DNA of 63,865 bases, counting the filler, from an uncultured Thermoplasmatales archaeon (lineage in GTDB: Archaea; Thermoplasmatota; E2; DHVEG-1), in assembly GCA_964517155.1 (NCBI GenBank). It is 5 parts of 5 records of this genome, joined end to end, with 100 filler letters (N's around TTAATTAATTAA, not from the genome) between each part and the next. Parts side by side here need not be neighbours in the genome. Positions count along the whole stretch, not along the records: positions 60,985 to 63,865 come from CAZFAZ010000013.1; 4 more parts are not named here. The stretch is one strand, 5' to 3'. Below are positions 1 to 63,865 of the stretch, piece after piece; positions within the stretch are counted from its first letter, which is position 1, and every line of letters starts with the position of its first letter. Position numbers and translations under genes: made by a program. The notes under the pieces were generated by a model. The model ran no database searches and was not told where the DNA came from. It saw only the letters and a list, made by a program, of their open reading frames with translations.

Positions 1-1074
1 TCCAAGTTTTTTTCTACCAGTATTTATTTTTTTATCGTTACATACTACATTTATTTCTTTTTTATCAAGCCTAAGGTTTGCAACCTTGCAGCCCGAACCA
101 AGGTTACAATTAGCACCTATTACTGAATCCCCAACATAATTCTGATGCGGAATGTTACTATTATCAAAAACTATTGAGTTTTTTACTTCACAAGCATTAC
201 CTATATGACAACCAGATCCAATTGATGTATACGGCCTAATATAGCAGTTTGGCCCAATTTTACAGTTTTCACCAATTACCACAGGCCCTTCAATATAACT
301 TCCATTCATTACAATTGTATTTTTACCAATGACAACATTTCCTTTAACTGTCGCATTTTTCTCAACAGTTCCTTCTATTTCTCTAGAATTTTTTTTCAAA
401 ACTTCCTCATTTGCATCCAAAAGATGCCATGGATATACTACATCACGCCATTCTTTAAGCATTACAGAAGAAACATCAAATTTTTCAGCCATCATATTAA
501 TTGTATCTGTGATTTCATATTCACCTCTTGGGGATTTAACTGTTTTTTTAATAAAATCAAAAACTTTTTTGTCAAAATGATAAATACCTGCATTTATAAC
601 ATCTGTAAACGGCTGTTGCATTTTTTCATAAATTTTTACGACTTTATCGTTTTTTATTTCAACAATTCCATATTCTTTAGGTTTTTCTACTTTGAAAAGC
701 CCTATACTATTTTTCTTTTTAACCAAGTTTTTAATATCTTCTCCCCCAAATATTGTATCCCCGCATAAAACTATAAAGTCATCAGCAAATTTTTCAACAA
801 GTCCTATCGCATGGGCAGTACCTTTAGGTTTACCTTGATTTAGATATTCTATTTTTACTTTGTATTTTTCACCGTCTCCAAAATAATTACGAACCATTTC
901 ACTTTTGTAAGATACTATAAAAATAAATTCCTTAAGTCCTGCATTAATAGCATTTATAAGGTTTCTTTCAAGCAGTGGTTTGTTTGCAATAGGAAGCATC
1001 ACTTTTGGACGAGTATATGTCAAAGGATGCATTCTTTTGCCTTCACCTGCCGCAAGAATTACACATTTAACCAT
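1..1074 (-). CDS. glmU: GlmU-like bifunctional sugar-1-phosphate nucleotidyltransferase/acetyltransferase, runs off the window edge
   Basis: Not in the ORF track. Manual translation from ATG 1074 gives MVKCVILAAGEGKRMHPLTYTRPKVMLPIANKP, with hexapeptide repeats (GPNCYIRP) further on. Lies downstream of glmS. Confidence 0.88.
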   Translation of the reverse strand, partial: MVKCVILAAGEGKRMHPLTYTRPKVMLPIANKPLLERNLINAINAGLKEFIFIVSYKSEMVRNYFGDGEKYKVKIEYLNQGKPKGTAHAIGLVEKFADDFIVLCGDTIFGGEDIKNLVKKKNSIGLFKVEKPKEYGIVEIKNDKVVKIYEKMQQPFTDVINAGIYHFDKKVFDFIKKTVKSPRGEYEITDTINMMAEKFDVSSVMLKEWRDVVYPWHLLDANEEVLKKNSREIEGTVEKNATVKGNVVIGKNTIVMNGSYIEGPVVIGENCKIGPNCYIRPYTSIGSGCHIGNACEVKNSIVFDNSNIPHQNYVGDSVIGANCNLGSGCKVANLRLDKKEINVVCNDKKINTGRKKLG

Positions 1075-1100
1075 ATTTTATTTTCACTTCCTTTGTTTAT

Positions 1101-2921
1101 TTATTCAACAGTTACAGATTTTGCAAGGTTACGCGGTTTATCAATACTGCATTCACATAAGTCTGCCACATGATATGCAAGTAACTGTAAAATAACAACA
1201 ATCGGAATACTTGATAAAAAACTTGAATTGCCAGGTACTCTTAATACAAAATCAGCATGTTTTTCTATCTCTGTGTCATCCTCTTCAGCTATTGCTATTA
1301 CTTGCGGGCCACGTGCTTTGACTTCACCTATGTTTGCAAGAATTTTATCATAGGTTTTATCTTTTGTGACAATTGCAATAACAGGTGTATTTTTTGTAAG
1401 TAATGCAAAAGGTCCATGTTTTAGCTCACCTGCAGCAAAACCCTCTGCATGAATATAAGAAATTTCTTTTAGTTTTAATGCACCTTCAAGTGATAATGGA
1501 TAGTTTATACCTCGTCCTATAAAAAACACTGATTTTGCGCCTTTAAGTTCTTTTGCAACTTTAAGAATTTCACTATTTTTATCAATGGCATCTCTTACTT
1601 TTCTAGGTAGTTCTCTTAAATAATGTATGTGTTCATATAGGTCATCTGCACTGATTTTATTTTGTATAATACCCATTTTTAAAGCAATTAAAAGTAAAAC
1701 AAGAATTTGTGAGGTAAATGTCTTAGTTGCAGCAACACCAATCTCTGGACCAGACTGCATAAGTATATATCCATCTGAGATGCGAGTAGCCGTGCTTCCC
1801 ATAACATTTGTTATGACTAGTGTTTTGCATCCTGAATTTTTTGCTTCACGAAGTGCAGCAAGGGTATCTAATGTTTCACCTGATTGAGTAATTGGAATTA
1901 CTAAAGAAGAAGCCTGTTTTGTACCAAAATAGCGGTATTCTGATGCAATCTCTACAAAAACAGGGATATCTGTAAGTTTTTCAATTATATATTTTCCAAC
2001 AAGTCCAGCATAATAAGATGTACCGCAAGCAACAATATGAATAGAACTGATACTGCTTTTTAGCAAATTTTCTACATTTTCATTAAAATTAATGCTTCTA
2101 TCTATTTCTGATATGCGCCCGCGAAGAACCTGGTTAATGGTATCTGGTTGATCATAGATTTCTTTGAGCATAAAATGAGGGAAACCTGATTTTTCAGCGT
2201 CTTTGAAATCCCATTTTATAATATCTTCTTTTCTTTGAACAGGTTTATTATTTTTATCATATACTTTTACATCTTTTTTTGATACAGCACAGATTTCACC
2301 ATCGTTTAAATAAATAACCTGATTTGTGTATTTTAAAAAAGCAGGAACATCTGATGCAAGAAAGTTTTCGTTATCACCAACACCAATGACTAGAGGGCTA
2401 TCTTTTCTTGCACCAATAATAATATCTGGCTCATCAGTACTAGTTACAACAAGTGCATAGTAACCTTCAACTTTTTTAAGTGCTAAAAAAACAGCTTTTT
2501 CTAGATCATCTTTGTAGTTATCTTCTATTAAATGAGCTAAAACCTCTGAATCAGTTTGAGAAACAAACTTGTAGCCTTTTTTTATCAGATTCTCTCTTAA
2601 TTTTATATAATTTTCAATAATTCCATTGTGAACAATTGCTATTTTTTTGTTTGTGCTTATATGGGGATGAGCATTTTCTTTTGTTACGCCTCCATGAGTT
2701 GCCCATCTATTATGTCCCAGACCAATAGTTCCAGCGGTTTTAGTTTTTGTAATAGTTTTTTCAAGTTGTTTTATTTCTCCAACTTCTTTGTAAACTTGTT
2801 GTTTTTTTCCTAATATCGCTAGTCCTGATGAATCGTAGCCCCGATATTCCAATCTTTTTAAACCATCAATTATAACTTTATCTGCATCACGAAATCCATT
2901 GTAACCAATTATCCCGCACAC
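1101..2921 (-). CDS. glmS: Glutamine--fructose-6-phosphate aminotransferase
   Basis: N-terminal MCGIIG, LEYRGYDS, SQSGET-like motif and C-terminal PRNLAKSVTVE. Confidence 0.98.
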   Translation of the reverse strand: MCGIIGYNGFRDADKVIIDGLKRLEYRGYDSSGLAILGKKQQVYKEVGEIKQLEKTITKTKTAGTIGLGHNRWATHGGVTKENAHPHISTNKKIAIVHNGIIENYIKLRENLIKKGYKFVSQTDSEVLAHLIEDNYKDDLEKAVFLALKKVEGYYALVVTSTDEPDIIIGARKDSPLVIGVGDNENFLASDVPAFLKYTNQVIYLNDGEICAVSKKDVKVYDKNNKPVQRKEDIIKWDFKDAEKSGFPHFMLKEIYDQPDTINQVLRGRISEIDRSINFNENVENLLKSSISSIHIVACGTSYYAGLVGKYIIEKLTDIPVFVEIASEYRYFGTKQASSLVIPITQSGETLDTLAALREAKNSGCKTLVITNVMGSTATRISDGYILMQSGPEIGVAATKTFTSQILVLLLIALKMGIIQNKISADDLYEHIHYLRELPRKVRDAIDKNSEILKVAKELKGAKSVFFIGRGINYPLSLEGALKLKEISYIHAEGFAAGELKHGPFALLTKNTPVIAIVTKDKTYDKILANIGEVKARGPQVIAIAEEDDTEIEKHADFVLRVPGNSSFLSSIPIVVILQLLAYHVADLCECSIDKPRNLAKSVTVE

Positions 2922-2923
2922 GT

Positions 2924-4108
2924 TTACATCACTTTGCTGTTGCTTTCTATATTTTTTCTAATTCTTTTCATTGACTCGATTTTGCATTTACGCCCTATTA
3001 TAACACCAGGGTCTACAACTACATGATTATTAATTGTGCAGTCCTCTCCAATGAGAGCACCAAGGTTTTTGACTTTTTTGAATTCACCTTCAATTTCTAT
3101 TATGTTTTCACCTGAGCTGCTTGAAAAATTATGACCTAGAATACTACCACGAGCAACAATTGAGTTTGTAATAAATGAGCTTGAGCCGATATGTGTATCA
3201 TTCATTATTACACTGTTTTGAATTTGTGCCCCTGGCTGAATGACAGAGTTATCACCAATGCTTGTCGATGGAAAAATACATGCATTAGGCCCTATCTCGC
3301 ATCCCTCTCCGATAACAACGGGTCCTACTATGTAGGAACCTGAATAAATTTTTGTTTCTTTACCAATTGATACACTGCCTTTTATTGTCACATTTTTTTC
3401 AATGGTTCCACCAGTTGATGCTTTTATATTTTGCATCATTGTTTCATTTACTTGTACTAAGTCCCAAGGGTATACTATATCCATCCATGAACTAGCAATA
3501 TTTGTACTAAAAGTTATTTCGTCTTTGAGTAGTGATTGTACAACTGATGATAAATCATGTATTCCTTGTTTTGATAGTTCTTGTATTTTTTTGAATACAC
3601 TCTTTGGGAATTTGTATATACCTGTTGATATGAATTTTCCAATTTCCTCTTTAGGTTTTTCAACAAGTTTTTTTAAGTTTTGATTTTCTAGAAATACTAC
3701 GCCATATTTTGATGGGTAGGAATGTTCTTTTATAATAAGTGAATATTCTGATTTTTCTTGTATCAGTTTTTGTATGCTTTCATTATCTATTATATTGTCT
3801 CCTGCTAAAACAATAAATTTTTCGTTTATACTGTCTTTTGCTTGTAAAAGCGCATGAGCGGTTCCTAGTTGTTTATCTTGTGTGATATATGTAATTTTAG
3901 TTCCTTTGTAGTCTTTAAGATAATCCATTATCACTTCTTTTTTATATCCAACTACTAAAACAACTTCTACAACACCAGTATTTTTTAATGCATCTAAAAC
4001 ATGTTCAAGTATTGGTTTATTTGCAATAGGAAGCATTACTTTTGGCATGGTTTCTGTAAAAGGTCTTAGTCTTTTTCCCTCGCCTGCGGCAAGAATTACT
4101 GCTTTCAT
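2924..4108 (-). CDS. GlmU-like nucleotidyltransferase, second paralog
   Basis: AVILAAGEGKRLRP...PKVMLP motif plus a hexapeptide left-handed beta-helix C-terminus. Confidence 0.9.
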   Translation of the reverse strand: MKAVILAAGEGKRLRPFTETMPKVMLPIANKPILEHVLDALKNTGVVEVVLVVGYKKEVIMDYLKDYKGTKITYITQDKQLGTAHALLQAKDSINEKFIVLAGDNIIDNESIQKLIQEKSEYSLIIKEHSYPSKYGVVFLENQNLKKLVEKPKEEIGKFISTGIYKFPKSVFKKIQELSKQGIHDLSSVVQSLLKDEITFSTNIASSWMDIVYPWDLVQVNETMMQNIKASTGGTIEKNVTIKGSVSIGKETKIYSGSYIVGPVVIGEGCEIGPNACIFPSTSIGDNSVIQPGAQIQNSVIMNDTHIGSSSFITNSIVARGSILGHNFSSSSGENIIEIEGEFKKVKNLGALIGEDCTINNHVVVDPGVIIGRKCKIESMKRIRKNIESNSKVM

Positions 4109-4258
4109 AACATTCTCCCTTTTGTAAATCGTAAGCCTGTATCCATTATTTTATATTTACTAAAATAAATATCTTATAGATATTTACAAAAAAGCTAAAG
4201 CTAGCCTCACTTCAGTATGCCCTTCTTTAGTTAAAAAATATGTATCATTTAGAATTCT

Positions 4259-4522
4259 TTATTTGTATATTTTATCGTGATGATCGTAATCTTCTAAGAT
4301 TACAGTATTTGTATCTTCATCAATTGAAAAAGTTAAAACAAAATGTCCATCGATGTGAACCCTTTTCCAATTATTTAATGGTGCCTTAAGATTTTTATAC
4401 CTACGTGGATCAATAAAAATTTCTTCTGATTTCTTTGCAATAATCTCTGCTTGTTTAGGGCTCTTTTCCCCCAATTTTATTAATTTCTTCTTTAAAGAGG
4501 GTCTGATATTTAGATCATACAT
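4259..4522 (-). CDS. RelE/ParE superfamily type II toxin
   Basis: 87 aa, basic, with RVHIDGHFVLTFSID...YDHHDKIY; directly downstream of a small antitoxin. Confidence 0.8.
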   Translation of the reverse strand: MYDLNIRPSLKKKLIKLGEKSPKQAEIIAKKSEEIFIDPRRYKNLKAPLNNWKRVHIDGHFVLTFSIDEDTNTVILEDYDHHDKIYK

Positions 4523-4524
4523 TT

Positions 4525-4767
4525 TTACTTCAAACCCATCATTTTTCTAAGGTCTTTAGGAGTTCCGACGTTTACAGGTTTTTCCTTCATTATTTCTTTA
4601 GCTTTTTCAATATATTCTGGTCTAAGTTCAGGTTCAAGAATTTCTTGTTCGTATTCTTTAGCCATAAGATCAATGGCTTGACTTTTGTCTTTAAGTCCAT
4701 ATTTTGCCTTGAGGATATTTAAAATTCTATTGGTATTTTCTTTGATGTTTATTATAGCTTGAACCAT
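4525..4767 (-). CDS. DUF2683-like antitoxin
   Basis: MVQAIINI...LNILKAKYGLKDKSQAID...LEPELRPEY pattern; 2 nt upstream of the RelE-like gene. Confidence 0.75.
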   Translation of the reverse strand: MVQAIINIKENTNRILNILKAKYGLKDKSQAIDLMAKEYEQEILEPELRPEYIEKAKEIMKEKPVNVGTPKDLRKMMGLK

Positions 4768-4885
4768 ATTAATACAACCTTAATATAATATATATATGGC
4801 ATTAATATATATAACTTTCTGTCAAAAATATCAAGCGTATAAAAATATTATACGTAATCAAAAAAGAAATGATGGAGGTATATGG

Positions 4886-5057
4886 ATGAGTAAAAAAGAT
4901 GACATCTATTTACATCACATTTTGAATTCCATTTCTAAAATTAAAAATTTTACAGAAGGTATTAATGAAAATGATTTTAAAAAAAAATGAATTAATACAA
5001 TCTGCTGTGGTCCGTCAGATAGAAATTATTGGAAAAGCTACTAACCAATTAAATTAA
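4886..5057 (+). pseudogene. HepT/DUF86 ribonuclease toxin remnant, frameshifted and truncated
   Basis: MSKKDDIYLHHILNSISKIKNFTEG stops at an A9 run (4979-4987). Removing one A gives NELIQSAVVRQIEIIGKATNQL, then a stop. GGAGG SD upstream. Confidence 0.75.
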
Positions 5058-5201
5058 AGTAAAAAACAGAGAGAGTAAAAAACTGATTTTTAGAAAAATC
5101 AATTTATATTTTTTAGTAATTTATAACGATAAATTTCTATATACATCCTATTTTACTAAAGTAGCAATTGTCCAGTATTCAATAATACATTACTTACTTT
5201 T

Positions 5202-5606
5202 TTATTCTACTTTATTTACCAATTCTTCTGTGGAAATTACATCAATATGTCTCTGGTTTTTTAGTGCTTTATCATTGCTCCATACCGAACAATTTAGTTT
5301 CATAGCTAAAGCAAAATAATCTACATCATTTTTATCAGGACAAATAGTTTTTGCTTTTGAAATAAATCTTTCAGTTTCCTCATTTGGAATAACAATTATT
5401 TTTTCTCTTAAAATTCGCATTAATCTGTCAAAATCTTTATCATTTCTTTTTGTCTTATCTTTGATAAACGCTCTATATTTTTCGAACTCATCGAAAAGAA
5501 ACTCCGGTGCAAAAAGATGAATAGTATCTTTAAAGATAATCTCCTCGGTTTTTCCTTTTTTTATAAGCACTGAAAAAAGTATATTTGCGTCAATCACTAA
5601 ATCCAT
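5202..5606 (-). CDS. PIN-domain (VapC-like) toxin
   Basis: LVIDANILFS...PDKNDVDYFALA...VWSNDKAL acidic PIN motifs. Confidence 0.9.
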   Translation of the reverse strand: MDLVIDANILFSVLIKKGKTEEIIFKDTIHLFAPEFLFDEFEKYRAFIKDKTKRNDKDFDRLMRILREKIIVIPNEETERFISKAKTICPDKNDVDYFALAMKLNCSVWSNDKALKNQRHIDVISTEELVNKVE

Positions 5607-5608
5607 AT

Positions 5609-5824
5609 TTAACGTCTCTCGGCTAGTTTTTTGTTTAATTCTCTACCAAGCTTCAAAGCTTCTTCTTCTGTTAAATTACTTTTTTTTTTGAATTGTTTCA
5701 AAAATTCTAGATCGGAAATTTTTTCTTTGAACGCTTCACGGGCTACTGCGCTCCAATTAATTTCCATAAAAGAATCCATTTTCTTCTTTAATTCCTTTGG
5801 AATTGATAACGTTATATTTACCAC
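5609..5824 (-). CDS. RHH antitoxin (VapB-like)
   Basis: VNITLSIPKELKKKM...INWSAVAREAF ribbon-helix-helix pattern. GGTGA SD suggests a GTG start at 5824. Directly upstream of the PIN gene. Confidence 0.8.
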   Translation of the reverse strand: MVNITLSIPKELKKKMDSFMEINWSAVAREAFKEKISDLEFLKQFKKKSNLTEEEALKLGRELNKKLAERR

Positions 5825-5898
5825 ACATATCACCTTTGTATTACTTGTATATATGTGTATTATGTGCTAATATATAATATTTTTGTATTAATATAGAG

Positions 5899-6018
5899 GA
5901 TATGTGCAAAATCACACATCAGCTTTGAAAAATCCTGCGAACTATGGAAAGATTGCTTTAGCTATACTTCCTGTGTTTCTCCGGCTTCAATTACTTCTAA
6001 AAGTTGGTCTGTTTCCAT
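5899..6018 (-). pseudogene. AlbA_2/Schlafen-like DNA-binding domain remnant
   Basis: Manual translation METDQLLEVIEAGETQEV*LKQSFHSSQDFSKLMCDFAH resembles the GE-x3-VEFK...CAFAN start of AlbA_2. In-frame TAG at 5962-5964. Confidence 0.6.
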
Positions 6019-6235
6019 TTCTATCAGATACTATTAATACTATTTGATAGTAATTTATAAATATTTCTTTTCTCTGGGGTGAAGTACTATCAAAATAAAT
6101 TTTAATCTTTTTGGTTTCATATTTTTTATAATAATGACATTTCAAAACATCTATCATACAACATAATAAGACTCTTAATAAAAATACATCAAAAAATAGT
6201 ATTTGCCTAACTTAAAATACACAAATACTTTTTAT

Positions 6236-7096
6236 CTATTTAACAAACAGCATAGAATATTTACATTTCTCAGCGATTTTCTTTTTAACGTTTTTTACAG
6301 GAAAACCTAGCATCCCTTTCTTTTTTTGTTCTTGACCTAGTATTACTAGTTGTGCCTTGATTTTTTCTGCTTTTTTTACGATTTGTTTTTCAAGGCTGCC
6401 TTTAACAATTTCAACATTTATTTGTTTTTTTTGCATTTCTTCTACAAATTTTTGTGCCTGGATTTTTAGTTCTTTTTCTGTTTGTTTAGTTGATCTTTTC
6501 CCTTGCTCATCAACTTGTACGCAATCTTCTGTATCTACAATATATAATATTTGCAAACTCCAGCCTAAAGTCTCTGCAAGTTTTATGCTAATTTGAGATA
6601 TTTTTTGATTTGACACAAGGTTTGAACAGATAGCTAGTATTTTCTGACTGGTTCCTTTGCCTACCACCCATATTGGTATATTTACTTCTTCAAAAAGCCT
6701 ATAGTTTAGAATACATCCTTTCCTAAACCCCATTAAAAGTAAATCATATTTTTTGCTTCTTATTTCTTCTTTTATTGCATCTGTATATTCTTGCTCAACT
6801 ATTTTCTCAGAGATTTCTTTGTTTTTAAATATTTTTTTTATTTCTTGAAAAATTATTGTATCTGCTGATTGTTTTTGGTTTTCTATTAGTTCTTTTTTTG
6901 TCTCTTCAAGATTATATTCTGTTATATATGAACAAGATATTTTATTTGTTTGTTTTAGTGTTTTTTCGTCTATTATGTATAGTATTGTAATTTGACTTTT
7001 GAATTTCTCAGAAAGAGTAAGTGCTCTTTGTATTACTTGTTTTGAATAAAATTCTGATGATATCGGCATCAATATATTTCTAAACATTTTTTTCAC
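6236..7096 (-). CDS. Universal stress protein with tandem USP domains
   Basis: MFRNILMPIS...ITILYII...YDLLLMG, then a second domain ending AQLVILG...IAEKCKYSMLFVK. Confidence 0.85.
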   Translation of the reverse strand: MKKMFRNILMPISSEFYSKQVIQRALTLSEKFKSQITILYIIDEKTLKQTNKISCSYITEYNLEETKKELIENQKQSADTIIFQEIKKIFKNKEISEKIVEQEYTDAIKEEIRSKKYDLLLMGFRKGCILNYRLFEEVNIPIWVVGKGTSQKILAICSNLVSNQKISQISIKLAETLGWSLQILYIVDTEDCVQVDEQGKRSTKQTEKELKIQAQKFVEEMQKKQINVEIVKGSLEKQIVKKAEKIKAQLVILGQEQKKKGMLGFPVKNVKKKIAEKCKYSMLFVK

Positions 7097-7102
7097 CTTT
7101 TT

Positions 7103-8524
7103 TTATAATCCTAATACACCTTTCCAGTAGAATATTGCAACTGAAAATACTATTGTTATACATACTATATTTGCAAGCACTCCAGTTTTAAACAAATCTT
7201 TTGTTGTAAAATAGCCTGATGAATAAGTTATTGCATTTCCAGGTGTAGCAATCACAAGCATAAATGCTAAACCACCGCTTAGTGCTATGAGCATCGCTGA
7301 AAGAAGCGGACTTATACCAGATACAGCTGTTGAAATTGAAAAACCTACAGGTAAAAGTATTGCTACGGCACCAGTGTTTGACATTATCTCTGTTAAAAAA
7401 ATTGTTACAACAATTAATCCAAGAATTACCAAGTACGGGTTTTCACCTATAACATAAAAAAGTGCTTTAGCTATCCAGTCTGCTGCACCTGTTTGAATAA
7501 TGCCCATGCCAAGTGTTATAGCCCCGCCATAAAGTAAAATAATTCCCCAGGGAACACGTCTTTCAACATCTTTCCAGCTGAGACAACCTGTCATAAAAAG
7601 TAAAACTCCACCTAGTAGTGCAATAACTGCAAGGCCAAAATACATGTATTGTGAAAAGAAAACCCAGAGGCATAAAGTTAACATAAATATTACTATGACT
7701 TTTATCTGATTTATACCTAGTTTTCCAGCTTTTATAACCTGATTACTTATTACTTTTTTTGCAAGTGCTATATCTTTTATTTCAATAGGAAAAGAAAATT
7801 GAAGTATAAGCCATACAAGAGGCAAAGCAATAAAAACAACAGGCATAGAGTAAATCATCCAATCTAAAAAAGTAACAGTAATGCCTTCCTCTGCAAGAAG
7901 ACCTATCGCAAGCGGGTTGCGTGCACCACCTATAAGAGTTCCCAAGCTTCCAATAGAGCAGCCATAGGCAACACTTAACATGCTGATTTTACCAAAATTA
8001 CTTTGCTTTGGAACTATTTTCATAGCAATCAAAATAGAAGTAATTATTGGTAAAAATAATGCTGCTACTCCATGTTCAGGCATTACAAAAGATAAAAAGG
8101 CACATGAACACATAATGCCAAAAGTAAAAAAACGAGGAGAACTTTCAAAATAGCTTAGAAATTTTAAAGCTATTCTTTTATGAAGGCCGTGTTTTTCAAT
8201 TGCAGCTGCAATTATAAATGCACCAATTAAAAAAAACACTGCTTGATTTCCAAATGATGAAAAAACATCTTTTGGCTGCATTAACCCAAGCAGTGGCTGT
8301 AAAATCATTATAAGAAGCCCTGTTACAGGTAATGGAATTGGTTCTGTAATCCATAGTATTACTGCCATTAAAAGTATACCTATCATGAGTTTACCTGAGA
8401 AAGGCAAACCAGCAGGTGTCGGTAAAAAATAAAAAATTACAATTATTAAAAAAGCAAGTAAAATAAAGAAAATATCTTTTTTTGAAAGAATTTTTTCTTT
8501 TTTATCTTCTTTATCGTTATTCAT
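7103..8524 (-). CDS. SLC13/DASS family anion (probably sulfate) transporter
   Basis: Multi-TM protein with WITEPIPLPVT, SIGSLGTLIGGARN, TEIMSNT and ATPGNAI motifs; inside the cys operon. Confidence 0.9.
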   Translation of the reverse strand: MNNDKEDKKEKILSKKDIFFILLAFLIIVIFYFLPTPAGLPFSGKLMIGILLMAVILWITEPIPLPVTGLLIMILQPLLGLMQPKDVFSSFGNQAVFFLIGAFIIAAAIEKHGLHKRIALKFLSYFESSPRFFTFGIMCSCAFLSFVMPEHGVAALFLPIITSILIAMKIVPKQSNFGKISMLSVAYGCSIGSLGTLIGGARNPLAIGLLAEEGITVTFLDWMIYSMPVVFIALPLVWLILQFSFPIEIKDIALAKKVISNQVIKAGKLGINQIKVIVIFMLTLCLWVFFSQYMYFGLAVIALLGGVLLFMTGCLSWKDVERRVPWGIILLYGGAITLGMGIIQTGAADWIAKALFYVIGENPYLVILGLIVVTIFLTEIMSNTGAVAILLPVGFSISTAVSGISPLLSAMLIALSGGLAFMLVIATPGNAITYSSGYFTTKDLFKTGVLANIVCITIVFSVAIFYWKGVLGL

Positions 8525-8525
8525 T

Positions 8526-9104
8526 TTAATTTATTTTCCTGTTCCTGTAAAGTTTTTTATCTACAACATTTATCATTTTTTCAAGTGATTCTTTTGGCAT
8601 TTCTAAGTATTTGTGTATCTTTTTAATATTTTTCCAAGGGTTTGAAAGTATTTCATTATAGTTTACTGTAAGATAATCTATATCTTTTCTTTCTTGCATT
8701 ATTTTTTTAATCATATAATTAAGTTTGATAAATATTTCACGTGTTTCATTGTGTTTTTCGTCTTTTTTACCCATCATTTTTTCCATTGAATAAAGTATTT
8801 CATCTATGTTTCGCTCAGAGTATATTATTTTGTATTTTGCTTCTGGAAGAAATTTTATACCATAACATGTGATTTTGATAAATTTTCCTTTGTATTTTTC
8901 AAATGGAAATGTTTTGTTTATAAGCCGGTTTATGATTTTTCCGCCTTCAAGTTCATAGTATCCTTTTGGATTGTTTTCATCAGGTTTTCGTGTATCATCA
9001 AAACTTGTTGATATGCCACCTGCGTTTAGTATCTGCATAATCATAGATGTCCCTGATCTTTCTAGTCCTGATACAATGTAATTTGTGTCTTTTTCAAGTA
9101 TCAT
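8526..9104 (-). CDS. Sulfotransferase family protein
   Basis: 5'-PSB-like loop IVSGLERSGTSMIMQIL, R-x7-S 3'-PB-like motif, and YNEILSNP. Confidence 0.75.
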   Translation of the reverse strand: MILEKDTNYIVSGLERSGTSMIMQILNAGGISTSFDDTRKPDENNPKGYYELEGGKIINRLINKTFPFEKYKGKFIKITCYGIKFLPEAKYKIIYSERNIDEILYSMEKMMGKKDEKHNETREIFIKLNYMIKKIMQERKDIDYLTVNYNEILSNPWKNIKKIHKYLEMPKESLEKMINVVDKKLYRNRKIN

Positions 9105-9127
9105 TTTTGGTGTATACTCCTTGTTTT

Positions 9128-9736
9128 TTAGATTATTTTTTCTTCTTTGAGTTTATTTATTACAATCTCTGTGCTTTCTTCAATGCTGTATTTATCTGTA
9201 TCAATTATTATTTCAGGTTTTTCTGGTTTCTCATATGGTGCAGAAACCCCTGTGAAATCTTTTAAACTGCCATCTCTTGCTTTTTTGTAAAGCCCTTTAG
9301 GGTCACGACTTTCACAAGTTTGAAGTGCTGCTTTGCAGTATATTTCAAAAAATCTTTTTGGACCAATTATTTCTCTTGAAAAATCACGCATTTTTTTATA
9401 TGGTGATATAAAAGCTGTACATGTTATTATTCCTGCATCTGCAAATAGTTTTGCAACCTCAGTTATTCTACGGATGTTTTCATCGCGGTCTTCCTGTGAA
9501 AAACCCAGGTTTTTGTTTAGCCCGTGACGAATGTTATCTCCATCTAAAACATATGCTAGTTTTCCCATTGTATGTAGTTTGTAGGCCACCTCATTTGCAA
9601 TTGTAGACTTTCCACTACCTGACAGCCCTGTAAACCATAAGACTTTTGCTTTCTGATTAAGTAGTTTTTCTCTATCTTTTATTGTTACTTTATGTTGATG
9701 CCATTTGATGTTTTTTGATTTTTGTTCTGTTTTCAT
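9128..9736 (-). CDS. cysC: Adenylyl-sulfate kinase
   Basis: WFTGLSGSGKSTIA, LDGDNIRHGL, RDPKGLYKKAR and FTGVSAPYE motifs. Confidence 0.97.
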   Translation of the reverse strand: MKTEQKSKNIKWHQHKVTIKDREKLLNQKAKVLWFTGLSGSGKSTIANEVAYKLHTMGKLAYVLDGDNIRHGLNKNLGFSQEDRDENIRRITEVAKLFADAGIITCTAFISPYKKMRDFSREIIGPKRFFEIYCKAALQTCESRDPKGLYKKARDGSLKDFTGVSAPYEKPEKPEIIIDTDKYSIEESTEIVINKLKEEKII

Positions 9737-9743
9737 AACTTTT

Positions 9744-10736
9744 TTAATTCCCCTTGTTTTCTAAAAATAGCATTATTTCTTCTATAAACATATTTGTTTT
9801 ATCTTTTGGAACAATCGCACCTAAAACTTCTTTTTTTCCACCGCATTTAAAACCTAGTTTTTTTCCTTTTTTTATCATTGGCTCTGCATTTTTTTTGCTA
9901 CGCATGTAGATTTGATCTTTATCATCAAAAAATCCTGTGTTTACAACTAGTGTATCTTTTCCGGTATCCCAAGATACTTTTCTTGTAACTGTGGATATAA
10001 TGTTGTATGTTGTGTTTATTTTTTTAAATATTACATCATTTATTTCTTCATTTGGAGTTTTAAATATTTTATTCATTTCATTGTCTAGTTTGTTTAGATT
10101 TTGAATCCATAGTTTGTTGTTTAGTATCTCTTGAGGGTTTTGAATTTTTAAAAGTTGATGTGGTGCATCTTCTACTGCTTTTTTATCTCCTATTTTATAG
10201 TTTGAATCTATTAGGTATACCATTTTGTGTAGGTCTTCAAATCTTAAATTGTTTTTTTTGCAGAAATCATTTATTTTTTTGTTAAATTCAAGATTATTTT
10301 TGATTTTTTCTTCATAATCTCCAACAACGCCTAAAAGTGCATAGAGGTTTACATCGTTTTTTAGATAATCATTTATTATCCAGCTTGCAGAGGGATATTT
10401 ATCTGGGTTTTCTCCTTTAAGTATTGGATTGTGATGAAATACTTCTTCGTAGATTTTTCCCAGGTGGTGATCAAAAATCATTACTTTTGATTTTTTTGCA
10501 AGTATTTGTATATTTTCTGGCGTTAAAGCCATATCTACTATTATTATAAAATCGTATTTTGAATATTTTTTTATTTCTTCATCTGTTAAGTAGTAGTTTC
10601 CAAGTGTTGGTGTTGCATTTTTAATGTCTTTATGTTTTAGTTTTTCTAGCATAAGTTTTGCTGAGCATATTCCATCTGCATCCCAGTGATGAATTATTAT
10701 TCCTTTTCCGTTTAGTTTTTCTAACATTTTTTTCAC
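9744..10736 (-). CDS. DHH family phosphoesterase, candidate PAP phosphatase
   Basis: HHWDADG, IVD, IFDHH and C-terminal GGK motifs. Confidence 0.8.
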   Translation of the reverse strand: MKKMLEKLNGKGIIIHHWDADGICSAKLMLEKLKHKDIKNATPTLGNYYLTDEEIKKYSKYDFIIIVDMALTPENIQILAKKSKVMIFDHHLGKIYEEVFHHNPILKGENPDKYPSASWIINDYLKNDVNLYALLGVVGDYEEKIKNNLEFNKKINDFCKKNNLRFEDLHKMVYLIDSNYKIGDKKAVEDAPHQLLKIQNPQEILNNKLWIQNLNKLDNEMNKIFKTPNEEINDVIFKKINTTYNIISTVTRKVSWDTGKDTLVVNTGFFDDKDQIYMRSKKNAEPMIKKGKKLGFKCGGKKEVLGAIVPKDKTNMFIEEIMLFLENKGN

Positions 10737-10741
10737 CTTTT

Positions 10742-12013
10742 TTATTCTCGTATCATTCCTGCTGCAACTGTTTCGTTTGTATATTCATCTATAAATATCA
10801 TACATCCCGTCGCTCGATTATCCTTATACTTATCATAAAATAATGGTTTTGCAGTTCTTATTTTGATTCTACCTATTTCATTTAAACCTATTGTTTTTGC
10901 ATCTTCTATCCTGTGTAGTGTGTTTATGTTAAGTTTGTATAGTATTTCTTTTACCATACATTTTGTTTCATTTGCTGTATGTCTTATTAAGTATTTGTTT
11001 CCCGGCTCTAGTTTTTTCTTATTCATCCAGCATATCATCAAATCTATATCTTTTGATATAAGCGGCATGTTGTTTTCACGAACAAGCATATCTCCTCTGC
11101 TTATATCCAGGTCATCTTCTAGTTGAATCGCAACAGACATCGGCGGAAATGCTTCTTTTATTTTTTTGTTGTTTTGTCCTTCGATTGACTTTATTTTTGT
11201 TATAAAACCTGAGGGTAATATTTTTATTTCATCTCCTGGTTTAAATATCCCGCTTTCTATTTTTCCTGCGTATCCTCTGTAGTCATGAAATTTGTCATCT
11301 CTTGGTCTTATTACGTATTGAACTGGAAATCTGCAGTCTATTAGGTTTTCATCGCTTGCTATATGTATGTTTTCCAAGAGATATAGTAGCGTTGGTCCTT
11401 CATACCAGGGCATGTTTTTTGATTTGTCTACTACGTTGTCACCTAGTAGAGCACTTATTGGTATGAAATACATGTCTTTTACATTTAGTTTTGATACAAA
11501 ATTCTGTATTTCTTTTTTGATTTTGTTGTATGTTTCTTCTTTAAAATCTACAAGATCCATTTTATTTATGCATATTACAAAGTGTGGTATCTGAAGTAGT
11601 GCTGAAATAAATATATGTCTGTGTGTTTGTTCTACTACTCCGTTTCGCGCATCGACTAGTATTATTGCAAGGTTTGCCGTGGATGCACCTGTTACCATGT
11701 TTCTTGTGTATTGCGGATGTCCCGGGGTATCTGCTATTATGAATTTTCTATTGGGTGTTGCAAAATAACGATAAGCTACATCTATAGTGATGCCTTGTTC
11801 TCGCTCTGCCTTAAGTCCATCCATGAGTAGTGCAAGGTTTAGGTTTTCTCCTCTTTGTTGGCTTATTTTTTCTATGTTTTCTATTTGATCTGAAAATAGT
11901 GTTTTGCTGTCATATAAAAGACGTCCTATTAGCGTGCTTTTTCCATCATCTACGCTTCCCGCGGTTGTAAATCTTAGTAGCTCCATATCTAGATATGTGT
12001 CTGAATTTACCAT
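10742..12013 (-). CDS. cysN: Sulfate adenylyltransferase subunit 1 (GTPase)
   Basis: LLRFTTAGSVDDGKSTLIGRLL, AEREQGITIDVAYRYF, DTPGH and NKMD motifs. Confidence 0.97.
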   Translation of the reverse strand: MVNSDTYLDMELLRFTTAGSVDDGKSTLIGRLLYDSKTLFSDQIENIEKISQQRGENLNLALLMDGLKAEREQGITIDVAYRYFATPNRKFIIADTPGHPQYTRNMVTGASTANLAIILVDARNGVVEQTHRHIFISALLQIPHFVICINKMDLVDFKEETYNKIKKEIQNFVSKLNVKDMYFIPISALLGDNVVDKSKNMPWYEGPTLLYLLENIHIASDENLIDCRFPVQYVIRPRDDKFHDYRGYAGKIESGIFKPGDEIKILPSGFITKIKSIEGQNNKKIKEAFPPMSVAIQLEDDLDISRGDMLVRENNMPLISKDIDLMICWMNKKKLEPGNKYLIRHTANETKCMVKEILYKLNINTLHRIEDAKTIGLNEIGRIKIRTAKPLFYDKYKDNRATGCMIFIDEYTNETVAAGMIRE

Positions 12014-12925
12014 TTAGAAGTATCCCTCCTTTTTTCTGTCTTCCATCGCAGTTTCAGATCGCTTGTCATCTGCTCTGCTTCCGCGCTCTGAGCTTCTGAT
12101 TTGTGCTACTTCGTTTACGATTTCTTTAAGGGTTTTTGCATTTGATTTTGTAAGTCCTGTGCAGGTCATATCTCCTATTGTTCTGCAGCGAACTTGCATT
12201 TCTTTTGCATTTTTCTTTTCTGTTTCATCCATATTTATGTATTCTGTATATGCTAGTATTACTCCATCACGTATTATGCATTTTCTTTTATGTGAAAAGT
12301 ATAGTTTTGGGATATCTATGTTTTCTTTTAGTATATATTGCCATACATCCATTTCTGTCCAGTTGCTGAGTGGAAATACTCTGAAGTGTTCTCCAACGTT
12401 ATATCGTCCGTTATATAAATCCCATAATTCTGGTCTTTGGTTTTTTGGATCCCATTCTCCAAACTCGTTTCTATGTGAAAAGAATCTTTCTTTTGCTCTT
12501 GCTTTTTCTTCGTCGCGTCTTCCACCACCTATACAGCAGTCGAATTTGTTTTCTTCTATTGTATCAAGCAGTGTTTTTGTTTGCAGGTAGTTTCTACTTG
12601 CATATTTGCCTTTTTCTTCTGTTACTCTGCCTTTTTTTATTGAGTCTTCTACGCTTCCAACAACTAGTCTTGCCCCTAGTTTTTTTACATAATTGTCTCT
12701 GTACTCAAGGGTTTCTGGAAAATTGTGTCCCGTGTCTATATGCAGGAAGGGGAAAGGCATTTTTGCAGGATAAAATGCTTTTTTGGCTATATGGCCCATT
12801 ACAATTGAGTCTTTTCCTCCTGAAAATAGTAGTGCTGGTCTTTGGAATTGTGCTGCTACTTCTCGCATTATAAATATTGCTTCTGCTTCTAGTTTGTCAA
12901 GATGTGTTAAATTATAGTGTGTCAT
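12014..12925 (-). CDS. cysD: Sulfate adenylyltransferase subunit 2
   Basis: LFSGGKDS, GGGRRDEEKARAKER, WDPKNQRPELW and C-terminal MEDRKKEGYF. Confidence 0.97.
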   Translation of the reverse strand: MTHYNLTHLDKLEAEAIFIMREVAAQFQRPALLFSGGKDSIVMGHIAKKAFYPAKMPFPFLHIDTGHNFPETLEYRDNYVKKLGARLVVGSVEDSIKKGRVTEEKGKYASRNYLQTKTLLDTIEENKFDCCIGGGRRDEEKARAKERFFSHRNEFGEWDPKNQRPELWDLYNGRYNVGEHFRVFPLSNWTEMDVWQYILKENIDIPKLYFSHKRKCIIRDGVILAYTEYINMDETEKKNAKEMQVRCRTIGDMTCTGLTKSNAKTLKEIVNEVAQIRSSERGSRADDKRSETAMEDRKKEGYF

Positions 12926-12950
12926 TTTTAAGCCTTCCATGTTTGTTTTT

Positions 12951-13172
12951 TTATTCTAAATAACCTAGTGATTTAAGTTTGTTTTTCACTCTTTTTTCAT
13001 CGTCTTTTGAAAATGCTTCGTCTTTTTCTTCAGAGCCTGATATTACTTCTCTTAGAACATAAGTCACATATGAAGAAAGGGATGTAAATCCGGTTCCTTC
13101 TATCCTTTTTTTAATCTTGTTTGCAAGGGGCATTGGAATAGATATTGTTGTAAATTTATTTTCTTCCGTCAT
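12951..13172 (-). CDS. CopG/RHH family regulator heading the cys operon
   Basis: FTTISIPMPLANKIKKRIEGTGFTSLSSYVTYVLREV fits an RHH; the tail is EKRVKNKLKSLGYLE. Confidence 0.8.
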   Translation of the reverse strand: MTEENKFTTISIPMPLANKIKKRIEGTGFTSLSSYVTYVLREVISGSEEKDEAFSKDDEKRVKNKLKSLGYLE

Positions 13173-13185
13173 AATTATACCTAAC

Positions 13186-13250
13186 TACATTTCATTATAT
13201 TTAATTAAATGTAATTATATATCATTACACTCTGTTATATATAATTTACG
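13186..13250 (-). promoter_or_regulatory. Putative BRE/TATA promoter with overlapping inverted repeats for the cys operon
   Basis: Minus-strand CGTAAATTATATATAA. Inverted repeats TGTAAT-N8-ATTACA (13210-13229) and TACATTT-N14-AAATGTA (13186-13213). Confidence 0.45.
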
Positions 13251-13288
13251 AAAAAAAAGAAGGAGAAAATTGCTAAATTAAAATCCTC

Positions 13289-13753
13289 TTAATTTTTTAT
13301 AATACGATATTTAAGATAAACAATAATAAACAATACAATTACTATCAAAACAGTAGGGAGGAAAAAATCAAACGGAACAAAAAAAAGAGCAATAACAAGT
13401 GAAAAAATCAAAACCATAAAAAGTACAATAAAGTTTTTTAATGCTTTTGATTCAAATTTTATTTCTGCAACTCCTTTATTCTCCGATTCTTTTAAAAAAT
13501 CAACTACCTCTTTTTCTTTTTCGCTGAGTTCAACATCTTTTTCTTCTAATTCAGTTGTTTTTCCTTCTTTTTCTGCTTTTAATCCTTTTAAAAAATTTTT
13601 ATAATTTTCAAGATTATCAAAAATTAATGGACTTCCACGATACCCGCAATCTCTACATACATCTCTTGAAGTATAACCAGTTATAACTCCATCTCTCAAA
13701 CGTCCTTGAAATATTCTTCTACTTCCACAGTTTGGACATGCCGTAATCTCCAA
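13289..13753 (-). CDS. Zn-ribbon protein with two C-terminal TM helices
   Basis: CPNCGS...CRDCGY pairs and a hydrophobic C-terminus. Confidence 0.7.
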   Translation of the reverse strand: MEITACPNCGSRRIFQGRLRDGVITGYTSRDVCRDCGYRGSPLIFDNLENYKNFLKGLKAEKEGKTTELEEKDVELSEKEKEVVDFLKESENKGVAEIKFESKALKNFIVLFMVLIFSLVIALFFVPFDFFLPTVLIVIVLFIIVYLKYRIIKN

Positions 13754-13831
13754 TTTGTTATTTCACCTACATTTATTTGATAATAAAAAAACAAATAATA
13801 GCTTTGCTATTACCCCACTGTAATTATTTGG

Positions 13832-14677
13832 GTGAAATCTGTGAAAAAAAGCGATGTTAAAGTTGCAGTTATAAGAATTGAAGGGACAAACTGCGAGCAA
13901 GAGTCATTTGATGCATTCAAAAGACTTGGTGCAAAACCTGAGTTTGTACATCTTAAACAACTTTTACATATTGATTGCACTAATACTGAAAAAAGAGATA
14001 TTTCTGATTACCAATGCATTATGATACCTGGAGGTTTTTCAGCAGGCGACTATATTCGCGCAGGTGCTATTTTTGCAGCTAGAATGAAAAGCAAGTTAGG
14101 CAGCGATCTTAAAGAATTTGTAAAAGATGAATATCCAATACTTGGCATATGTAACGGCTTTCAGGTTTTAACAGAGCTGGGGCTGCTTCCAGGTGTTAAA
14201 GAAATTATGACCAGCGTTCCTGATGCATGTTTAAATATTAATGATAGTAATCGTTTTGAATGCCGTCCAACCTTTTTAAAACATGAAAATAATGGCAAAT
14301 GCGTTTTTACAAGTAAACTTGCTAAAGGAGAAATTAGACTTATTCCTAGTGCTCATGCAGAAGGAAAACTTTTGTTTCCTTTAGATAAACAAGAAGAATA
14401 TCTTAAAAAATTAGAAGAAAACGATCAGGTTGTTTTCCGTTATGTAGATGAAAACGGAGAATATGCAGGTTATCCTTGGAATCCAAATGGTTCAATCAGC
14501 AATCTTGCAGGAATTTGCAATCATATCGGAAATGTCTTTGGTATGATGCCTCATCCTGAAAGAACTTTTTATCGCCATCAACATCCAGATTGGGTTCAAA
14601 ATGGTCTCGATAAAAACATAGGGGATGGAATGGCTATTTTTGAGTCTGTTTTGGATTATACTTGTAAAAGGTTCTGA
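13832..14677 (+). CDS. purQ: Phosphoribosylformylglycinamidine synthase subunit PurQ
   Basis: GTNCE, PGGFSAGDY, LGICNGFQ, NPNGS and GMMPHPER motifs. Confidence 0.97.
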   Translation: MKSVKKSDVKVAVIRIEGTNCEQESFDAFKRLGAKPEFVHLKQLLHIDCTNTEKRDISDYQCIMIPGGFSAGDYIRAGAIFAARMKSKLGSDLKEFVKDEYPILGICNGFQVLTELGLLPGVKEIMTSVPDACLNINDSNRFECRPTFLKHENNGKCVFTSKLAKGEIRLIPSAHAEGKLLFPLDKQEEYLKKLEENDQVVFRYVDENGEYAGYPWNPNGSISNLAGICNHIGNVFGMMPHPERTFYRHQHPDWVQNGLDKNIGDGMAIFESVLDYTCKRF

Positions 14678-14682
14678 AAGTT

Positions 14683-15093
14683 ATGCCAAGTGTTGCCACT
14701 TGTATCCTAATGGATGAAAAAGGGCAAATTCTTATTCTTAAGCGGAGCAATAAAGTTGGAACTTACAAAGGATTCTGGAGTGGTGTTGCAGGTTATGTTG
14801 AAGAAGGTGAAAAGCCTATTGATACTGCATTTAAAGAAATACGTGAAGAAACAGGTCTTAACAATAATGATGTTGAGTTAATAAAAACTATCGAGCCTAT
14901 CGAAGTTACAGATTTTTATGAAGGAAAAAGATACGATTGGAAGATTTATCCTTTTTTGTTTAAAACTGGAAAAAAAAGTAAAGTACAAATAGACTGGGAG
15001 CATACTAAATACAGATGGATAAAACCATCTGAACTAGAGAGTTTTGAAGCCGTTCCACGGCTAAAAGAAGTTGTATTAAAATTATTAAAATAA
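14683..15093 (+). CDS. NUDIX hydrolase
   Basis: Nudix box AGYVEEGEKPIDTAFKEIREETGL. Confidence 0.92.
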   Translation: MPSVATCILMDEKGQILILKRSNKVGTYKGFWSGVAGYVEEGEKPIDTAFKEIREETGLNNNDVELIKTIEPIEVTDFYEGKRYDWKIYPFLFKTGKKSKVQIDWEHTKYRWIKPSELESFEAVPRLKEVVLKLLK

Positions 15094-15106
15094 ACAAGTT
15101 TTTATC

Positions 15107-15170
15107 GGATGGGGAAGCCGTGGAGGTGGTGAGGAGAGATAGGAAAAAATTAGGAAAACTCCCCCATCCT
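15107..15170 (-). ncRNA. Candidate small RNA: 11-13 bp stem with a pyrimidine-rich anti-SD loop
   Basis: GGAUGGGGGAG pairs with CUUCCCCAUCC, with G.U pairs possible only on the minus strand. TTTATATA box at 15194-15201 lies about 24 nt upstream. Confidence 0.45.
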
Positions 15171-15245
15171 ACATTATATAATTGCTTTATAAGTATATAA
15201 ACTTTTTTATAAAAATATTAAATAAATATATTGGGACTTTTAAAA

Positions 15246-15821
15246 TCAAACTTTTTTATCTAGAGAAATAAGTATTTTTTCTATCTTAGAAAACGTATCA
15301 TTAATAGATCCAGATGTATCAATAATCCCCCAATCATCAACAAGCATAAGTGCCTTGTTTCTAACTTTTACAAGAGCATCATGAGTCTCAAAAATCTCAG
15401 TTTCCTTACGCTCAGAAATACGACTCAAAAGCTCTTCAGGCGTTGCATCTAAAAAAAACATATACTCAGAAGTAGGAACAAAACCATAAAAAAACTTATA
15501 ACCAATTTTTGCAAGCTTTTTAGGCAAATAAGCAGTCCCAATAAGATATCTTGTCATAATAAGTGTATCAATATCCTTCCTACGATAATATTTCCTAATT
15601 GAACGCAAGACATCAAACATGTAAAAAACAGAAGCATTAAGCTTGTTTAGTTTACCTTTCCCAAGTAACGCCTTTTTTGCTTTGCGACCAAAATAATTAT
15701 CAACTTCAGGATGAGATCGCAAAACTACGTTTTCACCTAAATCTTCATATCTTTTCTTAACTAGTAATGCATGAGTATCTTTCCCAACACCATCAAGACC
15801 GTCCATTATTATAAGACGCAT
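15246..15821 (-). CDS. Thymidylate kinase-like protein
   Basis: MRLIIMDGLDGVGKDT P-loop, TRY in place of DRY, and FFLDATPEELLSRI. Confidence 0.75.
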   Translation of the reverse strand: MRLIIMDGLDGVGKDTHALLVKKRYEDLGENVVLRSHPEVDNYFGRKAKKALLGKGKLNKLNASVFYMFDVLRSIRKYYRRKDIDTLIMTRYLIGTAYLPKKLAKIGYKFFYGFVPTSEYMFFLDATPEELLSRISERKETEIFETHDALVKVRNKALMLVDDWGIIDTSGSINDTFSKIEKILISLDKKV

Positions 15822-15828
15822 AAAAACC

Positions 15829-16494
15829 TCATAAAATAAATACAAACCAGTATAAAAATGCTGCAACAAATGGAACACTTAGATTATCAAGTCCCTTAGG
15901 CGTAAGCCCCTCAACTACTGCTGCAACAAATGCAATTCCAAGTAAAACAAGAACTACATCGCTTGACAAACTAATACCGTAATAGATTAATGCAACAACA
16001 GTTGTAATAAAAGTAAAGACAAACATAGCAAAACTGCCGATATAGCTTTTCTCATCACCAAAAACATTATATTTTTTCTTACCAAACCTAATGCCAATAA
16101 TTGATGCAAAACCATCACCATATGACATTGCAAGAATTCCTATTGCAATAATAACCATATTATCAAAAAACAAATACGCAAGAATAGTCCAAGTAATAGC
16201 ATAATAAACAAGTCCCATACTGTGCCCTGCCGCACTTGTTCTACCCTTTATAGATTTAATAGGAGTATAAGGACTCATTAAAAATGTAAAGAAAATAAAA
16301 GGACCTGCCGCAACAAAAGCCATAACCCAAGAATTATTAAAAATAGGTAGTAAAAAAGCAATATTTCCAACCATTATATGAAGAACCTTACGAGAAACTT
16401 CTGGCCATTTATCTAAAAATTTTTCTGTAATAATTAACAAAATTGCCACATAAATATAAACAAGCAAAACGCCTGATACATCGCCGCTAAGCAT
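15829..16494 (-). CDS. Polyprenol/dolichol kinase family protein (CTP-dependent)
   Basis: SRKVLHI, YGDGFASIIG, EKSYIGS and GLDNLSVP motifs; multi-TM. Confidence 0.88.
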   Translation of the reverse strand: MLSGDVSGVLLVYIYVAILLIITEKFLDKWPEVSRKVLHIMVGNIAFLLPIFNNSWVMAFVAAGPFIFFTFLMSPYTPIKSIKGRTSAAGHSMGLVYYAITWTILAYLFFDNMVIIAIGILAMSYGDGFASIIGIRFGKKKYNVFGDEKSYIGSFAMFVFTFITTVVALIYYGISLSSDVVLVLLGIAFVAAVVEGLTPKGLDNLSVPFVAAFLYWFVFIL

Positions 16495-16574
16495 AATTTT
16501 TTTCCCCAATTAATGATTTTTATACCAGTAATATATAATAATATATAAAATATCTTATATAATTTACTCAAAAG

Positions 16575-17465
16575 TTAGATATTTACAAAAGCAGCTATAA
16601 GAAAAGCAAGAAGCCCAATAAAAATCGAAAACAAAGTAATTTTTCTAAAAAGTTTTAAATGAGGCTCTTTTTTAAAAATTAAATCAAAAGCAGTAACAAG
16701 AAGCAAAAAATCACAGATTAAAACAAGGAAAAGATAAACATAATTTCTATAATATATAGTATAATTTGCAACCAAGAAAGGAATAAAACTAAGAAAAACC
16801 GCTAAAACATAAAACAATCCTGCCAAAATATTACTTTTACGCTTTCCAATATATTTTGGAAAAGACCTGGTGCCTTTTTCTTTATCACCTTCATAGTCTT
16901 GCACATCCTTCATAATTTCTCTTCCGGAACCTGCAAGAAAAGCAATAAGTGCTATAATGTAAATCGCAGGATCGATAGTAAAAGAAAAATTATTTGAATT
17001 TATTACTGCAACTCCGCCAAAAACAAATGGAATTGCCATAACATATGCAATATAAAAATTACCGATAAATTTGATTTTTTTCATATGAGAATCATAAAGA
17101 ATAGCAAACAAAGCAGTAATCAGAGCAATAATAAAACATGCAAAGTTTACAAAATAAGAACAAATAATTCCTAGTGGGAAAAAAACAGCAAATAATATTA
17201 GTGCAGTTTTAGGTTTTATGTCACCGCGAACAAGTGGTCTGTCATTGCGTTTATTTACAATATCTATATCTAAATCAAAATAATCATTTAAAGCAAAAGT
17301 ACTTGCTTCGAGAAATAGTGCTGTAAAAAATGTTAGAATAAATTTATCCCAAGATGGAAGAGCTGCTCCTTCTAAAGCTATAACTGATCCTATAAGTATT
17401 CCTAAAAAAAGCATTACTCCATGTTCAAGGCGCATAAGTTCCCAGATTGCTTTAATTTTTTTCAT
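16575..17465 (-). CDS. UbiA family prenyltransferase, probably DGGGP synthase
   Basis: NDYFDLDIDIVNKRNDRPLVRG and REIMKDVQDYEGD motifs. Confidence 0.88.
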   Translation of the reverse strand: MKKIKAIWELMRLEHGVMLFLGILIGSVIALEGAALPSWDKFILTFFTALFLEASTFALNDYFDLDIDIVNKRNDRPLVRGDIKPKTALILFAVFFPLGIICSYFVNFACFIIALITALFAILYDSHMKKIKFIGNFYIAYVMAIPFVFGGVAVINSNNFSFTIDPAIYIIALIAFLAGSGREIMKDVQDYEGDKEKGTRSFPKYIGKRKSNILAGLFYVLAVFLSFIPFLVANYTIYYRNYVYLFLVLICDFLLLVTAFDLIFKKEPHLKLFRKITLFSIFIGLLAFLIAAFVNI

Positions 17466-17476
17466 AGAGATATCTC

Positions 17477-18511
17477 TTATTTATTTGGCTCAATTATAAC
17501 TTTCATCGAGTCTTTTGCATCAGCAACAAGTTTGAATCCTTTAGCAGTTTGACTCATAGGCAGTTTATGCGTAATCATCTCGTTTACGTCTAGTTTTTTA
17601 TCTTTTAAAAGCTTGATTGCATCAGTTATATCTTTGCCTGCCCCAGCATATGTAGAATAAGTTTTTACTTGTTTATTCCACAAATCAAAAAAGGGTATTG
17701 AAACATCAACACCAGGTGGAGTCATTGCAAACCAAAGAATTATTCCACCAAATTCAACACATTCAATTGCTTGTCTAACAGCAGATGATACTCCTGCGCA
17801 TAATATCACAAAATCTGCGAGGCATCCATTATTGTTTTTCTTAATCTGCTCAGCAATATTTTCTTTTGCATTAATTACAACATCTGCACCCATTTTTTTA
17901 GCAAGTTTAAGTCTATAATTATCAATATCTGTTGCAAAGATTTTCTTGGCACCATCTGCTTTTGCAAGTTTGATATTTAAAAGACCTGCCATACCTGAAC
18001 CTAAAACAAGAACAGTTTGTCCTTTCTTATAATTTGCAACTCTAAAACCACGAACAACACATGCAAGAGGCTCTACAAATGTTCCTTCATCATCACTTAC
18101 AGAATCAGGTAGCTTAAAAGTTCCAAAGCGAACGTTTATCTCAGGAACACGTAAGTATTGTGCAAAACCACCAGGGTAAAATTTAGTAGATTTTAGTGTT
18201 GCACAGAGTGTTTGTTGATTATTTTTACAAAAACTGCATTTGTTACATGGTACATGATGAGTTACAAAGACTCTATCGCCTTTTTTGAATTTTTTAACGT
18301 TTTTACCTGCTTTTTCAACAACACCAGATATTTCATGGCCAAGAACAATTGGTGCCTTTTTTACTCTGTACCATTCCATGACATCAGAACCACATATGCC
18401 ACTGGCAATTACTTTTACAAGTAATTCATCATCTGATATCTCAGGAATTGGTTGTTCCTCAATTCTAACATCATTATTGTTATAATACATTGCAACTTTC
18501 ATGCTATCCAC
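17477..18511 (-). CDS. Zn-dependent medium-chain dehydrogenase
   Basis: GICGSD, LGHE, a structural Cys cluster (CNKCSFC...C), EPLAC and GSGMAG. Confidence 0.92.
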   Translation of the reverse strand: MDSMKVAMYYNNNDVRIEEQPIPEISDDELLVKVIASGICGSDVMEWYRVKKAPIVLGHEISGVVEKAGKNVKKFKKGDRVFVTHHVPCNKCSFCKNNQQTLCATLKSTKFYPGGFAQYLRVPEINVRFGTFKLPDSVSDDEGTFVEPLACVVRGFRVANYKKGQTVLVLGSGMAGLLNIKLAKADGAKKIFATDIDNYRLKLAKKMGADVVINAKENIAEQIKKNNNGCLADFVILCAGVSSAVRQAIECVEFGGIILWFAMTPPGVDVSIPFFDLWNKQVKTYSTYAGAGKDITDAIKLLKDKKLDVNEMITHKLPMSQTAKGFKLVADAKDSMKVIIEPNK

Positions 18512-18621
18512 CGTTATTACTAACTATTTAATAGATTTTACCAAAGATAAGAAATATAAAAACAAAATATTTATTATTAATTAAAAGATGTATCTAAATA
18601 TAATATGGGCGTGAGAGAAAA

Positions 18622-19107
18622 ATGGGATTATTTGGGCCACCTAAGATAGCTATGACGCTGGAAAAATATAATTTTAACCCTGGCGAGGTTGCAAAAGGAA
18701 CAATTACTATAAATTTGAAAAAACCAACGTATGCAAGGAAACTAGAAGTACATTTAATGGGTGTTAGAAGAGTAAGAAAAGGAAATTCACACAGCTGGGA
18801 AACAGTATATGATTTTGAGATGCCTGTAAAGGGTGAAAAAGATTACCAAAGTGAAACAGTTCCTTTTGAATTACAAATTCCTCCAGATATACTTATGGCT
18901 AGGAGTCAACAACAAGCAGTGCAAGATTCTCTTGAAGACAAACTAGGCTCTGCAGGAAAATTTATTAGCGCTATATCAGTTGGAGCTGGCGTTACAAATT
19001 GGAAAATACGAGCACAACTTGATGTCCCAAAAAAACTTGATATAAAATATACTCAAGACATACAAATTTATCCTGCACAAACAAATCAACAAGGCGGCGT
19101 GATTTAA
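18622..19107 (+). CDS. Hypothetical protein with SpoOM/arrestin-N-like beta-sandwich
   Basis: LEKYNFNPGEVAKGTITI...PFELQIP...WKIRAQLDVP pattern. Confidence 0.55.
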   Translation: MGLFGPPKIAMTLEKYNFNPGEVAKGTITINLKKPTYARKLEVHLMGVRRVRKGNSHSWETVYDFEMPVKGEKDYQSETVPFELQIPPDILMARSQQQAVQDSLEDKLGSAGKFISAISVGAGVTNWKIRAQLDVPKKLDIKYTQDIQIYPAQTNQQGGVI

Positions 19108-19297
19108 AGAAGATTATTAAATAAACAGAAGAGTTTTATCTAGTTAAAATTAATTGGAATGGTAAAAAGCCAGAGATAAAACAGATATTTAACTATAACA
19201 ATAATTTTATCTTTTCTCAAAACCTCTCTCACCATGTTAATATTTATCACTACTTGTTTATATATTTGTCGTGACAAAATAACAAAATGAAAAATAT

Positions 19298-20209
19298 TTA
19301 CATTGAACGTAATCTTTTTATCCTTTCATCAACAGGCGGATGTGTAGACCAAACAGAACCTTTTGAACTACTTTTGAAAGGATTTGAAATATACAGAGGT
19401 GCGACAGTTTTAGAGCCTTTTGGTTTTGTAGTAGGCTGATCCATCTTTATTTTTTCAAGTGCCTTTGCAAGTCCTTCAGGGTTACGAGTAAGATAAGCAC
19501 CTGTTGAATCTGCTAAATACTCACGCCTACGAGATATAGCAAGATAAGTAAGCCTTGCAAATATCGGTGCAAGAATCGCAAATAAAAAAGCAATAGCAAT
19601 AATTATACCACTGCCATCATTTCTACGACCGCCTCTACCAGCACCACCAAAAAACATTGAATAAAACACAATTTCAGATAAAAGAGAAATCGCACCAACT
19701 ACAGCGATTGTAACAGTTGCAACACGAATATCATAGTTTTTAATATGACTCATTTCATGAGCTATCACACCTTCTAATTCTTCCTGATTTAACTTACGCA
19801 ATGCACCTGTTGTTACACAAACTACGCCTTCAGAAGGATTTCTACCTGTTGCAAAAGCATTAATATACTCTGAATCTTGAACATAAACCTTTGGCATTGG
19901 AAGACCTGATGCAATGCTCATTTCTTCAACACGATGAATTAAAAGTTTTTCTTCACGAACATTTGGATTTGCAGGACGTGCTTTAGCAGCACTAAGAACA
20001 GTTTTAACAGATATTGAATACATCAGTAAAACATAACATATGCCAACAGGCAGTGCAAAAATCAAGGCAATGAGAATATTTCCTCTGAAAAAAATGATTC
20101 CAAAAGCAAGAATTACACCAATAAACAATAAAGCCATTAAAGCACAAACTAAAACTGTATTTCTCTTATTTCTTCGAATATGATCTTCTACGAGTATTTT
20201 TTTTTCCAT
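19298..20209 (-). CDS. htpX: M48 family zinc protease HtpX
   Basis: NAFATG, HEMSH, SRRREYLAD and STHPP motifs; downstream of lemA. Confidence 0.93.
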   Translation of the reverse strand: MEKKILVEDHIRRNKRNTVLVCALMALLFIGVILAFGIIFFRGNILIALIFALPVGICYVLLMYSISVKTVLSAAKARPANPNVREEKLLIHRVEEMSIASGLPMPKVYVQDSEYINAFATGRNPSEGVVCVTTGALRKLNQEELEGVIAHEMSHIKNYDIRVATVTIAVVGAISLLSEIVFYSMFFGGAGRGGRRNDGSGIIIAIAFLFAILAPIFARLTYLAISRRREYLADSTGAYLTRNPEGLAKALEKIKMDQPTTKPKGSKTVAPLYISNPFKSSSKGSVWSTHPPVDERIKRLRSM

Positions 20210-20240
20210 AACCACCAATAAATAAAATAAAAAAGGGTTT

Positions 20241-20801
20241 TTAGAATTTTACTTGCGGTACTTCCCTTGCTGCATCTGGTATCTGTAGCATTTCACGAGC
20301 TTTTTTCTTCATAAAACCTGCAAACCATTTACCAGGTATTGTTTCAACAAGGTTATTGTAACTTAACACAGAATCATTGAAATGTTGTCTTGAATATGCT
20401 ATTTTGTTCTCTGTATTTGTAAGCTCATCTTGTAGGTTTAAAAAATTCTGATTAGCTTTAAGATCAGGATAGTTTTCTGACACTGCAAAAAGTGTTTTAA
20501 GCGCTCCAGTAAGCATGTTATCTGCGTTAATGTTTTCTTGAGGCGATTTTGCATTTAATAAAGCAGAACGAGCCCTTGTAACATTTTCAAGAGTTTCTTT
20601 TTCATGCTTCATATAACCTTTTACAGTCTCCATTAAATTTGGAATTAGATCTGCTCTACGTTTTAATTGCACATCAATTTGTGCCCAAGAGTTATCTATT
20701 CTGTTTTCCAGCCTTATTATCCTGTTGTAATATCCAAAAAAGATAAACACCAAAAACAGGACTATAATCAATATTATTATTCCTAGTATCCATTCAATCA
20801 T
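20241..20801 (-). CDS. lemA: LemA family protein
   Basis: IDVQLKRRADLIPNL and ENYPDLKANQNF motifs. Confidence 0.96.
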   Translation of the reverse strand: MIEWILGIIILIIVLFLVFIFFGYYNRIIRLENRIDNSWAQIDVQLKRRADLIPNLMETVKGYMKHEKETLENVTRARSALLNAKSPQENINADNMLTGALKTLFAVSENYPDLKANQNFLNLQDELTNTENKIAYSRQHFNDSVLSYNNLVETIPGKWFAGFMKKKAREMLQIPDAAREVPQVKF

Positions 20802-20880
20802 TTAGTTATGCCTCCTTATTAATTTTAGGTTAAATACTATTTTTTATTTAAAACTATCGCGAGATAAAAAATAAAAAAAA

Positions 20881-21057
20881 TTATTTTTTATTTTCTTTAA
20901 ACATATCATATGCTTCTTTAGCAGTATACTTTTTGTGAACAATTGCATTTACTGCCTTAATCATACCAACAGGATCACTACTCTGAAATACATTACGGCC
21001 CATATCCACACCAATTGCACCTGCTTGTATTGCATCATATGCCATCTGAAGAGATTC
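20881..21057 (-). CDS. lsrF: LsrF/DhnA-type class I aldolase family, C-terminal fragment at contig edge
   Basis: Manual translation [41 protein letters not shown]. Confidence 0.8.
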
Positions 21058-21157
21058 NNNNNNNNNNNNNNNNNNNNNNNNNNNNNNNNNNNNNNNNNNN
21101 NTTAATTAATTAANNNNNNNNNNNNNNNNNNNNNNNNNNNNNNNNNNNNNNNNNNNN
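21058..21157. other. Artificial contig linker
   Basis: N44-TTAATTAATTAA-N44, which has stops in all six frames. Confidence 0.99.
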
Positions 21158-24100
21158 AACACAACATACAGCTTTACAACCAACTACGCACCCACACAAA
21201 GTGGAGAAGTACCAAAAGACGCAGCGACAGAAATATCACCACTACCTGATTTATACGTAATAATAAGCGATACTGATGGTGACATATTAACTGCAACCTG
21301 GAGAAGCAATTCATCAGGATCATGGGCAACATTTGCAACCAACAACAGTGTTGCAAGTGGCACAAACATTACTCAAAACAATAGTAACTTTTCAAGTTAT
21401 TCAACTAAATACTATTGGAGTGTAAATGTAACCGATGGATGCACATGGACTAATCAAACATATAGTTTTACAACTATTATCCAAGAAGACCCACCTATAG
21501 TTACAACCAATGCATCAACAGGTGTAGAAGAAACAAATGCAACACTATGGGGTTATCTTGTAACAAATGGCAATGTTACAACAACTGTCGGTTTCTGGTA
21601 TGATACAACAAGTGGCGGAAAAACAAATAACGCAACAGTTGGAACACTAGCAAGTGGAAACACATTCAGCTATAATGCAACAGGACTCACACCAGGTCAA
21701 CTATACTACTTTACAGCCTGGGCAAACAACAGTCAAGGATTTGTAAACGGCAGCGAATTTACATTTCTCACAAAACCTAATGCTACGATTCAGGGTAGTT
21801 TCAAAGCACAAACCAATAGTTCAACAAAAATTTATTTAACATGGGAAAAAGGAACAGGTGCAAATACTACTTATATTGAGCGTAACTCTGTTGAAAGCTG
21901 GGCTCGTGGTAGCGGTATAGAAATATATAATGATTCTGGCACAAACTTTGAAGATACAAATCTTTCCCCTAGCACAACCTATTATTACCAGGCATGGAGT
22001 TATGCAAACTGGACATATAACCCAACACTAGAACAATGGTCAGATAGCTCTGGTAACACTAGCAACACAACATATAATGCACCAATTCTTAGTTCCGAAT
22101 CACCAACAAATGAAAGCAGTGGCGTTGCTGTCAACCCAACACTTCAGATAACTGTTAATCATAATGACTCATATGATATGAACATAACTTGGTATTGGGG
22201 AACAGATAGTAGTTGTGAACACTTTATTGGTACAAATAATTCTGTGGGTAACGGAACCTACAGCATGGACAATGCTGCAAACTTTTCATCAAACAGTCAA
22301 ACATATTACTGGAAAGTAACAGTAAACGATGGACATGGTGCCTGGACAAATGCCACATATCATTTTACAACAATAGGTGCAAACAAAGGAATTATTTCCA
22401 AAGGACAAAATGCGTACTCCTTAGAGATGAGCCCGGACGGGGCGACACTTTATGCGTATATTAATGGAAATTATGTTTCTACAGCGGTTCCCGAGCCTAT
22501 TACAGATTGGTATCATATGGTAATGACATATGACGGAAGTAAGATTAGGCTGTATATCAATGGTGAGCTTAAAAATAGTATAAATCAAACTGGTGCTATA
22601 AACACAAATGCCAATGACCTACTGCTTGGCGAGTACATGACAGGTACCCTTGATGAGCTGCGTATCAGTAGTACCGCACGAAGTGCTGCATGGATAAACA
22701 CCACCTATATAAACACAGATGAACCAACTAGTTTTGCAACCTTTGGAACTCAAGTTGGTATATTATCAACATTTTCATATAGAAAACAAATAGAGGTAAA
22801 CTCTTCAATGGTCGACTCAGATCTATCAAATTTCCCAGTTCTTGTAAGTATCACTGATGCAGATCTTAAAAACAATGCAGATACAACTGGATATGATATT
22901 ATTTTTACAAGCTCAGAAGTCAACTGGAGAACAGGTACATATTCAGATATACTGCCTCATGAAATAGAAAAATGGGATAGCAGTACTGGTAAGCTGGTTG
23001 CTTGGGTGAAACTAGACAGCATTAGCTCCACAACAAACACATCATTTTACATATATTACAGCAGCATCTGTGTGTTAGATAAACAAGATGCATCAGGTGT
23101 TTGGGATGATGATTATGTTGCAGTGTGGCATAAAAATGATGCTACTTCAACTACAATAAAAAGTTCGACGATCAATACGCTTACAGGTACGAAAAAAGGT
23201 GTCGGTGAACCTACCGAAACAACAGGTTATATCGGTAATGCTCAAGAGTATGATGGGACAGGTGATTACATCACGCTTGGTACAAATGTTATAGAGCAAT
23301 TGCTTAATGGTACATCTGGTATTACAGTATCAGCATGGATTAAACCAGATGATTTTTCTGAAACAAAATACATATGGTACGGTCTAGTACATTCAAGTAG
23401 TGTGCATACAACTTTCAGGTCTAATGACAACAAACTTCGTCTTAACGCTAGAAGTCAAAGTACTGATGATTTACAAAGTGTTACTTCTACAGTTGATATA
23501 GGTACAGGCGTATGGCATCATTTAGTTGGTGTAGTAGATTATGCTAATGGTGATTTAATTCTCTATATTAATGGAAGTTATGATACAAATGTATCCGCAA
23601 CCTTCGATTCATCATCACTTAGCATTGGTACTCCAAGTATTGAATCTCAGATAGGCAATCATCCGACATCTGGCAGAGATTTTGATGGCATTATCGATGA
23701 ACTTCGTGTATCTAAAACAGTTAGGAGCGCTGATTGGATAAACGCAGAATACAATACGATGAACTCACCAAGCACTTTTCTTGCATTTGGAGCCCAAGAA
23801 ATACCAAATGTTGCACCCATGCAAAGCAATCCAAATCCTGCAAACGACGTGACTGGTGAAAACCTGAATCCGACACTTAGCATTCAGGTTAATGATACAA
23901 ATAATGATCTGATGAATGTTACATTTAGGACAAATGCCACAGGAGCTTGGGGCGATATCGGCAGTAATAATTCTGTCTATAATGGAACCTATAGCCAAAC
24001 TAATTCCAGTATGAGCAGCTATAATACAAAATACTGGTGGAGTGTTAATGCTACAGACGGACAACTATGGACTAATAGAACCTATAGTTTTACAACAAGA

Positions 24101-24406
24101 GATGAGTATATACCTGAGATACCGGGGGATTTCACAGCTGCAACGCATAATTCAACACAGATAAATCTTACATGGACAAAAGGGGTTAATGCCACGCATA
24201 CCTATATAGAGTATAATGCTACAGCAGAAGGCCCTTGGGCAAGAGGACAAGGAAATTTCTTGTGCAATATCACAGGAGAAATTCATCAACATACAGGTCT
24301 TGAATCTGATAATACTTATTATTATCAGGCTTGGAGTTACAATGAAGTAGATAAACGCTATAGCACTAGTTATGCATCTGCTAATGCCACAACAGCAGAA
24401 GCTTAA
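21158..24406 (+). CDS. Large surface glycoprotein with FN3, LamG and DUF2341 domains, 5'-partial (>1080 aa)
   Basis: The frame is open from the contig start, about 340 codons upstream of the tracked ORF. Contains LamG (WHHLVGV, IDELRVS), DUF2341 (NFPVLVSI, HEIEKWD) and FN3 (YYYQAWSY) motifs and many N-x-S/T sequons. Confidence 0.85.
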   Translation, partial: NTTYSFTTNYAPTQSGEVPKDAATEISPLPDLYVIISDTDGDILTATWRSNSSGSWATFATNNSVASGTNITQNNSNFSSYSTKYYWSVNVTDGCTWTNQTYSFTTIIQEDPPIVTTNASTGVEETNATLWGYLVTNGNVTTTVGFWYDTTSGGKTNNATVGTLASGNTFSYNATGLTPGQLYYFTAWANNSQGFVNGSEFTFLTKPNATIQGSFKAQTNSSTKIYLTWEKGTGANTTYIERNSVESWARGSGIEIYNDSGTNFEDTNLSPSTTYYYQAWSYANWTYNPTLEQWSDSSGNTSNTTYNAPILSSESPTNESSGVAVNPTLQITVNHNDSYDMNITWYWGTDSSCEHFIGTNNSVGNGTYSMDNAANFSSNSQTYYWKVTVNDGHGAWTNATYHFTTIGANKGIISKGQNAYSLEMSPDGATLYAYINGNYVSTAVPEPITDWYHMVMTYDGSKIRLYINGELKNSINQTGAINTNANDLLLGEYMTGTLDELRISSTARSAAWINTTYINTDEPTSFATFGTQVGILSTFSYRKQIEVNSSMVDSDLSNFPVLVSITDADLKNNADTTGYDIIFTSSEVNWRTGTYSDILPHEIEKWDSSTGKLVAWVKLDSISSTTNTSFYIYYSSICVLDKQDASGVWDDDYVAVWHKNDATSTTIKSSTINTLTGTKKGVGEPTETTGYIGNAQEYDGTGDYITLGTNVIEQLLNGTSGITVSAWIKPDDFSETKYIWYGLVHSSSVHTTFRSNDNKLRLNARSQSTDDLQSVTSTVDIGTGVWHHLVGVVDYANGDLILYINGSYDTNVSATFDSSSLSIGTPSIESQIGNHPTSGRDFDGIIDELRVSKTVRSADWINAEYNTMNSPSTFLAFGAQEIPNVAPMQSNPNPANDVTGENLNPTLSIQVNDTNNDLMNVTFRTNATGAWGDIGSNNSVYNGTYSQTNSSMSSYNTKYWWSVNATDGQLWTNRTYSFTTRDEYIPEIPGDFTAATHNSTQINLTWTKGVNATHTYIEYNATAEGPWARGQGNFLCNITGEIHQHTGLESDNTYYYQAWSYNEVDKRYSTSYASANATTAEA

Positions 24407-24561
24407 TATATTAGATATGGTAACCATATAGAAATTATACCTTTAAAAGATGGAGAGATAAGGATAAAAATAAAAAAAAAATCCAAAGAAAATCATTTGG
24501 ATATAAAAAATTAATCTAAAAAAATATATAAACGAAAATAAAGATAAAATGAGGTGATGAA

Positions 24562-25602
24562 TTGTATAATCCAAAATATAGAATCTCTAATAAAATTTTA
24601 AAAAACCTCAATAGAATTAGTGCTGCCCATAACCTAATAGTTAACGCTCCATTAATTCCAAAATGGGAAGCTAGATTAAAAAAGGAGGCAAAAGTTAGAA
24701 GCGCTCATTTTTCAACTGCAATTGAAGGAAATAAATTAACATTAGGCGAAGTAAAAGCAATATTTGAAGGGAAAAAGATTTATGCAAAAAAAAGAGATAA
24801 ACAGGAAGTTATCAATTATAAAAAGGTTTTAGAATTCGTAGATAAAGAACCTGAATTGATTATTGAAACAATTAAAAAAATTAATGAAATAACACTTGAA
24901 AAACTAGATGAAAAAGAAAGAGGACAGTTTAGAAAAATCCAAAACTATATTGTAAAGGAAAAAGAGGGTATAAGAGAAATTGTTTACATACCACCAACTG
25001 CTAAACAAGTTCCTAAACTAATGAAGGATTTAATTGAATGGATCAAAAAATCAGTAAATGAAGATATTTCACCAATTATTATTGCAGGTATTGCCCATTA
25101 TGAACTAGTTAGCATTCATCCTTTTATTGAAGGAAATGGTAGAACAGCAAGAGCCTTGGCAACATTAATTCTTTATAAATTAGGATATGATACAAAAAGA
25201 TTATTTTCATTAGAAGAATACTATGATCAAGATTTAAAAAGATACTATTCTGCTTTGCAATCAGGCCAAAAAAACAGAAACGGAGAAGATTTAAGCTACT
25301 GGCTTGAATATTTTTCTGAAGGTATTGCTAATGAGATGACAAAAATAGAAAAACAGATTTTGGATCTGAGTAGGGACAAAATTTTAAAAGAAAAAATAGG
25401 GCAGTTAGAATTAAACCATAGGCAGATAAAAGCAGTTGCTTATTTGCAAAAAAAAGGAAAAATATCTCGATCAGAATATGTAAAACTTACTAAATGCTCA
25501 GCAAAAACTGCATTTAACGACCTGCATGAATTGTTAGATAAAAAATTAATCAAACAAAAAGGTGGTGGAAAATATACTTTTTATATACTTGCTCACGTGT
25601 AA
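24562..25602 (+). CDS. Fic family protein with C-terminal winged helix
   Basis: HPFIEGNGRTAR Fic motif, N-terminal inhibitory STAIEGN, and wHTH (ISRSEY...TAFNDLHEL). Confidence 0.93.
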   Translation: MYNPKYRISNKILKNLNRISAAHNLIVNAPLIPKWEARLKKEAKVRSAHFSTAIEGNKLTLGEVKAIFEGKKIYAKKRDKQEVINYKKVLEFVDKEPELIIETIKKINEITLEKLDEKERGQFRKIQNYIVKEKEGIREIVYIPPTAKQVPKLMKDLIEWIKKSVNEDISPIIIAGIAHYELVSIHPFIEGNGRTARALATLILYKLGYDTKRLFSLEEYYDQDLKRYYSALQSGQKNRNGEDLSYWLEYFSEGIANEMTKIEKQILDLSRDKILKEKIGQLELNHRQIKAVAYLQKKGKISRSEYVKLTKCSAKTAFNDLHELLDKKLIKQKGGGKYTFYILAHV

Positions 25603-25661
25603 TCTTACGTGTAACTTACGTGTAACTTACGTGTAATCTTGCGTGTAATCTTACGTGTAAT
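25595..25661 (+). repeat. Six tandem 11-12 bp repeats, ACGTGTAA(T)CTT
   Basis: Read directly from the sequence; the array starts at the Fic stop codon. Confidence 0.95.
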
Positions 25662-25798
25662 ATGTATGCAAAACACAACAACATTTGTAACATTTGGAAG
25701 CCAGCAGAGCAAATACCAACACCAACAAAAAAAACAACAATTCTCTGAATAGATATAAAGAACAGCAACATCTCAGCTTATCTTAACAAACACCAACA

Positions 25799-25990
25799 CA
25801 AACATACAAAAGGTCTCAAATGCACTCCTCCAGTTACTTGCATCCAAAATCCGCGACCTACTATATCCTATTTCTCCTAGAAAAAACACCGCCCCAAACA
25901 TACAAAAGGTCTCAAATGCACTCCTCCAGTTACTTCTATCCAATATCCATTACCCAATATCTTCATTTTCTCCTAGAAAAAGCACCACCC
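25799..25990 (+). repeat. 96-bp direct repeat, two copies
   Basis: An identical 41-bp core occurs at 25799-25839 and 25895-25935, with a degenerate remainder. Confidence 0.9.
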
Positions 25991-26052
25991 ACTAAACGTT
26001 TTACTTGCTTTTAGTATACGATACCTAAAATAAAATTCTCTCCTGTTAGCAT

Positions 26053-26168
26053 TTCCCAAATCCGTGACCTAAAATTTTTCCAAAATTCGATACCTAGACC
26101 TTCCAATATCCATGACCCAATTTTTTTCCAAAATACGTTACCTATCTCTTCCAATATCCCTGACCCAT
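26053..26168 (+). repeat. Degenerate TTCCAAwAT..ACC tandem array with 48-bp higher-order period
   Basis: Units start at 26053, 26078, 26101, 26126 and 26149. Confidence 0.75.
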
Positions 26169-26285
26169 CATAGCCTATCTTCCTTCTCTCCTCACACAAA
26201 AAACATTTCCAATATCTGAGTTATGTAATATCAAAAAAAACCCTTCAAACAACAGTTACTATATCTACCAATTAAAACATGATAT

Positions 26286-26705
26286 TTACTCATCATTAAC
26301 TATTGTTTTAATTTGTCTGTAAAACTCTTCTGCATCGTCTATTGCCTGTTGTGCTTCATATTCAGATATAAGAAAGTCTAGAGCATATAATGTATTATGA
26401 CGGTTTCTTCTATATGCATCTAGTTGATTTGACAGACGCCCCAATCTAGGATATTTTTCTCTTATATAAGATACTACGCAAAGATGACTTCTTTCTTTGA
26501 CGCCATCTTTGAAAAGCAAAGCTCTTGCAGAATGAAACATAGCGGTATATGAACAAAATATAACAAGATTGTTGTTTCTCATTTTTAAATTATCTTTTGC
26601 GTTTTTTATGTAATTTAAACTTGTTTCTAATGATTTTACGGCATATTGTTTTGAAGGTTTTGTTTTTCGCAATAAACCTTCTTTATAACAGTCATTTAGT
26701 CTCAG
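26286..26705 (-). CDS. HEPN domain protein (MNT-HEPN pair)
   Basis: SYTAMFHSARALLF...SHLCV...RRNRHNTLY. The frame extends to a CTG at 26705 that overlaps the MNT stop. Confidence 0.85.
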   Translation of the reverse strand: MRLNDCYKEGLLRKTKPSKQYAVKSLETSLNYIKNAKDNLKMRNNNLVIFCSYTAMFHSARALLFKDGVKERSHLCVVSYIREKYPRLGRLSNQLDAYRRNRHNTLYALDFLISEYEAQQAIDDAEEFYRQIKTIVNDE

Positions 26706-27268
26706 GGCAATCCACCCCCATATAAAACAATATGATTTTGGAGTATTGATTCATAAAATATTTTGTCTTTTTCTTTTAATTTTTGCCAATCTGAAATTGT
26801 TAATACTTGGGTCGATATTATTTTTTTTATTTTACTTTCTAATTTTTGTAGAGTGTCTGTAAATTGTTTTTTCTTACCAGCAAGTATTAAAATGTCTATA
26901 TCACTTTTTGAATCATATTCTCCATTAGCATATGAACCGTATAGTATAATTGAAATAATTGAATTGTCACTTTTTATAAATTCTTCTGTAAGATTATTTT
27001 TTTCTAGTTCAATTATCATGTTTAATATCTTCATTTGTTTTACAATTTCAGATTCGTTATTTAGATAGTATAAATGCACATTTCCAACTATTTCTTTTTT
27101 TAATATGTTATCTTTATGAATATTTTTTAAAAAGTTGTTAACAGTTCCTGATCCAATACCTGTGTTTCTTGATATTTCTTTCGTGTAAAATGAGCATTCA
27201 GGGTTACTTAAGAAAATCTTTAGTAATTTCCAATCTTTATATTTTTCAAACATTTCCTGGATGTGCAT
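26702..27268 (-). CDS. wHTH plus minimal nucleotidyltransferase (MNT) antitoxin
   Basis: ILYGSYANGEYDSKSDIDILI motif and an N-terminal wHTH; the start is uncertain. Confidence 0.88.
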   Translation of the reverse strand: MHIQEMFEKYKDWKLLKIFLSNPECSFYTKEISRNTGIGSGTVNNFLKNIHKDNILKKEIVGNVHLYYLNNESEIVKQMKILNMIIELEKNNLTEEFIKSDNSIISIILYGSYANGEYDSKSDIDILILAGKKKQFTDTLQKLESKIKKIISTQVLTISDWQKLKEKDKIFYESILQNHIVLYGGGLP

Positions 27269-27372
27269 AATTAATAAAACTATCGTTTTATATATAAAAC
27301 TATCGTTCGATAAATTGTACGAAACATTTTTTCTTAAATACCTTACCTGCACATCTCTCTTTCCCATATTAA

Positions 27373-28314
27373 TCATTTGTCTGGTCTTTTGACTGCAGCG
27401 TCGATTGGCGAAAACTCATAATAATCATTTTCATCAAACCAAGCACACCTAAAATTCTCCAGAGGCATCTCTGCTCGATAACTCAAAGCACGTGTATAAA
27501 GATAAAGCTGCGAGGCAACCTTATGCTCGTTTTCTGCAGAAGCCTCTGGTTTATAATCCAACACAAAAATCTTACCCGCTCTTATCTGCAAAATATCGAT
27601 GTGACCCGAGATATTAATATCCATTTTTTTATCCCAATACCATACAGGAACTTCACAAGCAACTGTTGCAGTATCATTAATCAGCATAAACTCTTCTAGG
27701 GCATCATGTCTTTTTCTATTATCTTTTACAGCATGTAAGGCTAATTTGGCAAGACTGCATGCCTGAGTTTTACTACCATATTTTCTGATGTTAATATCAA
27801 GTTTTATCTGAGAGCAGCGTTTTCCATCTTCAAACATTTTATCAGGACAAAAATGTTCAAAATGTTTAATGTATTCGGCTAAACTAGGATACCTGCTAGC
27901 ATATCGTTCAAGTTTACCCTTATGATATTTAAATACATATTTGAGGCCTTGATGCATAAAACAATTAGTAAAAACAATCTTGCCTTTTTTAAAATCTAAA
28001 AATATCTGCTTTCTAATTTTTCTAAAAGAGCATATCTCAGAATACTCAGAAAGCCAATTATGCAAAGCACTTTTGGAAATTTTAACGCTAAATCTACGGT
28101 TAACAAGACAGCATGCCTCCTGCAAGCTATATCCTAAATTGTAATAGTTAATTGCATTAATCATAACCCAAGGATTATAAGTTTTGTTTTCTAGGCCTTT
28201 TTTGACAAAGCGTTTTTTACATGTTTTACAATAATAAACCTGCTCCAATCTATACTTTGTTTTTCTTTTTCCTTTTTTAGTAATATTTTTTCCTTTACAA
28301 AACAGGCATTTCAT
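27373..28314 (-). CDS. InsA-like Zn-ribbon/HTH protein fused to a PD-(D/E)XK (RecB/Cas4-like) nuclease
   Basis: MKCLFCKGKNITKKG...YYCKTCKKRF, HTH (SLQE...ISKSALHNW), and C-terminal EVPV...GHIDILQ...VLDYKP...QLYLY. Confidence 0.7.
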   Translation of the reverse strand: MKCLFCKGKNITKKGKRKTKYRLEQVYYCKTCKKRFVKKGLENKTYNPWVMINAINYYNLGYSLQEACCLVNRRFSVKISKSALHNWLSEYSEICSFRKIRKQIFLDFKKGKIVFTNCFMHQGLKYVFKYHKGKLERYASRYPSLAEYIKHFEHFCPDKMFEDGKRCSQIKLDINIRKYGSKTQACSLAKLALHAVKDNRKRHDALEEFMLINDTATVACEVPVWYWDKKMDINISGHIDILQIRAGKIFVLDYKPEASAENEHKVASQLYLYTRALSYRAEMPLENFRCAWFDENDYYEFSPIDAAVKRPDK

Positions 28315-28527
28315 ACTAAAAAATATGTTAATATTTGTAATATAAATATATTCTGATACATAATATGTCATTTTTGCTGGTTTTTGTTATATATCTATTG
28401 ATTTGACTCCCCCGATATTATACGGTTGTACTTGTGTATATTAAAAGAATCTTGAGCAGGCATCTCCCAAAATTTTATATATAAACACATAATACATGTG
28501 TATACAAATAATACAATGGTGATTTGT

Positions 28528-28743
28528 ATGGTTAATATAACGCTATCCATCCCAAAAGAATTAAAGAATAAAATGGATTCATTTATTGAAATTAACTGGA
28601 GTGCTGTTGCTAGAGAAGCATTTAAAGAAAAAATTGAGGATCTTGAACTTTTAAAGAGATTCAAAAAACAAAGTAATTTAACTAATAAAGAAATTATAAA
28701 AATTGGAAAACAGCTAAATAAAGCAGCAAACGTTGAAAAATAA
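28528..28743 (+). CDS. RHH antitoxin paralog with no adjacent toxin
   Basis: N-terminal 36 aa differ from the 5609-5824 protein at only two positions; GGTGA SD. Confidence 0.8.
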   Translation: MVNITLSIPKELKNKMDSFIEINWSAVAREAFKEKIEDLELLKRFKKQSNLTNKEIIKIGKQLNKAANVEK

Positions 28744-28860
28744 ATAATAAAATCATCATTAAAAGAGTGATATGTGGACATATAAAAATATATACAAAAA
28801 TATCAAAAAATGATAAAATAAGTATAACAACCATACAAAAAAACGTGGAGGAAAAAATAA

Positions 28861-29319
28861 TTGGCCATACTAAAAGAAAATAAAGAAAAAGTTTTGCACG
28901 AATTAGAAAAAAAGATAGATCAAAAGTATGACTCTTTTATCAATTCCAAAAATAAAGAAAAATATGTTAATAGAAAAGAAAATATTTTTGAAAAAAATAG
29001 CAAAAATACGCAAGACTATGAAATAAAAAACAATGAACAAACAGATAATGTTTTTAAAATAGTTGAAGAAAAAAAAGACCTGCAAGAAAACGATTATAAA
29101 CGATTAAAACAAGAAACAACTTCAAATGCCCAAATAAAAGATATCGAACCAGAACTTATCAAACAAGTATTTAAGTTTGAATCTGAAAAGCAAAAAAAAG
29201 AAACAACAGATTATTTAAGAGAAGAAAAAACACAGTCAGCTGAAAAACTACATTTAAATAATAAATATAAAGATACTGAAAAAGAAAATTATCAAAAAAG
29301 ATGGTATGATAATTCTTGA
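28861..29319 (+). CDS. Hypothetical K/E/N-rich protein
   Basis: 152-codon ORF with a GGAGG SD; low complexity. Confidence 0.5.
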   Translation: MAILKENKEKVLHELEKKIDQKYDSFINSKNKEKYVNRKENIFEKNSKNTQDYEIKNNEQTDNVFKIVEEKKDLQENDYKRLKQETTSNAQIKDIEPELIKQVFKFESEKQKKETTDYLREEKTQSAEKLHLNNKYKDTEKENYQKRWYDNS

Positions 29320-29357
29320 TTAAATCGTGTTGCATATCCAAATTGAGATGATGCAAC

Positions 29358-29596
29358 ATGAAAAACAAGAAGTATTTTATTGGACTAGATGTCCATAAGA
29401 AAAGTACCACCTATGTGATACGAGACCAGATAGGCAATATCGTGACTGATGGCGAAGTAGCAACCTTATATTCTGAGTTATCTGAACGATTGGAACCCTA
29501 TCTTAAATCTTCTATCATTGGACTTGAATCCTGCACCAGCTACTACACACTATATCAAAACTTTCTAAAACAAGGTTACAACATCAAAGTAGCCAA
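29358..29596 (+). mobile_element. IS110 family transposase, N-terminal DEDD domain, cut by contig end
   Basis: YFIGLDVHKKSTTYVI...IGLESC matches the IS110 RuvC-like GxDxxK...E pattern. Confidence 0.85.
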
Positions 29597-29696
29597 NNNN
29601 NNNNNNNNNNNNNNNNNNNNNNNNNNNNNNNNNNNNNNNNTTAATTAATTAANNNNNNNNNNNNNNNNNNNNNNNNNNNNNNNNNNNNNNNNNNNN
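29597..29696. other. Artificial contig linker
   Basis: N44-TTAATTAATTAA-N44. Confidence 0.99.
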
Positions 29697-30775
29697 TTTA
29701 TTACTTTATTACTCCAGAAATCCTTGAAGCTGTCAAGTTTACTAAGATTCTGAAAATCTTTAACGAGTGGTGGGCGTAGTTTTGCTTCAACATAACCTGC
29801 AACCCAACCTGCTGCAACGGCAGGGTTTAGAGAAGTCAAAGGTGCTGCTAGAAATGCAGTACCAATCGTAAGAGGATGTCCTCTAGCAATTGCAGCACCC
29901 AGTGCAGAAAGAGAACCGTTGATTAAAAACCACCAGAGAAGGATGTCTTTTATCTCTGAATAAGAAGATTCTCCTCTAAAAAGTAATAATCCACCTATTA
30001 ATCCGATAAAAAGTATAGGTATCATATATGCAATTATTTTTGATATTTTTATTCTTTTTTTAGGAACAAACTCAAGTGCTTTTAAATCTACATCCTCTGA
30101 AGGATTTTTAATATTTTCTTGTATGCCTTTTAAGTGTCCTGCGCCAACTACGGCTACTACTTTTCCTTTTTTGCTTTCATCAAGGATTTTTTTTGCAATA
30201 TACGTATCTCTTTCATGAATAAGAACAGTTGTAACACTTGGAGCAATTTGACCAAACTCTTCCATCATAGATGATATCACATCTTGATCCATGATTTTTT
30301 TAAGATCAAGTTCTTCTAACTCTTCTTCATCATAACCAAGCATTGCTTTAAGAAACTCCCAAGTTAATCTGAATTTCTCACGCAAGCCCATTTTTTTCCA
30401 TGCTCTTTTAAGTGTAACTGAAATATCTCTGTCTACAAGTGCAATCTTTAGATTATGTTTTTTTGCTTCATCAATTGCAGCAATCATTTCAGATCCAGGT
30501 TCTACGCCATATTCTTTTCCAAGCTTACGTTGTATACTTCCAAGAAAAATCTGTGCAAGCAGAAGATAGGCATTTCCACCCTTTAAAAGCTTAGTTATAG
30601 GAGTATTTTCCCATTCTTGTTTCTTTGTAATCGAGTCATAACGCCTTTGGCAGAGTTCAACTGCAACAATATCAGGTTTATGTTCTTTTATTACTTTTTT
30701 AACTTCGTCAACGCTTTCCTCTGATATATGTGCAGTTCCGATAAGGATTATGTTATCATTTACTTTAACATACAA
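29697..30775 (-). CDS. TraB/PrgY/GumN family protein, 3'-partial
   Basis: IGTAHIS, VAVELC, PGSEM, ERD and VVGAGH motifs with C-terminal TMs. Confidence 0.93.
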
Positions 30776-30843
30776 AGTCTATCTACCTTTTAAACTATGA
30801 AATATTATTAAATGAAATATTTTAAAAGAGTTAAAAAAACTTT

Positions 30844-31494
30844 TTAAATTTCTGCTTCAAAATCCTCAACCGTTGTTTTGAAGTCATCATAATTTTTAAT
30901 TTTACCCTGCTGCTTTAGAGTTTCACGTGTTAACAGCCAGTAAACAAGTGCAAGTGCACGTCTACCTTTATTGTTTGTAGGAATTACTACATCAAGAAAT
31001 TTTGTTTCATTATTAGTATCGCAAAGGCCGATAACTGGAATCCCTATGTTTTCTGCTTCATGAAGCGCTTGTTGATCTGCAAGTGGATCTGTAACGATTA
31101 GTAAAGCTGGCTCAAAAAAACCTTTTGCATTAGGATTTGTAAGAGTACCTGGTCTAAAACGCCCATCAAGGATTTTAATACCTGTTAATTCACCCATTTT
31201 TTTAATAGGTTTTTGACCGTATTGTCTAATTGAAACAGCAAGTATCTCAGCAGGATTATATTTTGAAATAAGCTTTGCAGCAGTTTTAATTTTTTCATCA
31301 GTTTTTTTAACGTCTATAATGTACAGACCATCGTTTCTAACTTTATAGATAAAATCTTTAATATCTGCTGTTTTCTGACGTGTTCCAATATGGGCGCCAG
31401 AAGTCATATATGTTTCTTCAGAAATAGCCATATTTTCTTCTTGAATTTTTGTAGTATTTTCTTCTTTTTCAGCTGTTTTTTCTTTCGTGGTCAT
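30844..31494 (-). CDS. rps2: 30S ribosomal protein uS2
   Basis: GAHIGT, GRFRPGTLTNP and IPTNNKG motifs. Confidence 0.97.
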   Translation of the reverse strand: MTTKEKTAEKEENTTKIQEENMAISEETYMTSGAHIGTRQKTADIKDFIYKVRNDGLYIIDVKKTDEKIKTAAKLISKYNPAEILAVSIRQYGQKPIKKMGELTGIKILDGRFRPGTLTNPNAKGFFEPALLIVTDPLADQQALHEAENIGIPVIGLCDTNNETKFLDVVIPTNNKGRRALALVYWLLTRETLKQQGKIKNYDDFKTTVEDFEAEI

Positions 31495-31523
31495 AAAAGT
31501 AACCTCTTAAAAAAATATTTTTT

Positions 31524-31703
31524 TTATACTCCTTGCATTCTTTTAACAGTTATTGGTATTGCATCTTCTTTAAACTCAATCATCGCAATATCAATAGGTG
31601 ATATCACATCTTTTGGTATCTTTATTAAAGTTGGAGCACCCATTGATATCTGAAGCGCACGTGCTCCTACAATTCGTGCTTTTTCAAATCTTGTATATTT
31701 CAA
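31524..31703 (-). CDS. rpoK: RNA polymerase subunit K (Rpo6)
   Basis: Not in the ORF track. TTG start after GGTGA gives [24 protein letters not shown]...IPITVKR (59 aa). Confidence 0.96.
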
Positions 31704-31812
31704 TTTTATTCACCGTATCTTATAAACCGTAAGACCACCAAATACTGGATGTATTTAAAAAACTTACCCCTAAAAAAGAACTTTTTGAATATAAAAATTA
31801 TAAAAAAGCTTC

Positions 31813-32022
31813 TTATTTCATTATTTCATGAGTATCTATATATTCTGTGGTTCTATTTGAAAACTCGTCTAACGCAAGCTGCATATCTATAGTAATATCT
31901 CTTAATAATTTGTCTAAATATTCATTTTTGAATTCTTTTATACCATCCATATCTGAAAAAAGTTTGCCTGTAAACCCAGCATCATCTCTATGAATCTCTA
32001 TATTATATAATGTTTCCTCCAT
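31813..32022 (-). CDS. Small acidic hypothetical protein
   Basis: MEETLYNIEIHRDDAGFTGKLF..., with a GAGGGGT SD. Confidence 0.6.
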   Translation of the reverse strand: MEETLYNIEIHRDDAGFTGKLFSDMDGIKEFKNEYLDKLLRDITIDMQLALDEFSNRTTEYIDTHEIMK

Positions 32023-32129
32023 AATTTTTTTACCCCTCTTATATATTTTAAATAAAACCCTAGGAATATAAAAACCTTTTGAAATATTCAAAATAAAAAA
32101 ATATATAATTAAAGAAGATAGTTTTAGAT

Positions 32130-32594
32130 TTATAGCATTTTTTCAAGGAGTTTATTTATTTCTTGACCACGGTAGCCAAGTGCTCCTTTTTTTGTAAATG
32201 CTTTTTTTATCCCTTCATAGCCTTTTTTTGGAGGACTTAATCTAAAAATAGGTTTAACACTAGGTATTTCTTTATATTTGAATTTTTTTGAAATAATTGC
32301 GTCTGCAAGTTTTTCCATATCTTTATATGAAGTTACAGATTTTAAATGATCTTCAGTGATTGGTTTATCTCCTTCAAGTCGTCCTCTTTGAGTTATTAAT
32401 TTAGTAAGAGTCTCTTTTTGTATTTCGCCCCAAGTTATGTAGTCTTTTGCTGTATATAACATCCCTTTGTTACTTGGTGTTTCATCTATTAATACACAGT
32501 GATTTGCACGTGTAAGATTTAACATCTGCAATGTCTTTTTTATATCTGGTTTAATATTTACAGTTCCTCTTACTCTTATGGCTGCATAAGTCAT
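32130..32594 (-). CDS. rpl30: 50S ribosomal protein uL30
   Basis: AAIRVRG, KDYITWGE and FRLSPPKKG motifs. Confidence 0.96.
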   Translation of the reverse strand: MTYAAIRVRGTVNIKPDIKKTLQMLNLTRANHCVLIDETPSNKGMLYTAKDYITWGEIQKETLTKLITQRGRLEGDKPITEDHLKSVTSYKDMEKLADAIISKKFKYKEIPSVKPIFRLSPPKKGYEGIKKAFTKKGALGYRGQEINKLLEKML

Positions 32595-32597
32595 TTT

Positions 32598-33368
32598 TTA
32601 ACTTGCCTCCTTTGTATCTTTTTCATTTTTATTGTCTGGTTCTTCAGTAATAATTGCTTGTTTTTGTATCTGAGTGGGTTCTATACTGCCAGAGATTATT
32701 CCAATTTTTTTAACTTGAGAATCCATTACACGCATCTCTGCATTTTCTTCAAGAGCATTAAAAACTGCTTTTGCATAATTAACTGTTGTTTTTGTTTTAC
32801 CACGTGTAAATGCCCAGCAGTCTTTAACACCGGCAAGTGTAAGTATCTTTTTTGAAACGTTTCCTGTTGCAAGGCCTATACCGCGAGGTGCTGGTTTAAG
32901 GGTTATTTCAACACTTCCACTTTTTCCAGTTATAGCATACGGTACAGTATGTGGTTTGCCACATCCGCATTCCCATGATCCGCATCCACGCCTTATTTCT
33001 ATCATGTTTAGCTTTGCGTTTTCTATTGCTTTGCGGATACTGCTACCTACTTCTTTGCCTTTAGCCTGACCAAAACCTATGAAGCCGTCGTTGTTACCAA
33101 CAGCAACCGTTATTACGAATTTAACACGTCGCCCTGAATCAGTCATACGTTGTACCATATTAACGTCTATTACTTCATCTTCTACTTTTTGCAGTAAAAT
33201 ATCTACTATTTCTGGTTCACGTAGCGGCAGACCACTTTTAAGTGCAGCAGTCATAGTAGTAATTTCTCCTTTTTTTACCAGCTTGCCAAGTTTAGTTTTT
33301 GGCTCCCAGTTACTTGTTTGAAACTCAGTTTTTACAGGTCGTCTTCTTTGTTGTGTTCTTGGTGGCAT
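32598..33368 (-). CDS. rps5: 30S ribosomal protein uS5
   Basis: [17 protein letters not shown] and RGCGSWEC motifs. Confidence 0.98.
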
Positions 33369-33874
33369 TATTTACCCCCTATAATCTTTGTTTTAATACT
33401 ATTTACATCATCTGATATATTTTTATCAAGATGCTGGCCAGTTATTCTTTCTTCAGATGGAAGTTTTTTTTCATCCAATGGACAAGTTACACCTGAATCT
33501 ATTACTCCTTTTAACCCTGCAAAAACTTTTGATCCAGTTACAGGTATGTATCTTCCAATATCAAGTACACATTCTGTAACGCCTTGCTCTTTTGCACGTT
33601 TACCTGCCAATAAACCAGTTAAATATGCTGCAGGAGTAGTTGAAGTAGAATATTTCCAGTTGTATTTTTTAACAAGTTCTTTAGATGTTGCTGTTGCACG
33701 TATTATGTCGCCTTTTTCATTGTAATCTATAAACTGTATAACTGTATTATTTATTGATTTGCGAATAACAAGCCTGGTATTTCTTGATTTTAGAAGTGCT
33801 AGTCTTTTTCTGTAATCTGTTTTTCCTTCTCGCCTGCGACGAGGCTTTACATGATAACGTGGTCCTGTTTTCAT
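33368..33874 (-). CDS. rpl18: 50S ribosomal protein uL18
   Basis: [10 protein letters not shown] and PAAYLTG motifs. Confidence 0.97.
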
Positions 33875-34335
33875 TTTTTAAGTTCCTCCTTAATTACTCC
33901 ATCTGAAAGCATATGTGTTTCAAGGTGGTGTTTATTTCTGAATTCTCCACCCTTTGCTTTCATATAGTATCTACGATAAACCGAGGATGTTATCTTTTTT
34001 TCAGCACGAAGTGTTTTTAGATGAAATCGTATAGGTCTTATTGTTTTAATCCATTTTTCTTTCTTTGGTTTTCTTGCCTTTTGTGCACCTTTACGACTGC
34101 CATGACCTCGACGTCGCCCTTTTTCTTTTTGTTTAGTAGCATATTTTTTTCTGCCACTAGAAATACCTATTACAGCACGTGCTTTTATGGCTTTACCATT
34201 GACTAGAATTCTAACATCATCTTTTGTAACTGCTTTTGCTATTTCATCAAGCCTATCATTATCCATCCAAACACGGTTTACACCGCATTTAAGAATTTCT
34301 GCAGCCATTCTTCGTTGATTCCTTAAATCAGTCAT
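33871..34335 (-). CDS. rpl19e: 50S ribosomal protein eL19
   Basis: QRRMAAEILKCGVNRVW and GHGSRKG motifs. Confidence 0.97.
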   Translation of the reverse strand: MTDLRNQRRMAAEILKCGVNRVWMDNDRLDEIAKAVTKDDVRILVNGKAIKARAVIGISSGRKKYATKQKEKGRRRGHGSRKGAQKARKPKKEKWIKTIRPIRFHLKTLRAEKKITSSVYRRYYMKAKGGEFRNKHHLETHMLSDGVIKEELKK

Positions 34336-34346
34336 ATTTTTTAACC

Positions 34347-34994
34347 TCACAAATTCAAGTTGAGAAGTCTAATATCAAGCTCTTTGGCTTTTTTCTCAAT
34401 ATCTATTCGTTTCTTTGTACCTACAGTGCCACCTATACGAGCAGCCTGAGTTTTAGGATTTATGCCTTCTAAATCTTTTACGTTAAAGACTGTTACTTCT
34501 TGAAAACCAGAAGAGTGCAAACCACGTGTTTCTTTGGGTCCACGAAAACCTACTCGAACCTTGCTAGGACGATATGCTAGGTTTCTACGCATCTTTGATG
34601 TTATTCCATCTGGACGACGCCAATTTTGAGGTATTCTTTTATAGCGGAACCATTCCTCACGCAAGAAGTTAGGCGTACGCTTCTTTATTTCTTTTCTTTT
34701 TTCAAGTTTTTGTTTTAATTCTTCACTTAAAACTGGTTTCTTTTTTGGTTTTACAGTCTTTTTTTCTCTTGGTTCTTCTTCTGTAGGCGTTTCTTCTTTT
34801 TTTGTTTTCTTAATTTCTTTTTTAATAGGAGTTTCTTTAACTTCTTTTTTGATGGAAGTTTTCTTTTTTTGCTCTGTAGTTTTAGTTTCTTGTTTTTTTG
34901 GTGTAGTCTTTTTCACTGGTATTTTTTCTGTAGGTTTTTTAACTGTTTGTGTTTTTTTCTTTGTTTCTTCTGTTTTTTTTGCTTTTTCTACCAT
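34347..34994 (-). CDS. rpl32e: 50S ribosomal protein eL32 with ~85-aa K/E/T-rich N-terminal extension
   Basis: PNFLREEWFRYKR...WRRPDG...RGLHSSG core. Confidence 0.96.
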   Translation of the reverse strand: MVEKAKKTEETKKKTQTVKKPTEKIPVKKTTPKKQETKTTEQKKKTSIKKEVKETPIKKEIKKTKKEETPTEEEPREKKTVKPKKKPVLSEELKQKLEKRKEIKKRTPNFLREEWFRYKRIPQNWRRPDGITSKMRRNLAYRPSKVRVGFRGPKETRGLHSSGFQEVTVFNVKDLEGINPKTQAARIGGTVGTKKRIDIEKKAKELDIRLLNLNL

Positions 34995-35536
34995 TATTGC
35001 CTACCTCCTTTACTTATACGGTATACACCATCTTGGAAAACACGTATATCTCTGTTTTTTACTTTTGTGGCTCTTTCAATGTTTGCAACTGTTTGACCAA
35101 CTTTTTCTTTGTCAATTCCAGTAACTGTAATATTTTCGCCTTTTGCATCTACATTTACTCCATCTAGTATTTTTGCATGTCTGGGAGATCGCTCTCCGAG
35201 AAAATTCTGAATAATAAATTCGTTTCCCTCCACCATTGTTTTTATAGGAAAATGAGAAAATACTGTTTTCATTTTATATTCAAAGCCTTGTGTTACACCA
35301 CGTTTCATGTTGTTTATATGTGCAATAAATGTTCCCATTAATGCTTTATCTTTTCTTCTTATATTTTTGCTGTGTAATTCAATTATGTTTCCAGTTAGTT
35401 TTATATCTATTTTTGGATGTGAAAAGACTCTTGAAATTTCTCCTTTTTCACCTTTTATTGTTAATTTATCATTTTCAAAGGTTGAAGTAACGCCTTCAGG
35501 AAGCGTTATTTTTTCATTTATTTCTGGTATATTCAT
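34994..35536 (-). CDS. rpl6: 50S ribosomal protein uL6
   Basis: SHFPI, NFLGE and DIRVFQDGVY motifs. Confidence 0.97.
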   Translation of the reverse strand: MNIPEINEKITLPEGVTSTFENDKLTIKGEKGEISRVFSHPKIDIKLTGNIIELHSKNIRRKDKALMGTFIAHINNMKRGVTQGFEYKMKTVFSHFPIKTMVEGNEFIIQNFLGERSPRHAKILDGVNVDAKGENITVTGIDKEKVGQTVANIERATKVKNRDIRVFQDGVYRISKGGRQ

Positions 35537-35551
35537 GTTTTATCACCTTTT

Positions 35552-35941
35552 TTAGTAGACGTATGCTAGTAGTTTGCCCCCTATTCCATTTTTCTTTGCC
35601 TCATCCTGTGAAAGTATTCCTTTTGTTGTTGTAAGAATTAAAAGCCCGAAATGCTGCGCTGGTAAATATCTTGACTCCCATTTATCTGTATCATTTCCTT
35701 TTATTGGATATCTTGGTTTTACGACACCACAATTGTTTATATTACCTATGAGTTTTACTTTGAATACTCCTGCTTTTCCATTATCAATGTGTTCAAATTC
35801 TCCAATGTACCCTTTCTCTTTTAACAGGTTTAATACTCCACCTATTAATTTTGATGAAGGCTGAATATCGCAAGTTCCTTTTCCTTTTAACTCTGCATTT
35901 TTAATTATTGATAATGCATTTGCCAGTGGATCATTTAACAT
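35552..35941 (-). CDS. rps8: 30S ribosomal protein uS8
   Basis: MLNDPLANALS...GGKLLAYVY; start corrected using the GGAGG SD. Confidence 0.97.
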   Translation of the reverse strand: MLNDPLANALSIIKNAELKGKGTCDIQPSSKLIGGVLNLLKEKGYIGEFEHIDNGKAGVFKVKLIGNINNCGVVKPRYPIKGNDTDKWESRYLPAQHFGLLILTTTKGILSQDEAKKNGIGGKLLAYVY

Positions 35942-35957
35942 TTTTTCCGCCTCCATT

Positions 35958-36113
35958 TTATTGATATTTTCTAAATCCCATTTCTTCGGCTTTTTCTCTA
36001 AAGCATTGTCTGCACATGTGTAAGCCATAGGCTCGGATTAGCCCTCGTTTTCTTCCGCATCGCTCGCATCCTTTGATTCTTCCGTATATCTTCTTTTTTT
36101 CTTTTATCTTCAT
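35958..36113 (-). CDS. rps14: 30S ribosomal protein uS14 (Zn-binding)
   Basis: Not in the ORF track. Manual translation [51 protein letters not shown]. Confidence 0.97.
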
Positions 36114-36736
36114 CCTATGACCTCCACGTTAAATTGTTCTTGGAAAAACTTAATTGTTTCTTCTTTTTTTACTTGATGTCTCTGTGGTATATGCCTTGAT
36201 GCTATTCTTCTTTTTTTGACTCTGTATCCATGTCTTTTCATAGTAATTGAAACGTCCATGCCAAATATTCCAATTTTTGGGTCATATTTTTGATTTTTAA
36301 ACAAGGTATGATCAGGTATTCCAAATGATAAATTACCTTGGTCATCAAATGAATAATCAGACATTTTATTTTCACGAGTAAAAAGCGCCTCAGTTAAAAA
36401 ATTATTAGCTGTTTTTCCACGAAGTGTAACCTTACAGCCAATAGGCATTCTTTTACGTAAACCCCAATCTTTGTTTGTTGTCTTTGAAAGAGTTTGAACG
36501 GGTTTGTGTCCTGTTAAATTTTGTAAAACTGATTCTGCTTTTTTGAGCCTTTCACCTGCTTCACCAACGCCTATATTAATTGTAATTTTTTCTATTTTTG
36601 GTGAAAATATTTTTTGTTTTTCTTGTTTATCGACTTTTTTAGCTTTTACAGGTGTTTTTTTAACTGTGTTTTTTGTCTTTGTTGGTTTTGTAGGTTTTTT
36701 CGTCTTAGTTTTTGCAGTCTTTTTTTCAGGACTCAT
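36110..36736 (-). CDS. rpl5: 50S ribosomal protein uL5 with K/T-rich N-terminal extension
   Basis: [23 protein letters not shown] and [11 protein letters not shown] motifs. Confidence 0.97.
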
Positions 36737-37449
36737 TATGCTTTCACCTCAGGTAACTCGATTATTGGTTTGTTTTTTCCAATTGGAAAAACATATTCTT
36801 TAAGTGTGGTAAATTCAGTAGAGCCTTTCATTGTTGCAAGATTGGATTTTGGTGAATCGATTATTTCAATATCGCCTATATTTGCAATTTCTCCAATGTG
36901 ACTTCCGCCGATAATCATTGAAACAGCGCCTTTTTCAAACTTGTAAATATCATCTATTTTTTGTTTTTCAAAACTGATTTTTAGTACATCCCCAGTTTTA
37001 TATTCATCTTTTTTTACTATTTTATTTCGTCCATCATGTAAGTTTAATTGAACTTGTTTTTCTTTAACTATTGTCTTGTTTTCAATTCTGCATAGTTTAT
37101 ATTTTGCTTCTTCTGCTTTTATTGGGACAAGTGTAAGTTTACCACGTCTATCAAATAGAAGTCTGTAATCTTTTTTTATGGTAGGTATAGTTATTACATC
37201 CATGAGCCCACAGGGATGTTTATAGCTTTTTACGATTTTACCGTCTACATAAATTTCCCCATTAGATATGACGCGTTTTGCCTCTTTTAAAGTATCTGTT
37301 AACTTCAGGTAATCTCTAATTATTAGACCTAGAGGTATTGATTGTTTAAGAGAATGTGGCCCAGGTGATGTTCTAATAGTCCATACTCTTTCTTTTCTAT
37401 GAAGTCTAACTGTTCTTGGAGCGTTTAATCTCTTCATGTGTTTGCTCAT
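36736..37449 (-). CDS. rps4e: 30S ribosomal protein eS4
   Basis: KHMKRLNAP, PGPH and QLNLHDGRN motifs. Confidence 0.97.
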   Translation of the reverse strand: MSKHMKRLNAPRTVRLHRKERVWTIRTSPGPHSLKQSIPLGLIIRDYLKLTDTLKEAKRVISNGEIYVDGKIVKSYKHPCGLMDVITIPTIKKDYRLLFDRRGKLTLVPIKAEEAKYKLCRIENKTIVKEKQVQLNLHDGRNKIVKKDEYKTGDVLKISFEKQKIDDIYKFEKGAVSMIIGGSHIGEIANIGDIEIIDSPKSNLATMKGSTEFTTLKEYVFPIGKNKPIIELPEVKA

Positions 37450-38088
37450 TTATTTTTCCTCCTTTTTTGGCGTTTTTGGAGAAGTTTTTTCCTTTTCTTG
37501 TGTCTTTTTTTGCTCTGTTGTTTTAGTTTCTTGTTTTTTTGGCGTCGTCTTTTTTACTGGTGTTTTTTCTTTTTCAGATGGTTCTTCTTTTACAAGTTTT
37601 TCTTCAGATATCTCTTCTTCGGCTGTTGGTTCTTCTTCTTTTTCAGCTAGCTCTTCAATTCTTCTCTGCTCTTCTTCTGCTTCACGCAACTGTTTTTGAG
37701 CCTCTTTTTCAATTTCTTTTCTTGTTTCTTCAGAAAGCCCTGTTTCAAGTCTTCTTCTTCGCCATCTATCAGTAAGGTTAAGTTTTGTAATAAGGACATT
37801 ACTTGGATGTATAGGTTTTGCAATTTTGTTTCCATCTGCTTTACTCATAGTAATCCCTTCGATTTCAACAATGCCTTTTTTAATGTTTACTTTAGCCACT
37901 TTATCTTCATGTCCTCTGAAGTTACCGCGCATTACACGTATAGTATCTCCTTTTACGACAGGAACTGATCTTTTATCGTATTTTAATAGCAGATTTTCAT
38001 CAAGATGCGCAGAAATGCCTTTCCTTTTTACATGTAGGGGGGCATTATGCATTCTTTTCCTTTGTTTACCAGGATTTATTGTTTTCAT
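37450..38088 (-). CDS. rpl24: 50S ribosomal protein uL24 with ~95-aa E/K-rich C-terminal extension
   Basis: PGKQRK, KGDTIRVMRG (KOW) and PIHPSNV motifs. Confidence 0.97.
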   Translation of the reverse strand: MKTINPGKQRKRMHNAPLHVKRKGISAHLDENLLLKYDKRSVPVVKGDTIRVMRGNFRGHEDKVAKVNIKKGIVEIEGITMSKADGNKIAKPIHPSNVLITKLNLTDRWRRRRLETGLSEETRKEIEKEAQKQLREAEEEQRRIEELAEKEEEPTAEEEISEEKLVKEEPSEKEKTPVKKTTPKKQETKTTEQKKTQEKEKTSPKTPKKEEK

Positions 38089-38107
38089 TTTATACTTCCC
38101 TCATTTA

Positions 38108-38506
38108 TTACACAATACTAGAAGCATTTGAAGCAATCTTTGGGTATCTCTCAGCAGCTTCCAGGGCAACAGGTCCTTTAATCATCGATCCTTTAGTTTC
38201 ACCAGTCTCGGTAACAATTACTGCAGCGTTGTCTTCAAATTGTACCATTGTTCCATCAGAACGTCTAAATGGTCTTTTCTGACGTACAATTACTGCTTTT
38301 AAAAGCTGTCTTCGCATATCAGCAGCACCTTTTTTAACACTAATAATTACCATGTCGCCTACACCTGCAACAGGATACCTTCTATGTGTACCCTTAAGTT
38401 TAGGCGTCATAACTATTTGAACTACTTTTGCACCAGTATTATCAATACATTCTAAACGTGCTCCAACGGGAAGCCCACGTTTTGTTCTACCTGCGATACC
38501 CTTCAT
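38108..38506 (-). CDS. rpl14: 50S ribosomal protein uL14
   Basis: DNTGAK and FEDNAAVI motifs. Confidence 0.98.
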
Positions 38507-38519
38507 AAATTTATCACCT

Positions 38520-38867
38520 TCATATTTTTTCTATTGCTACAAATGAAACTGTTTTACTGAGTGGTCTGCACTCAGCAATACGAACTTTATCCCCGACATT
38601 TATATTAAGACAAGGCGGGCAATGAGCCGTATATTTACTTGTTCTTTTCTCGTAACGCTCATATTTTGGAACATAACTACTGTATTCTCTTTTTACAACT
38701 ATTGAATTCTGCATTTTTGTGGATGATACAACACCTGTTATTATCTGACCACGAACTGATAAAGTCCCATGAAATGGGCAGAATTTATCATCACAACTCT
38801 GGCTGGGTGCTTTGACGTTAAGTCCAATATTTCTTGCATCTGTTTTATCAGGCATTTTGTTTTTCAC
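38520..38867 (-). CDS. rps17: 30S ribosomal protein uS17
   Basis: [11 protein letters not shown] and ECRPLSKT motifs. Confidence 0.97.
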
Positions 38868-39127
38868 CTTATTTTTTTAATTCTATCTTCAGGGCGAAAA
38901 GCTATTTTTTCGCCGGTTATCCTTATTTTTTCATCATTTATGGTAAATTCAAATACTGCTGTTTTCTTGGCAAGTATCTTAGTTTTATTTTTTGTTTTTA
39001 TGTGGAAGGTGTTTTTTGTCTCATCGATTATGAGTCCAGTTTGTCCTTCCCAAGCAGGATCTGTGCATTCTAGGATTTTTACCTTCAAGCCTATGAACTC
39101 ATCTCTTGCAAGGGTTTTTTCATTCAT
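38864..39127 (-). CDS. rnp1: Ribonuclease P protein component 1 (Rpp29)
   Basis: [17 protein letters not shown] and RPEDRIK motifs. Confidence 0.93.
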
Positions 39128-39207
39128 ATATTGCCCTCTTTTCTTGAGATTGTTTTGCATAGGATTCTCAACTCAAAGGCTGAACCTTTGAACCATATCA
39201 AATATGG

Positions 39208-39507
39208 TTACGCAATTTCAACGGTAAATCCCATTTTCTCAAGAGTTTCTTTTACTTTGTTTCTGTGGTCGCCCTGCAGCTCTATTTTTCCATCTTTTAT
39301 TGTGCCACCGCAGGCACATTTGGATTTAAGCTGTGTTATCAAAGCGTGTATATCGAGGTCGTGTTCGTCTATACCATATATAATCGTCATCATCTTTCCG
39401 TATCTGCGCTTATCCATCTGGATAGTTATCTTTTGTTGCTCACGAGCTATATCTTCACAAACACAGATCTCTTTTGGTAGACCACATACTTCACATATAT
39501 TGCTCAT
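39208..39507 (-). CDS. Translation initiation factor SUI1 (aIF1)
   Basis: CEVCGLP, LKSKCACGGT and IELQGDH motifs. Confidence 0.95.
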   Translation of the reverse strand: MSNICEVCGLPKEICVCEDIAREQQKITIQMDKRRYGKMMTIIYGIDEHDLDIHALITQLKSKCACGGTIKDGKIELQGDHRNKVKETLEKMGFTVEIA

Positions 39508-39708
39508 TTATTTTTCTCCTTCCTCCTGCATGATAGTAAGAATCTTTGCAATATTCATCCTAAGTTGGCGTATCTTGCCGGGCGATGGAGGCGAACCCCC
39601 CATTGCAGCAACTCCTCTTTCATGCATAAGTTCATTTTTCAATTCATTGAGCTTTTCATGCCTTTCTTCAGGTTTGAGTTCTCTTAGTTCTTTAGCCTTA
39701 AGTTTCAT
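39508..39708 (-). CDS. rpl29: 50S ribosomal protein uL29
   Basis: LKAKELRE...PGKIRQLRMNIAKILT. Confidence 0.95.
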   Translation of the reverse strand: MKLKAKELRELKPEERHEKLNELKNELMHERGVAAMGGSPPSPGKIRQLRMNIAKILTIMQEEGEK

Positions 39709-39710
39709 TT

Positions 39711-40562
39711 TTATGCAACCTCTTCAAGAATTTTTCTAAGGCCTTTAACTATGTTTTCAGCAGTTTTTCCACCTATTCCTTCAATAGATGCAAGATCGTC
39801 TACATCCATTTCAAATAGTTCTTCTAATGATTTAATACCTGCTTTTTCAAACTTTTTAACAACAGACGGCCCTATACCTTGTATTTCTATAAGGTTTTTA
39901 AGCGGAGTAACTTTCTTTTCAACTGGTTTTTGTTCTTTTTTCTCGTCTTTTGTTTCTTCTTTTTCAGCTTTTTTTAAATTTATTTCATCAGGTAATTTTG
40001 CATCAGATCTCATAATACGAACTTTAACACCAATTACCCCTGGTTTTAATTTTGCAACAGCATAGCCTGTATCCATTACTTGACGAGCGGTTTCACCACA
40101 ATATTTAACATGACCTTCTGTAAATTTTTCAGTTCTGTGACGTGCACCAGTAAGTTTACCTGCGATAATCACCTGAACACCTTTTGCGCCTGCATCCATT
40201 ATTCTGCGGACTGTAGAATGACCTGCTCTTCTAAAATGCCAACCACGTTCAAGAGCCTCTGCAAGTTTTTCTGCCATTATTTGTGCATTAATGTTTGCTC
40301 TGCCGCCTGCTTCTTCGATTTCAATTTGTGGATTATCAACTTTAAAGTTTTCTTTTATTGCTTCTGTTAACTCTTTGATTTTATGACCGCCTTTACCGAT
40401 TACCATACCTGGGCGTTCGACCAGTATATTTATTCTAGTTCCCATAGGTGTACGCTGGATAGTCATGCCGCCAAAACCGGCACCTTCTATTTTTTTGACT
40501 AGGAATTCTTTTATTAGTATTCTATTTGTATTTTCTCTTATGAAATTTCGTTCTCCTGACAT
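39711..40562 (-). CDS. rps3: 30S ribosomal protein uS3 with C-terminal (HhH)2 domain
   Basis: KH motif RPGMVIGKGG and GVIGVKVRI core; tail IQGIGPSVVKK...IEGIGGKTAENI. Confidence 0.97.
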   Translation of the reverse strand: MSGERNFIRENTNRILIKEFLVKKIEGAGFGGMTIQRTPMGTRINILVERPGMVIGKGGHKIKELTEAIKENFKVDNPQIEIEEAGGRANINAQIMAEKLAEALERGWHFRRAGHSTVRRIMDAGAKGVQVIIAGKLTGARHRTEKFTEGHVKYCGETARQVMDTGYAVAKLKPGVIGVKVRIMRSDAKLPDEINLKKAEKEETKDEKKEQKPVEKKVTPLKNLIEIQGIGPSVVKKFEKAGIKSLEELFEMDVDDLASIEGIGGKTAENIVKGLRKILEEVA

Positions 40563-41005
40563 TAGTCTACCTCTTCAAGTATTATTTCAATATTTGTTGT
40601 TCTAGTATTTTTATCAGTGGCTCTTCCATGAGCACGAGGCATAATGCCTTTTATTACACGTCCACCGTATGCAGAAGCATGTGTTATTTTCATCTCTTCA
40701 GGATTAAAGCCTTTGTATTCAGCATTGTTTTCAGCGTTTTCTAGTATTTTAAGCATATATTTTGCTGCTTTTTGTGGAAAACTTCCAGGGCCTATCCCTT
40801 TTTGATGCGAACGTTTTCCATTGTGAAATATTGCAGGTAAAGGTCTTTTCATATCGATTATATCTTGCAAGTATTTTTTTGCTTGTTCTGTTTTCATACC
40901 GCGTATTGCATATGCAAGATTAATTGAGTCTTTTCTACTGCAGTGTAATTCATAACCATATGCTTTTGCGGCTTTATCTTGATCTAAATCTGTTGAATAT
41001 CTCAT
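40562..41005 (-). CDS. rpl22: 50S ribosomal protein uL22
   Basis: NAENNAEYKG and PRAHGRA motifs. Confidence 0.97.
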   Translation of the reverse strand: MRYSTDLDQDKAAKAYGYELHCSRKDSINLAYAIRGMKTEQAKKYLQDIIDMKRPLPAIFHNGKRSHQKGIGPGSFPQKAAKYMLKILENAENNAEYKGFNPEEMKITHASAYGGRVIKGIMPRAHGRATDKNTRTTNIEIILEEVD

Positions 41006-41011
41006 ATTTCA

Positions 41012-41470
41012 TCACTTCAATGGCATAAATTTAGATGACCTTGTTGCTCCAACACCAGGTCCTGTGTGTTTTACTTTCTGGCGAGTAAGTGCAAATTCTC
41101 CAAGATAGTGCCCGATCATTTGTGGTTCTATTGTTACACGTTGGAATTCTTTACCATTGTAAATATTAATAGTATGTCCTACAAAACTTGGAAGTATAAC
41201 CATATCTCGGCAATGGGTTTTAATCGAGTCTCCTTCATTTGCTTTTTCAACATCATTTAAAAGTTTGTTTTGTATGGTTGTAAGCCCACGTTTAAGTGTT
41301 CTGCGAGTACGAGATGGAAGCAAAGGCATTACTTCTTCGATTGAAAGTTTTTTAAGTTCTTCAAGGCTGTATCCCTGAAAGCTGAATTCTTTCTTTTTAA
41401 ATTCGATTTTTTTTCTGCTAGCTTTCCTTCTGCTTCTTGCAGATGATTTAAATCCTTTTTTAGTAGCCAT
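41012..41470 (-). CDS. rps19: 30S ribosomal protein uS19
   Basis: THCRDMVILP, MIGHYLGEF and GATRSSKF motifs. Confidence 0.98.
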   Translation of the reverse strand: MATKKGFKSSARSRRKASRKKIEFKKKEFSFQGYSLEELKKLSIEEVMPLLPSRTRRTLKRGLTTIQNKLLNDVEKANEGDSIKTHCRDMVILPSFVGHTINIYNGKEFQRVTIEPQMIGHYLGEFALTRQKVKHTGPGVGATRSSKFMPLK

Positions 41471-41475
41471 TTTAT

Positions 41476-42186
41476 TTACTTCCTCCCAGTACGTTTTGCA
41501 GCTATATTGCCGACTTTTCTACCTGGTGAAGCTCCACGTTTTATAGTTGATGGTCCTCCAACATGTTGGTGTCCACCACCACCGTGAGGGTGATTTACAG
41601 CAGACATTGCAACACCTCGAACAACAGGATATTGCCTACCTCTTACTCTTCTAGCAATACTTTTCTTTCCTGCTTTAAGATATGGTTTGTCTTTACGTCC
41701 GCCTCCGGCTACAACACCAATTGTTGCTTTGCAACCAGAGTCAAGTCTTTTAAAAGCACCAGACGGTAATTGTATAACTGTTATGTTTTTTTCATGGGAT
41801 ACGACTGTTGCAGTACTTCCTCCAGCTCGAACTAGTTTGCCGCCATCACCTGGTTTAAGTTCAATGTTAAATATAGGGGCTCCTTCTTGGATTTTGCCAA
41901 TAGATAAAATATTTCCAACTGCGATATCATTTTTTTTATCAGTGAATTTTATTTTGTCGCCTGTTTTTATTCCTTCAGGAGCAATAATTGTAATCTTTTT
42001 ATTATCGATTGTTTTTATATCTGCAAGAGGTGCCGTTCTACCAGGATCATGTATTATATCAGTTACTGTTCCTTCTGTTAAATTTGTTTTATAATCATAT
42101 TTTATTTCTCCTTTAAATCTATGTGATGGAGAATTAAATTTAGTATGAATTTTTCCTCTTCTCTGCTGTATAAGTCTCTTACCCAT
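41476..42186 (-). CDS. rpl2: 50S ribosomal protein uL2
   Basis: HDPGRTAP and VRGVAMSAVNHPHGGG motifs. Confidence 0.98.
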   Translation of the reverse strand: MGKRLIQQRRGKIHTKFNSPSHRFKGEIKYDYKTNLTEGTVTDIIHDPGRTAPLADIKTIDNKKITIIAPEGIKTGDKIKFTDKKNDIAVGNILSIGKIQEGAPIFNIELKPGDGGKLVRAGGSTATVVSHEKNITVIQLPSGAFKRLDSGCKATIGVVAGGGRKDKPYLKAGKKSIARRVRGRQYPVVRGVAMSAVNHPHGGGGHQHVGGPSTIKRGASPGRKVGNIAAKRTGRK

Positions 42187-42197
42187 ATTTTTTCCCT

Positions 42198-42455
42198 CTA
42201 GAATATACCTATTCTCATTCCAATATCTTCGGCTTTGAACTCTGGCATAAAAATCACAACTGCGTGTTTACCATGTTTTGTAATCCTTGTTTTAACATCT
42301 TTGACTTTTGCTTCAAAGAGTTTTTCAACAGCATCTTTTATTTGTTTTTTTGAAGAAGTTCTTTTAACAACAAATTCTAAAGCGTTATTTTTATCCATAA
42401 AATTCATTGTTTTTTCTGTTACGTAAGGGTGAAACACTATATCATATGGATCCAT
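42198..42455 (-). CDS. rpl23: 50S ribosomal protein uL23
   Basis: PYVTEK and KKQIKDAVEKLF motifs. Confidence 0.96.
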   Translation of the reverse strand: MDPYDIVFHPYVTEKTMNFMDKNNALEFVVKRTSSKKQIKDAVEKLFEAKVKDVKTRITKHGKHAVVIFMPEFKAEDIGMRIGIF

Positions 42456-43217
42456 TTAATTAGCACCACCTAATTCTTTAATTGCTGATTGTGTAAAAAT
42501 AGTTAAACGACCTGCGTCTCCGCCAGGTGCGAGATGTTCTATGTTTATATCTTTTGGTTTTACTATGTCTACCCCTAATAGATTTTTTGCACTGCGGCCT
42601 ATTTCATCTTTTGTTGAAACAATAAGTATTGATTTTGGAGTGCGGTATTTTCTACCACGCATTTTTCCTTTTCCTGCACGTATGTGTCTACCGTTTGTTG
42701 CTCTTAACACGTCGTCATATATCCCTATTTTTTCAAATGCTTGAATTACATCTTTGGTTTTGTTAATTTTTTCAAATTTATCATCAATTATTACAGGTAG
42801 TGTTATTTTATCGTTGAATTTGTGACCACGTTTTGAAACGATTTCTTTATCTGATGTTGCGGCTAGTGCTGAGTTTTTTGCCATTTGTTTCTCTTTTTTG
42901 TTTATCTTTTCGCTCCAGTCTCTTTCTTGCTTTGGTGGATGTGCACGACGTCCTCCAACTACACATGGTGCGAGAGCTGCACGGTTACCTTGTGTTAACC
43001 TAGGGACACGACTTGAACCTCGTCCTTTTCCAACTGATGCAGTTGCATGTTTGCAACCTGCCATTTTATCGGCACCATAGGGTTGTCTTTTATTTGAACG
43101 AAGTACATTAAAGGATTTTCTTATTAAATCTGGTCTGAATGGTGTGTTAAAGTTTTTAGGTAACTCTATTTGCTCTTTTGAATTTCCATTCAAATCATAA
43201 ACATTAACCTTTGTCAT
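42456..43217 (-). CDS. rpl4: 50S ribosomal protein uL4
   Basis: RPDLI, GGRRAHPP, IRAGKGKMRGR and LAPGG motifs. Confidence 0.98.
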   Translation of the reverse strand: MTKVNVYDLNGNSKEQIELPKNFNTPFRPDLIRKSFNVLRSNKRQPYGADKMAGCKHATASVGKGRGSSRVPRLTQGNRAALAPCVVGGRRAHPPKQERDWSEKINKKEKQMAKNSALAATSDKEIVSKRGHKFNDKITLPVIIDDKFEKINKTKDVIQAFEKIGIYDDVLRATNGRHIRAGKGKMRGRKYRTPKSILIVSTKDEIGRSAKNLLGVDIVKPKDINIEHLAPGGDAGRLTIFTQSAIKELGGAN

Positions 43218-43222
43218 TTATT

Positions 43223-44215
43223 TTACGCTCCTTGTTTACTTGTAGTTGATATGTAGGTTATTTCTGCTTTTTCGACTTTTACACCACGTTCATAACGTAT
43301 TGCATCACGCATACTGATAAGTCTTTTTGTAGGTCCAGGTATTGAACCATGTAGTAATATGTATGAGTTTTTCACAATGCCGTAATTTTGGAATCCTCCG
43401 GAAGGAGTTATTTCTTCACCGTTCTCGCCTATTTTTAGAACACGTTTATTGTATTCTGTTCTTTGATGGTATCCCATTTGTCCAGCATTTGGAACTGTTG
43501 CTTGTACCCAGTTTGGATGCCATGAACCTTGTGTACCTATCATACGTCTATGTTTACTGTTTTTATGAGATAGAAGTTTTACTCCCCATCTTTTGACATG
43601 TCCTTGAAAACCTTTTCCTTTGGTAACTGCAATTGTATCAATCATGTCTCCTTCTCGTAGAGTCTCATTGATTTTTACTTCTTTTCCAAGGATTTCTTTT
43701 GCGTATTTAATCTGATCTTCTATATTTCCACCAGATATTCTAAATTCTCTTATTTCTGGTGTCTTCTTTGGAATTCCTGTTACTAGTTTTGGTTGAGTAT
43801 AAACTATTACACGAATTTCATCTGAGTCTTTTGTAAAATCCCAGTTTTTCTTTTTATCTTTTTTTGATATGGATATTTTTTTAGTGATTTCAGAATCTAA
43901 TTTTTCAGCCCATAATTCGCCTATTGTTTGAAGGCCATTATAGGTTTTTTTGTATGTTCTTACTGCTGCTATTTTTATTGGTGGAGTTTCAACAACAGAC
44001 ACGGGCATCATTACTTCTTTGCCAGATGTTGTAGATGTTGGTCTGTAGTCTACCACAAAAGCATGCGTCATTCCTGCTTTGTAACCCAAAAATCCTTGTA
44101 TTTTTGGTTTTTCTCCGCCATTTGGCCAACTTTTAATATGTGGAGTTTCCGCTTTTGCTCTTTTTCTTGGCGAATAGCCGTGTGATCCTCTTTTTGGATG
44201 ATGTATATCAGGCAT
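43223..44215 (-). CDS. rpl3: 50S ribosomal protein uL3
   Basis: GYKAGMTH, TKGKGFQG and GQMGYHQRTEYNK motifs. Confidence 0.98.
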   Translation of the reverse strand: MPDIHHPKRGSHGYSPRKRAKAETPHIKSWPNGGEKPKIQGFLGYKAGMTHAFVVDYRPTSTTSGKEVMMPVSVVETPPIKIAAVRTYKKTYNGLQTIGELWAEKLDSEITKKISISKKDKKKNWDFTKDSDEIRVIVYTQPKLVTGIPKKTPEIREFRISGGNIEDQIKYAKEILGKEVKINETLREGDMIDTIAVTKGKGFQGHVKRWGVKLLSHKNSKHRRMIGTQGSWHPNWVQATVPNAGQMGYHQRTEYNKRVLKIGENGEEITPSGGFQNYGIVKNSYILLHGSIPGPTKRLISMRDAIRYERGVKVEKAEITYISTTSKQGA

Positions 44216-44457
44216 AATGTAACCTCTAAACAATTATTTTTTTTATGATTGATTATAGCCTTTTGTTTTCTAAACCGTGACATTTTACAGGAAGCCTAAA
44301 ACAACGTTTTTTTGGCAGCTGTTTATGGGTTTCACATTGGAATTGCCCATATCTATGTCTGGTAAAGATAAGGAAATAAGGCATAATGGATATGCTATAT
44401 AAATCTTATCCTTGATTAATGGAGTGGAGCAAATAGGTGGAATTAGTACTTTTTCAA

Positions 44458-44943
44458 TTAAAAAATGTGAGGGATAATCCGCCATGGTGTTTTTTTCATG
44501 AATTTTTTATAATCTTCTCCGTATTGTTTTATTAAAAGTTTTTCTTCGTCTATAATACTAATTATCATTATTGGTATGGCTATTATTGCAATTAGCAGTG
44601 CTGCAAGTGAGTGAAAGAAGAATGCAAGGCCAAAACCTACTATTAAAAGAGAAGTGTAATGTGGATGTCGTATGTAATTAAATATTCCTCCTGTGACTAA
44701 TTGACCTTGGTAGTTTTTCTCCCAAAAAATCTCCCATTTGAAATATACAAATCCACCTATTAAAAAGACTGTTATTCCGATAATGATGCTGATTAGCATA
44801 TGTATTGGTAAAGCCCAGATATTGTATAATGGTGTTAGAGGTCCTATTAGAATTATGAGAAGAAGAGGGGCATAATGTATGATAAAGAGTGCTCTAAGCT
44901 CTTTTGGTGGTTTGTAATTTCGGAAAAGATGAATTATGCTCAT
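44458..44943 (-). CDS. ICMT/PEMT family membrane methyltransferase
   Basis: LVTGGIFNYIRHPHY and EEKLLIKQYGEDYKKF motifs. Confidence 0.88.
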   Translation of the reverse strand: MSIIHLFRNYKPPKELRALFIIHYAPLLLIILIGPLTPLYNIWALPIHMLISIIIGITVFLIGGFVYFKWEIFWEKNYQGQLVTGGIFNYIRHPHYTSLLIVGFGLAFFFHSLAALLIAIIAIPIMIISIIDEEKLLIKQYGEDYKKFMKKTPWRIIPHIF

Positions 44944-44945
44944 TT

Positions 44946-45698
44946 TTAGACTATCTTTATGCCGCCTGTATCTATTGTCATGGCCTGTGATTTTAGCGTG
45001 TGTTTTGTATTTCTCATTTTCATAATAGAAAGTTTTCGCCTGTCCATCGTGGTATCAAAGCTTAGTGTTATTACTCCATCTGCTAAGAACTCTGATATGC
45101 CGTCTCTAGATAGCATGTTTGATCCAACTGGTAGTTCTGAGGTTACAATTGATGTGCAGTTGCTTGATTCTAGCGCATTCATTATGTATCTTAGGTGAAG
45201 TCTTCTTGTTGGAAGACCTGTTCCTGCAGGAAATTCGTCAGGTGTTTCAATACTTGTATCTGTTCCAAATTCTTCAGGATTTCTCATGAAAATTGGCATT
45301 TCTGAAAGAGGCGTTATTGAGTCAAGTACTATCCTATCATAATTTTTTGAAAGTATTTCGTTTGTCATTGATTCGTATACTAATTTTTTGTTTATATTTA
45401 GATATTCAAATTTAATTAATCCTTGCCCAATTGCAGATTCAAAATTAAATCCTAATTCTTTTGCTTGTATTATTAGTCCTTCTGGTTTTTTGTCAAGTGT
45501 TAAGAAAAGACATTTTTCACCGTTTTGTATCCCTTCCCATAAGAACTGAAAACAGAAGATACTTTTACCGCTTCCAGGAGAGCCAGATACAAGTGTTATT
45601 GAATTTTTTGGGAAGCCTCCTTGGATAAGAGGGTCCAGTCCGTAAACTCCTGTTTTAATTCTTTCTATTTTGCTGATCCCATCCTGTACATTTAGCAT
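44946..45698 (-). CDS. KaiC/RAD55-like RecA-superfamily ATPase with a degenerate catalytic motif
   Basis: TGVYGLD, GSPGSGKS, RIVLDSI and KMR motifs; LTLDKK at the position of the usual EE. Confidence 0.88.
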   Translation of the reverse strand: MLNVQDGISKIERIKTGVYGLDPLIQGGFPKNSITLVSGSPGSGKSIFCFQFLWEGIQNGEKCLFLTLDKKPEGLIIQAKELGFNFESAIGQGLIKFEYLNINKKLVYESMTNEILSKNYDRIVLDSITPLSEMPIFMRNPEEFGTDTSIETPDEFPAGTGLPTRRLHLRYIMNALESSNCTSIVTSELPVGSNMLSRDGISEFLADGVITLSFDTTMDRRKLSIMKMRNTKHTLKSQAMTIDTGGIKIV

Positions 45699-45860
45699 TT
45701 ACAATCCTCGGGAGCGATATATAGTTGCATGTATATTATTTTATCCTTTCTGTTTTTTTAAAATTTATTAAAATGGATATAATTGTATAGAAATATTTAT
45801 ATACTTTGCAAGACAAAATAATTATTGGAAAATAAGGATAAAAATAAGGTGGTCACAAAA

Positions 45861-46085
45861 ATGACAAACAACGTACACATCTGGATTTGGCTCCAAAACG
45901 GAAACCTCATGAAAGCTATCCTAAACTCAGATGAAGGAATTCTTAGGATATTTGATGAAAATGACAACCTAGTGCTTAAAAGAACAGGTCTTAATAAGAT
46001 GCTTGTTAAACAAATCGAGGAATGCATAATAAGATACGGTGCAAAAAGACTAGATGCACATGCAGAACCCTTTAAATTCCTATAA
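45861..46085 (+). CDS. Small hypothetical protein
   Basis: 74-aa ORF with a GGTGG SD and globular composition. Confidence 0.6.
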   Translation: MTNNVHIWIWLQNGNLMKAILNSDEGILRIFDENDNLVLKRTGLNKMLVKQIEECIIRYGAKRLDAHAEPFKFL

Positions 46086-46098
46086 AAAAACAATTTTT

Positions 46099-46893
46099 TT
46101 AATTAATTGATACTGTTTTATTTGGATTAACCTGTATTCCTTTATCAGTAATCTGCATTGCAACAATTTTCTTTTCATGCTGACCATAACGCATCTTTAA
46201 AACTTCTATCGCATTTTCACGAATATTTTGTTTTTGTAGATTATAAAGAACTATTATGCCATCTGCCAAGAACTCTTCAATTCCTGTTTCGCTATAACGA
46301 GTAGGTATAGGATCTGTTTCAGTTATAAGAAAACTTGTAGCTCCAGTTTCCTCAAAAAAACTGAATAATTGCTGAAGATAAACGCGGTAATTTTTATCCT
46401 TTGTAACAGATGCAGCAATTATTGCTGTAAGTGAATCAACTACTATTACTTCTGGATTAAAGTCTTTTGGTATTACAAGTGGTTTTATTTTATAAGATAG
46501 TTCTGTTGCAGAACCAGATCCTCCGATTGATCCAAATTTCATTCTAAGTATATCAAGAGGGTTTACTTTTTGAATTAACAACCTTCCTTCATCTATATGT
46601 TTGTTAATATCCCATCCAAATCCTTGCATACTTTTTATTATTCTTTCATTGCTTTCTTCAAAACTTACATACAGACAGTTTTTATCGTTTGAAACTAAAT
46701 TATAGCATATCTGACGGCAAAAAGTGCTTTTCCCAGTTCCAGGCCCACCAGCAAGCAATATAGAATTACCTTGAGGTATTCCTTTTTCTTTGAATAATTC
46801 ATCAAATCCTTTAATATTTGTTTTTAGTATTTTTTCTTTTTTGTCTTTTACAGGATTAGATTGTTCGTCCATTGCTGGTTCGCTCTCTTGCAT
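46099..46893 (-). CDS. KaiC/RAD55-like ATPase
   Basis: GGPGTGKS, YVSFEE, VVDSL, EEFLADGII and KMR motifs. Confidence 0.92.
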   Translation of the reverse strand: MQESEPAMDEQSNPVKDKKEKILKTNIKGFDELFKEKGIPQGNSILLAGGPGTGKSTFCRQICYNLVSNDKNCLYVSFEESNERIIKSMQGFGWDINKHIDEGRLLIQKVNPLDILRMKFGSIGGSGSATELSYKIKPLVIPKDFNPEVIVVDSLTAIIAASVTKDKNYRVYLQQLFSFFEETGATSFLITETDPIPTRYSETGIEEFLADGIIVLYNLQKQNIRENAIEVLKMRYGQHEKKIVAMQITDKGIQVNPNKTVSIN

Positions 46894-46987
46894 TTTATGT
46901 CAAATTATATTCTTTTAATCTCTTCCTCTAATTTTTATCTATATTATATAATCTGTAAAAAACCTTTCTTATTTTAATTTTATATAT

Positions 46988-47947
46988 TTAATCCTTATTT
47001 GGTATTACGTACCCTGTTCCAACTTGTATATCTATTTCAACTATAGTTAACTCTACGTCAATTGCAATATCACCACCTCGTTCTATTTTTACATAAGTAG
47101 AATTATCTGTTGTAACTTTAATATCTTCTAAATATTCCCATAAAATGCCTGAGTCGTCTCTTACAAGAGATTCATACCAGGCATTTGGGTAATCTGTATA
47201 GATAGATAGATAGTCATCTATCAATTCAACTAGATGTATTTCAAATGAAGTATGAGAAACATAATTAGTTCTGACAAAACAAGTATCTTGACCGCTAATT
47301 ATATCTTTGTTGATGGGGGCGTTAAATACTGGTATAGTATAAAAGATTTTTATGGAGGTGCCTTTGTCTTCTACTTTCATAGGGACATCTACTTTTATTG
47401 TATTTCCCTGCCCCGGTTGCTCAAGGATAATAGCGCCACCCTCTAGTAGATAATTCTGATCAACAAAATAATAGTTTGCCGCATCATATTTAATGGAGGT
47501 TAAAGGAATACCTGTGCCGAGATACTTTTCGAGATATTCAATTGGTAAAGAATCAGGATCCTTCACAATTATTTTTACGCATTGGTCGATGTTATCTTTA
47601 TCAATAATATTTATGATTCCAAATGACCCCTGTGATATAAAATATGGTAGTTCACTACTACCAAGTGTTATTGGTGATGCCATTGGAGAATATGCAATAG
47701 GTGAACCCCCTCCAGCTACACCCATTATCGCTTGAGTTTCTATTACAGATTTAAGATGCGCAACCTGATTTTCAACTGTTTTCATATGTTCTGTTTCTTT
47801 TTGCTCCATTATTACTGGAACATATACAAGTTGTATAGTTGAAAGAATAATTGCTACAAGTGCAACAAGTAGTAATGCTTCTATTACTCCTGCAAGGGCA
47901 TGATTATTTCTAATAAAATGTATACTTTTCATCTCTCCAAATTTCAC
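46988..47947 (-). CDS. Class III signal peptide (pilin-like) protein
   Basis: NNHA/LAGVIEALLLVALVAIILSTIQLVYVP: hydrophobic N-helix followed by ITLG and LEGGAII motifs. Confidence 0.7.
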   Translation of the reverse strand: MKFGEMKSIHFIRNNHALAGVIEALLLVALVAIILSTIQLVYVPVIMEQKETEHMKTVENQVAHLKSVIETQAIMGVAGGGSPIAYSPMASPITLGSSELPYFISQGSFGIINIIDKDNIDQCVKIIVKDPDSLPIEYLEKYLGTGIPLTSIKYDAANYYFVDQNYLLEGGAIILEQPGQGNTIKVDVPMKVEDKGTSIKIFYTIPVFNAPINKDIISGQDTCFVRTNYVSHTSFEIHLVELIDDYLSIYTDYPNAWYESLVRDDSGILWEYLEDIKVTTDNSTYVKIERGGDIAIDVELTIVEIDIQVGTGYVIPNKD

Positions 47948-48095
47948 CCTCTAATTATTTATTATATGTATTCTAGACTTTATATTTTTCTTATTATTTT
48001 GTCAAAACGCAAAAATACTTTTTGTGAATAACTTTAAAGATTGGTATTTGATTTCCTCTCTGAAAATATTTGATGTTTGTGGAGGAATAAAATAT

Positions 48096-49358
48096 ATGGC
48101 TATGACTTTTGCAGAAAAAATACTTGCAAAGTACTCAAATGAAAAAGAAGTAGTTCCAAGTCAGATTGTAACAGTTCATCCTGATTATCTGCTGACTCAT
48201 GATAATACTGCACCTATCATTCAAAAGATTACTCAAGATCTTGAAAAATATGGTGTTTATTCTAAAGATTTGCTGGTTATAGTTCTTGATCATGTAATCC
48301 CTGCTGCTTCTGAAAAAACAGCTAATAATCATAAGATAATTCGTGATTTTGTTAAAAAATATAAAATTAAGCATTTTTTTGATGTTGGCGTTGGTGTTTG
48401 CCATCAGTTAATGGTTGAAAAAGGCCTTGCTCTCCCAGGTATACTTGTATTGGGTAGTGATTCCCATACATGTTCATATGGTGCGGTTGGTGCTTTTTCT
48501 TCAGGTATTGATAGAACTGAGGCAGCATCTTTAATGCTTACAGGTGAAACCTGGCTTAAGGTTCCAAAAAGTATTAAAATGAATCTTTCAGGAAAACTTG
48601 GGAAAGGAATTTACTCTAAGGATTTAGTTTTGCATATAATTGGTGATATTTTAGCAGATGGTACTAATTATTGCTCGGTTGAATATCATGGAGATGTTAG
48701 TCAATTTTCAGTTGATGATCGTTTTGTAATCTGTAATATGGGTGTTGAGATGGGTGCTAAAAATAGTGTTTTTACAGTTGATGATATAACAGATAAATAT
48801 TTGAAAAGTATCGGTGTTTCAAAGTCATCTTATAAACCTGTTTATCCTGATAAAGATGCAAAGTATTCTCAAAGCCTAGATTATGATTTAGGCGATGTTG
48901 TACCAGTTGTTGCCTGTCCACATAGTGTTGATAATGTAAAACCTGTAAGTGATGTTTCAGATGTTAATATTCAGCAGTGTCTGATTGGTACTTGTACCAA
49001 TGGTCGTTTAACTGATTTTGAGGTTGCTACAAAGATTTTGAAAGGTAAAAAAGTTCATCCCGACGTAAGACTATTGATTTTACCTGCGTCAAAGGATATT
49101 TTTGAAAAAGCACTTGAAAAAGGCTTTATTTCTAATCTTGTAAAAGCAGGGGGAGTTGTTCTTCCACCAGGTTGCGGGCCATGTCTTGGTGCTCATCAAG
49201 GTTGTCTTGCCCCTGGCGAAGCATGTGTTAGTACTGCTAATCGTAACTTTAAAGGTAGAATGGGCTGTAAAGAAGCAGATATTTATCTTGCCAGTCCTGC
49301 AACAGTTGCGGCAAGTGCAATTACAGGTAAAATTTCTGATCCACGGGAGGTGTTATAA
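48096..49358 (+). CDS. 3-isopropylmalate dehydratase/homoaconitase large subunit
   Basis: LDH, GVCHQ, DSHT, IGTCTNG, CGPCLG and NRNFKGRMG motifs. Confidence 0.93.
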   Translation: MAMTFAEKILAKYSNEKEVVPSQIVTVHPDYLLTHDNTAPIIQKITQDLEKYGVYSKDLLVIVLDHVIPAASEKTANNHKIIRDFVKKYKIKHFFDVGVGVCHQLMVEKGLALPGILVLGSDSHTCSYGAVGAFSSGIDRTEAASLMLTGETWLKVPKSIKMNLSGKLGKGIYSKDLVLHIIGDILADGTNYCSVEYHGDVSQFSVDDRFVICNMGVEMGAKNSVFTVDDITDKYLKSIGVSKSSYKPVYPDKDAKYSQSLDYDLGDVVPVVACPHSVDNVKPVSDVSDVNIQQCLIGTCTNGRLTDFEVATKILKGKKVHPDVRLLILPASKDIFEKALEKGFISNLVKAGGVVLPPGCGPCLGAHQGCLAPGEACVSTANRNFKGRMGCKEADIYLASPATVAASAITGKISDPREVL

Positions 49359-49361
49359 AAA

Positions 49362-49847
49362 ATGAAGGTTTGGCGCTATTTTGATAATGTAAATACTGAT
49401 CAATTGTTTCCTGGTAAATATACATATACATGCAGTACAGCTGATGAGATAAAACCTCATCTTTTAGAAGATATTGATTCTTCTTTTGCAAAGAATGTAA
49501 AATCTGGTGACATTCTAATTGGTGGTAAAAATTTTGGATGCGGCAGCAGTCGTGAGCAACCTGTAGTTGGTTTGAAAGCAGTAGGTATACAAGCAGTTAT
49601 AGCAGAGAGTTTTGCTCGTATTTTTTATCGCTCTGCAATTAACCAAGGATTAATCTTGATCGAGTGTCCCGATGCAGTGAAAGCCTATGCTGATGGTAAT
49701 AAGATGAAGCTCGATGTTGATAATGGAAAAATAGTTGTTGGTGATAAGGTTTTTACTTTTCCAAAACTACCAAAGGAGATTCTGGCAATTAGGGATGCAG
49801 GCGGTCTTTTAAATTATACTCGTGAGAAACTAAAAAATAAAAAATAA
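49362..49847 (+). CDS. 3-isopropylmalate dehydratase/homoaconitase small subunit
   Basis: VNTDQLFPGKY, NFGCGSSREQ and SFARIF motifs. Confidence 0.93.
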   Translation: MKVWRYFDNVNTDQLFPGKYTYTCSTADEIKPHLLEDIDSSFAKNVKSGDILIGGKNFGCGSSREQPVVGLKAVGIQAVIAESFARIFYRSAINQGLILIECPDAVKAYADGNKMKLDVDNGKIVVGDKVFTFPKLPKEILAIRDAGGLLNYTREKLKNKK

Positions 49848-50351
49848 TCATGGCTTGTATTCTATGTATTTTCCTTCTTTATGGTTTTTACTTAGTTTCT
49901 GATATATCTCTGCGTTTTTCCTTGTTGATTCTATAAATTTTTCATCTTGTTTGATTATTTTTCCAGGAATTCCAAGAACTAAGCTGTTTTCTGGTACTAT
50001 CATGCCCTCAGTTACTAGTGCATTTGCACCTATTATACTACCTCTACCAATTTTTGCACCGTTTAAAACAGTTGAATTTATACCTATTAAGCATTCGTCT
50101 TCTATTGTTGCACCGTGTATCATTGCACAATGACCAATTGATACATTTTTTCCAATTGTTACAGGGTTATATTCATCACAGTGAATTACACAGTTATCTT
50201 GAATGTTAGATCCATCGTCTATTTTTATTAAGTTTTGATCACCCCGTATTACTGCAGCAGGATATATTCCACAGTTTTTTCCTATTTTTACATTTCCTAT
50301 TATTACAGCTGTTTTATGTACAAATGTTGATTCGTGTATCTCGGGTTTCAT
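49848..50351 (-). CDS. Gamma carbonic anhydrase family protein
   Basis: IRGD, SNIQDNCVIH and IGHCAMIHG motifs. Confidence 0.93.
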   Translation of the reverse strand: MKPEIHESTFVHKTAVIIGNVKIGKNCGIYPAAVIRGDQNLIKIDDGSNIQDNCVIHCDEYNPVTIGKNVSIGHCAMIHGATIEDECLIGINSTVLNGAKIGRGSIIGANALVTEGMIVPENSLVLGIPGKIIKQDEKFIESTRKNAEIYQKLSKNHKEGKYIEYKP

Positions 50352-50548
50352 TTTTATTACATCCAGATTTTTGAAACAAGGTTTATTTTTTATAATTTAT
50401 GTTTATGTATTAAAAATATGATTTTTAAATCTTAATTTTTTTTTAAAATGTTAAATTATATTATTAATAAATAGAAAGATACAAATACAAGTTTAAGAAT
50501 ATTAATTACAGTTCTTTAGAGGGGAATAATGTTAGTGGAAGGTGAGAT

Positions 50549-53500
50549 ATGTTAGGATCTGTTAAATTTATTAAGAAAAAATTGTTGATTTGTGTACTTG
50601 TTTCTTTGCTAGTTTTAAATATTTTTTATGTTTCAAGTATTGCTGATTTTGAAGGCAGACCAGATCTTAAAATAGATAGTGTTAACTTTTCAAAAAATAT
50701 AGGCGAAGGAGAAAAGTTAGATTTTTCTGTAAAAATTAAAAATATTGTTAATTCTGAAACTGGCGAGTTTGCTAATATCTCGTCTGGAGAAACTATAGTT
50801 GTTGCATTAAATGTTGATGGTGTTTTGGTTGCTAGTAAAAGTTCAAATGCTGGTCTTAAAGTAGGTAATAGTATTTTTATAAATCTTAGCTGGACTGCTG
50901 TTTATGCTGGTGATGGGAAGCGTTCTTTTTCTATTGTGGTAAATCCAGGTAATACTATTTCTGAAAGCAACGTTAATAACAATTTTTGGGATGGTTTTAT
51001 TTATGTTTCTGAAAAAGAAACTGATTTTGAAATAGTTGATATACAAAAACCTGAAAATTTTGTTTATAATCAAAAGTCAAATATCCTTGTTACTGTTAAA
51101 AATAATGGTGCTAAAAGTACTAAACCAGTATCTGGTTTATTTAAGAGTAGCAAACAAGGAAATATTGAAAAAAACTGGTTTAATAAAACAGTTAAAAGAG
51201 ATGAAACTTTTGTCTTTTCTTTTAATTGGACTCCTAATACTTTGGGTTCGCAGTCTTATTCTATAACTATTACGTATAATGATAAATCTCATGATGTTTT
51301 TTCTGAATCAATTGTTGTTGCTCCAGGTTTGCTTGAATGGTGGAATGAAAATTGGCATTATAGGTATTTTTTATCTGTTGAAAAAACCGGTGTTTTTTCA
51401 AAGTTTTTTAATTTCACAGAGTTATTAGAAGATTTGGATTTATCTGGTTCTGTTTTTGAAAATAATACTCTTAGAGTAGTTAAATATTATAACAACGGTA
51501 CGGTTGATGAAGTTGTTGGTGACTTCTTTTTTAATGAATCTGAAAGTTTTGATCCTGTTTTTAATGCAACTGGTACTTTGTTTTGGGATGTGATAGGTTC
51601 TTCTGGTGTTAAGTTTTATTGCATTTATTTTGATGTAACAAACAATTCAGGTGTTAGAACAACTTTTGTTGAAAATGAAACTATTAGTGTTTCTGGTGGC
51701 GTAAAGATTGTTTATGAAGGCTATGTTCAAGGATGGGCTATAAATGTTTTGCAGCCTTTAAATGATGATTTTCTTAATGTTAACGGTACCCTTGATTTTA
51801 GGGTTAAAACAGATTCAAAAGCAGAAGCTGTGAAAGTTTTTTGTTATAATTTAGAAAACATTAGTCACAATTTTACATTTTATTTAAATGATATTGAAAA
51901 TAATACTATTTGGAATTATAGCAATGTTTCTTTTGATTTGCAAGGCAACTGGAGTCTTGAGTTTTATGCTTGGGATTGGGCAGGTTATAATGCTAGTGTT
52001 AAAACTGTTAGAATATATGTTGGTAAACCTGATCTTGAAGTAAAAAGTATTACTGCGCCTTCTAATGCTTATTTAAATGATGTTGTATCTGTTAAATCTA
52101 GTATTTATTGTTATAATTCAAATCTTTATAATGTAAGTGTTTTGTTTTCTGTTCTTGATAGTAACGATAAACTTGTTTATTCTAAATTAAGAAATATAGA
52201 TTTTTTGAAAAATAAATTTACAAATATTAGTTTTGAATACAAGGCAAATGTTTCTGGTAACTTTACGTTTAAGGTTTTTGTTGATTATAATAAAACAGTT
52301 GATGAGCTGAATGAGTCTAATAATTTTTTGACAAAAAAGATTAAAGTTTATAATTATCCTGATCTTGCGGTTTTAGATATTTATTGGACTGATGCAACAG
52401 TTATGGAGCGCAGTTTGCTTAGTTTTTCTGTAATTGTTGAAAACAAAGGTGTAGGGGATGCAGTTGATTATATTATGAAGCTTTATGTTGAACCTGAATC
52501 TGCTGGTGTTATGAAGTATGAAACTGTTAAGGATACAGTTTCTTTTAGTTTGAAATCTAAAGAAAATGATACTTTTTCTCTTGTTTGGGATAATTGTAAT
52601 GCTGGTAGATTTTTTGTTGGTGTTAAAATATTTGTAAACGATACAAAAAAAGATGCAGATATCACTAACAACCGCTTGCTTTCAGACAAAGTCTTTGTTG
52701 TTTCAGCTTATGAGCGTGTTAAACCTTTGATAAAGGATGTTTTGGTCACTCCATTTAATCAAGAAACATCAGGTGTTGTTGAGATTTCTGCTTATGTTAG
52801 TGATGATTCTGGTCTTTCTCTTGTGGAAATTAAAATTAAGAATCCTAATGGCAGTATTGTTGTTTCTGATTCCATGTTTAGAACGAGTCTTTATCGTTTT
52901 AGATATGTTTTTGCAGAAACCCAGGATATTGGTCGATATAATTTTGAGATAATTGCAAAGGATGCATCTCCTATTAAAAATAATAATTCATATTTTGGGT
53001 TTTTTGAAATTATCTCAGATATTACTCCTCCTTTTATAGAGTATGTTGGTGCTGAACCTTTTGTTCAACTCGTGGATGAAGAACTTAGTATTGTTTGTAT
53101 AGCATATGATAATGATGCTATTGCTAGTGTTCAGGTGGTTATTTATCCTTATGAAGGCATTGGTTATGAGCAGGATTTGGTAAAAGTTTCAAGCAAAAAG
53201 TATGTATATAAAGATGTATATAATGAAACCGGGTGTTATAGCTATTACTTAAGAGTAATTGATGAATCTGACAACATAGTAATTTCTGATACAAAGAAAT
53301 TTTGTATAACCCATGATTTAAATGATTCAGATTCAGATGGAATTCCGGACTGGTGGGAGAAAAGATACGGTTTTGATCCATATGATGCATCTGATGCAGA
53401 TAAAGATTTTGACAACGATGGTCTTTCAAATATAATTGAATATCAAGCAGGAGCCAATCCGATTAAAGAAGTTCCAATGCAAAACATCTCATATAGAATC

Positions 53501-53587
53501 AGAAGCAATATAGGATATATCATTATTTCTTTCATATGTTTATTTGTAATATTTTTAATTGTATATTTTGGTAGAAAAAGGAAGTGA
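50549..53587 (+). CDS. CARDB-repeat cell-surface protein with C-terminal Ca-binding-like repeat and TM anchor
   Basis: Signal peptide, PDL...E.NE.NN repeats, DSDSDGIPDWWE...DFDNDGLSN, and a TM helix with a basic tail. Confidence 0.85.
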   Translation: MLGSVKFIKKKLLICVLVSLLVLNIFYVSSIADFEGRPDLKIDSVNFSKNIGEGEKLDFSVKIKNIVNSETGEFANISSGETIVVALNVDGVLVASKSSNAGLKVGNSIFINLSWTAVYAGDGKRSFSIVVNPGNTISESNVNNNFWDGFIYVSEKETDFEIVDIQKPENFVYNQKSNILVTVKNNGAKSTKPVSGLFKSSKQGNIEKNWFNKTVKRDETFVFSFNWTPNTLGSQSYSITITYNDKSHDVFSESIVVAPGLLEWWNENWHYRYFLSVEKTGVFSKFFNFTELLEDLDLSGSVFENNTLRVVKYYNNGTVDEVVGDFFFNESESFDPVFNATGTLFWDVIGSSGVKFYCIYFDVTNNSGVRTTFVENETISVSGGVKIVYEGYVQGWAINVLQPLNDDFLNVNGTLDFRVKTDSKAEAVKVFCYNLENISHNFTFYLNDIENNTIWNYSNVSFDLQGNWSLEFYAWDWAGYNASVKTVRIYVGKPDLEVKSITAPSNAYLNDVVSVKSSIYCYNSNLYNVSVLFSVLDSNDKLVYSKLRNIDFLKNKFTNISFEYKANVSGNFTFKVFVDYNKTVDELNESNNFLTKKIKVYNYPDLAVLDIYWTDATVMERSLLSFSVIVENKGVGDAVDYIMKLYVEPESAGVMKYETVKDTVSFSLKSKENDTFSLVWDNCNAGRFFVGVKIFVNDTKKDADITNNRLLSDKVFVVSAYERVKPLIKDVLVTPFNQETSGVVEISAYVSDDSGLSLVEIKIKNPNGSIVVSDSMFRTSLYRFRYVFAETQDIGRYNFEIIAKDASPIKNNNSYFGFFEIISDITPPFIEYVGAEPFVQLVDEELSIVCIAYDNDAIASVQVVIYPYEGIGYEQDLVKVSSKKYVYKDVYNETGCYSYYLRVIDESDNIVISDTKKFCITHDLNDSDSDGIPDWWEKRYGFDPYDASDADKDFDNDGLSNIIEYQAGANPIKEVPMQNISYRIRSNIGYIIISFICLFVIFLIVYFGRKRK

Positions 53588-54126
53588 TTAAAAAAATGAA
53601 TTATATAAAAACAAATGGTCCTTTGATATTATTGGGTGTACTTTCATTTTGGGTTTTTTTATTTACTTTGTATGACATATTTTTTGATAAAGGCTGGAGA
53701 ACAGTTCTTCTAATTTTATACGGACTTATAATAATGCTTGCCTTGTTTTTAATTTTTATAAAAATGAATAATACAAAAAAACTTTATGGGAGTATAGAAG
53801 AATTTGAAAAAACCCTCAAAGGCGGTCTTTATCATTTTAAATGCCCCTCCTGCAAAGGTATTTTTGCGATTAAAAAAACAAAAGGTAACGATAAAAAACC
53901 TGTTAAAATGACATGTCCAGACTGTGGTATGATAGGTGTGATACCTTCATATCCTATATGTATAGATGAAGAAATACCTGAAAAAAAATCATTAAAAGCA
54001 AGTTTTAAATGCTTAACTTGCGGAGAAGGAATAACAGTATGGGCTGAAGGAACTGATTTATATGGTGGAATGCAAGTGTATTCTTGTCCTTTTTGCGGTG
54101 TAAAAAAACCATTGAAAAAGTTTTAA
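53584..54126 (+). CDS. Membrane-anchored protein with four CxxC motifs (double Zn ribbon)
   Basis: Two N-terminal TMs, then CPSC, CPDC, CLTC and CPFC. Confidence 0.75.
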   Translation: MIKKMNYIKTNGPLILLGVLSFWVFLFTLYDIFFDKGWRTVLLILYGLIIMLALFLIFIKMNNTKKLYGSIEEFEKTLKGGLYHFKCPSCKGIFAIKKTKGNDKKPVKMTCPDCGMIGVIPSYPICIDEEIPEKKSLKASFKCLTCGEGITVWAEGTDLYGGMQVYSCPFCGVKKPLKKF

Positions 54127-55829
54127 AGGATATGACGTATTTTTACGGCTTCGCCAAAACTATTTTTTTTCATATCTGAGCCATTCATAACTGCAGCACC
54201 AATTCCAACGAGGCTTTTTTTTCTAAAAATTAAGACTTCATCGCCAATTCTAATATTTTCATCTGCGTTTAAAACACCTGGTGCAAGAATAGAGCCTTTT
54301 GGTTTGAAATCATCTGCTATTTCAACGTTATAGCAGTCAAATGATTTTATTTTCTTTGCACCTTCATGTGTCAGTGAAATAAAGCCTCTATCGCCTGTAA
54401 GCATACCAATTTGTTTGCCATCTTGAGTTATTTTTAGATTTGGATACTTGCCAAAAATCTTTGTGTTTTCTAAAAGCGTCTTAGCACTTTTTTTACCAAA
54501 CTGATAGCATGCAAGTGATTCAATGTTTTGTTTTATTCTCTGGTTTCTGTCTATTTTTTTAAAGTCGAGCATGCTTTCCTGCAGAGTATTTTTAAGTTTT
54601 TCAAGTGATTCATCAGAAGTAGGACGATCGATACAAGTAAAGACTGCTTTTTTAAAGTCATCTTTTATAAAACTTGTAATTTCATCTGGAAGATGAATGA
54701 TTATTTTTTCATATTTATTTTTAGCAAGATAATCTTTCAAAAGAGTTTTTATCATTTTTTTCTCATCTTCATCCCAAACTCCTGTTACTGGTATATCATA
54801 GTTTGCAGCAGGATAAACAAGTTCAAGTTCACGAGGGACAAGACCCAATGGTGATGTAATAATTACTTCGTGAATTATGTCAGGATTACTTGTTTCAAGT
54901 ATTGCTCTTCTCAAAAATTTATGAGTCTTTGAAAAAGAATAAGGTTTTTTAGCAGAGCAAGGCAGTAGAAGCAGTATTTTGGTTGTATCTGGTTTATTAT
55001 AACGGTTTATTACTCTTTCTTGAAATCTTCTGATTTCAGAGCGATTAAATGATTCTTTGCATATTGCAAAAATAGTTTTATTGCTTACCACAGGTGTTTG
55101 TTCTTCAAGAAAATCATAATAATTTATATCCAGGTTTCTAAGAATAGTTATATACAAGGGATTTGTTTGAACTTTTTTTTCAACATAATTTCTGAGATTT
55201 CCTGTTTTAATCATATTTCTTACTTGCTTAAGTTCATTAAAAAGCATATAATAATTATGATTTAGTATTTCTTCAAATGATAATTCTAAAGCTTTTTTGT
55301 TTACAGAATTACATATTGGGCAGTTACAAGGTAGCTCAGTTAAATCTTCTGTTTTATATTGCCCATCAGAAAAAAACATAGTTTTGTTTCTTGCAGCAAT
55401 AATTGTACTTGTAGTATCAAAAAAATCAATACCCATATAACATAAAAGTGCAAGGTTTGAAGGAACTGCGATTGCAGGTGTGTAAATTATTTTTTCAGAA
55501 CCGTATTTTTTCTTTAAGTTTATTATTAAATCTACAAAATTTTTAGATTTTTCAAAAAGCTGACTTGCATATTTTACAATTACAATTCCTGTTTCTTCAT
55601 CTAAGTGATAAAAATGTTGTTCATCTAGTTTTAAAGGTATTTGTGGAAAATTTAAAACTACTTTATCTGTTTTAATTTTATTATTTGAAAGTATTACATC
55701 TGCTTTGTCAAATGCTTTGAAGCGGTTTGTATTTATTGATAAAATAGTTGGTGTTTCAACTCTTTTATCATCTAATAGTATTTCTCCGATTCTTGCAAGT
55801 TCATCTCTTTTTTTTATGTTAAATTGCAT
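54123..55829 (-). CDS. arcS: Archaeosine synthase subunit alpha
   Basis: TGT-like N-terminus, LLLPCSAKKPYS.SKTH, TSPLGLVPRELE and a C-terminal PUA domain. Confidence 0.92.
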   Translation of the reverse strand: MQFNIKKRDELARIGEILLDDKRVETPTILSINTNRFKAFDKADVILSNNKIKTDKVVLNFPQIPLKLDEQHFYHLDEETGIVIVKYASQLFEKSKNFVDLIINLKKKYGSEKIIYTPAIAVPSNLALLCYMGIDFFDTTSTIIAARNKTMFFSDGQYKTEDLTELPCNCPICNSVNKKALELSFEEILNHNYYMLFNELKQVRNMIKTGNLRNYVEKKVQTNPLYITILRNLDINYYDFLEEQTPVVSNKTIFAICKESFNRSEIRRFQERVINRYNKPDTTKILLLLPCSAKKPYSFSKTHKFLRRAILETSNPDIIHEVIITSPLGLVPRELELVYPAANYDIPVTGVWDEDEKKMIKTLLKDYLAKNKYEKIIIHLPDEITSFIKDDFKKAVFTCIDRPTSDESLEKLKNTLQESMLDFKKIDRNQRIKQNIESLACYQFGKKSAKTLLENTKIFGKYPNLKITQDGKQIGMLTGDRGFISLTHEGAKKIKSFDCYNVEIADDFKPKGSILAPGVLNADENIRIGDEVLIFRKKSLVGIGAAVMNGSDMKKNSFGEAVKIRHIL

Positions 55830-55915
55830 TGTTGGGTGGATATATGCTTCTATTTAAAGAATATTTAGGATGATTTAGTTTATAGTAAAAATGAATGATA
55901 AATGTTAAAAATTAG

Positions 55916-55936
55916 TGCAGGGGGAAGGGATTTGAA
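55916..55936 (-). other. tRNA 3'-end fragment (Leu-like), candidate att site
   Basis: TTCAAATCCCTTCCCCCTGCA reads as T-loop, T-stem, acceptor strand and discriminator. No 5' half upstream; one more C than canonical. Confidence 0.55.
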
Positions 55937-56015
55937 AGCAGTTTTACAGGCAAAATATTAAGGTTTTTTCCTAATAATAAACTTAAGAAAAAAATTATTA
56001 ACATTTATAAAAATT

Positions 56016-56150
56016 CTAGTGCCTAGCAAGTGCACTAAGTGTTTTTCTATGTCCATTTGCAATTTTTATGATTTCTCGAAATTCTTCATCTGCAATTTTT
56101 TTCTTTGTTTTTTCTGAAATTTTATCTTCTAAACTCTTTGATTTTGCCAT
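56016..56150 (-). CDS. 44-aa putative antitoxin partner of Doc
   Basis: Not in the ORF track. MAKSKSLEDKISEKTKKKIADEEFREIIKIANGHRKTLSALARH; overlaps the upstream gene by 29 nt. Confidence 0.5.
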   Translation of the reverse strand: MAKSKSLEDKISEKTKKKIADEEFREIIKIANGHRKTLSALARH

Positions 56151-56295
56151 TTTTAATCCACTCTTTTATATCATTTAATGTGTAATAGTTTTCTCTAATG
56201 CCAATCATTACTTTTACATTATTTGTTGAATCCGGTATATTAAATTTCCCTTCATTTTTAATTACAAACTTTTTTGTCGTTAGAAAAGCAGTTCT
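56122..56295 (-). CDS. Fic/Doc family toxin, C-terminal fragment at contig edge
   Basis: Manual translation RTAFLTTKKFVIKNEG...IKEWIKNGKIKEFRR; RTAF fits the end of the Doc GNxRTA motif. Confidence 0.6.
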   Translation of the reverse strand, partial: RTAFLTTKKFVIKNEGKFNIPDSTNNVKVMIGIRENYYTLNDIKEWIKNGKIKEFRR

Positions 56296-56395
56296 NNNNN
56301 NNNNNNNNNNNNNNNNNNNNNNNNNNNNNNNNNNNNNNNTTAATTAATTAANNNNNNNNNNNNNNNNNNNNNNNNNNNNNNNNNNNNNNNNNNNN
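56296..56395. other. Artificial contig linker
   Basis: N44-TTAATTAATTAA-N44. Confidence 0.99.
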
Positions 56396-56694
56396 GAATC
56401 TTCTCTAGGTGGCCCTGATTCAAAATCAGGAGATGCCATAGGAATAAGCTCTGCAGCAGTAGTCATTACACCTGAATCTGGTGAATCAGGATAAGGATCT
56501 CCAAGATCCATTTTTATTCCTGCTATAACCTGGGTATTTCCAATTGTTACTTTTGCAGATCCTTCGGCTTTTTTAATGATGCCTGTTTCGATTTTTATAG
56601 TTCTAAATTCATCAAATTTTCTGTTATCAACTCTTTTACCATTTTTAGCAAGTTTAACAATATACTCTTTTTTTATTTCAGCAGTAATTGGCAT
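56396..56694 (-). CDS. rrp42: Exosome subunit Rrp42, 3'-partial
   Basis: RVDNRKFDEFR, AEGSA and FESGPP motifs; follows rrp41. Confidence 0.93.
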
Positions 56695-56697
56695 TTT

Positions 56698-57420
56698 CTA
56701 ACCCTCCATGTTTTTTTGATATTTTTCAAGAATTGCTTTTTTTTGCAGCTCTGAAATAATTTTACAACCTTTAATTGCAAGATCAAGTGCTTTATCAAAC
56801 TCATTTTGCGTTAAATGCCCATCCATCTGAAGCAGTAGTATTTCACCAGTGCGCGGAGATATTGCAACTGGTAAATCAGCTTGCCCGAAATTATCTTCTT
56901 CTTTACCAAGGTCAAGTACTACTTGCCCATCTATTTTACCTGCAGCACAGGCAACAGGTATATCTTTCATGGGTATTCCTGCATCAACAAGTGCTACTGC
57001 TGCAGCGGTAAGTCCTGCGCAACGAGTACCAGCTTCAGCATCAAGAACCTCTATGTTTACATCAATTGATGCTCTTGGGAATTTTTCAAGTAATATTATA
57101 TTTTCAAGAGCTTCAGAGATAACCTTTGAAATTTCGCGACTACGGCGATCAGGGCCGGGTCTTTTTCTGTCATCCACACTAAAAGCTGCCATGTTATACC
57201 TAGCATTTACTATTGCTCGTAAAGGATTCTGAGTATGACGCGGGACTGCTTCACGCGGGCCGTATACTGCAACAAGAACCTTGTTGCCACCCCATTCTAA
57301 ATAACAAGAGCCTTCTGCTCTATGAAGCACTCCGGCTTCTATTTTTATAGGTCTTAATTCATCGTTTTTACGGCCGTCTAATCTCTTGCCGTTTTTAATT
57401 AACTCCATATTTGATTTCAT
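56698..57420 (-). CDS. rrp41: Exosome subunit Rrp41
   Basis: [24 protein letters not shown] and AGTR motifs. Confidence 0.97.
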
Positions 57421-57422
57421 TT

Positions 57423-58103
57423 TTAATGCACTTCCTTTGAATCTTTTTTTAATAAATCTTCTATTTTATTTGTTAAGCCATATGATAATGATTCTTTTTG
57501 TATTAACTCAATTATTTCTATTGCTTTTTGAACGTCTTGTCCTTCACCGTCAATCCATATTCTACCGTTTTGCCCAACAAACATACGACAACGCGTATAT
57601 TTTTTTATAAGAGAAATCATAGATGCTTGTTTACCAATAATTCTTGGAATTTTTGAAGGTTCGACGTTTAGCAGGTTACCACCTTTTACTTTGTAAAGAT
57701 TTCTGTCCTTTAGCGTTATCTGTAATTTTTTTTCTTGATCTACCTGCAAAACCTTTGCCATTACCGTATCACCAGCGTTTAGATATCGATCTGTTTCTCC
57801 AAATTCTACATCCCATGGAACTTCATTTACATGTAAAAGTGCGGGATAAGCAGCATTGATATCTACAAGCCAACTAGATGCCATCGGCTCAATTACTATC
57901 CCTATTACAAAATCTCCTTGAATTGGATCATATCTACCTCTAAGCGGTACAACGTTTATATAATCTGAATTAGCATTTACTACACCTAGGACTTCAGCAT
58001 ATATTTTTCCTTTTTCTACGAATGTGCCCTGCCCTGCTTTTTTGGTTTGTATATCGCCTAAAAGCTGGCTTGGAATAACGATTTCACGTGTTTCTTTGTT
58101 CAT
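57423..58103 (-). CDS. rrp4: Exosome RNA-binding subunit Rrp4
   Basis: S1 plus KH domains: [10 protein letters not shown] and GQNGRIW. Confidence 0.95.
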
Positions 58104-58127
58104 AAAAACCCTTAACCCTTATAGGAA

Positions 58128-58823
58128 TTACTTTAAAATCTTTGTGGATACATTTCCTTTAGTTAAATCATTAAGTTTTTCATAAAATTCTGTTTGAATG
58201 CCTGCAGCAATTTTTACAATTCCAACCCATGAACCATCAGATTGCCATTCTTCACGTTCAAGTGCTCCAAAATTACGAGCTTCTCCATATGCACGACCGA
58301 TAAATTCAGCAGGTATCTTGACCGAAATACGAATATGCTCCATTGAAAGCGGAATTATTGGTCTTAATGCTTCAACAATTATTTTAACTTGCTCACGTAC
58401 TGGTTTAAATGGATCAATATGAATGCCTGCCTGCTCCATAGCAAGCTCTATTCTTTGTCTTGGATGCGGAGCTTTGGTTTTAGGATCCATTGCGTTTTTT
58501 GCAATAGTTTCAATAATGCGATTTTTCTTATTTCTCTGCATTTTACTGCGCTGTTCAGTTGTAAGCTGTATATCACCTTTTTTAATGATTTTAGTTGCAA
58601 TTTCTGCTATATTATTTGTTCCAAAAACAGTTTGAAGAGACTCGCTAGATGCATGAGTCCCTTTTTTTGAATCATTAAAAACTGTATCTATAGCAAGAAT
58701 ATGAAGGATGTCAATTTCCTTTCCATCCAACAAATCTGCTGCAAGATACGGATCTACTAATATTTCGAAACGATCTTCTCCTTTTTTTAAACGAGCGATT
58801 ACTGCATCATCTAAACTAACCAA
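58128..58823 (-). CDS. Ribosome maturation factor SBDS/Sdo1
   Basis: FEILVDP, QLTTEQR and PHPRQRIE motifs. Confidence 0.96.
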   Translation of the reverse strand: MVSLDDAVIARLKKGEDRFEILVDPYLAADLLDGKEIDILHILAIDTVFNDSKKGTHASSESLQTVFGTNNIAEIATKIIKKGDIQLTTEQRSKMQRNKKNRIIETIAKNAMDPKTKAPHPRQRIELAMEQAGIHIDPFKPVREQVKIIVEALRPIIPLSMEHIRISVKIPAEFIGRAYGEARNFGALEREEWQSDGSWVGIVKIAAGIQTEFYEKLNDLTKGNVSTKILK

Positions 58824-58825
58824 TT

Positions 58826-59548
58826 CTAACTTCCTCCAAGAGCTTTTGAAACATACTCTTTGGTTTCCTCAGGTGTTAAAATATGGAATTTAATATCTTT
58901 GTCAACAACACCGATTTCAGTTGCATCTGGATTTAATTTACCTTCAGTACCTTTATGAATAGCTTTAATTGCCATTTCAATTGCTTGATCCATATTCATA
59001 TCTTCTCTGTAGTTACTTTCGAAAAAAGTCATGGCGCCGTTACGCCCTGAGCCTTCGCTGCTAGCTTTATATTCCATTAATGCTCCTGAGGGATCAGTCG
59101 AAAAAAGCCTGGGTCCGGATTCATCGACACCTGCAATTAACAAGGCTGTGCCAAAGGGTCTTACCCCACCGTATTGTGTGTATGTTTGTTTGAAATCACA
59201 GATTCTTTTTACAAGTGTTTTAACCTGGATTTTTTCGCTGTAGGTTATGTCGTTTATCTGAGCATCAAGTCTTGCTCTATCAATTAATGCTCTTGCATCT
59301 GCAACAAGCCCTGATGTTGCACAACCTACGTGATCATCGATTTCAAATATTTTTTCAATTGAACCGGGTTCAACCAGACGTGATGTAACGCGTTTGTCGA
59401 CAATTAAAACTACGCCAGTTTTATATTTTACGCCAACTGTGGTTGTTCCTCTTTTAACTGCTTCACGAGCATATTCTACCTGAAACAATCTCCCATCTGG
59501 AGAAAAAACAGTTATTGCTCTATCATATGCCATATTTGCTGGTTGCAT
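58826..59548 (-). CDS. psmA: Proteasome subunit alpha
   Basis: YDRAITVFSPDGRLFQVEYA signature. Confidence 0.98.
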   Translation of the reverse strand: MQPANMAYDRAITVFSPDGRLFQVEYAREAVKRGTTTVGVKYKTGVVLIVDKRVTSRLVEPGSIEKIFEIDDHVGCATSGLVADARALIDRARLDAQINDITYSEKIQVKTLVKRICDFKQTYTQYGGVRPFGTALLIAGVDESGPRLFSTDPSGALMEYKASSEGSGRNGAMTFFESNYREDMNMDQAIEMAIKAIHKGTEGKLNPDATEIGVVDKDIKFHILTPEETKEYVSKALGGS

Positions 59549-59653
59549 TTCTATCTTTCACCTCACTATAATTAAATAAATTTTTACAATCAATTATTAC
59601 AATTTTTTACTCAGAATACACTTATTGTGTATATACTTTGTGTTGATTTTTTG

Positions 59654-60283
59654 TTATACTCCTCTTTTGTTGTCCCAGATGATTTTATGTATTTGTAAAC
59701 CAAGTTTTACATTTAAATTATCCTCTAAAATCCATTTTGTTAGTTTTTTAGAATCTGTTTTCCAGACGGGTTGGAAGAAAATATCGCATTTTGGTTTATA
59801 TCTTTTGATTATTTTTTTTGCAAAATCATAATCTTTTTTATTTTTTATTACAAATTTAATTTGGTCTTTCTTTTTTAATAACTCTATATTTTTAAAGTTC
59901 ATTTTTTCATTCATTTTTGATGAAGGACATTTTATATCAAGAGATATGAAAAGATTTTTTTTATTAGTTGTTGGACTTATATCTAGGCTACCATTTGTTT
60001 CAATCAGTATCTTGTAGTTTGATTTTATTAGATTATCTATTAAACTAAAAATTTCTTTTTGAAGTAACGGCTCTCCACCAGTTATACAAATTTTTTTGCA
60101 TTTGTATTTTTCAAGTTCTTTAATGATTTCTTCTAATGTTTTTTCTGTTCCTTTTTTATATGCATATTTTGTATCACAGTATGTACAGCGTAAGTTGCAA
60201 CCTGTTGTCCGTATGAATATATTGGGCAGTCCTGTCCATTTTCCTTCGCCTTGTATAGAATAGAAAATCTCATTTATTTTCAT
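59654..60283 (-). CDS. queE: 7-carboxy-7-deazaguanine synthase (radical SAM)
   Basis: EIFYSIQGEG, CNLRCTYCDT, TGGEP, ETNG and LQIHK motifs. Confidence 0.88.
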   Translation of the reverse strand: MKINEIFYSIQGEGKWTGLPNIFIRTTGCNLRCTYCDTKYAYKKGTEKTLEEIIKELEKYKCKKICITGGEPLLQKEIFSLIDNLIKSNYKILIETNGSLDISPTTNKKNLFISLDIKCPSSKMNEKMNFKNIELLKKKDQIKFVIKNKKDYDFAKKIIKRYKPKCDIFFQPVWKTDSKKLTKWILEDNLNVKLGLQIHKIIWDNKRGV

Positions 60284-60459
60284 TTTAGTCCTTGTACAAA
60301 AACTATTTGTTTAATAATTTTACTAATTTTAAGAGTATATGCATATTTACCTGCATATACACCTGCGAATAAAGGTAATAAAGTATATAGTTATTCTGAT
60401 ATATGTACACTTATATTGCTATATGTTAATTCATATGTATATGTGGATGGGATGCAAAG

Positions 60460-60884
60460 ATGGGAAGAAAACGCACTTATTTATTTAAAAATAAGAAAGC
60501 ATCAATTGGTATTGGTGCGATGATTGTGTTTATTGCTATGGTTCTTGTAGCAGGTATTGCTGCAAATGTTATTATTCAGACTAGCGTTACTCTTGAATCT
60601 CAATCTATGGCTACGGGGCTTCAAACAACATCTGAGGTATCTGCAGGTCTTGCAGTCTGTGCAATAGAAGGATATGTTGCGTCTAGTTCCGAAAATATAT
60701 CAAAACTTGCAATACTTGTACGACCAAGAGCAGGTACAGAAAGTATTGATATGAGTGGTGCTTTTATTGAAATAACTGATATGAATACTAAAGTTCTTTT
60801 AAATTATACCTCTGCCTATTATTTAAAACCAAGTGGATTAAATGATATCTTTTCTGCAAATGTATTTCCAAATCACAGCAGTGC
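60460..60884 (+). CDS. flaB: Archaellin, 3'-partial
   Basis: KKA/SIGIGAMIVFIAMVLVAGIAA class III signal peptide. Confidence 0.92.
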
Positions 60885-60984
60885 NNNNNNNNNNNNNNNN
60901 NNNNNNNNNNNNNNNNNNNNNNNNNNNNTTAATTAATTAANNNNNNNNNNNNNNNNNNNNNNNNNNNNNNNNNNNNNNNNNNNN
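60885..60984. other. Artificial contig linker
   Basis: N44-TTAATTAATTAA-N44. Confidence 0.99.
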
Positions 60985-61569
60985 TACAGGTATTTGTATC
61001 TCTTGTGTGTAAAACCCTTCACTTGGAGAGCCTCTTGTTACACATGCAGTAAAACCTCCATCGCCTGCATCCATCAGCTTTAATGATTCAGTTGATTTTT
61101 CAGCACCACTTGCCTCTTTTATATATAATATTTTCTCGTTTTTCCACAAGATATATTTTATTGCATTTTCGGATAGCTCTCCAACTTCTTTTACCCAGCC
61201 ATCTGGAAAACATGAGAGCAGTGTTTTAGCAAGATTTGTTTTACCTGCAGAGCTTGATCCAATTATTTTTAAAAGCCCACTTCCATCTTTTTTAGATATT
61301 GTCCTTAAAATGTATAGGAATCCTGTAAGAGCTGATTTTAATTCTTTTTCTGTGCCAGTATGTTTTTTTATGATTGTTGTTATAATATTTGCCAGTGGTT
61401 TCTCTGATAACTCCTGCAATAGTTGGCTCTCATTTTTAAGTATGTTTTGTATTTCTGATTTTTTTGGTAATTCTGTTTTTTCACCTTTCAGGAATTTTAC
61501 TGCATCATCCATCTCTGCTTTTGCAAGTTCAATCTGTTCCTTTGTAAGTTTTGTTTTTTTAACTGCCAT
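60985..61569 (-). CDS. P-loop ATPase, possibly a mobile-element replication helicase, 3'-partial
   Basis: Walker A GSSSAGKT and Walker B-like ILYIKE; GGAGGAGG SD. Confidence 0.65.
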
Positions 61570-61748
61570 CAGTATTCCTCCTCCTCAGTTATCCAGAGTT
61601 TTTTGCCCTTAGTGGTTTTAACAAAAATCGTTTCAAAGCCTTCAAGAGTTGAAAAAAAATCTTTTATATCTTGGATTTTTTCTATTTTGCATTTACCCAC
61701 TATCCCAATAGTAAAAATCGGATCAAATTCTATTTTTCCATTTACCAT
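61569..61748 (-). CDS. 59-aa hypothetical protein
   Basis: Not in the ORF track. GGAGGTG SD; MVNGKIEFDPIFTIGIVGKC...; TGATG coupling to the ATPase. Confidence 0.6.
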   Translation of the reverse strand: MVNGKIEFDPIFTIGIVGKCKIEKIQDIKDFFSTLEGFETIFVKTTKGKKLWITEEEEY

Positions 61749-61770
61749 ATCTAAAACACCTCCAAAAATA

Positions 61771-62685
61771 TCAACTGATATAATGTTCCTCCAACCAGTT
61801 TTTCACTTCTCTTCTACAGATTTTATGAGTATTTTCAATTATACTTTTATCAATGTAACTACTTATAGTATTCTCAAGAGTTTCATTCAATAGATCAACT
61901 GGAACTTGATCCAGTTCATATTGCACAATGCCATTTTCATTAAAAAAATCTTTAACATATTGTTTTGTTAAATGAGCCTTTTTCTGTTTTGGGCTCATTT
62001 TTCTGATTCTATCTTCATAACCAATATTGGAGATGTAATTATATTTTTTAATTTGAGATCCAGTTAAAAACAGTTTTTTTACTTCAACATATCCAAAAAG
62101 CTCAAGTTTATCTTTACAAAGTTGGAATGTGTGTTCCCCTTCACAATCAAAATCAGATATGTAAATAATTTTTATTGGTATATTGTTTTCATCAATAATT
62201 TTTGGCATCCTATTTATTGCATCATGAAAAGGAATATCGCCAATAAAACCCTCACCCATAACCAAAGCAACATCATAATCTGATAGTAGATCTTGCGTTA
62301 CCTCAGGGAGTTCTTTTTCAGTCCATACTTCAACATAATACTTTTGAAGAGATTTACTGCTTTTAGTATAATAATCACATAATATGTCAAATCTTTCCTG
62401 AAAACCATAAGGCTCTTTTATACCAAGATTTTCAACTGTAGTTCTTTTATCTTTAAACCAGTCATATGGAATAATGTCCTGTTCTCTAAGATTTTGGAAT
62501 AATTTACATGTTTGTTTATATTGTGTATCTGAGGTATCTTTAACAAGCTGATTTGATACAAGCTCATAAAGAACTCTTCTACTCCATATTCTACCATATC
62601 TTTCAACCCAGTTCTTGATTATTTCTATTTTTTGTTTAACACTGGGCTCTGTGGTGAGATATTTCAAGCTATAATCCTTAACCAT
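61771..62685 (-). CDS. Topo VI-A/Spo11/JetD-like winged-helix plus Toprim protein
   Basis: RRVLYELVS...Y...LRE..IIPYDWFKD winged helix, YVEVWTEK, IIYISDFDCEG (DxD) and YELD. Confidence 0.7.
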   Translation of the reverse strand: MVKDYSLKYLTTEPSVKQKIEIIKNWVERYGRIWSRRVLYELVSNQLVKDTSDTQYKQTCKLFQNLREQDIIPYDWFKDKRTTVENLGIKEPYGFQERFDILCDYYTKSSKSLQKYYVEVWTEKELPEVTQDLLSDYDVALVMGEGFIGDIPFHDAINRMPKIIDENNIPIKIIYISDFDCEGEHTFQLCKDKLELFGYVEVKKLFLTGSQIKKYNYISNIGYEDRIRKMSPKQKKAHLTKQYVKDFFNENGIVQYELDQVPVDLLNETLENTISSYIDKSIIENTHKICRREVKNWLEEHYIS

Positions 62686-62957
62686 GCATGCATCCCCCAC
62701 AGTTTTCGTTTCCAATTTTTCTTTTTTTATTTACTTCAACTTCCATTTCCATTTTCCTATCATCTCCTATAAAAACACTAAAATTTTATTTTTTATAATT
62801 CCTCCGTGCACTACTGGTTTTTTCATATTCTGGAAGATCAAACCATGCTTTCAGAAAACGATGCAACCCAAAAAACAAAGGTTTTGTCAGCCTCCGATCC
62901 TTATAAAAAATCGTTATAAATTGCCCATCGTCATCTTGCCCTTTTTTGATTGTATAA

Positions 62958-63110
62958 TTAGTCATCCTTTCCTCCTTTGGTTTTTAAAAAATTTTCAATA
63001 GCTCTTCGGCAAAATTCAGCCCTGCTCATCATAAAAGGATCTTTTTTTACTGCTTCATCCACAGCATCAATATATTCCTTCCTGAAGTTTACAGTTATAT
63101 ATTTGGACAT
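62958..63110 (-). CDS. 50-aa ribbon-helix-helix protein (Arc/Cro-like position)
   Basis: Not in the ORF track. MSKYITVNFRKEYIDAVDEAVKKDPFMMSRAEFCRRAIENFLKTKGGKDD; GAGGT SD. Confidence 0.85.
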   Translation of the reverse strand: MSKYITVNFRKEYIDAVDEAVKKDPFMMSRAEFCRRAIENFLKTKGGKDD

Positions 63111-63121
63111 TTTCTTACCTC

Positions 63122-63190
63122 TGGCGTATTTTCACGCCATAAATATATGCACTCCCCAGTATATATATTTTGGCGTATTTTCACGCCATA
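63122..63190. promoter_or_regulatory. Two identical palindromic operators, TGGCGT-ATTTTC-ACGCCA
   Basis: An exact 20-bp repeat at 63122-63141 and 63171-63190 brackets a TATA-like run. A further half-site, TATGGCGT, lies at 63226-63233. Confidence 0.85.
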
Positions 63191-63234
63191 GATGTATAGA
63201 AATATTAATTAATTGATAACGTATTTATGGCGTA

Positions 63235-63675
63235 ATGAATAAAAAACCTGCAAAATATCTAAATGTTAATTTACCAAGAGAAATACTTATAGAAGTTGAT
63301 AAGGCAGTTAAGAAGAATAAATTTATTAGAAGCAGAGCAGAATTTGTTAAAGAAAGTATTAGATATGCACTATTGCTTGAGAAAAATATTCCTCTTTATA
63401 AAGAGAAAGATACAGGAAAATGGAAACCCATAACAGAAGAAACAGTTGAAAAATTTAAAAACAAAATGAAAAATAAAGATTTTAAGGGAGTGGAATTTAG
63501 CAAACGAGAAACACTTGAAGAAATTATTATGGCAATTATTTACAGAACAGAGGAACTATCTAAGAATACAGAAAAAATATATGATGTTATAAATGTATTA
63601 GGTGAAGCTCTTGTTAATACAAATAAAAGAATAACTGAAATTCATGATCTCCTAAAAAAAGAAAAGAAAAAATAA
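63235..63675 (+). CDS. RHH regulator with C-terminal coiled coil (Mnt/CI-like position)
   Basis: KYLNVNLPREILIEVDKAVKKNKFIRSRAEFVKESIR followed by a heptad-like C-terminus. Confidence 0.85.
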   Translation: MNKKPAKYLNVNLPREILIEVDKAVKKNKFIRSRAEFVKESIRYALLLEKNIPLYKEKDTGKWKPITEETVEKFKNKMKNKDFKGVEFSKRETLEEIIMAIIYRTEELSKNTEKIYDVINVLGEALVNTNKRITEIHDLLKKEKKK

Positions 63676-63865
63676 TTGTTTTAATTTTTTATATAATAGC
63701 AAAGTTCATCTATTAACTTTTCAAAATCTTCACCAGTAAAAACAGTTTTTTTAGTCATCTCAAATCACTTGTTAATGCTTTTCAATATATATTTACTTTA
63801 CCAAACCACAAAACAATTTTGTTTTTTACGATATAACTTGAAAGAAAGCCCACCACTTTAGTCGT

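What the first reader, a model, noticed from the sequence alone, without database searches (positions are those of the whole stretch)
34863..37570. Identical 19-aa peptide in the tails of eL32 and uL24, diverged only at synonymous sites
34863-34929 (eL32 N-tail) and 37504-37570 (uL24 C-tail) match at 62 of 67 bp. Both encode PVKKTTPKKQETKTTEQKK. All four differences inside the peptide are third-position synonymous (GTG/GTA, ACT/ACG, ACA/ACG, ACT/ACA), and the fifth (I/T) is just outside it. That pattern suggests selection on the peptide, although counts are small. Inference: a portable motif for docking, modification or rRNA binding, shared between non-homologous ribosomal proteins.
Basis: partly seen in the sequence, partly recalled or inferred. 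Interest (0 to 1): 0.75.

Follow-up and report, generated by a model that had tools for sequence, protein, structure and literature searches.

The report
Gene conversion between two ribosomal-protein tails
Two unrelated ribosomal proteins of an uncultured archaeon carry the same 19-residue stretch in their floppy lysine-rich tails, most likely because a short piece of DNA was copied from one gene into the other, which is an unusual setting for an ordinary evolutionary process.

Summary
Window 34863-34929 and 37504-37570 match at 62 of 67 nt. Both encode PVKKTTPKKQETKTTEQKK, in the eL32 N-tail and the uL24 C-tail. An independent contig reproduces the stretch, so it is not an assembly artefact.

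It is not a one-off. Relatives at about genus level (Thermoplasmatota) carry a homologous ~25-aa K/T/Q-rich module, EK..KKTT.KKQT.TK...QKKTT, in both tails. The module changes quickly between relatives.

In G000 the eL32 copy has three states found in no other eL32 examined but present in uL24 of G000 and its sister lineage: Pro in TTPKK, a one-residue deletion, and Glu. Rare codons (AAG twice, GAG once) sit at the same positions in both copies. Tails from the same contig are more alike than tails from different contigs.

Best reading: recurrent non-allelic gene conversion (concerted evolution) between two homologous tail modules 2.6 kb apart in one operon. In G000 the direction was uL24 to eL32.

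The "synonymous-only" pattern rejects strict neutrality (P about 0.002). It fits ordinary purifying selection and rests on only four sites. A special portable docking or modification motif is not supported. The peptide occurs only twice in the genome, a strain variant has E to G, and in G002 the two copies have diverged beyond recognition.

Interest is moderate.

The parts
34347..34994 (-). eL32 gene (215 aa): disordered K/T/P/Q/E-rich N-tail of about 100 aa, then the eL32 core
   Evidence: ORF. Pfam Ribosomal_L32e at aa 107-212, E 5.9e-37. Solved archaeal eL32 chains align only from query aa 54-105 onward.
34862..34929 (-). Repeat copy A in the eL32 N-tail. Peptide PVKKTTPKKQETKTTEQKK = 34863-34919 (aa 26-44). 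Inferred recipient of the latest conversion.
   Evidence: Diagnostic states (P in TTPKK, one-residue deletion, E) are absent from the sister eL32 (P0002) and the 21 other eL32 rows of the motif alignment. They are present in uL24 of G000 and its sister.
37450..38088 (-). uL24 gene (212 aa): KOW core aa 5-115, acidic E/K/R-rich stretch (its helical nature is my inference), then a basic K/T/P tail ending KKEEK
   Evidence: ORF. Pfam Ribosomal_L26 E 5.1e-23. Solved archaeal uL24 chains are 118-128 aa and none covers query aa >138. The extension is family-wide.
37503..37570 (-). Repeat copy B in the uL24 C-tail. Peptide = 37504-37560 (aa 177-195). Inferred donor of the latest conversion.
   Evidence: The short KQ-ET / KP-EA form and TTP/TKP are shared by uL24 of G000, strain variant P0122 and sister P0123.
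34994..37449 (-). Five ribosomal-protein genes between the repeats: uL6, uS8, uS14, uL5, eS4. A crossover between the direct repeats would delete them. That only non-crossover copying could then survive is my inference.
   Evidence: Pfam: Ribosomal_L6, S8, S14, S4e; Ribosomal_L5/L5_C.

Best explanation
The two stretches are copies of one homologous tail module of about 25 aa (EK..KKTT.KKQT.TK...QKKTT). Within a genus-level clade of Thermoplasmatota this module sits in both the N-terminal tail of eL32 and the C-terminal tail of uL24.

The two genes lie 2.6 kb apart, in the same orientation, in the ribosomal-protein operon. The module-coding DNA has been re-homogenised repeatedly by non-allelic (interlocus) gene conversion.

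In the G000 lineage the latest event copied uL24 sequence into eL32, after the split from the sister lineage P0002/P0123. The tract was at least about 5 codons (Pro to Glu, about 15 nt) and at most about 68 nt.

After that event only a few third-position changes accumulated. A reciprocal crossover would delete five ribosomal-protein genes, so only non-crossover copying would be recovered.

What is shown: the repeat, the homology of the module in both proteins across the clade, the lineage-specific co-variation, and the shared rare codons.

What is inferred: the recombination mechanism, the direction of copying, and the role of the tails. I take the tails to be disordered polycationic extensions that bind rRNA or other nucleic acid electrostatically. 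In this genus the eL32 tail stands where related genera have a helix-hairpin-helix domain.
For: (1) Genus-wide homology of the module. 24 eL32 and 29 uL24 relatives align in one register. An HMM built from 17 eL32 motifs, with the apparently converted lineages left out, scores 12 of 120 uL24 proteins above the best shuffled-tail control (up to 22.0 vs 8.1 bits). The reverse HMM (20 uL24 motifs) scores 16 of 121 eL32 above the best control (18.9 vs 5.8).

(2) Concerted evolution. The summed same-contig tail similarity is reached by 2 of 5040 permutations. Without G000 it is reached by 1 of 720, which is the identity permutation only. Pair P0007/P0134 shares KTP.KKQTETKPT.QKKTTAK (19 of 21, z = 16.8, 0 of 500 shuffles). 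Pair P0241/P0122 has z = 17.8.

(3) Direction in G000. P in TTPKK, the one-residue deletion (KQ-ET) and E occur in G000 eL32 and its strain variant P0241. They are absent from the 22 other eL32 rows aligned. They are present in uL24 of G000, P0122 and sister P0123. Sister eL32 P0002 keeps the eL32-type V and QTAT. Run X3 holds a relative about 90% identical overall (177 differences over about 1873 aligned nt). Its eL32 differs from G000 at 11 listed positions plus an insertion within 34872-34914, which reproduces P0002.

(4) DNA-level copying. The minor codons AAG (12% of Lys codons; twice) and GAG (19% of Glu codons; once) sit at the same positions in both copies. Identical codons weighted by rarity give P = 0.0013 against independent codon choice for the same peptide.

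(5) Only G000 among 24 genomes has a long DNA match between the two genes. This fits episodic events.

(6) Tail-coding DNA of this genome is rearrangement-prone. The uS4 tail has a 99-nt tandem duplication, 87 of 99 nt identical. eL32 tails differ by indels between strains while the cores are identical.
Against: The plain count of identical codons (15 of 19) is not significantly above codon-usage expectation (mean 11.4; P = 0.058 with operon usage, 0.12 with tail usage). The rarity-weighted statistic was chosen after seeing the data.

Four of the eight four-fold sites differ. So the copy is not recent, or part of the identity is held at the protein level.

All four differences are synonymous, which strict neutrality does not predict (P = 0.0018; P about 0.008 at the eL32-tail omega of about 0.6).

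DNA of the other apparently converted lineages (P0007/P0134, P0129, P0002/P0123) could not be obtained. There the evidence is protein-level only, and co-evolution under selection would look the same.

The seven pairs are related lineages, and whole-tail scores in low-complexity sequence are noisy.
Confidence: 0.72

Rival explanations
1. A functional shared motif is kept identical by selection. Both tails must present the same peptide to one partner (an rRNA site, an assembly factor or a modifying enzyme). The identity and the lineage-specific co-variation then reflect co-evolution, with or without conversion as the vehicle.
For: All four differences are synonymous (P = 0.0018 under neutrality; P about 0.008 at omega 0.6). 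The module is kept in both proteins across the clade. Same-contig tails co-vary. eL32 tail omega is 0.6-1.2, so zero amino-acid change in the peptide stands out if all four differences postdate the copy.
Against: The peptide is in only 2 proteins of the genome. The module sequence is not conserved between close relatives (5 of 20 positions differ in sister eL32; 3 of 19 in sister uL24). Strain variant P0122 has E>G in the peptide. In 5 of 8 same-contig pairs the two copies are not significantly alike (P0004/P0124, P0015/P0128 = G002, P0021/P0141, P0023/P0149; P0002/P0123 only marginal), so identity is not required. Shared rare codons point to DNA copying. The statistics rest on 4 sites, of which at least one (T39, where sister eL32 has the same codon as G000 eL32) may predate the tract.
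Confidence: 0.15
2. A single recent one-off insertion or duplication copied a 67-nt piece from one gene into the other, with no earlier homology between the tails.
For: Similarity in G000 ends abruptly on both sides. Only G000 among 24 genomes has a long DNA match.
Against: Relatives that lack the G000 event already have the homologous module at the same place in both proteins. The G000 eL32 tail has the same length and register as its orthologues, so sequence was replaced and not inserted.
Confidence: 0.05
3. An assembly or binning artefact placed one tail sequence in two genes (chimeric contig).
For: The genome is a metagenome-assembled draft of 91 contigs. Low-complexity repeats can mislead assemblers.
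Against: The copies differ at 5 positions and have unlike flanks. An independently built contig of 11,794 nt from two runs covers both copies with 0 differences at word depth about 110, although these runs may be the source samples. A strain variant on another contig has both copies.
Confidence: 0.02
4. Chance convergence of low-complexity lysine-rich sequence.
For: Both tails are rich in K, T, E and P. Short shared words such as KKTPSK occur by chance in other genomes.
Against: z = 22.8 against shuffles that keep composition, 0 of 300 reaching it. No other pair in 24 genomes exceeds 8 aa.
Confidence: 0.01

Closest known systems
Interlocus (ectopic) gene conversion and concerted evolution of paralogues in prokaryotes, e.g. 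tufA/tufB, mtrA, archaeal histones (PMC6053082; abstract and passages read)
   Same: Copies within one genome are more alike than orthologues. Events recur in several lineages. The copies lie in one genome and stay functional.
   Different: The genes named in the passages I read are duplicates of one gene (tufA/tufB, mtrA, histones; the paper reports 19 bacterial and 7 archaeal genes). Here the two genes are unrelated (eL32 fold vs KOW/uL24). Only an appended module of about 25 aa in their disordered tails is homologous and exchanged, and the tract is at most about 68 nt.
Disordered basic extensions and tails of ribosomal proteins (review PMC11764897; only the search listing and the start of the abstract seen)
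   Same: Long lysine-rich N- or C-terminal segments on ribosomal proteins, thought to contact nucleic acid.
   Different: These tails are lineage-specific additions of about 100 aa. No solved archaeal chain covers them. Two different proteins share one homologous module.
HhH-linker-eL32 architecture of Haloarcula marismortui L32e (chain 1s72_Y, 241 aa)
   Same: Family-level relatives of this eL32 (e.g. G003) align with it over aa 13-250. Pfam finds HhH domains in most family-level eL32.
   Different: G000 and its genus lack the HhH domain. In its place they carry the K/T/P/Q tail that contains the shared module.
S/TPKK minor-groove-binding motif of histone H1 and sea-urchin H2B tails (recalled, not from any call)
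   Same: The converted peptide contains TPKK, and the uL24 tail also has SPKTPKK. The tail is basic, Pro- and Thr-containing, and disordered.
   Different: The resemblance is four residues in low-complexity sequence. No test was made. Sister and other genus members have TSVKK, TTAKK and similar at that place.
Lysine-rich disordered domains (KKE/D) of eukaryotic snoRNP proteins (PMC11528048; only the search listing and the start of the abstract seen)
   Same: Abundant K-rich disordered regions attached to proteins of the ribosome-making machinery, acting through electrostatics.
   Different: Eukaryotic nucleolar proteins, with no sequence relationship. This is an analogy only.

Membership tests
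Interlocus gene conversion / concerted evolution | Two homologous sequences in one genome | tested here: met
   63 of 68 nt. Module homology across the clade holds with cross-protein HMMs against shuffled controls.
Interlocus gene conversion / concerted evolution | Copies within a genome are more alike than copies between genomes (paralogue vs orthologue incongruence) | tested here: met
   Permutation of 7 same-contig pairs: 2 of 5040 reach the observed sum, and 1 of 720 without G000. G000 eL32 peptide matches its own uL24 at 19 of 19, but matches sister eL32 at about 14 of 20. Caveat: the evidence is protein-level except in G000.
Interlocus gene conversion / concerted evolution | DNA-level tract with excess identity at synonymous sites and defined ends | tested here: inconclusive
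   The ends are sharp. Identical codons 15 of 19, P = 0.06-0.12. The rarity-weighted test gives P = 0.0013. 4 of 8 four-fold sites differ.
Interlocus gene conversion / concerted evolution | Recurrence in independent lineages | tested here: inconclusive
   The G000 lineage and P0007/P0134 show uL24-type states in eL32. P0129 uL24 shows eL32-type states. There is no DNA for the latter two.
Portable short linear motif (docking or modification site) | Occurs in several otherwise unrelated proteins of the proteome | tested here: not met
   Only eL32 and uL24. A search of the large protein database with the tail alone returned only the query. That search did not even recover the known uL24 copy, so it has little power.
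Portable short linear motif (docking or modification site) | Key residues conserved among orthologues more than the flanking disordered sequence | tested here: not met
   In the genus alignments I saw no better conservation of the module than of the rest of the tails, by eye and without per-column scores. Only KK, Q and QKK spacing is fairly constant. Strain variant has E>G.
Portable short linear motif (docking or modification site) | A partner or a modification is demonstrated | not testable with these tools
   Needs pull-down or mass spectrometry on material from an uncultured organism, or on heterologously expressed tails.
eL32 (Pfam PF01655) and uL24 (Pfam PF16906/KOW) | Core domain matches above the curated cut-off | tested here: met
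   126.7 bits against a cut-off of 25; 81.8 bits against a cut-off of 28.8.

The most novel reading that the evidence does not exclude
The eL32 N-tail and the uL24 C-tail carry a co-evolving functional module that the cell needs in matching form on two different large-subunit proteins. It could be a bivalent, TPKK-like nucleic-acid-binding or factor-binding element that took over from the lost HhH domain of eL32. Conversions between the two genes would then be retained by selection because they keep the two copies matched. That would be adaptive concerted evolution between non-paralogous ribosomal proteins.
Probability: 0.12. Interest if true: 0.7.

Novelty: new member of a known kind. Interest (0 to 1): 0.4.

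Why it matters
This is a clean natural example of gene conversion acting on an appended disordered module shared by two unrelated, essential ribosomal proteins, rather than on whole duplicated genes.

It has three consequences:
- Identical peptides in low-complexity tails can arise by DNA copying and need not mark a functional motif.
- Ribosomal-protein tails in this Thermoplasmatota clade are evolutionarily fluid. I saw HhH loss, tandem duplication, indels and module exchange.
- Concatenated ribosomal-protein phylogenies should mask such tails.

If the minority reading were true, it would reveal a lineage-specific ribosome feature under co-evolution.

Tried and rejected
(a) A search of the 5.8-billion-protein database with eL32 residues 1-60 alone returned only the query (1 of 131 candidates passed). 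It did not recover the known uL24 copy, so it says nothing about other carriers.

(b) The metagenome-contig scan with eL32 gave 4 loci. All are HhH-type relatives from other genera (70-80% core identity). None has the module or a long DNA match between the two genes. No DNA of close relatives was obtained this way.

(c) The third-best DNA hit in the own genome (C19, 73% identity, E 0.0012) lies between ORFs beside a transposase-like frame. I take it to be A-rich background.

(d) Rfam found no family in window 30000-42000. An RNA-element reading was not pursued further. Variation confined to third codon positions is the opposite of what an RNA element predicts.

(e) Earlier findings of this scan: none for this place.

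(f) Literature. 'ribosomal protein' + 'helix-hairpin-helix' + 'L32e' gave 0 papers. 'gene conversion' + 'ribosomal protein' + 'low complexity' + 'archaea' gave 3 papers that looked unrelated from their titles and abstract openings. I found no report of this module or of conversion between ribosomal-protein tails in these searches. Subscription journals are not covered.

(g) Orthologue dN/dS against G001 and G002 was computed. Synonymous sites are partly saturated and the tail alignments are uncertain, so the omega values are rough.

(h) Runs X3 and X5 hold only relatives. The table of differences was truncated (1038 rows not shown), so divergence could not be compared quantitatively along the gene.

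(i) Proximity of the eL32 N-terminus and the uL24 C-terminus on the 50S could not be measured, because no coordinates are available through these tools. Solved chains do not include such tails.

(j) No structure or complex prediction was run. The tails are low-complexity and a model would not bear on the question.
Full report
**1. Observation**

Window 34863-34929 and 37504-37570 match at 62 of 67 nt. The repeat finder gives 93% over 68 nt. Similarity disappears immediately outside the repeat.

Both copies are on the minus strand, in the ribosomal-protein operon of a 32%-GC archaeal draft genome: 1.585 Mb, 91 contigs, 90.8% complete. Window 29697-56295 is contig C3.

Copy A lies in the N-terminal tail of eL32 (34347-34994; Pfam L32e at aa 107-212). 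Copy B lies in the C-terminal tail of uL24 (37450-38088; Pfam L26/KOW at aa 5-115).

Both encode PVKKTTPKKQETKTTEQKK. The four internal differences are synonymous third-position changes in one Val and three Thr codons. The fifth is I/T just upstream.

The match is far beyond composition. z = 22.8, with 0 of 300 shuffles reaching it.

It is not a chimera. Independently built contigs of two runs span both copies with no difference at word depth about 110, though these runs may be the source samples. A strain variant on another contig carries both copies.

**2. Occurrence in the genome**

The peptide, allowing up to 6 substitutions, occurs only in these two frames among 13,112 stop-to-stop frames of 40 aa or more. 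At DNA level the next-best place is a 73% match between ORFs.

K/T/P/Q-rich 40-aa windows occur in only 8 ORFs of the genome:
- uL24, eL32, uL5, eS1 and uS4
- RNA polymerase A''
- an FtsY-type GTPase
- one protein of unknown family with a hydrophobic stretch

. Basic tails are therefore mainly a feature of this organism's ribosome and nucleic-acid machinery. The particular peptide is not portable.

**3. Relatives**

eL32 and uL24 were each found in 39 of 41 related genomes. Source names place the clade in Thermoplasmatota.

Across the family, uL24 carries an acidic E/K/R-rich stretch plus a basic tail.

Most family-level eL32 carry an N-terminal helix-hairpin-helix domain and a K/E linker. This is the architecture of Haloarcula marismortui L32e. 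In the genus of G000 and a few other genera the HhH domain is absent. G000 and its close relatives carry a K/T/P/Q tail instead.

**4. The key result**

Genus-level relatives of both proteins carry a homologous module at the same place as the G000 peptide:
- eL32, e.g. EKTQAKKTTTKKQTVTKTTAQKKTT
- uL24, e.g. EKTPAKKTTTKKQTATKTTAQKKTT or EKPDIQKTIEKKQTETKTTTQKKTT

. 24 eL32 and 29 uL24 sequences align in one register.

The cross-protein test is not circular. An HMM built from 17 eL32 modules, with apparently converted lineages excluded, finds 12 of 120 uL24 proteins above the best shuffled-tail control. The reverse HMM finds 16 of 121 eL32.

Outside this clade the module is not recognisable. About 25 of 121 eL32 and 29 of 120 uL24 score above control with the joint HMM, and that HMM includes its training rows.

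**5. Concerted evolution**

The module evolves fast between relatives. Sister eL32 P0002 reads PVKDTSVKKQTATKTTEQKK. Sister uL24 P0123 reads PVKKTKPKKPEAKTTEQKK. Strain-variant uL24 P0122 has E>G.

Yet tails from the same contig resemble each other more than tails from different contigs. Without G000 it is reached by 1 of 720.

Three of the 8 same-contig pairs stand out:

| Pair | Shared | z |
|---|---|---|
| G000 (P0001/P0121) | 21 of 22 | 20.8 |
| Strain variant (P0241/P0122) | 20 of 22 | 17.8 |
| P0007/P0134 | 19 of 21 | 16.8 |

The first two belong to one lineage. The other five pairs are weak or not significant. G002 shows no similarity at all.

*Direction in G000.* Pro in TTPKK, the one-residue deletion and Glu are found in none of the other 22 eL32 rows. 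They are found in uL24 of G000, P0122 and P0123. So uL24 was copied into eL32 after the split from the sister.

*Other lineages.* PV and TTEQKK are shared by all four genes of G000 and its sister, which suggests an earlier event in their common ancestor. P0007 eL32 carries uL24-type TET, KPT and TTA. P0129 uL24 carries eL32-type states, so exchange may run both ways. These last inferences are protein-level only.

**6. DNA level**

Given the same peptide, first and second codon positions are fixed. Only 19 third positions are informative.

15 of 19 codons are identical, against 11.4 expected from operon codon usage (P = 0.058; 0.12 with tail usage). Minor codons AAG (twice) and GAG (once) coincide in position. 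Weighted by rarity this gives P = 0.0013, with a statistic chosen after seeing the data.

Four of the eight four-fold sites differ, so the copy is not very recent.

The X3 relative, which matches sister protein P0002, differs from G000 eL32 at 11 listed positions plus an insertion inside 34872-34914. At Thr39 it shows no listed difference from G000 eL32, so it appears to share that codon. That difference between the G000 copies may therefore predate the tract (the table is truncated).

**7. Selection**

S = 11.7 and N = 45.3 sites. The probability of 4 of 4 synonymous differences depends on omega:

| omega | P(4 of 4 synonymous) |
|---|---|
| 1.0 | 0.0018 |
| 0.5 | 0.013 |
| 0.3 | 0.046 |
| 0.2 | 0.10 |

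Orthologue comparisons give omega 0.6-1.2 for the eL32 tail, about 0.15 for the uL24 tail including its conserved acidic stretch, and about 0.1 for the cores. These values are rough because of saturation and alignment uncertainty.

So the peptide looks at least as constrained as an ordinary protein, and perhaps more than the eL32 tail average. The evidence rests on four sites at most. It is contradicted by the E>G strain variant and by the fast divergence among relatives.

**8. Mechanism and function**

I commit to interlocus gene conversion between direct repeats 2.6 kb apart (confidence 0.72). A crossover would delete uL6, uS8, uS14, uL5 and eS4. Only non-crossover copying would then survive, which is my inference.

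Short, patchy conversion tracts are known from Sulfolobus genetics. That point is recalled and comes from no call.

The tails are most likely disordered polycations that bind rRNA or other nucleic acid non-specifically. The eL32 tail stands where relatives have a nucleic-acid-binding HhH domain. This is inference.

No solved chain covers either tail. No Rfam family lies in the region.

**9. Comparison and novelty**

Concerted evolution by gene conversion is known in prokaryotes. The genes named in the passages I read are duplicates of one gene: tuf, mtrA and histones, among 19 bacterial and 7 archaeal genes (PMC6053082, passages read).

Here the exchanged unit is a module of about 25 aa in the disordered tails of two unrelated essential proteins. 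My searches found no description of this. I file it as a new member of a known kind, of moderate interest.

The minority reading is a co-evolving functional module kept matched by selection. It keeps about 12% probability.

Noticed in passing
L012-L032 and others (eL32 loci of family-level relatives); P0038-P0120: Most family-level eL32 proteins carry an N-terminal helix-hairpin-helix domain plus a K/E linker (Pfam HHH_5, HHH and HHH_2 together with L32e). This form aligns over aa 13-250 with Haloarcula marismortui L32e (1s72_Y). G000, its genus, G004, G023 and G024 lack the HhH domain.
   Followed up: partly
window 39711-40562 (-): uS3 has a C-terminal HHH_5 domain (aa 223-277, E 2.5e-16) after a K/E-rich linker. 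This is a second ribosomal protein of this operon with an appended HhH module.
   Followed up: no
G000:C83:6000-6197 (locus L077): The C-terminal tail of uS4 contains a tandem 99-nt (33-aa) duplication, 87 of 99 nt identical (KTEKIPEDKKEPVEETKKPQEEQVKKE...).
   Followed up: partly
window 36110-36736 (-); L076 (eS1); L074 (RNA polymerase A''): uL5 has a K/T/P-rich N-tail of about 45 aa. eS1 has a C-tail of about 110 aa ending ...KKVPAKKTTKKTSTKKK. RNA polymerase A'' has a K/T-rich N-tail of about 90 aa. Only 8 ORFs of the genome have such windows.
   Followed up: partly
window 37450-38088 (-), acidic stretch around aa 140-150: G000 uL24 lacks a 6-aa unit (EQKRLE-like) of the acidic stretch. The unit is present in strain variant P0122 and in the other uL24 rows of the genus-level alignment, so this is an in-frame repeat-unit deletion.
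   Followed up: no
L017 and L053 (genome G007): In another genus the eL32 linker and the uL24 tail share PKQEKKSE (25 of 26 nt, same frame; z = 5.1, 0 of 300 shuffles). This may be a small independent exchange, or chance in low-complexity sequence.
   Followed up: partly
window 1-29696 and 56296-63865: Only window 29697-56295 corresponds to contig C3 of the genome. The rest of the window lies off that contig or is N, so the window is not one continuous piece of chromosome.
   Followed up: no
L003 (G000:C19:1-2582): A transposase-like frame that runs off the contig start (to position 988) lies next to an ATPase-like ORF (1229-2485). Both labels are my reading of the translations, not tested. 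The A-rich spacer between them gave the weak third DNA hit.
   Followed up: no

Follow-up and report, generated by a model that had tools for sequence, protein, structure and literature searches.

A divergent pair of RHH paralogs with shared predicted operators as a candidate dormancy switch of archaeal integrative elements

Results

A divergent RHH gene pair on a mobile-element contig

The window, by which we mean the whole stretch of 63,865 nucleotides analyzed here, consists of five contigs of an uncultured archaeon joined by N runs and a stop-codon linker (N runs at 21058-21157, 29597-29696, 56296-56395, and 60885-60984). ORFs that run across these joins (e.g., 60937-61569 and 60460-60936) are genes cut at contig joins and were ruled out as fusions. 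Neighboring contigs of the window carry archaeal core genes, and the RHH pair sits on its own 2,881-bp contig (60985-63865). This contig holds the following genes and ORFs:

60985-61569, minus strand: P-loop ATPase with a GSSSAGKT motif, truncated at the contig end
61569-61748, minus strand: second 59-aa ORF of the contig, between the ATPase and Mini-A genes
61771-62685, minus strand: Mini-A-like protein (stand-alone Topo VI A-like), 304 aa from its ATG
62786-62965, minus strand: 59-aa ORF overlapping the stop of the short RHH gene
62958-63110, minus strand: 50-aa short RHH protein, whose gene heads the leftward (replication) operon
63235-63675, plus strand: long RHH protein, 146 aa, with a basic arm, RHH (residues 6-52), beta-hairpin plus helix, and C-terminal helix (94-145)
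63676-63865: contig tail of 190 bp from the long gene to the contig end, the place of a convergent integrase in 12 relatives

The original prediction described two divergent, homologous RHH genes separated by a 124-bp gap, and we found it accurate on these points: both ORFs are present, the protein motifs quoted for them are correct, and BLASTP aligns them with 18 of 37 residues identical (49%, E = 4e-11). It also took the 50-aa ORF to be a real gene. Relatives at 57-67% identity bear this out, the protein is called on two contigs, and its codon score lies near the 95th percentile of 1,549 non-gene frames. Both window proteins have one RHH per chain.

Each window protein taken singly falls below the Pfam cut-off for RHH_1 (E = 0.18 and 0.073), and the RHH assignment therefore stands on family evidence. 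Of 60 family members, 21 match RHH_1 at E ≤ 0.01, the strongest with 1.3e-6, and the family profile matches NikR structures (E = 2.5e-6). In the model of the long protein (mean pLDDT 81.6), residues 6-52 align with NikR (Z 5.6, rmsd 1.7, 46 aligned) and PutA52 (Z 5.2, rmsd 1.5, 44 aligned), although these Z values are middling and tied with those of long-helix structures. Foldseek gave no match at E ≤ 0.001. The pair belongs to the RHH fold of MetJ, Arc, CopG, and NikR, with two helices after an N-terminal strand of alternating pattern. Pfam gave no match to an HTH or peptidase family for the RHH proteins at E ≤ 1, and no self-cleavage domain was found in the long protein. The long monomer model ends in a 52-residue helix, and tails are not conserved in sequence across the family. 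Its makeup marks the long protein as a candidate maintenance repressor.

The other genes of the contig tie it to mobile elements. The Mini-A-like protein matches phrog_6247 (E = 4.9e-24), has viral neighbors in the Atlas (nearest named cluster TOP6A-Spo11 Toprim, at 0.90), and is 56% identical to a gene in the pair locus L062. Its RxxLY, E..DxDxxG, and xELD motifs are located at 46, 129-193, and 266, respectively. Passages of PMC7671362 list as marks of Mini-A a length of ~300 aa, the 5Y-CAP tyrosine, E..DxDxxG, a C-terminal xWELDAL-like box, and no B subunit nearby. Judged by its motifs, the 304-aa protein agrees with this feature list of Mini-A, the type IIB topoisomerase A-like proteins of viruses, and no topoisomerase B subunit was seen on the short 2,881-bp contig. 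The P-loop ATPase, probably a replication helicase, shares 55% identity across 194 aa with the ATPase that follows the short RHH in G104. An ATPase of locus G007 was considered as the same protein and rejected, there being no BLAST similarity between the two.

L062 and G104 each combine an RHH pair with a convergent tyrosine integrase. Because its ATPase and Mini-A match these two loci, the 2,881-bp contig can be regarded as a piece of a mobile element. No integrase is encoded on this contig, which stops 190 bp past the long RHH gene; for an element fragment, the integrase, if present, would thus lie beyond the right contig end. The gap between the RHH genes is almost certainly the control region of a mobile element, as had been proposed, given the Mini-A-like protein and ATPase of the contig and the integrases of its relatives.

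Evidence on the two 59-aa ORFs differs. The one at 61569-61748 may be compared with a 50-aa ORF of L062 that has a similar C-terminal end and precedes the Mini-A gene (by eye; tblastn was negative). The one at 62786-62965 has no Pfam or PHROG family, no relative in the compared loci, and a low codon score, and may not be a gene.

Further fragments were seen in the same genome. Contig C32 (36929-38181) carries, beside host genes, a tyrosine integrase that is cut off by the contig end and has 29% identity to the G104 integrase; it is a candidate for the integrase of the window element, although the two contigs could not be joined. Judged by eye from its resemblance to related loci, contig C87 (141-2855) holds a second element fragment of similar layout but with another regulator: the gene of a 224-aa protein diverges from a 69-aa ORF and from the gene of a D5-like helicase. 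The last contig bases of the window (63840-63865) resemble what we take to be an IS200/IS605-family end. They have no second copy in the genome or compared loci, and their read depth is high in public runs. Contigs from public runs, which may be the source sample, match 62954-63311 without any difference and without extending the contig. A deeper contig (run X3, record 20) matches 63012-63059, in the second helix of the short RHH, and 63760-63829, behind the long gene, at places ~690 bases apart, and is a related element in the same kind of sample.

Three predicted operators in the 124-bp gap

The gap between the two RHH genes contains the following features:

63114-63121, minus strand: SD-like GAGGTAAG of the short gene, abutting operator O1 (GAGGT at 63117-63121)
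63122-63139: predicted operator O1, TGGCGT-ATTTTC-ACGCCA, one of the twin palindromes
63158-63171, minus strand: best BRE/TATA-like box of the gap, between O1 and O2, pointing to the short gene 55 nt before its ATG
63171-63188: predicted operator O2, identical to O1, abutting the BRE side of the leftward promoter
63222-63234, plus strand: O3, an extended half-site that stops at the ATG of the long gene

Twin identical TGGCGT-N6-ACGCCA palindromes 49 bp apart around a TATA-like run had been reported for this gap, and all are present, the run being TATATATAT at 63160-63168. O1 and O2 fall within a 27-nt direct repeat of 93% identity. The half-site said to abut the long ATG is likewise there and is longer than stated, with 63222-63233 forming an exact 12-nt inverted copy of the right arm of O1 and its flank. 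Together, O1, O2, and O3 account for five TGGCGT(A/G) half-sites in the gap. The full palindrome occurs at only two sites in the 1,585,476-base genome, both in the gap, and is the only case in the whole genome of GC-containing palindromes with 6-bp arms being twinned within 100 bp. Elsewhere in the genome, no place has at least three TGGCGT(A/G) half-sites within 150 bp. The repeat score of the gap (z 11.2) was above all 150 shuffles, and only this one motif is repeated in the gap, as found by a repeat search that would miss an unrepeated second site. Very probably, the motif is bound by at least one of the RHH proteins.

The leftward box had the highest score in the gap (6.9) under a weak matrix trained on host upstream regions. 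With standard archaeal spacing, transcription from this box would begin inside O1 and the BRE would lie against O2, and therefore either site would block the replication operon. We infer that O1 covers the start site of the leftward promoter, and O1 also directly adjoins the SD of the short gene. The claim that the long gene has no SD held, as no SD-like word occurs in the 16 nt before its ATG. Promoter candidates for this gene lie at -42, -73/-75, and -95, none of them clear under the weak host-trained matrix, and an AT-rich run at -32 would suit a leaderless transcript, although its score is low. A sigma-70 scan returned 6 matches versus 6.5 expected by chance, with a model unsuited to an archaeon. 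The position of O3 would suit self-limitation of the long gene or repression by the short protein. As far as can be read from the sequence, three predicted operators lie over two divergent promoters at inferred positions.

Divergent RHH pairs recur in archaeal elements

Searches with single proteins gave almost no matches, and profiles were needed. A first profile of four sequences matched 704 protein clusters at E ≤ 0.001, and profile searches yielded 25 further divergent RHH pairs among the matches listed. Eight were in 107 other genomes of the family (among the matches listed) and nine in 8 of 49 metagenome loci. All three viral loci held a pair, two of these loci being classed as proviruses and one having a terminase gene, as did 5 of 19 places picked after class and phylum searches, again among the matches listed.

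A convergent tyrosine integrase accompanies 12 of the 25 pairs (PF00589; 10 above cut-off), and in 12 of 12 it faces the longer RHH (86-164 aa versus 47-71 aa). In these integrase-type loci, the short RHH leads small ORFs and then, contig permitting, primase/helicase-type or other large genes. The replication-type genes behind the short RHH are varied, including Prim-Pol/D5, D5, and Toprim. Thirteen pairs are without the form of long gene plus convergent integrase; the majority of them consist of two short proteins, and the split into long and short roles may therefore not be general. G468 and G476 have an integrase downstream in the operon of one RHH, that of G468 beside a tRNA-Pro gene, and such operons of G026 and L070 contain integrase-like genes. 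Another four pairs stand on contigs 1-2 kb long, and the others had no integrase match in the DNA compared. A search for attachment repeats in the DNA compared for G016, G009, G110, G104, and G095 was negative, and no sensor or inducer gene was identified next to the pairs.

Some arrangements were not counted as pairs. In G081, two divergent RHH genes are 1.6 kb apart. Outside the family but within the class, many of the strong matches listed were lone genes, often of ~300 aa. A conserved single gene of ~300 aa with an N-terminal RHH of this subfamily was seen in metagenome loci and across many genomes belonging to two further families of the class (L058-L098, e.g., L059 from 1663 onward). L049 has divergent RHH genes 1.6 kb apart (4591-4770 and 6428-6637) with matching strands (FTPVKL/YTPIKL) and TCGG/ACCGA-like repeats upstream of each, and is possibly a pair split by an insertion.

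Several loci showed additional genes around the pair. A third RHH gene lies directly behind one pair member in L070 (424-675) and L119 (5215-5364). L102 (4687-5822) has two divergent pairs in succession, each pair having a separate repeat, and the element also encodes PCNA and ParB. In several elements, a conserved-looking ORF of 53-77 aa separates the short RHH from the replication gene, as in L046 (5421-5633), L036 (848-1081), L043 (2255-2416), and L048 (10398-10589). The two that were tested had no useful Pfam or PHROG match; the ORF could be an accessory factor of a switch or of excision. A terminase and portal near the pair of G009 were ruled out as part of the pair element, as they lie beyond a tRNA gene and host-like genes. 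In L034 (5287-10110), an intein-bearing terminase and a portal end at tRNA-Gly, forming a head-tail provirus apart from the nearby RHH-pair element.

Intergenic motifs recur in layout and differ in sequence

Each intergenic region was scored by its best repeated 8-mer (one mismatch, both strands) against dinucleotide shuffles. The original prediction had staked itself on homologous pairs carrying intergenic palindromes, and repeated motifs at p < 0.05 were carried by 18 of the 25 pair regions (19 of 26 with the window), compared to 6 of 94 divergent host regions of this genome, with a highest z of 3.3 (Fisher p 5e-11, 18/25 versus 6/94). Seven of the 25 pairs were without a significant repeat. 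The motifs differ by element, for example GTAATGTAG, ACGATAC, TTTCGA, TACGTAAT, TGCGTGA, and TTAGACAT. With the patterns tried, the motif was confined to the intergenic region in 11 of 17 loci and occurred at scattered, chance-like places in the rest, and no copy was found before integrase genes.

A recurrent layout starts with one site close to the beginning of the short gene, followed by an AT-rich box and, ~35-50 bp further along, by another site; the third, often a half-site, is found close to the beginning of the other gene. This third site on the side of the long gene recurs in G007, G016, G009, G104, L070, G468, and G476. In G016, G009, G104, and G468, the best or second-best box lies between the first two sites, as in the window. 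L070, the closest pair, retains TGGCGT-N6-ACGCCA at the O1 position with another spacer and has five half-sites in all, two of them inverted. Outside the half-sites, the gaps of L070 and the window are 69% alike, and the motif they have in common is therefore partly due to plain descent. In viral contigs, the twin-palindrome pattern had no match; the single palindrome had four, none with an RHH nearby, and these were taken as chance.

Paired proteins agree in their predicted DNA-reading strand

At the variable beta-strand positions 2, 3, and 5, residues were identical in 55% of cases within pairs versus 20% in 5,000 shuffles. Cross-locus pairs matched on the rest of the domain reached 22% strand identity, as opposed to 55% within pairs (Wilcoxon p 2e-4, 25 pairs). 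Dropping five close kin gave 52% versus 20%, and the 13 integrase-type loci alone gave 49% versus 23%. G288, whose right member aligned only in half, was excluded from this test and from the tree. The strand was the most alike part within pairs; helix B and the loop, part of the dimer core, were 49% alike within pairs versus 37% between pairs. Agreement was uneven, as the window pair is identical at one of three variable strand positions and 5 of 25 pairs have no variable strand position in common. Because related loci are not independent, the p-values overstate.

Short and long proteins formed separate supported clades in several groups of a tree of 50 rows and 51 columns with many open forks, and hence the strand match in those groups is not just recent duplication. 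Gene conversion between paralogs was unsupported, with identical codons at 46% of shared residues within pairs (203/438) versus 39% across loci, a gap that may be due to base composition. The simplest reading would be that selection acts on both proteins for recognition of the same DNA. This within-pair agreement favors the shared operators of the original prediction, and both RHH proteins probably bind the motif.

The prediction had further called for a search of archaeal elements for divergent pairs with covarying palindromes. Divergent pairs exist, 25 more of them, but the link from motif to strand is weak across 19 loci (rho 0.15-0.17, p 0.03-0.04; p 0.06-0.09 after two close kin were dropped). 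L070, with strands YVTVNL/YLNVNL (YITVNF/YLNVNL in the window), keeps the palindrome found in the window, and L099 and L102a have VTLKI-type strands and an ACTCA core in common. G468 is a counter-example, having the half-site TGGCGTAA of the window yet different strands (WRTVSL/YRTISL).

Discussion

A proposed dormancy switch and its rivals

On sequence grounds, the original prediction can be extended: the module is widespread, has three sites in its layout, and carries motifs specific to each element. Given that the same layout recurs in many integrated elements with its own motif each time, the module is probably a control switch between dormant and active states. Our main reading, to which we assign a probability of about 0.6, is a switch of the CI/Cro type, in which both RHH proteins would act on shared operators, the long protein would hold the element quiet, and the short protein would lead and damp the replication operon. 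We lean slightly toward the assignment of maintenance to the long protein and of early function to the short one. That the circuit is truly bistable is argued by analogy and falls somewhat below even odds.

The proposed mechanism is as follows. The element would be an integrative element (provirus or integrative plasmid), with the gap as its central control region. Both paralogs would read the same half-site, TGGCGT(A/G), in O1, O2, and O3. The long RHH, by means of its basic arm and a long C-terminal helix that would form oligomers, would bind O1 and O2 together and block the promoter between them, leaving the operon of the short RHH and replication genes silent in the dormant state. At higher levels of long RHH, O3 would be filled and its own synthesis limited. 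When the long RHH is absent or falling, upon entry into a new cell or with some inducing signal, the leftward operon would be read. The short RHH, as a plain dimer, would then take the same sites, shut the long gene via O3, and later damp its own operon. Activation of the long gene from O2 and the inducing signal are suggested purely by analogy. The logic would be that of CI/Cro built from the RHH fold, and differing motifs per element would define immunity groups.

Both RHH proteins might instead occupy their shared sites as CopG-like negative autoregulators, holding the replication operon and copy number at a set level with one stable state. The sequence evidence fits such graded feedback as well as it fits the switch, O1 and O2 are identical and hence have no affinity ranking between them, and there is no inducer or sensor gene next to the pair. 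However, one repressor suffices for copy control, whereas paralogs with a fixed long/short split and an integrase on the same side in 12 of 12 cases suggest two states. A dormant state is also needed by the two of the three viral loci that are classed as proviruses, one with a terminase. We consider graded feedback unlikely, if far from negligible. It is improbable, in turn, that the long protein alone represses while the short one mainly poisons it through mixed dimers that lack the arm or oligomer tail. The greater likeness of helix B and the loop within than between pairs (49% versus 37%) is in keeping with mixed dimers, but a pure poison needs no matched DNA-reading strand, and yet the strand is the most alike part within pairs. 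The heterodimer envisaged in the original prediction received weak support from modeling, with a score of 0.35 against 0.00 for the best of three controls, agreement between runs in at least 92% of contacts, and a partner pLDDT of at least 64. Of the 157 solved complexes, 116 attained the mark used, as did 2 of the 215 mismatches; yet at scores ≤ 0.60 it was attained by just 18 of the 157 and by both of these mismatches, which makes the support weak. The score may show just likeness to solved RHH dimers, and paralogs of the same fold would be expected to pass such a model.

The repeats could also be sites for another protein, either origin iterons for the ATPase/primase or integrase arm sites, with the RHH pair as a bystander. 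Their location directly upstream of the replication operon would suit this, as would the weak motif-to-strand link across loci with its counter-example. Yet the repeats are placed at the SD, next to the TATA box, and at the start codon. L070 keeps the motif and RHH pair with other downstream genes (a resolvase and integrase-like genes), G104 has a different motif despite its 55%-identical ATPase, and the same three-site form occurs alongside unrelated replication proteins. We regard this explanation as very improbable.

The switch reading has a broader form, which we advance tentatively: a widespread bistable lysogeny/immunity switch of archaeal proviruses and integrative elements may have been made independently from two RHH paralogs whose strands co-evolve with a common operator that changes fast. 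Each element would thereby form a separate immunity group, and mixed dimers might be a third regulatory species. If this is true, the 26 natural protein-operator sets would open the way to a testable RHH recognition code.

The choice between dormancy and replication is known for very few systems of temperate archaeal viruses and integrative elements. Archaeal dormancy and replication circuits are described as poorly understood in PMC10123103, and few proviruses are known in this phylum according to passages of PMC13573593. The window offers a compact candidate, two proteins of 50 and 146 aa plus 124 bp of DNA, that is tractable with purified proteins and an archaeal transcription system. The module is also a marker of elements whose contigs lack a capsid gene, and its matched and mismatched repressor-operator sets could be used in tests of specificity and for orthogonal archaeal genetic parts.

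Comparison with known systems

In lambda, CI and Cro are divergent repressors acting at OR1-OR3, the long one with an oligomer domain and the short one heading the early/replication operon. Three shared sites lie over two promoters, and operators are specific to the element. As read from its sequence, the window has a similar arrangement of divergent long and short genes, three sites over two promoters, and element-specific motifs. Unlike lambda, it has the RHH fold rather than helix-turn-helix, archaeal TATA/BRE promoters, and no self-cleavage domain by Pfam. It also has two identical full sites plus a half-site, and the integrase of its relatives is convergent and apparently outside operator control.

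Mnt and Arc of P22 are divergent RHH paralogs, Mnt having a C-terminal tetramer domain, and they use different operators. The parallel drawn to them in the original prediction applies in that the window likewise has two homologous RHH genes read divergently; it is imperfect in that no antirepressor gene was found and the operators look shared, one motif being seemingly common to both window proteins. No Pfam or PHROGs match to Ant was found downstream (59-aa ORF, Mini-A-like protein, and ATPase). Whereas immI governs ant, the gene of an antirepressor, by means of sar antisense RNA and is subordinate to the C2/Cro switch, the short RHH of the window leads replication genes and no second switch was seen. 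Passages of PMC2629481 and PMC12111858 describe immI as two repressors in one phage control region, with Arc repressing the promoter from which it is read.

The nearest archaeal precedent in the passages available is AvtR (gp29) of Acidianus filamentous virus 6 (AFV6), an RHH regulator that covers the ~100 nt separating its promoter from the one of gp30, another predicted RHH gene; AvtR represses itself and activates or represses its neighbor depending on concentration (PMC5569661). The window pair resembles it in that an RHH regulator would spread across DNA beside a second RHH gene. AvtR differs in being a tandem double RHH and a monomer with a degenerate AT-rich site, and the passages of this review report no binding by gp30 (PMC5569661). 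The same passages describe F55 of SSV1 as an RHH lysogeny repressor on tandem repeats that covers early promoters, and more generally state that RHH dimers are co-operative on several operator sites and that archaeal virus RHH repressors work by covering promoters. Orf4 of SNJ2 is a lysogeny repressor that represses the integrase promoter (PMC10123103). As portrayed there, F55 and Orf4 are single repressors without a paralogous counter-repressor, unlike the window pair, and SNJ2 relies on a winged helix together with an Orc1/Cdc6 sensor module, for which the mapped loci gave no sign. Two small CopG-like RHH genes of an Archaeoglobus provirus are mentioned in passages of PMC4158269.

A full-text literature search, covering mainly the main texts of open-access papers, turned up no account of RHH paralogs paired divergently over shared operators, nor did passages of PMC6563490, PMC10848311, PMC11705971, PMC6972569, PMC13573593, and PMC11529989 contain one. 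The module works like CI/Cro in its layout and like Mnt/Arc in its fold, but is a member of neither.
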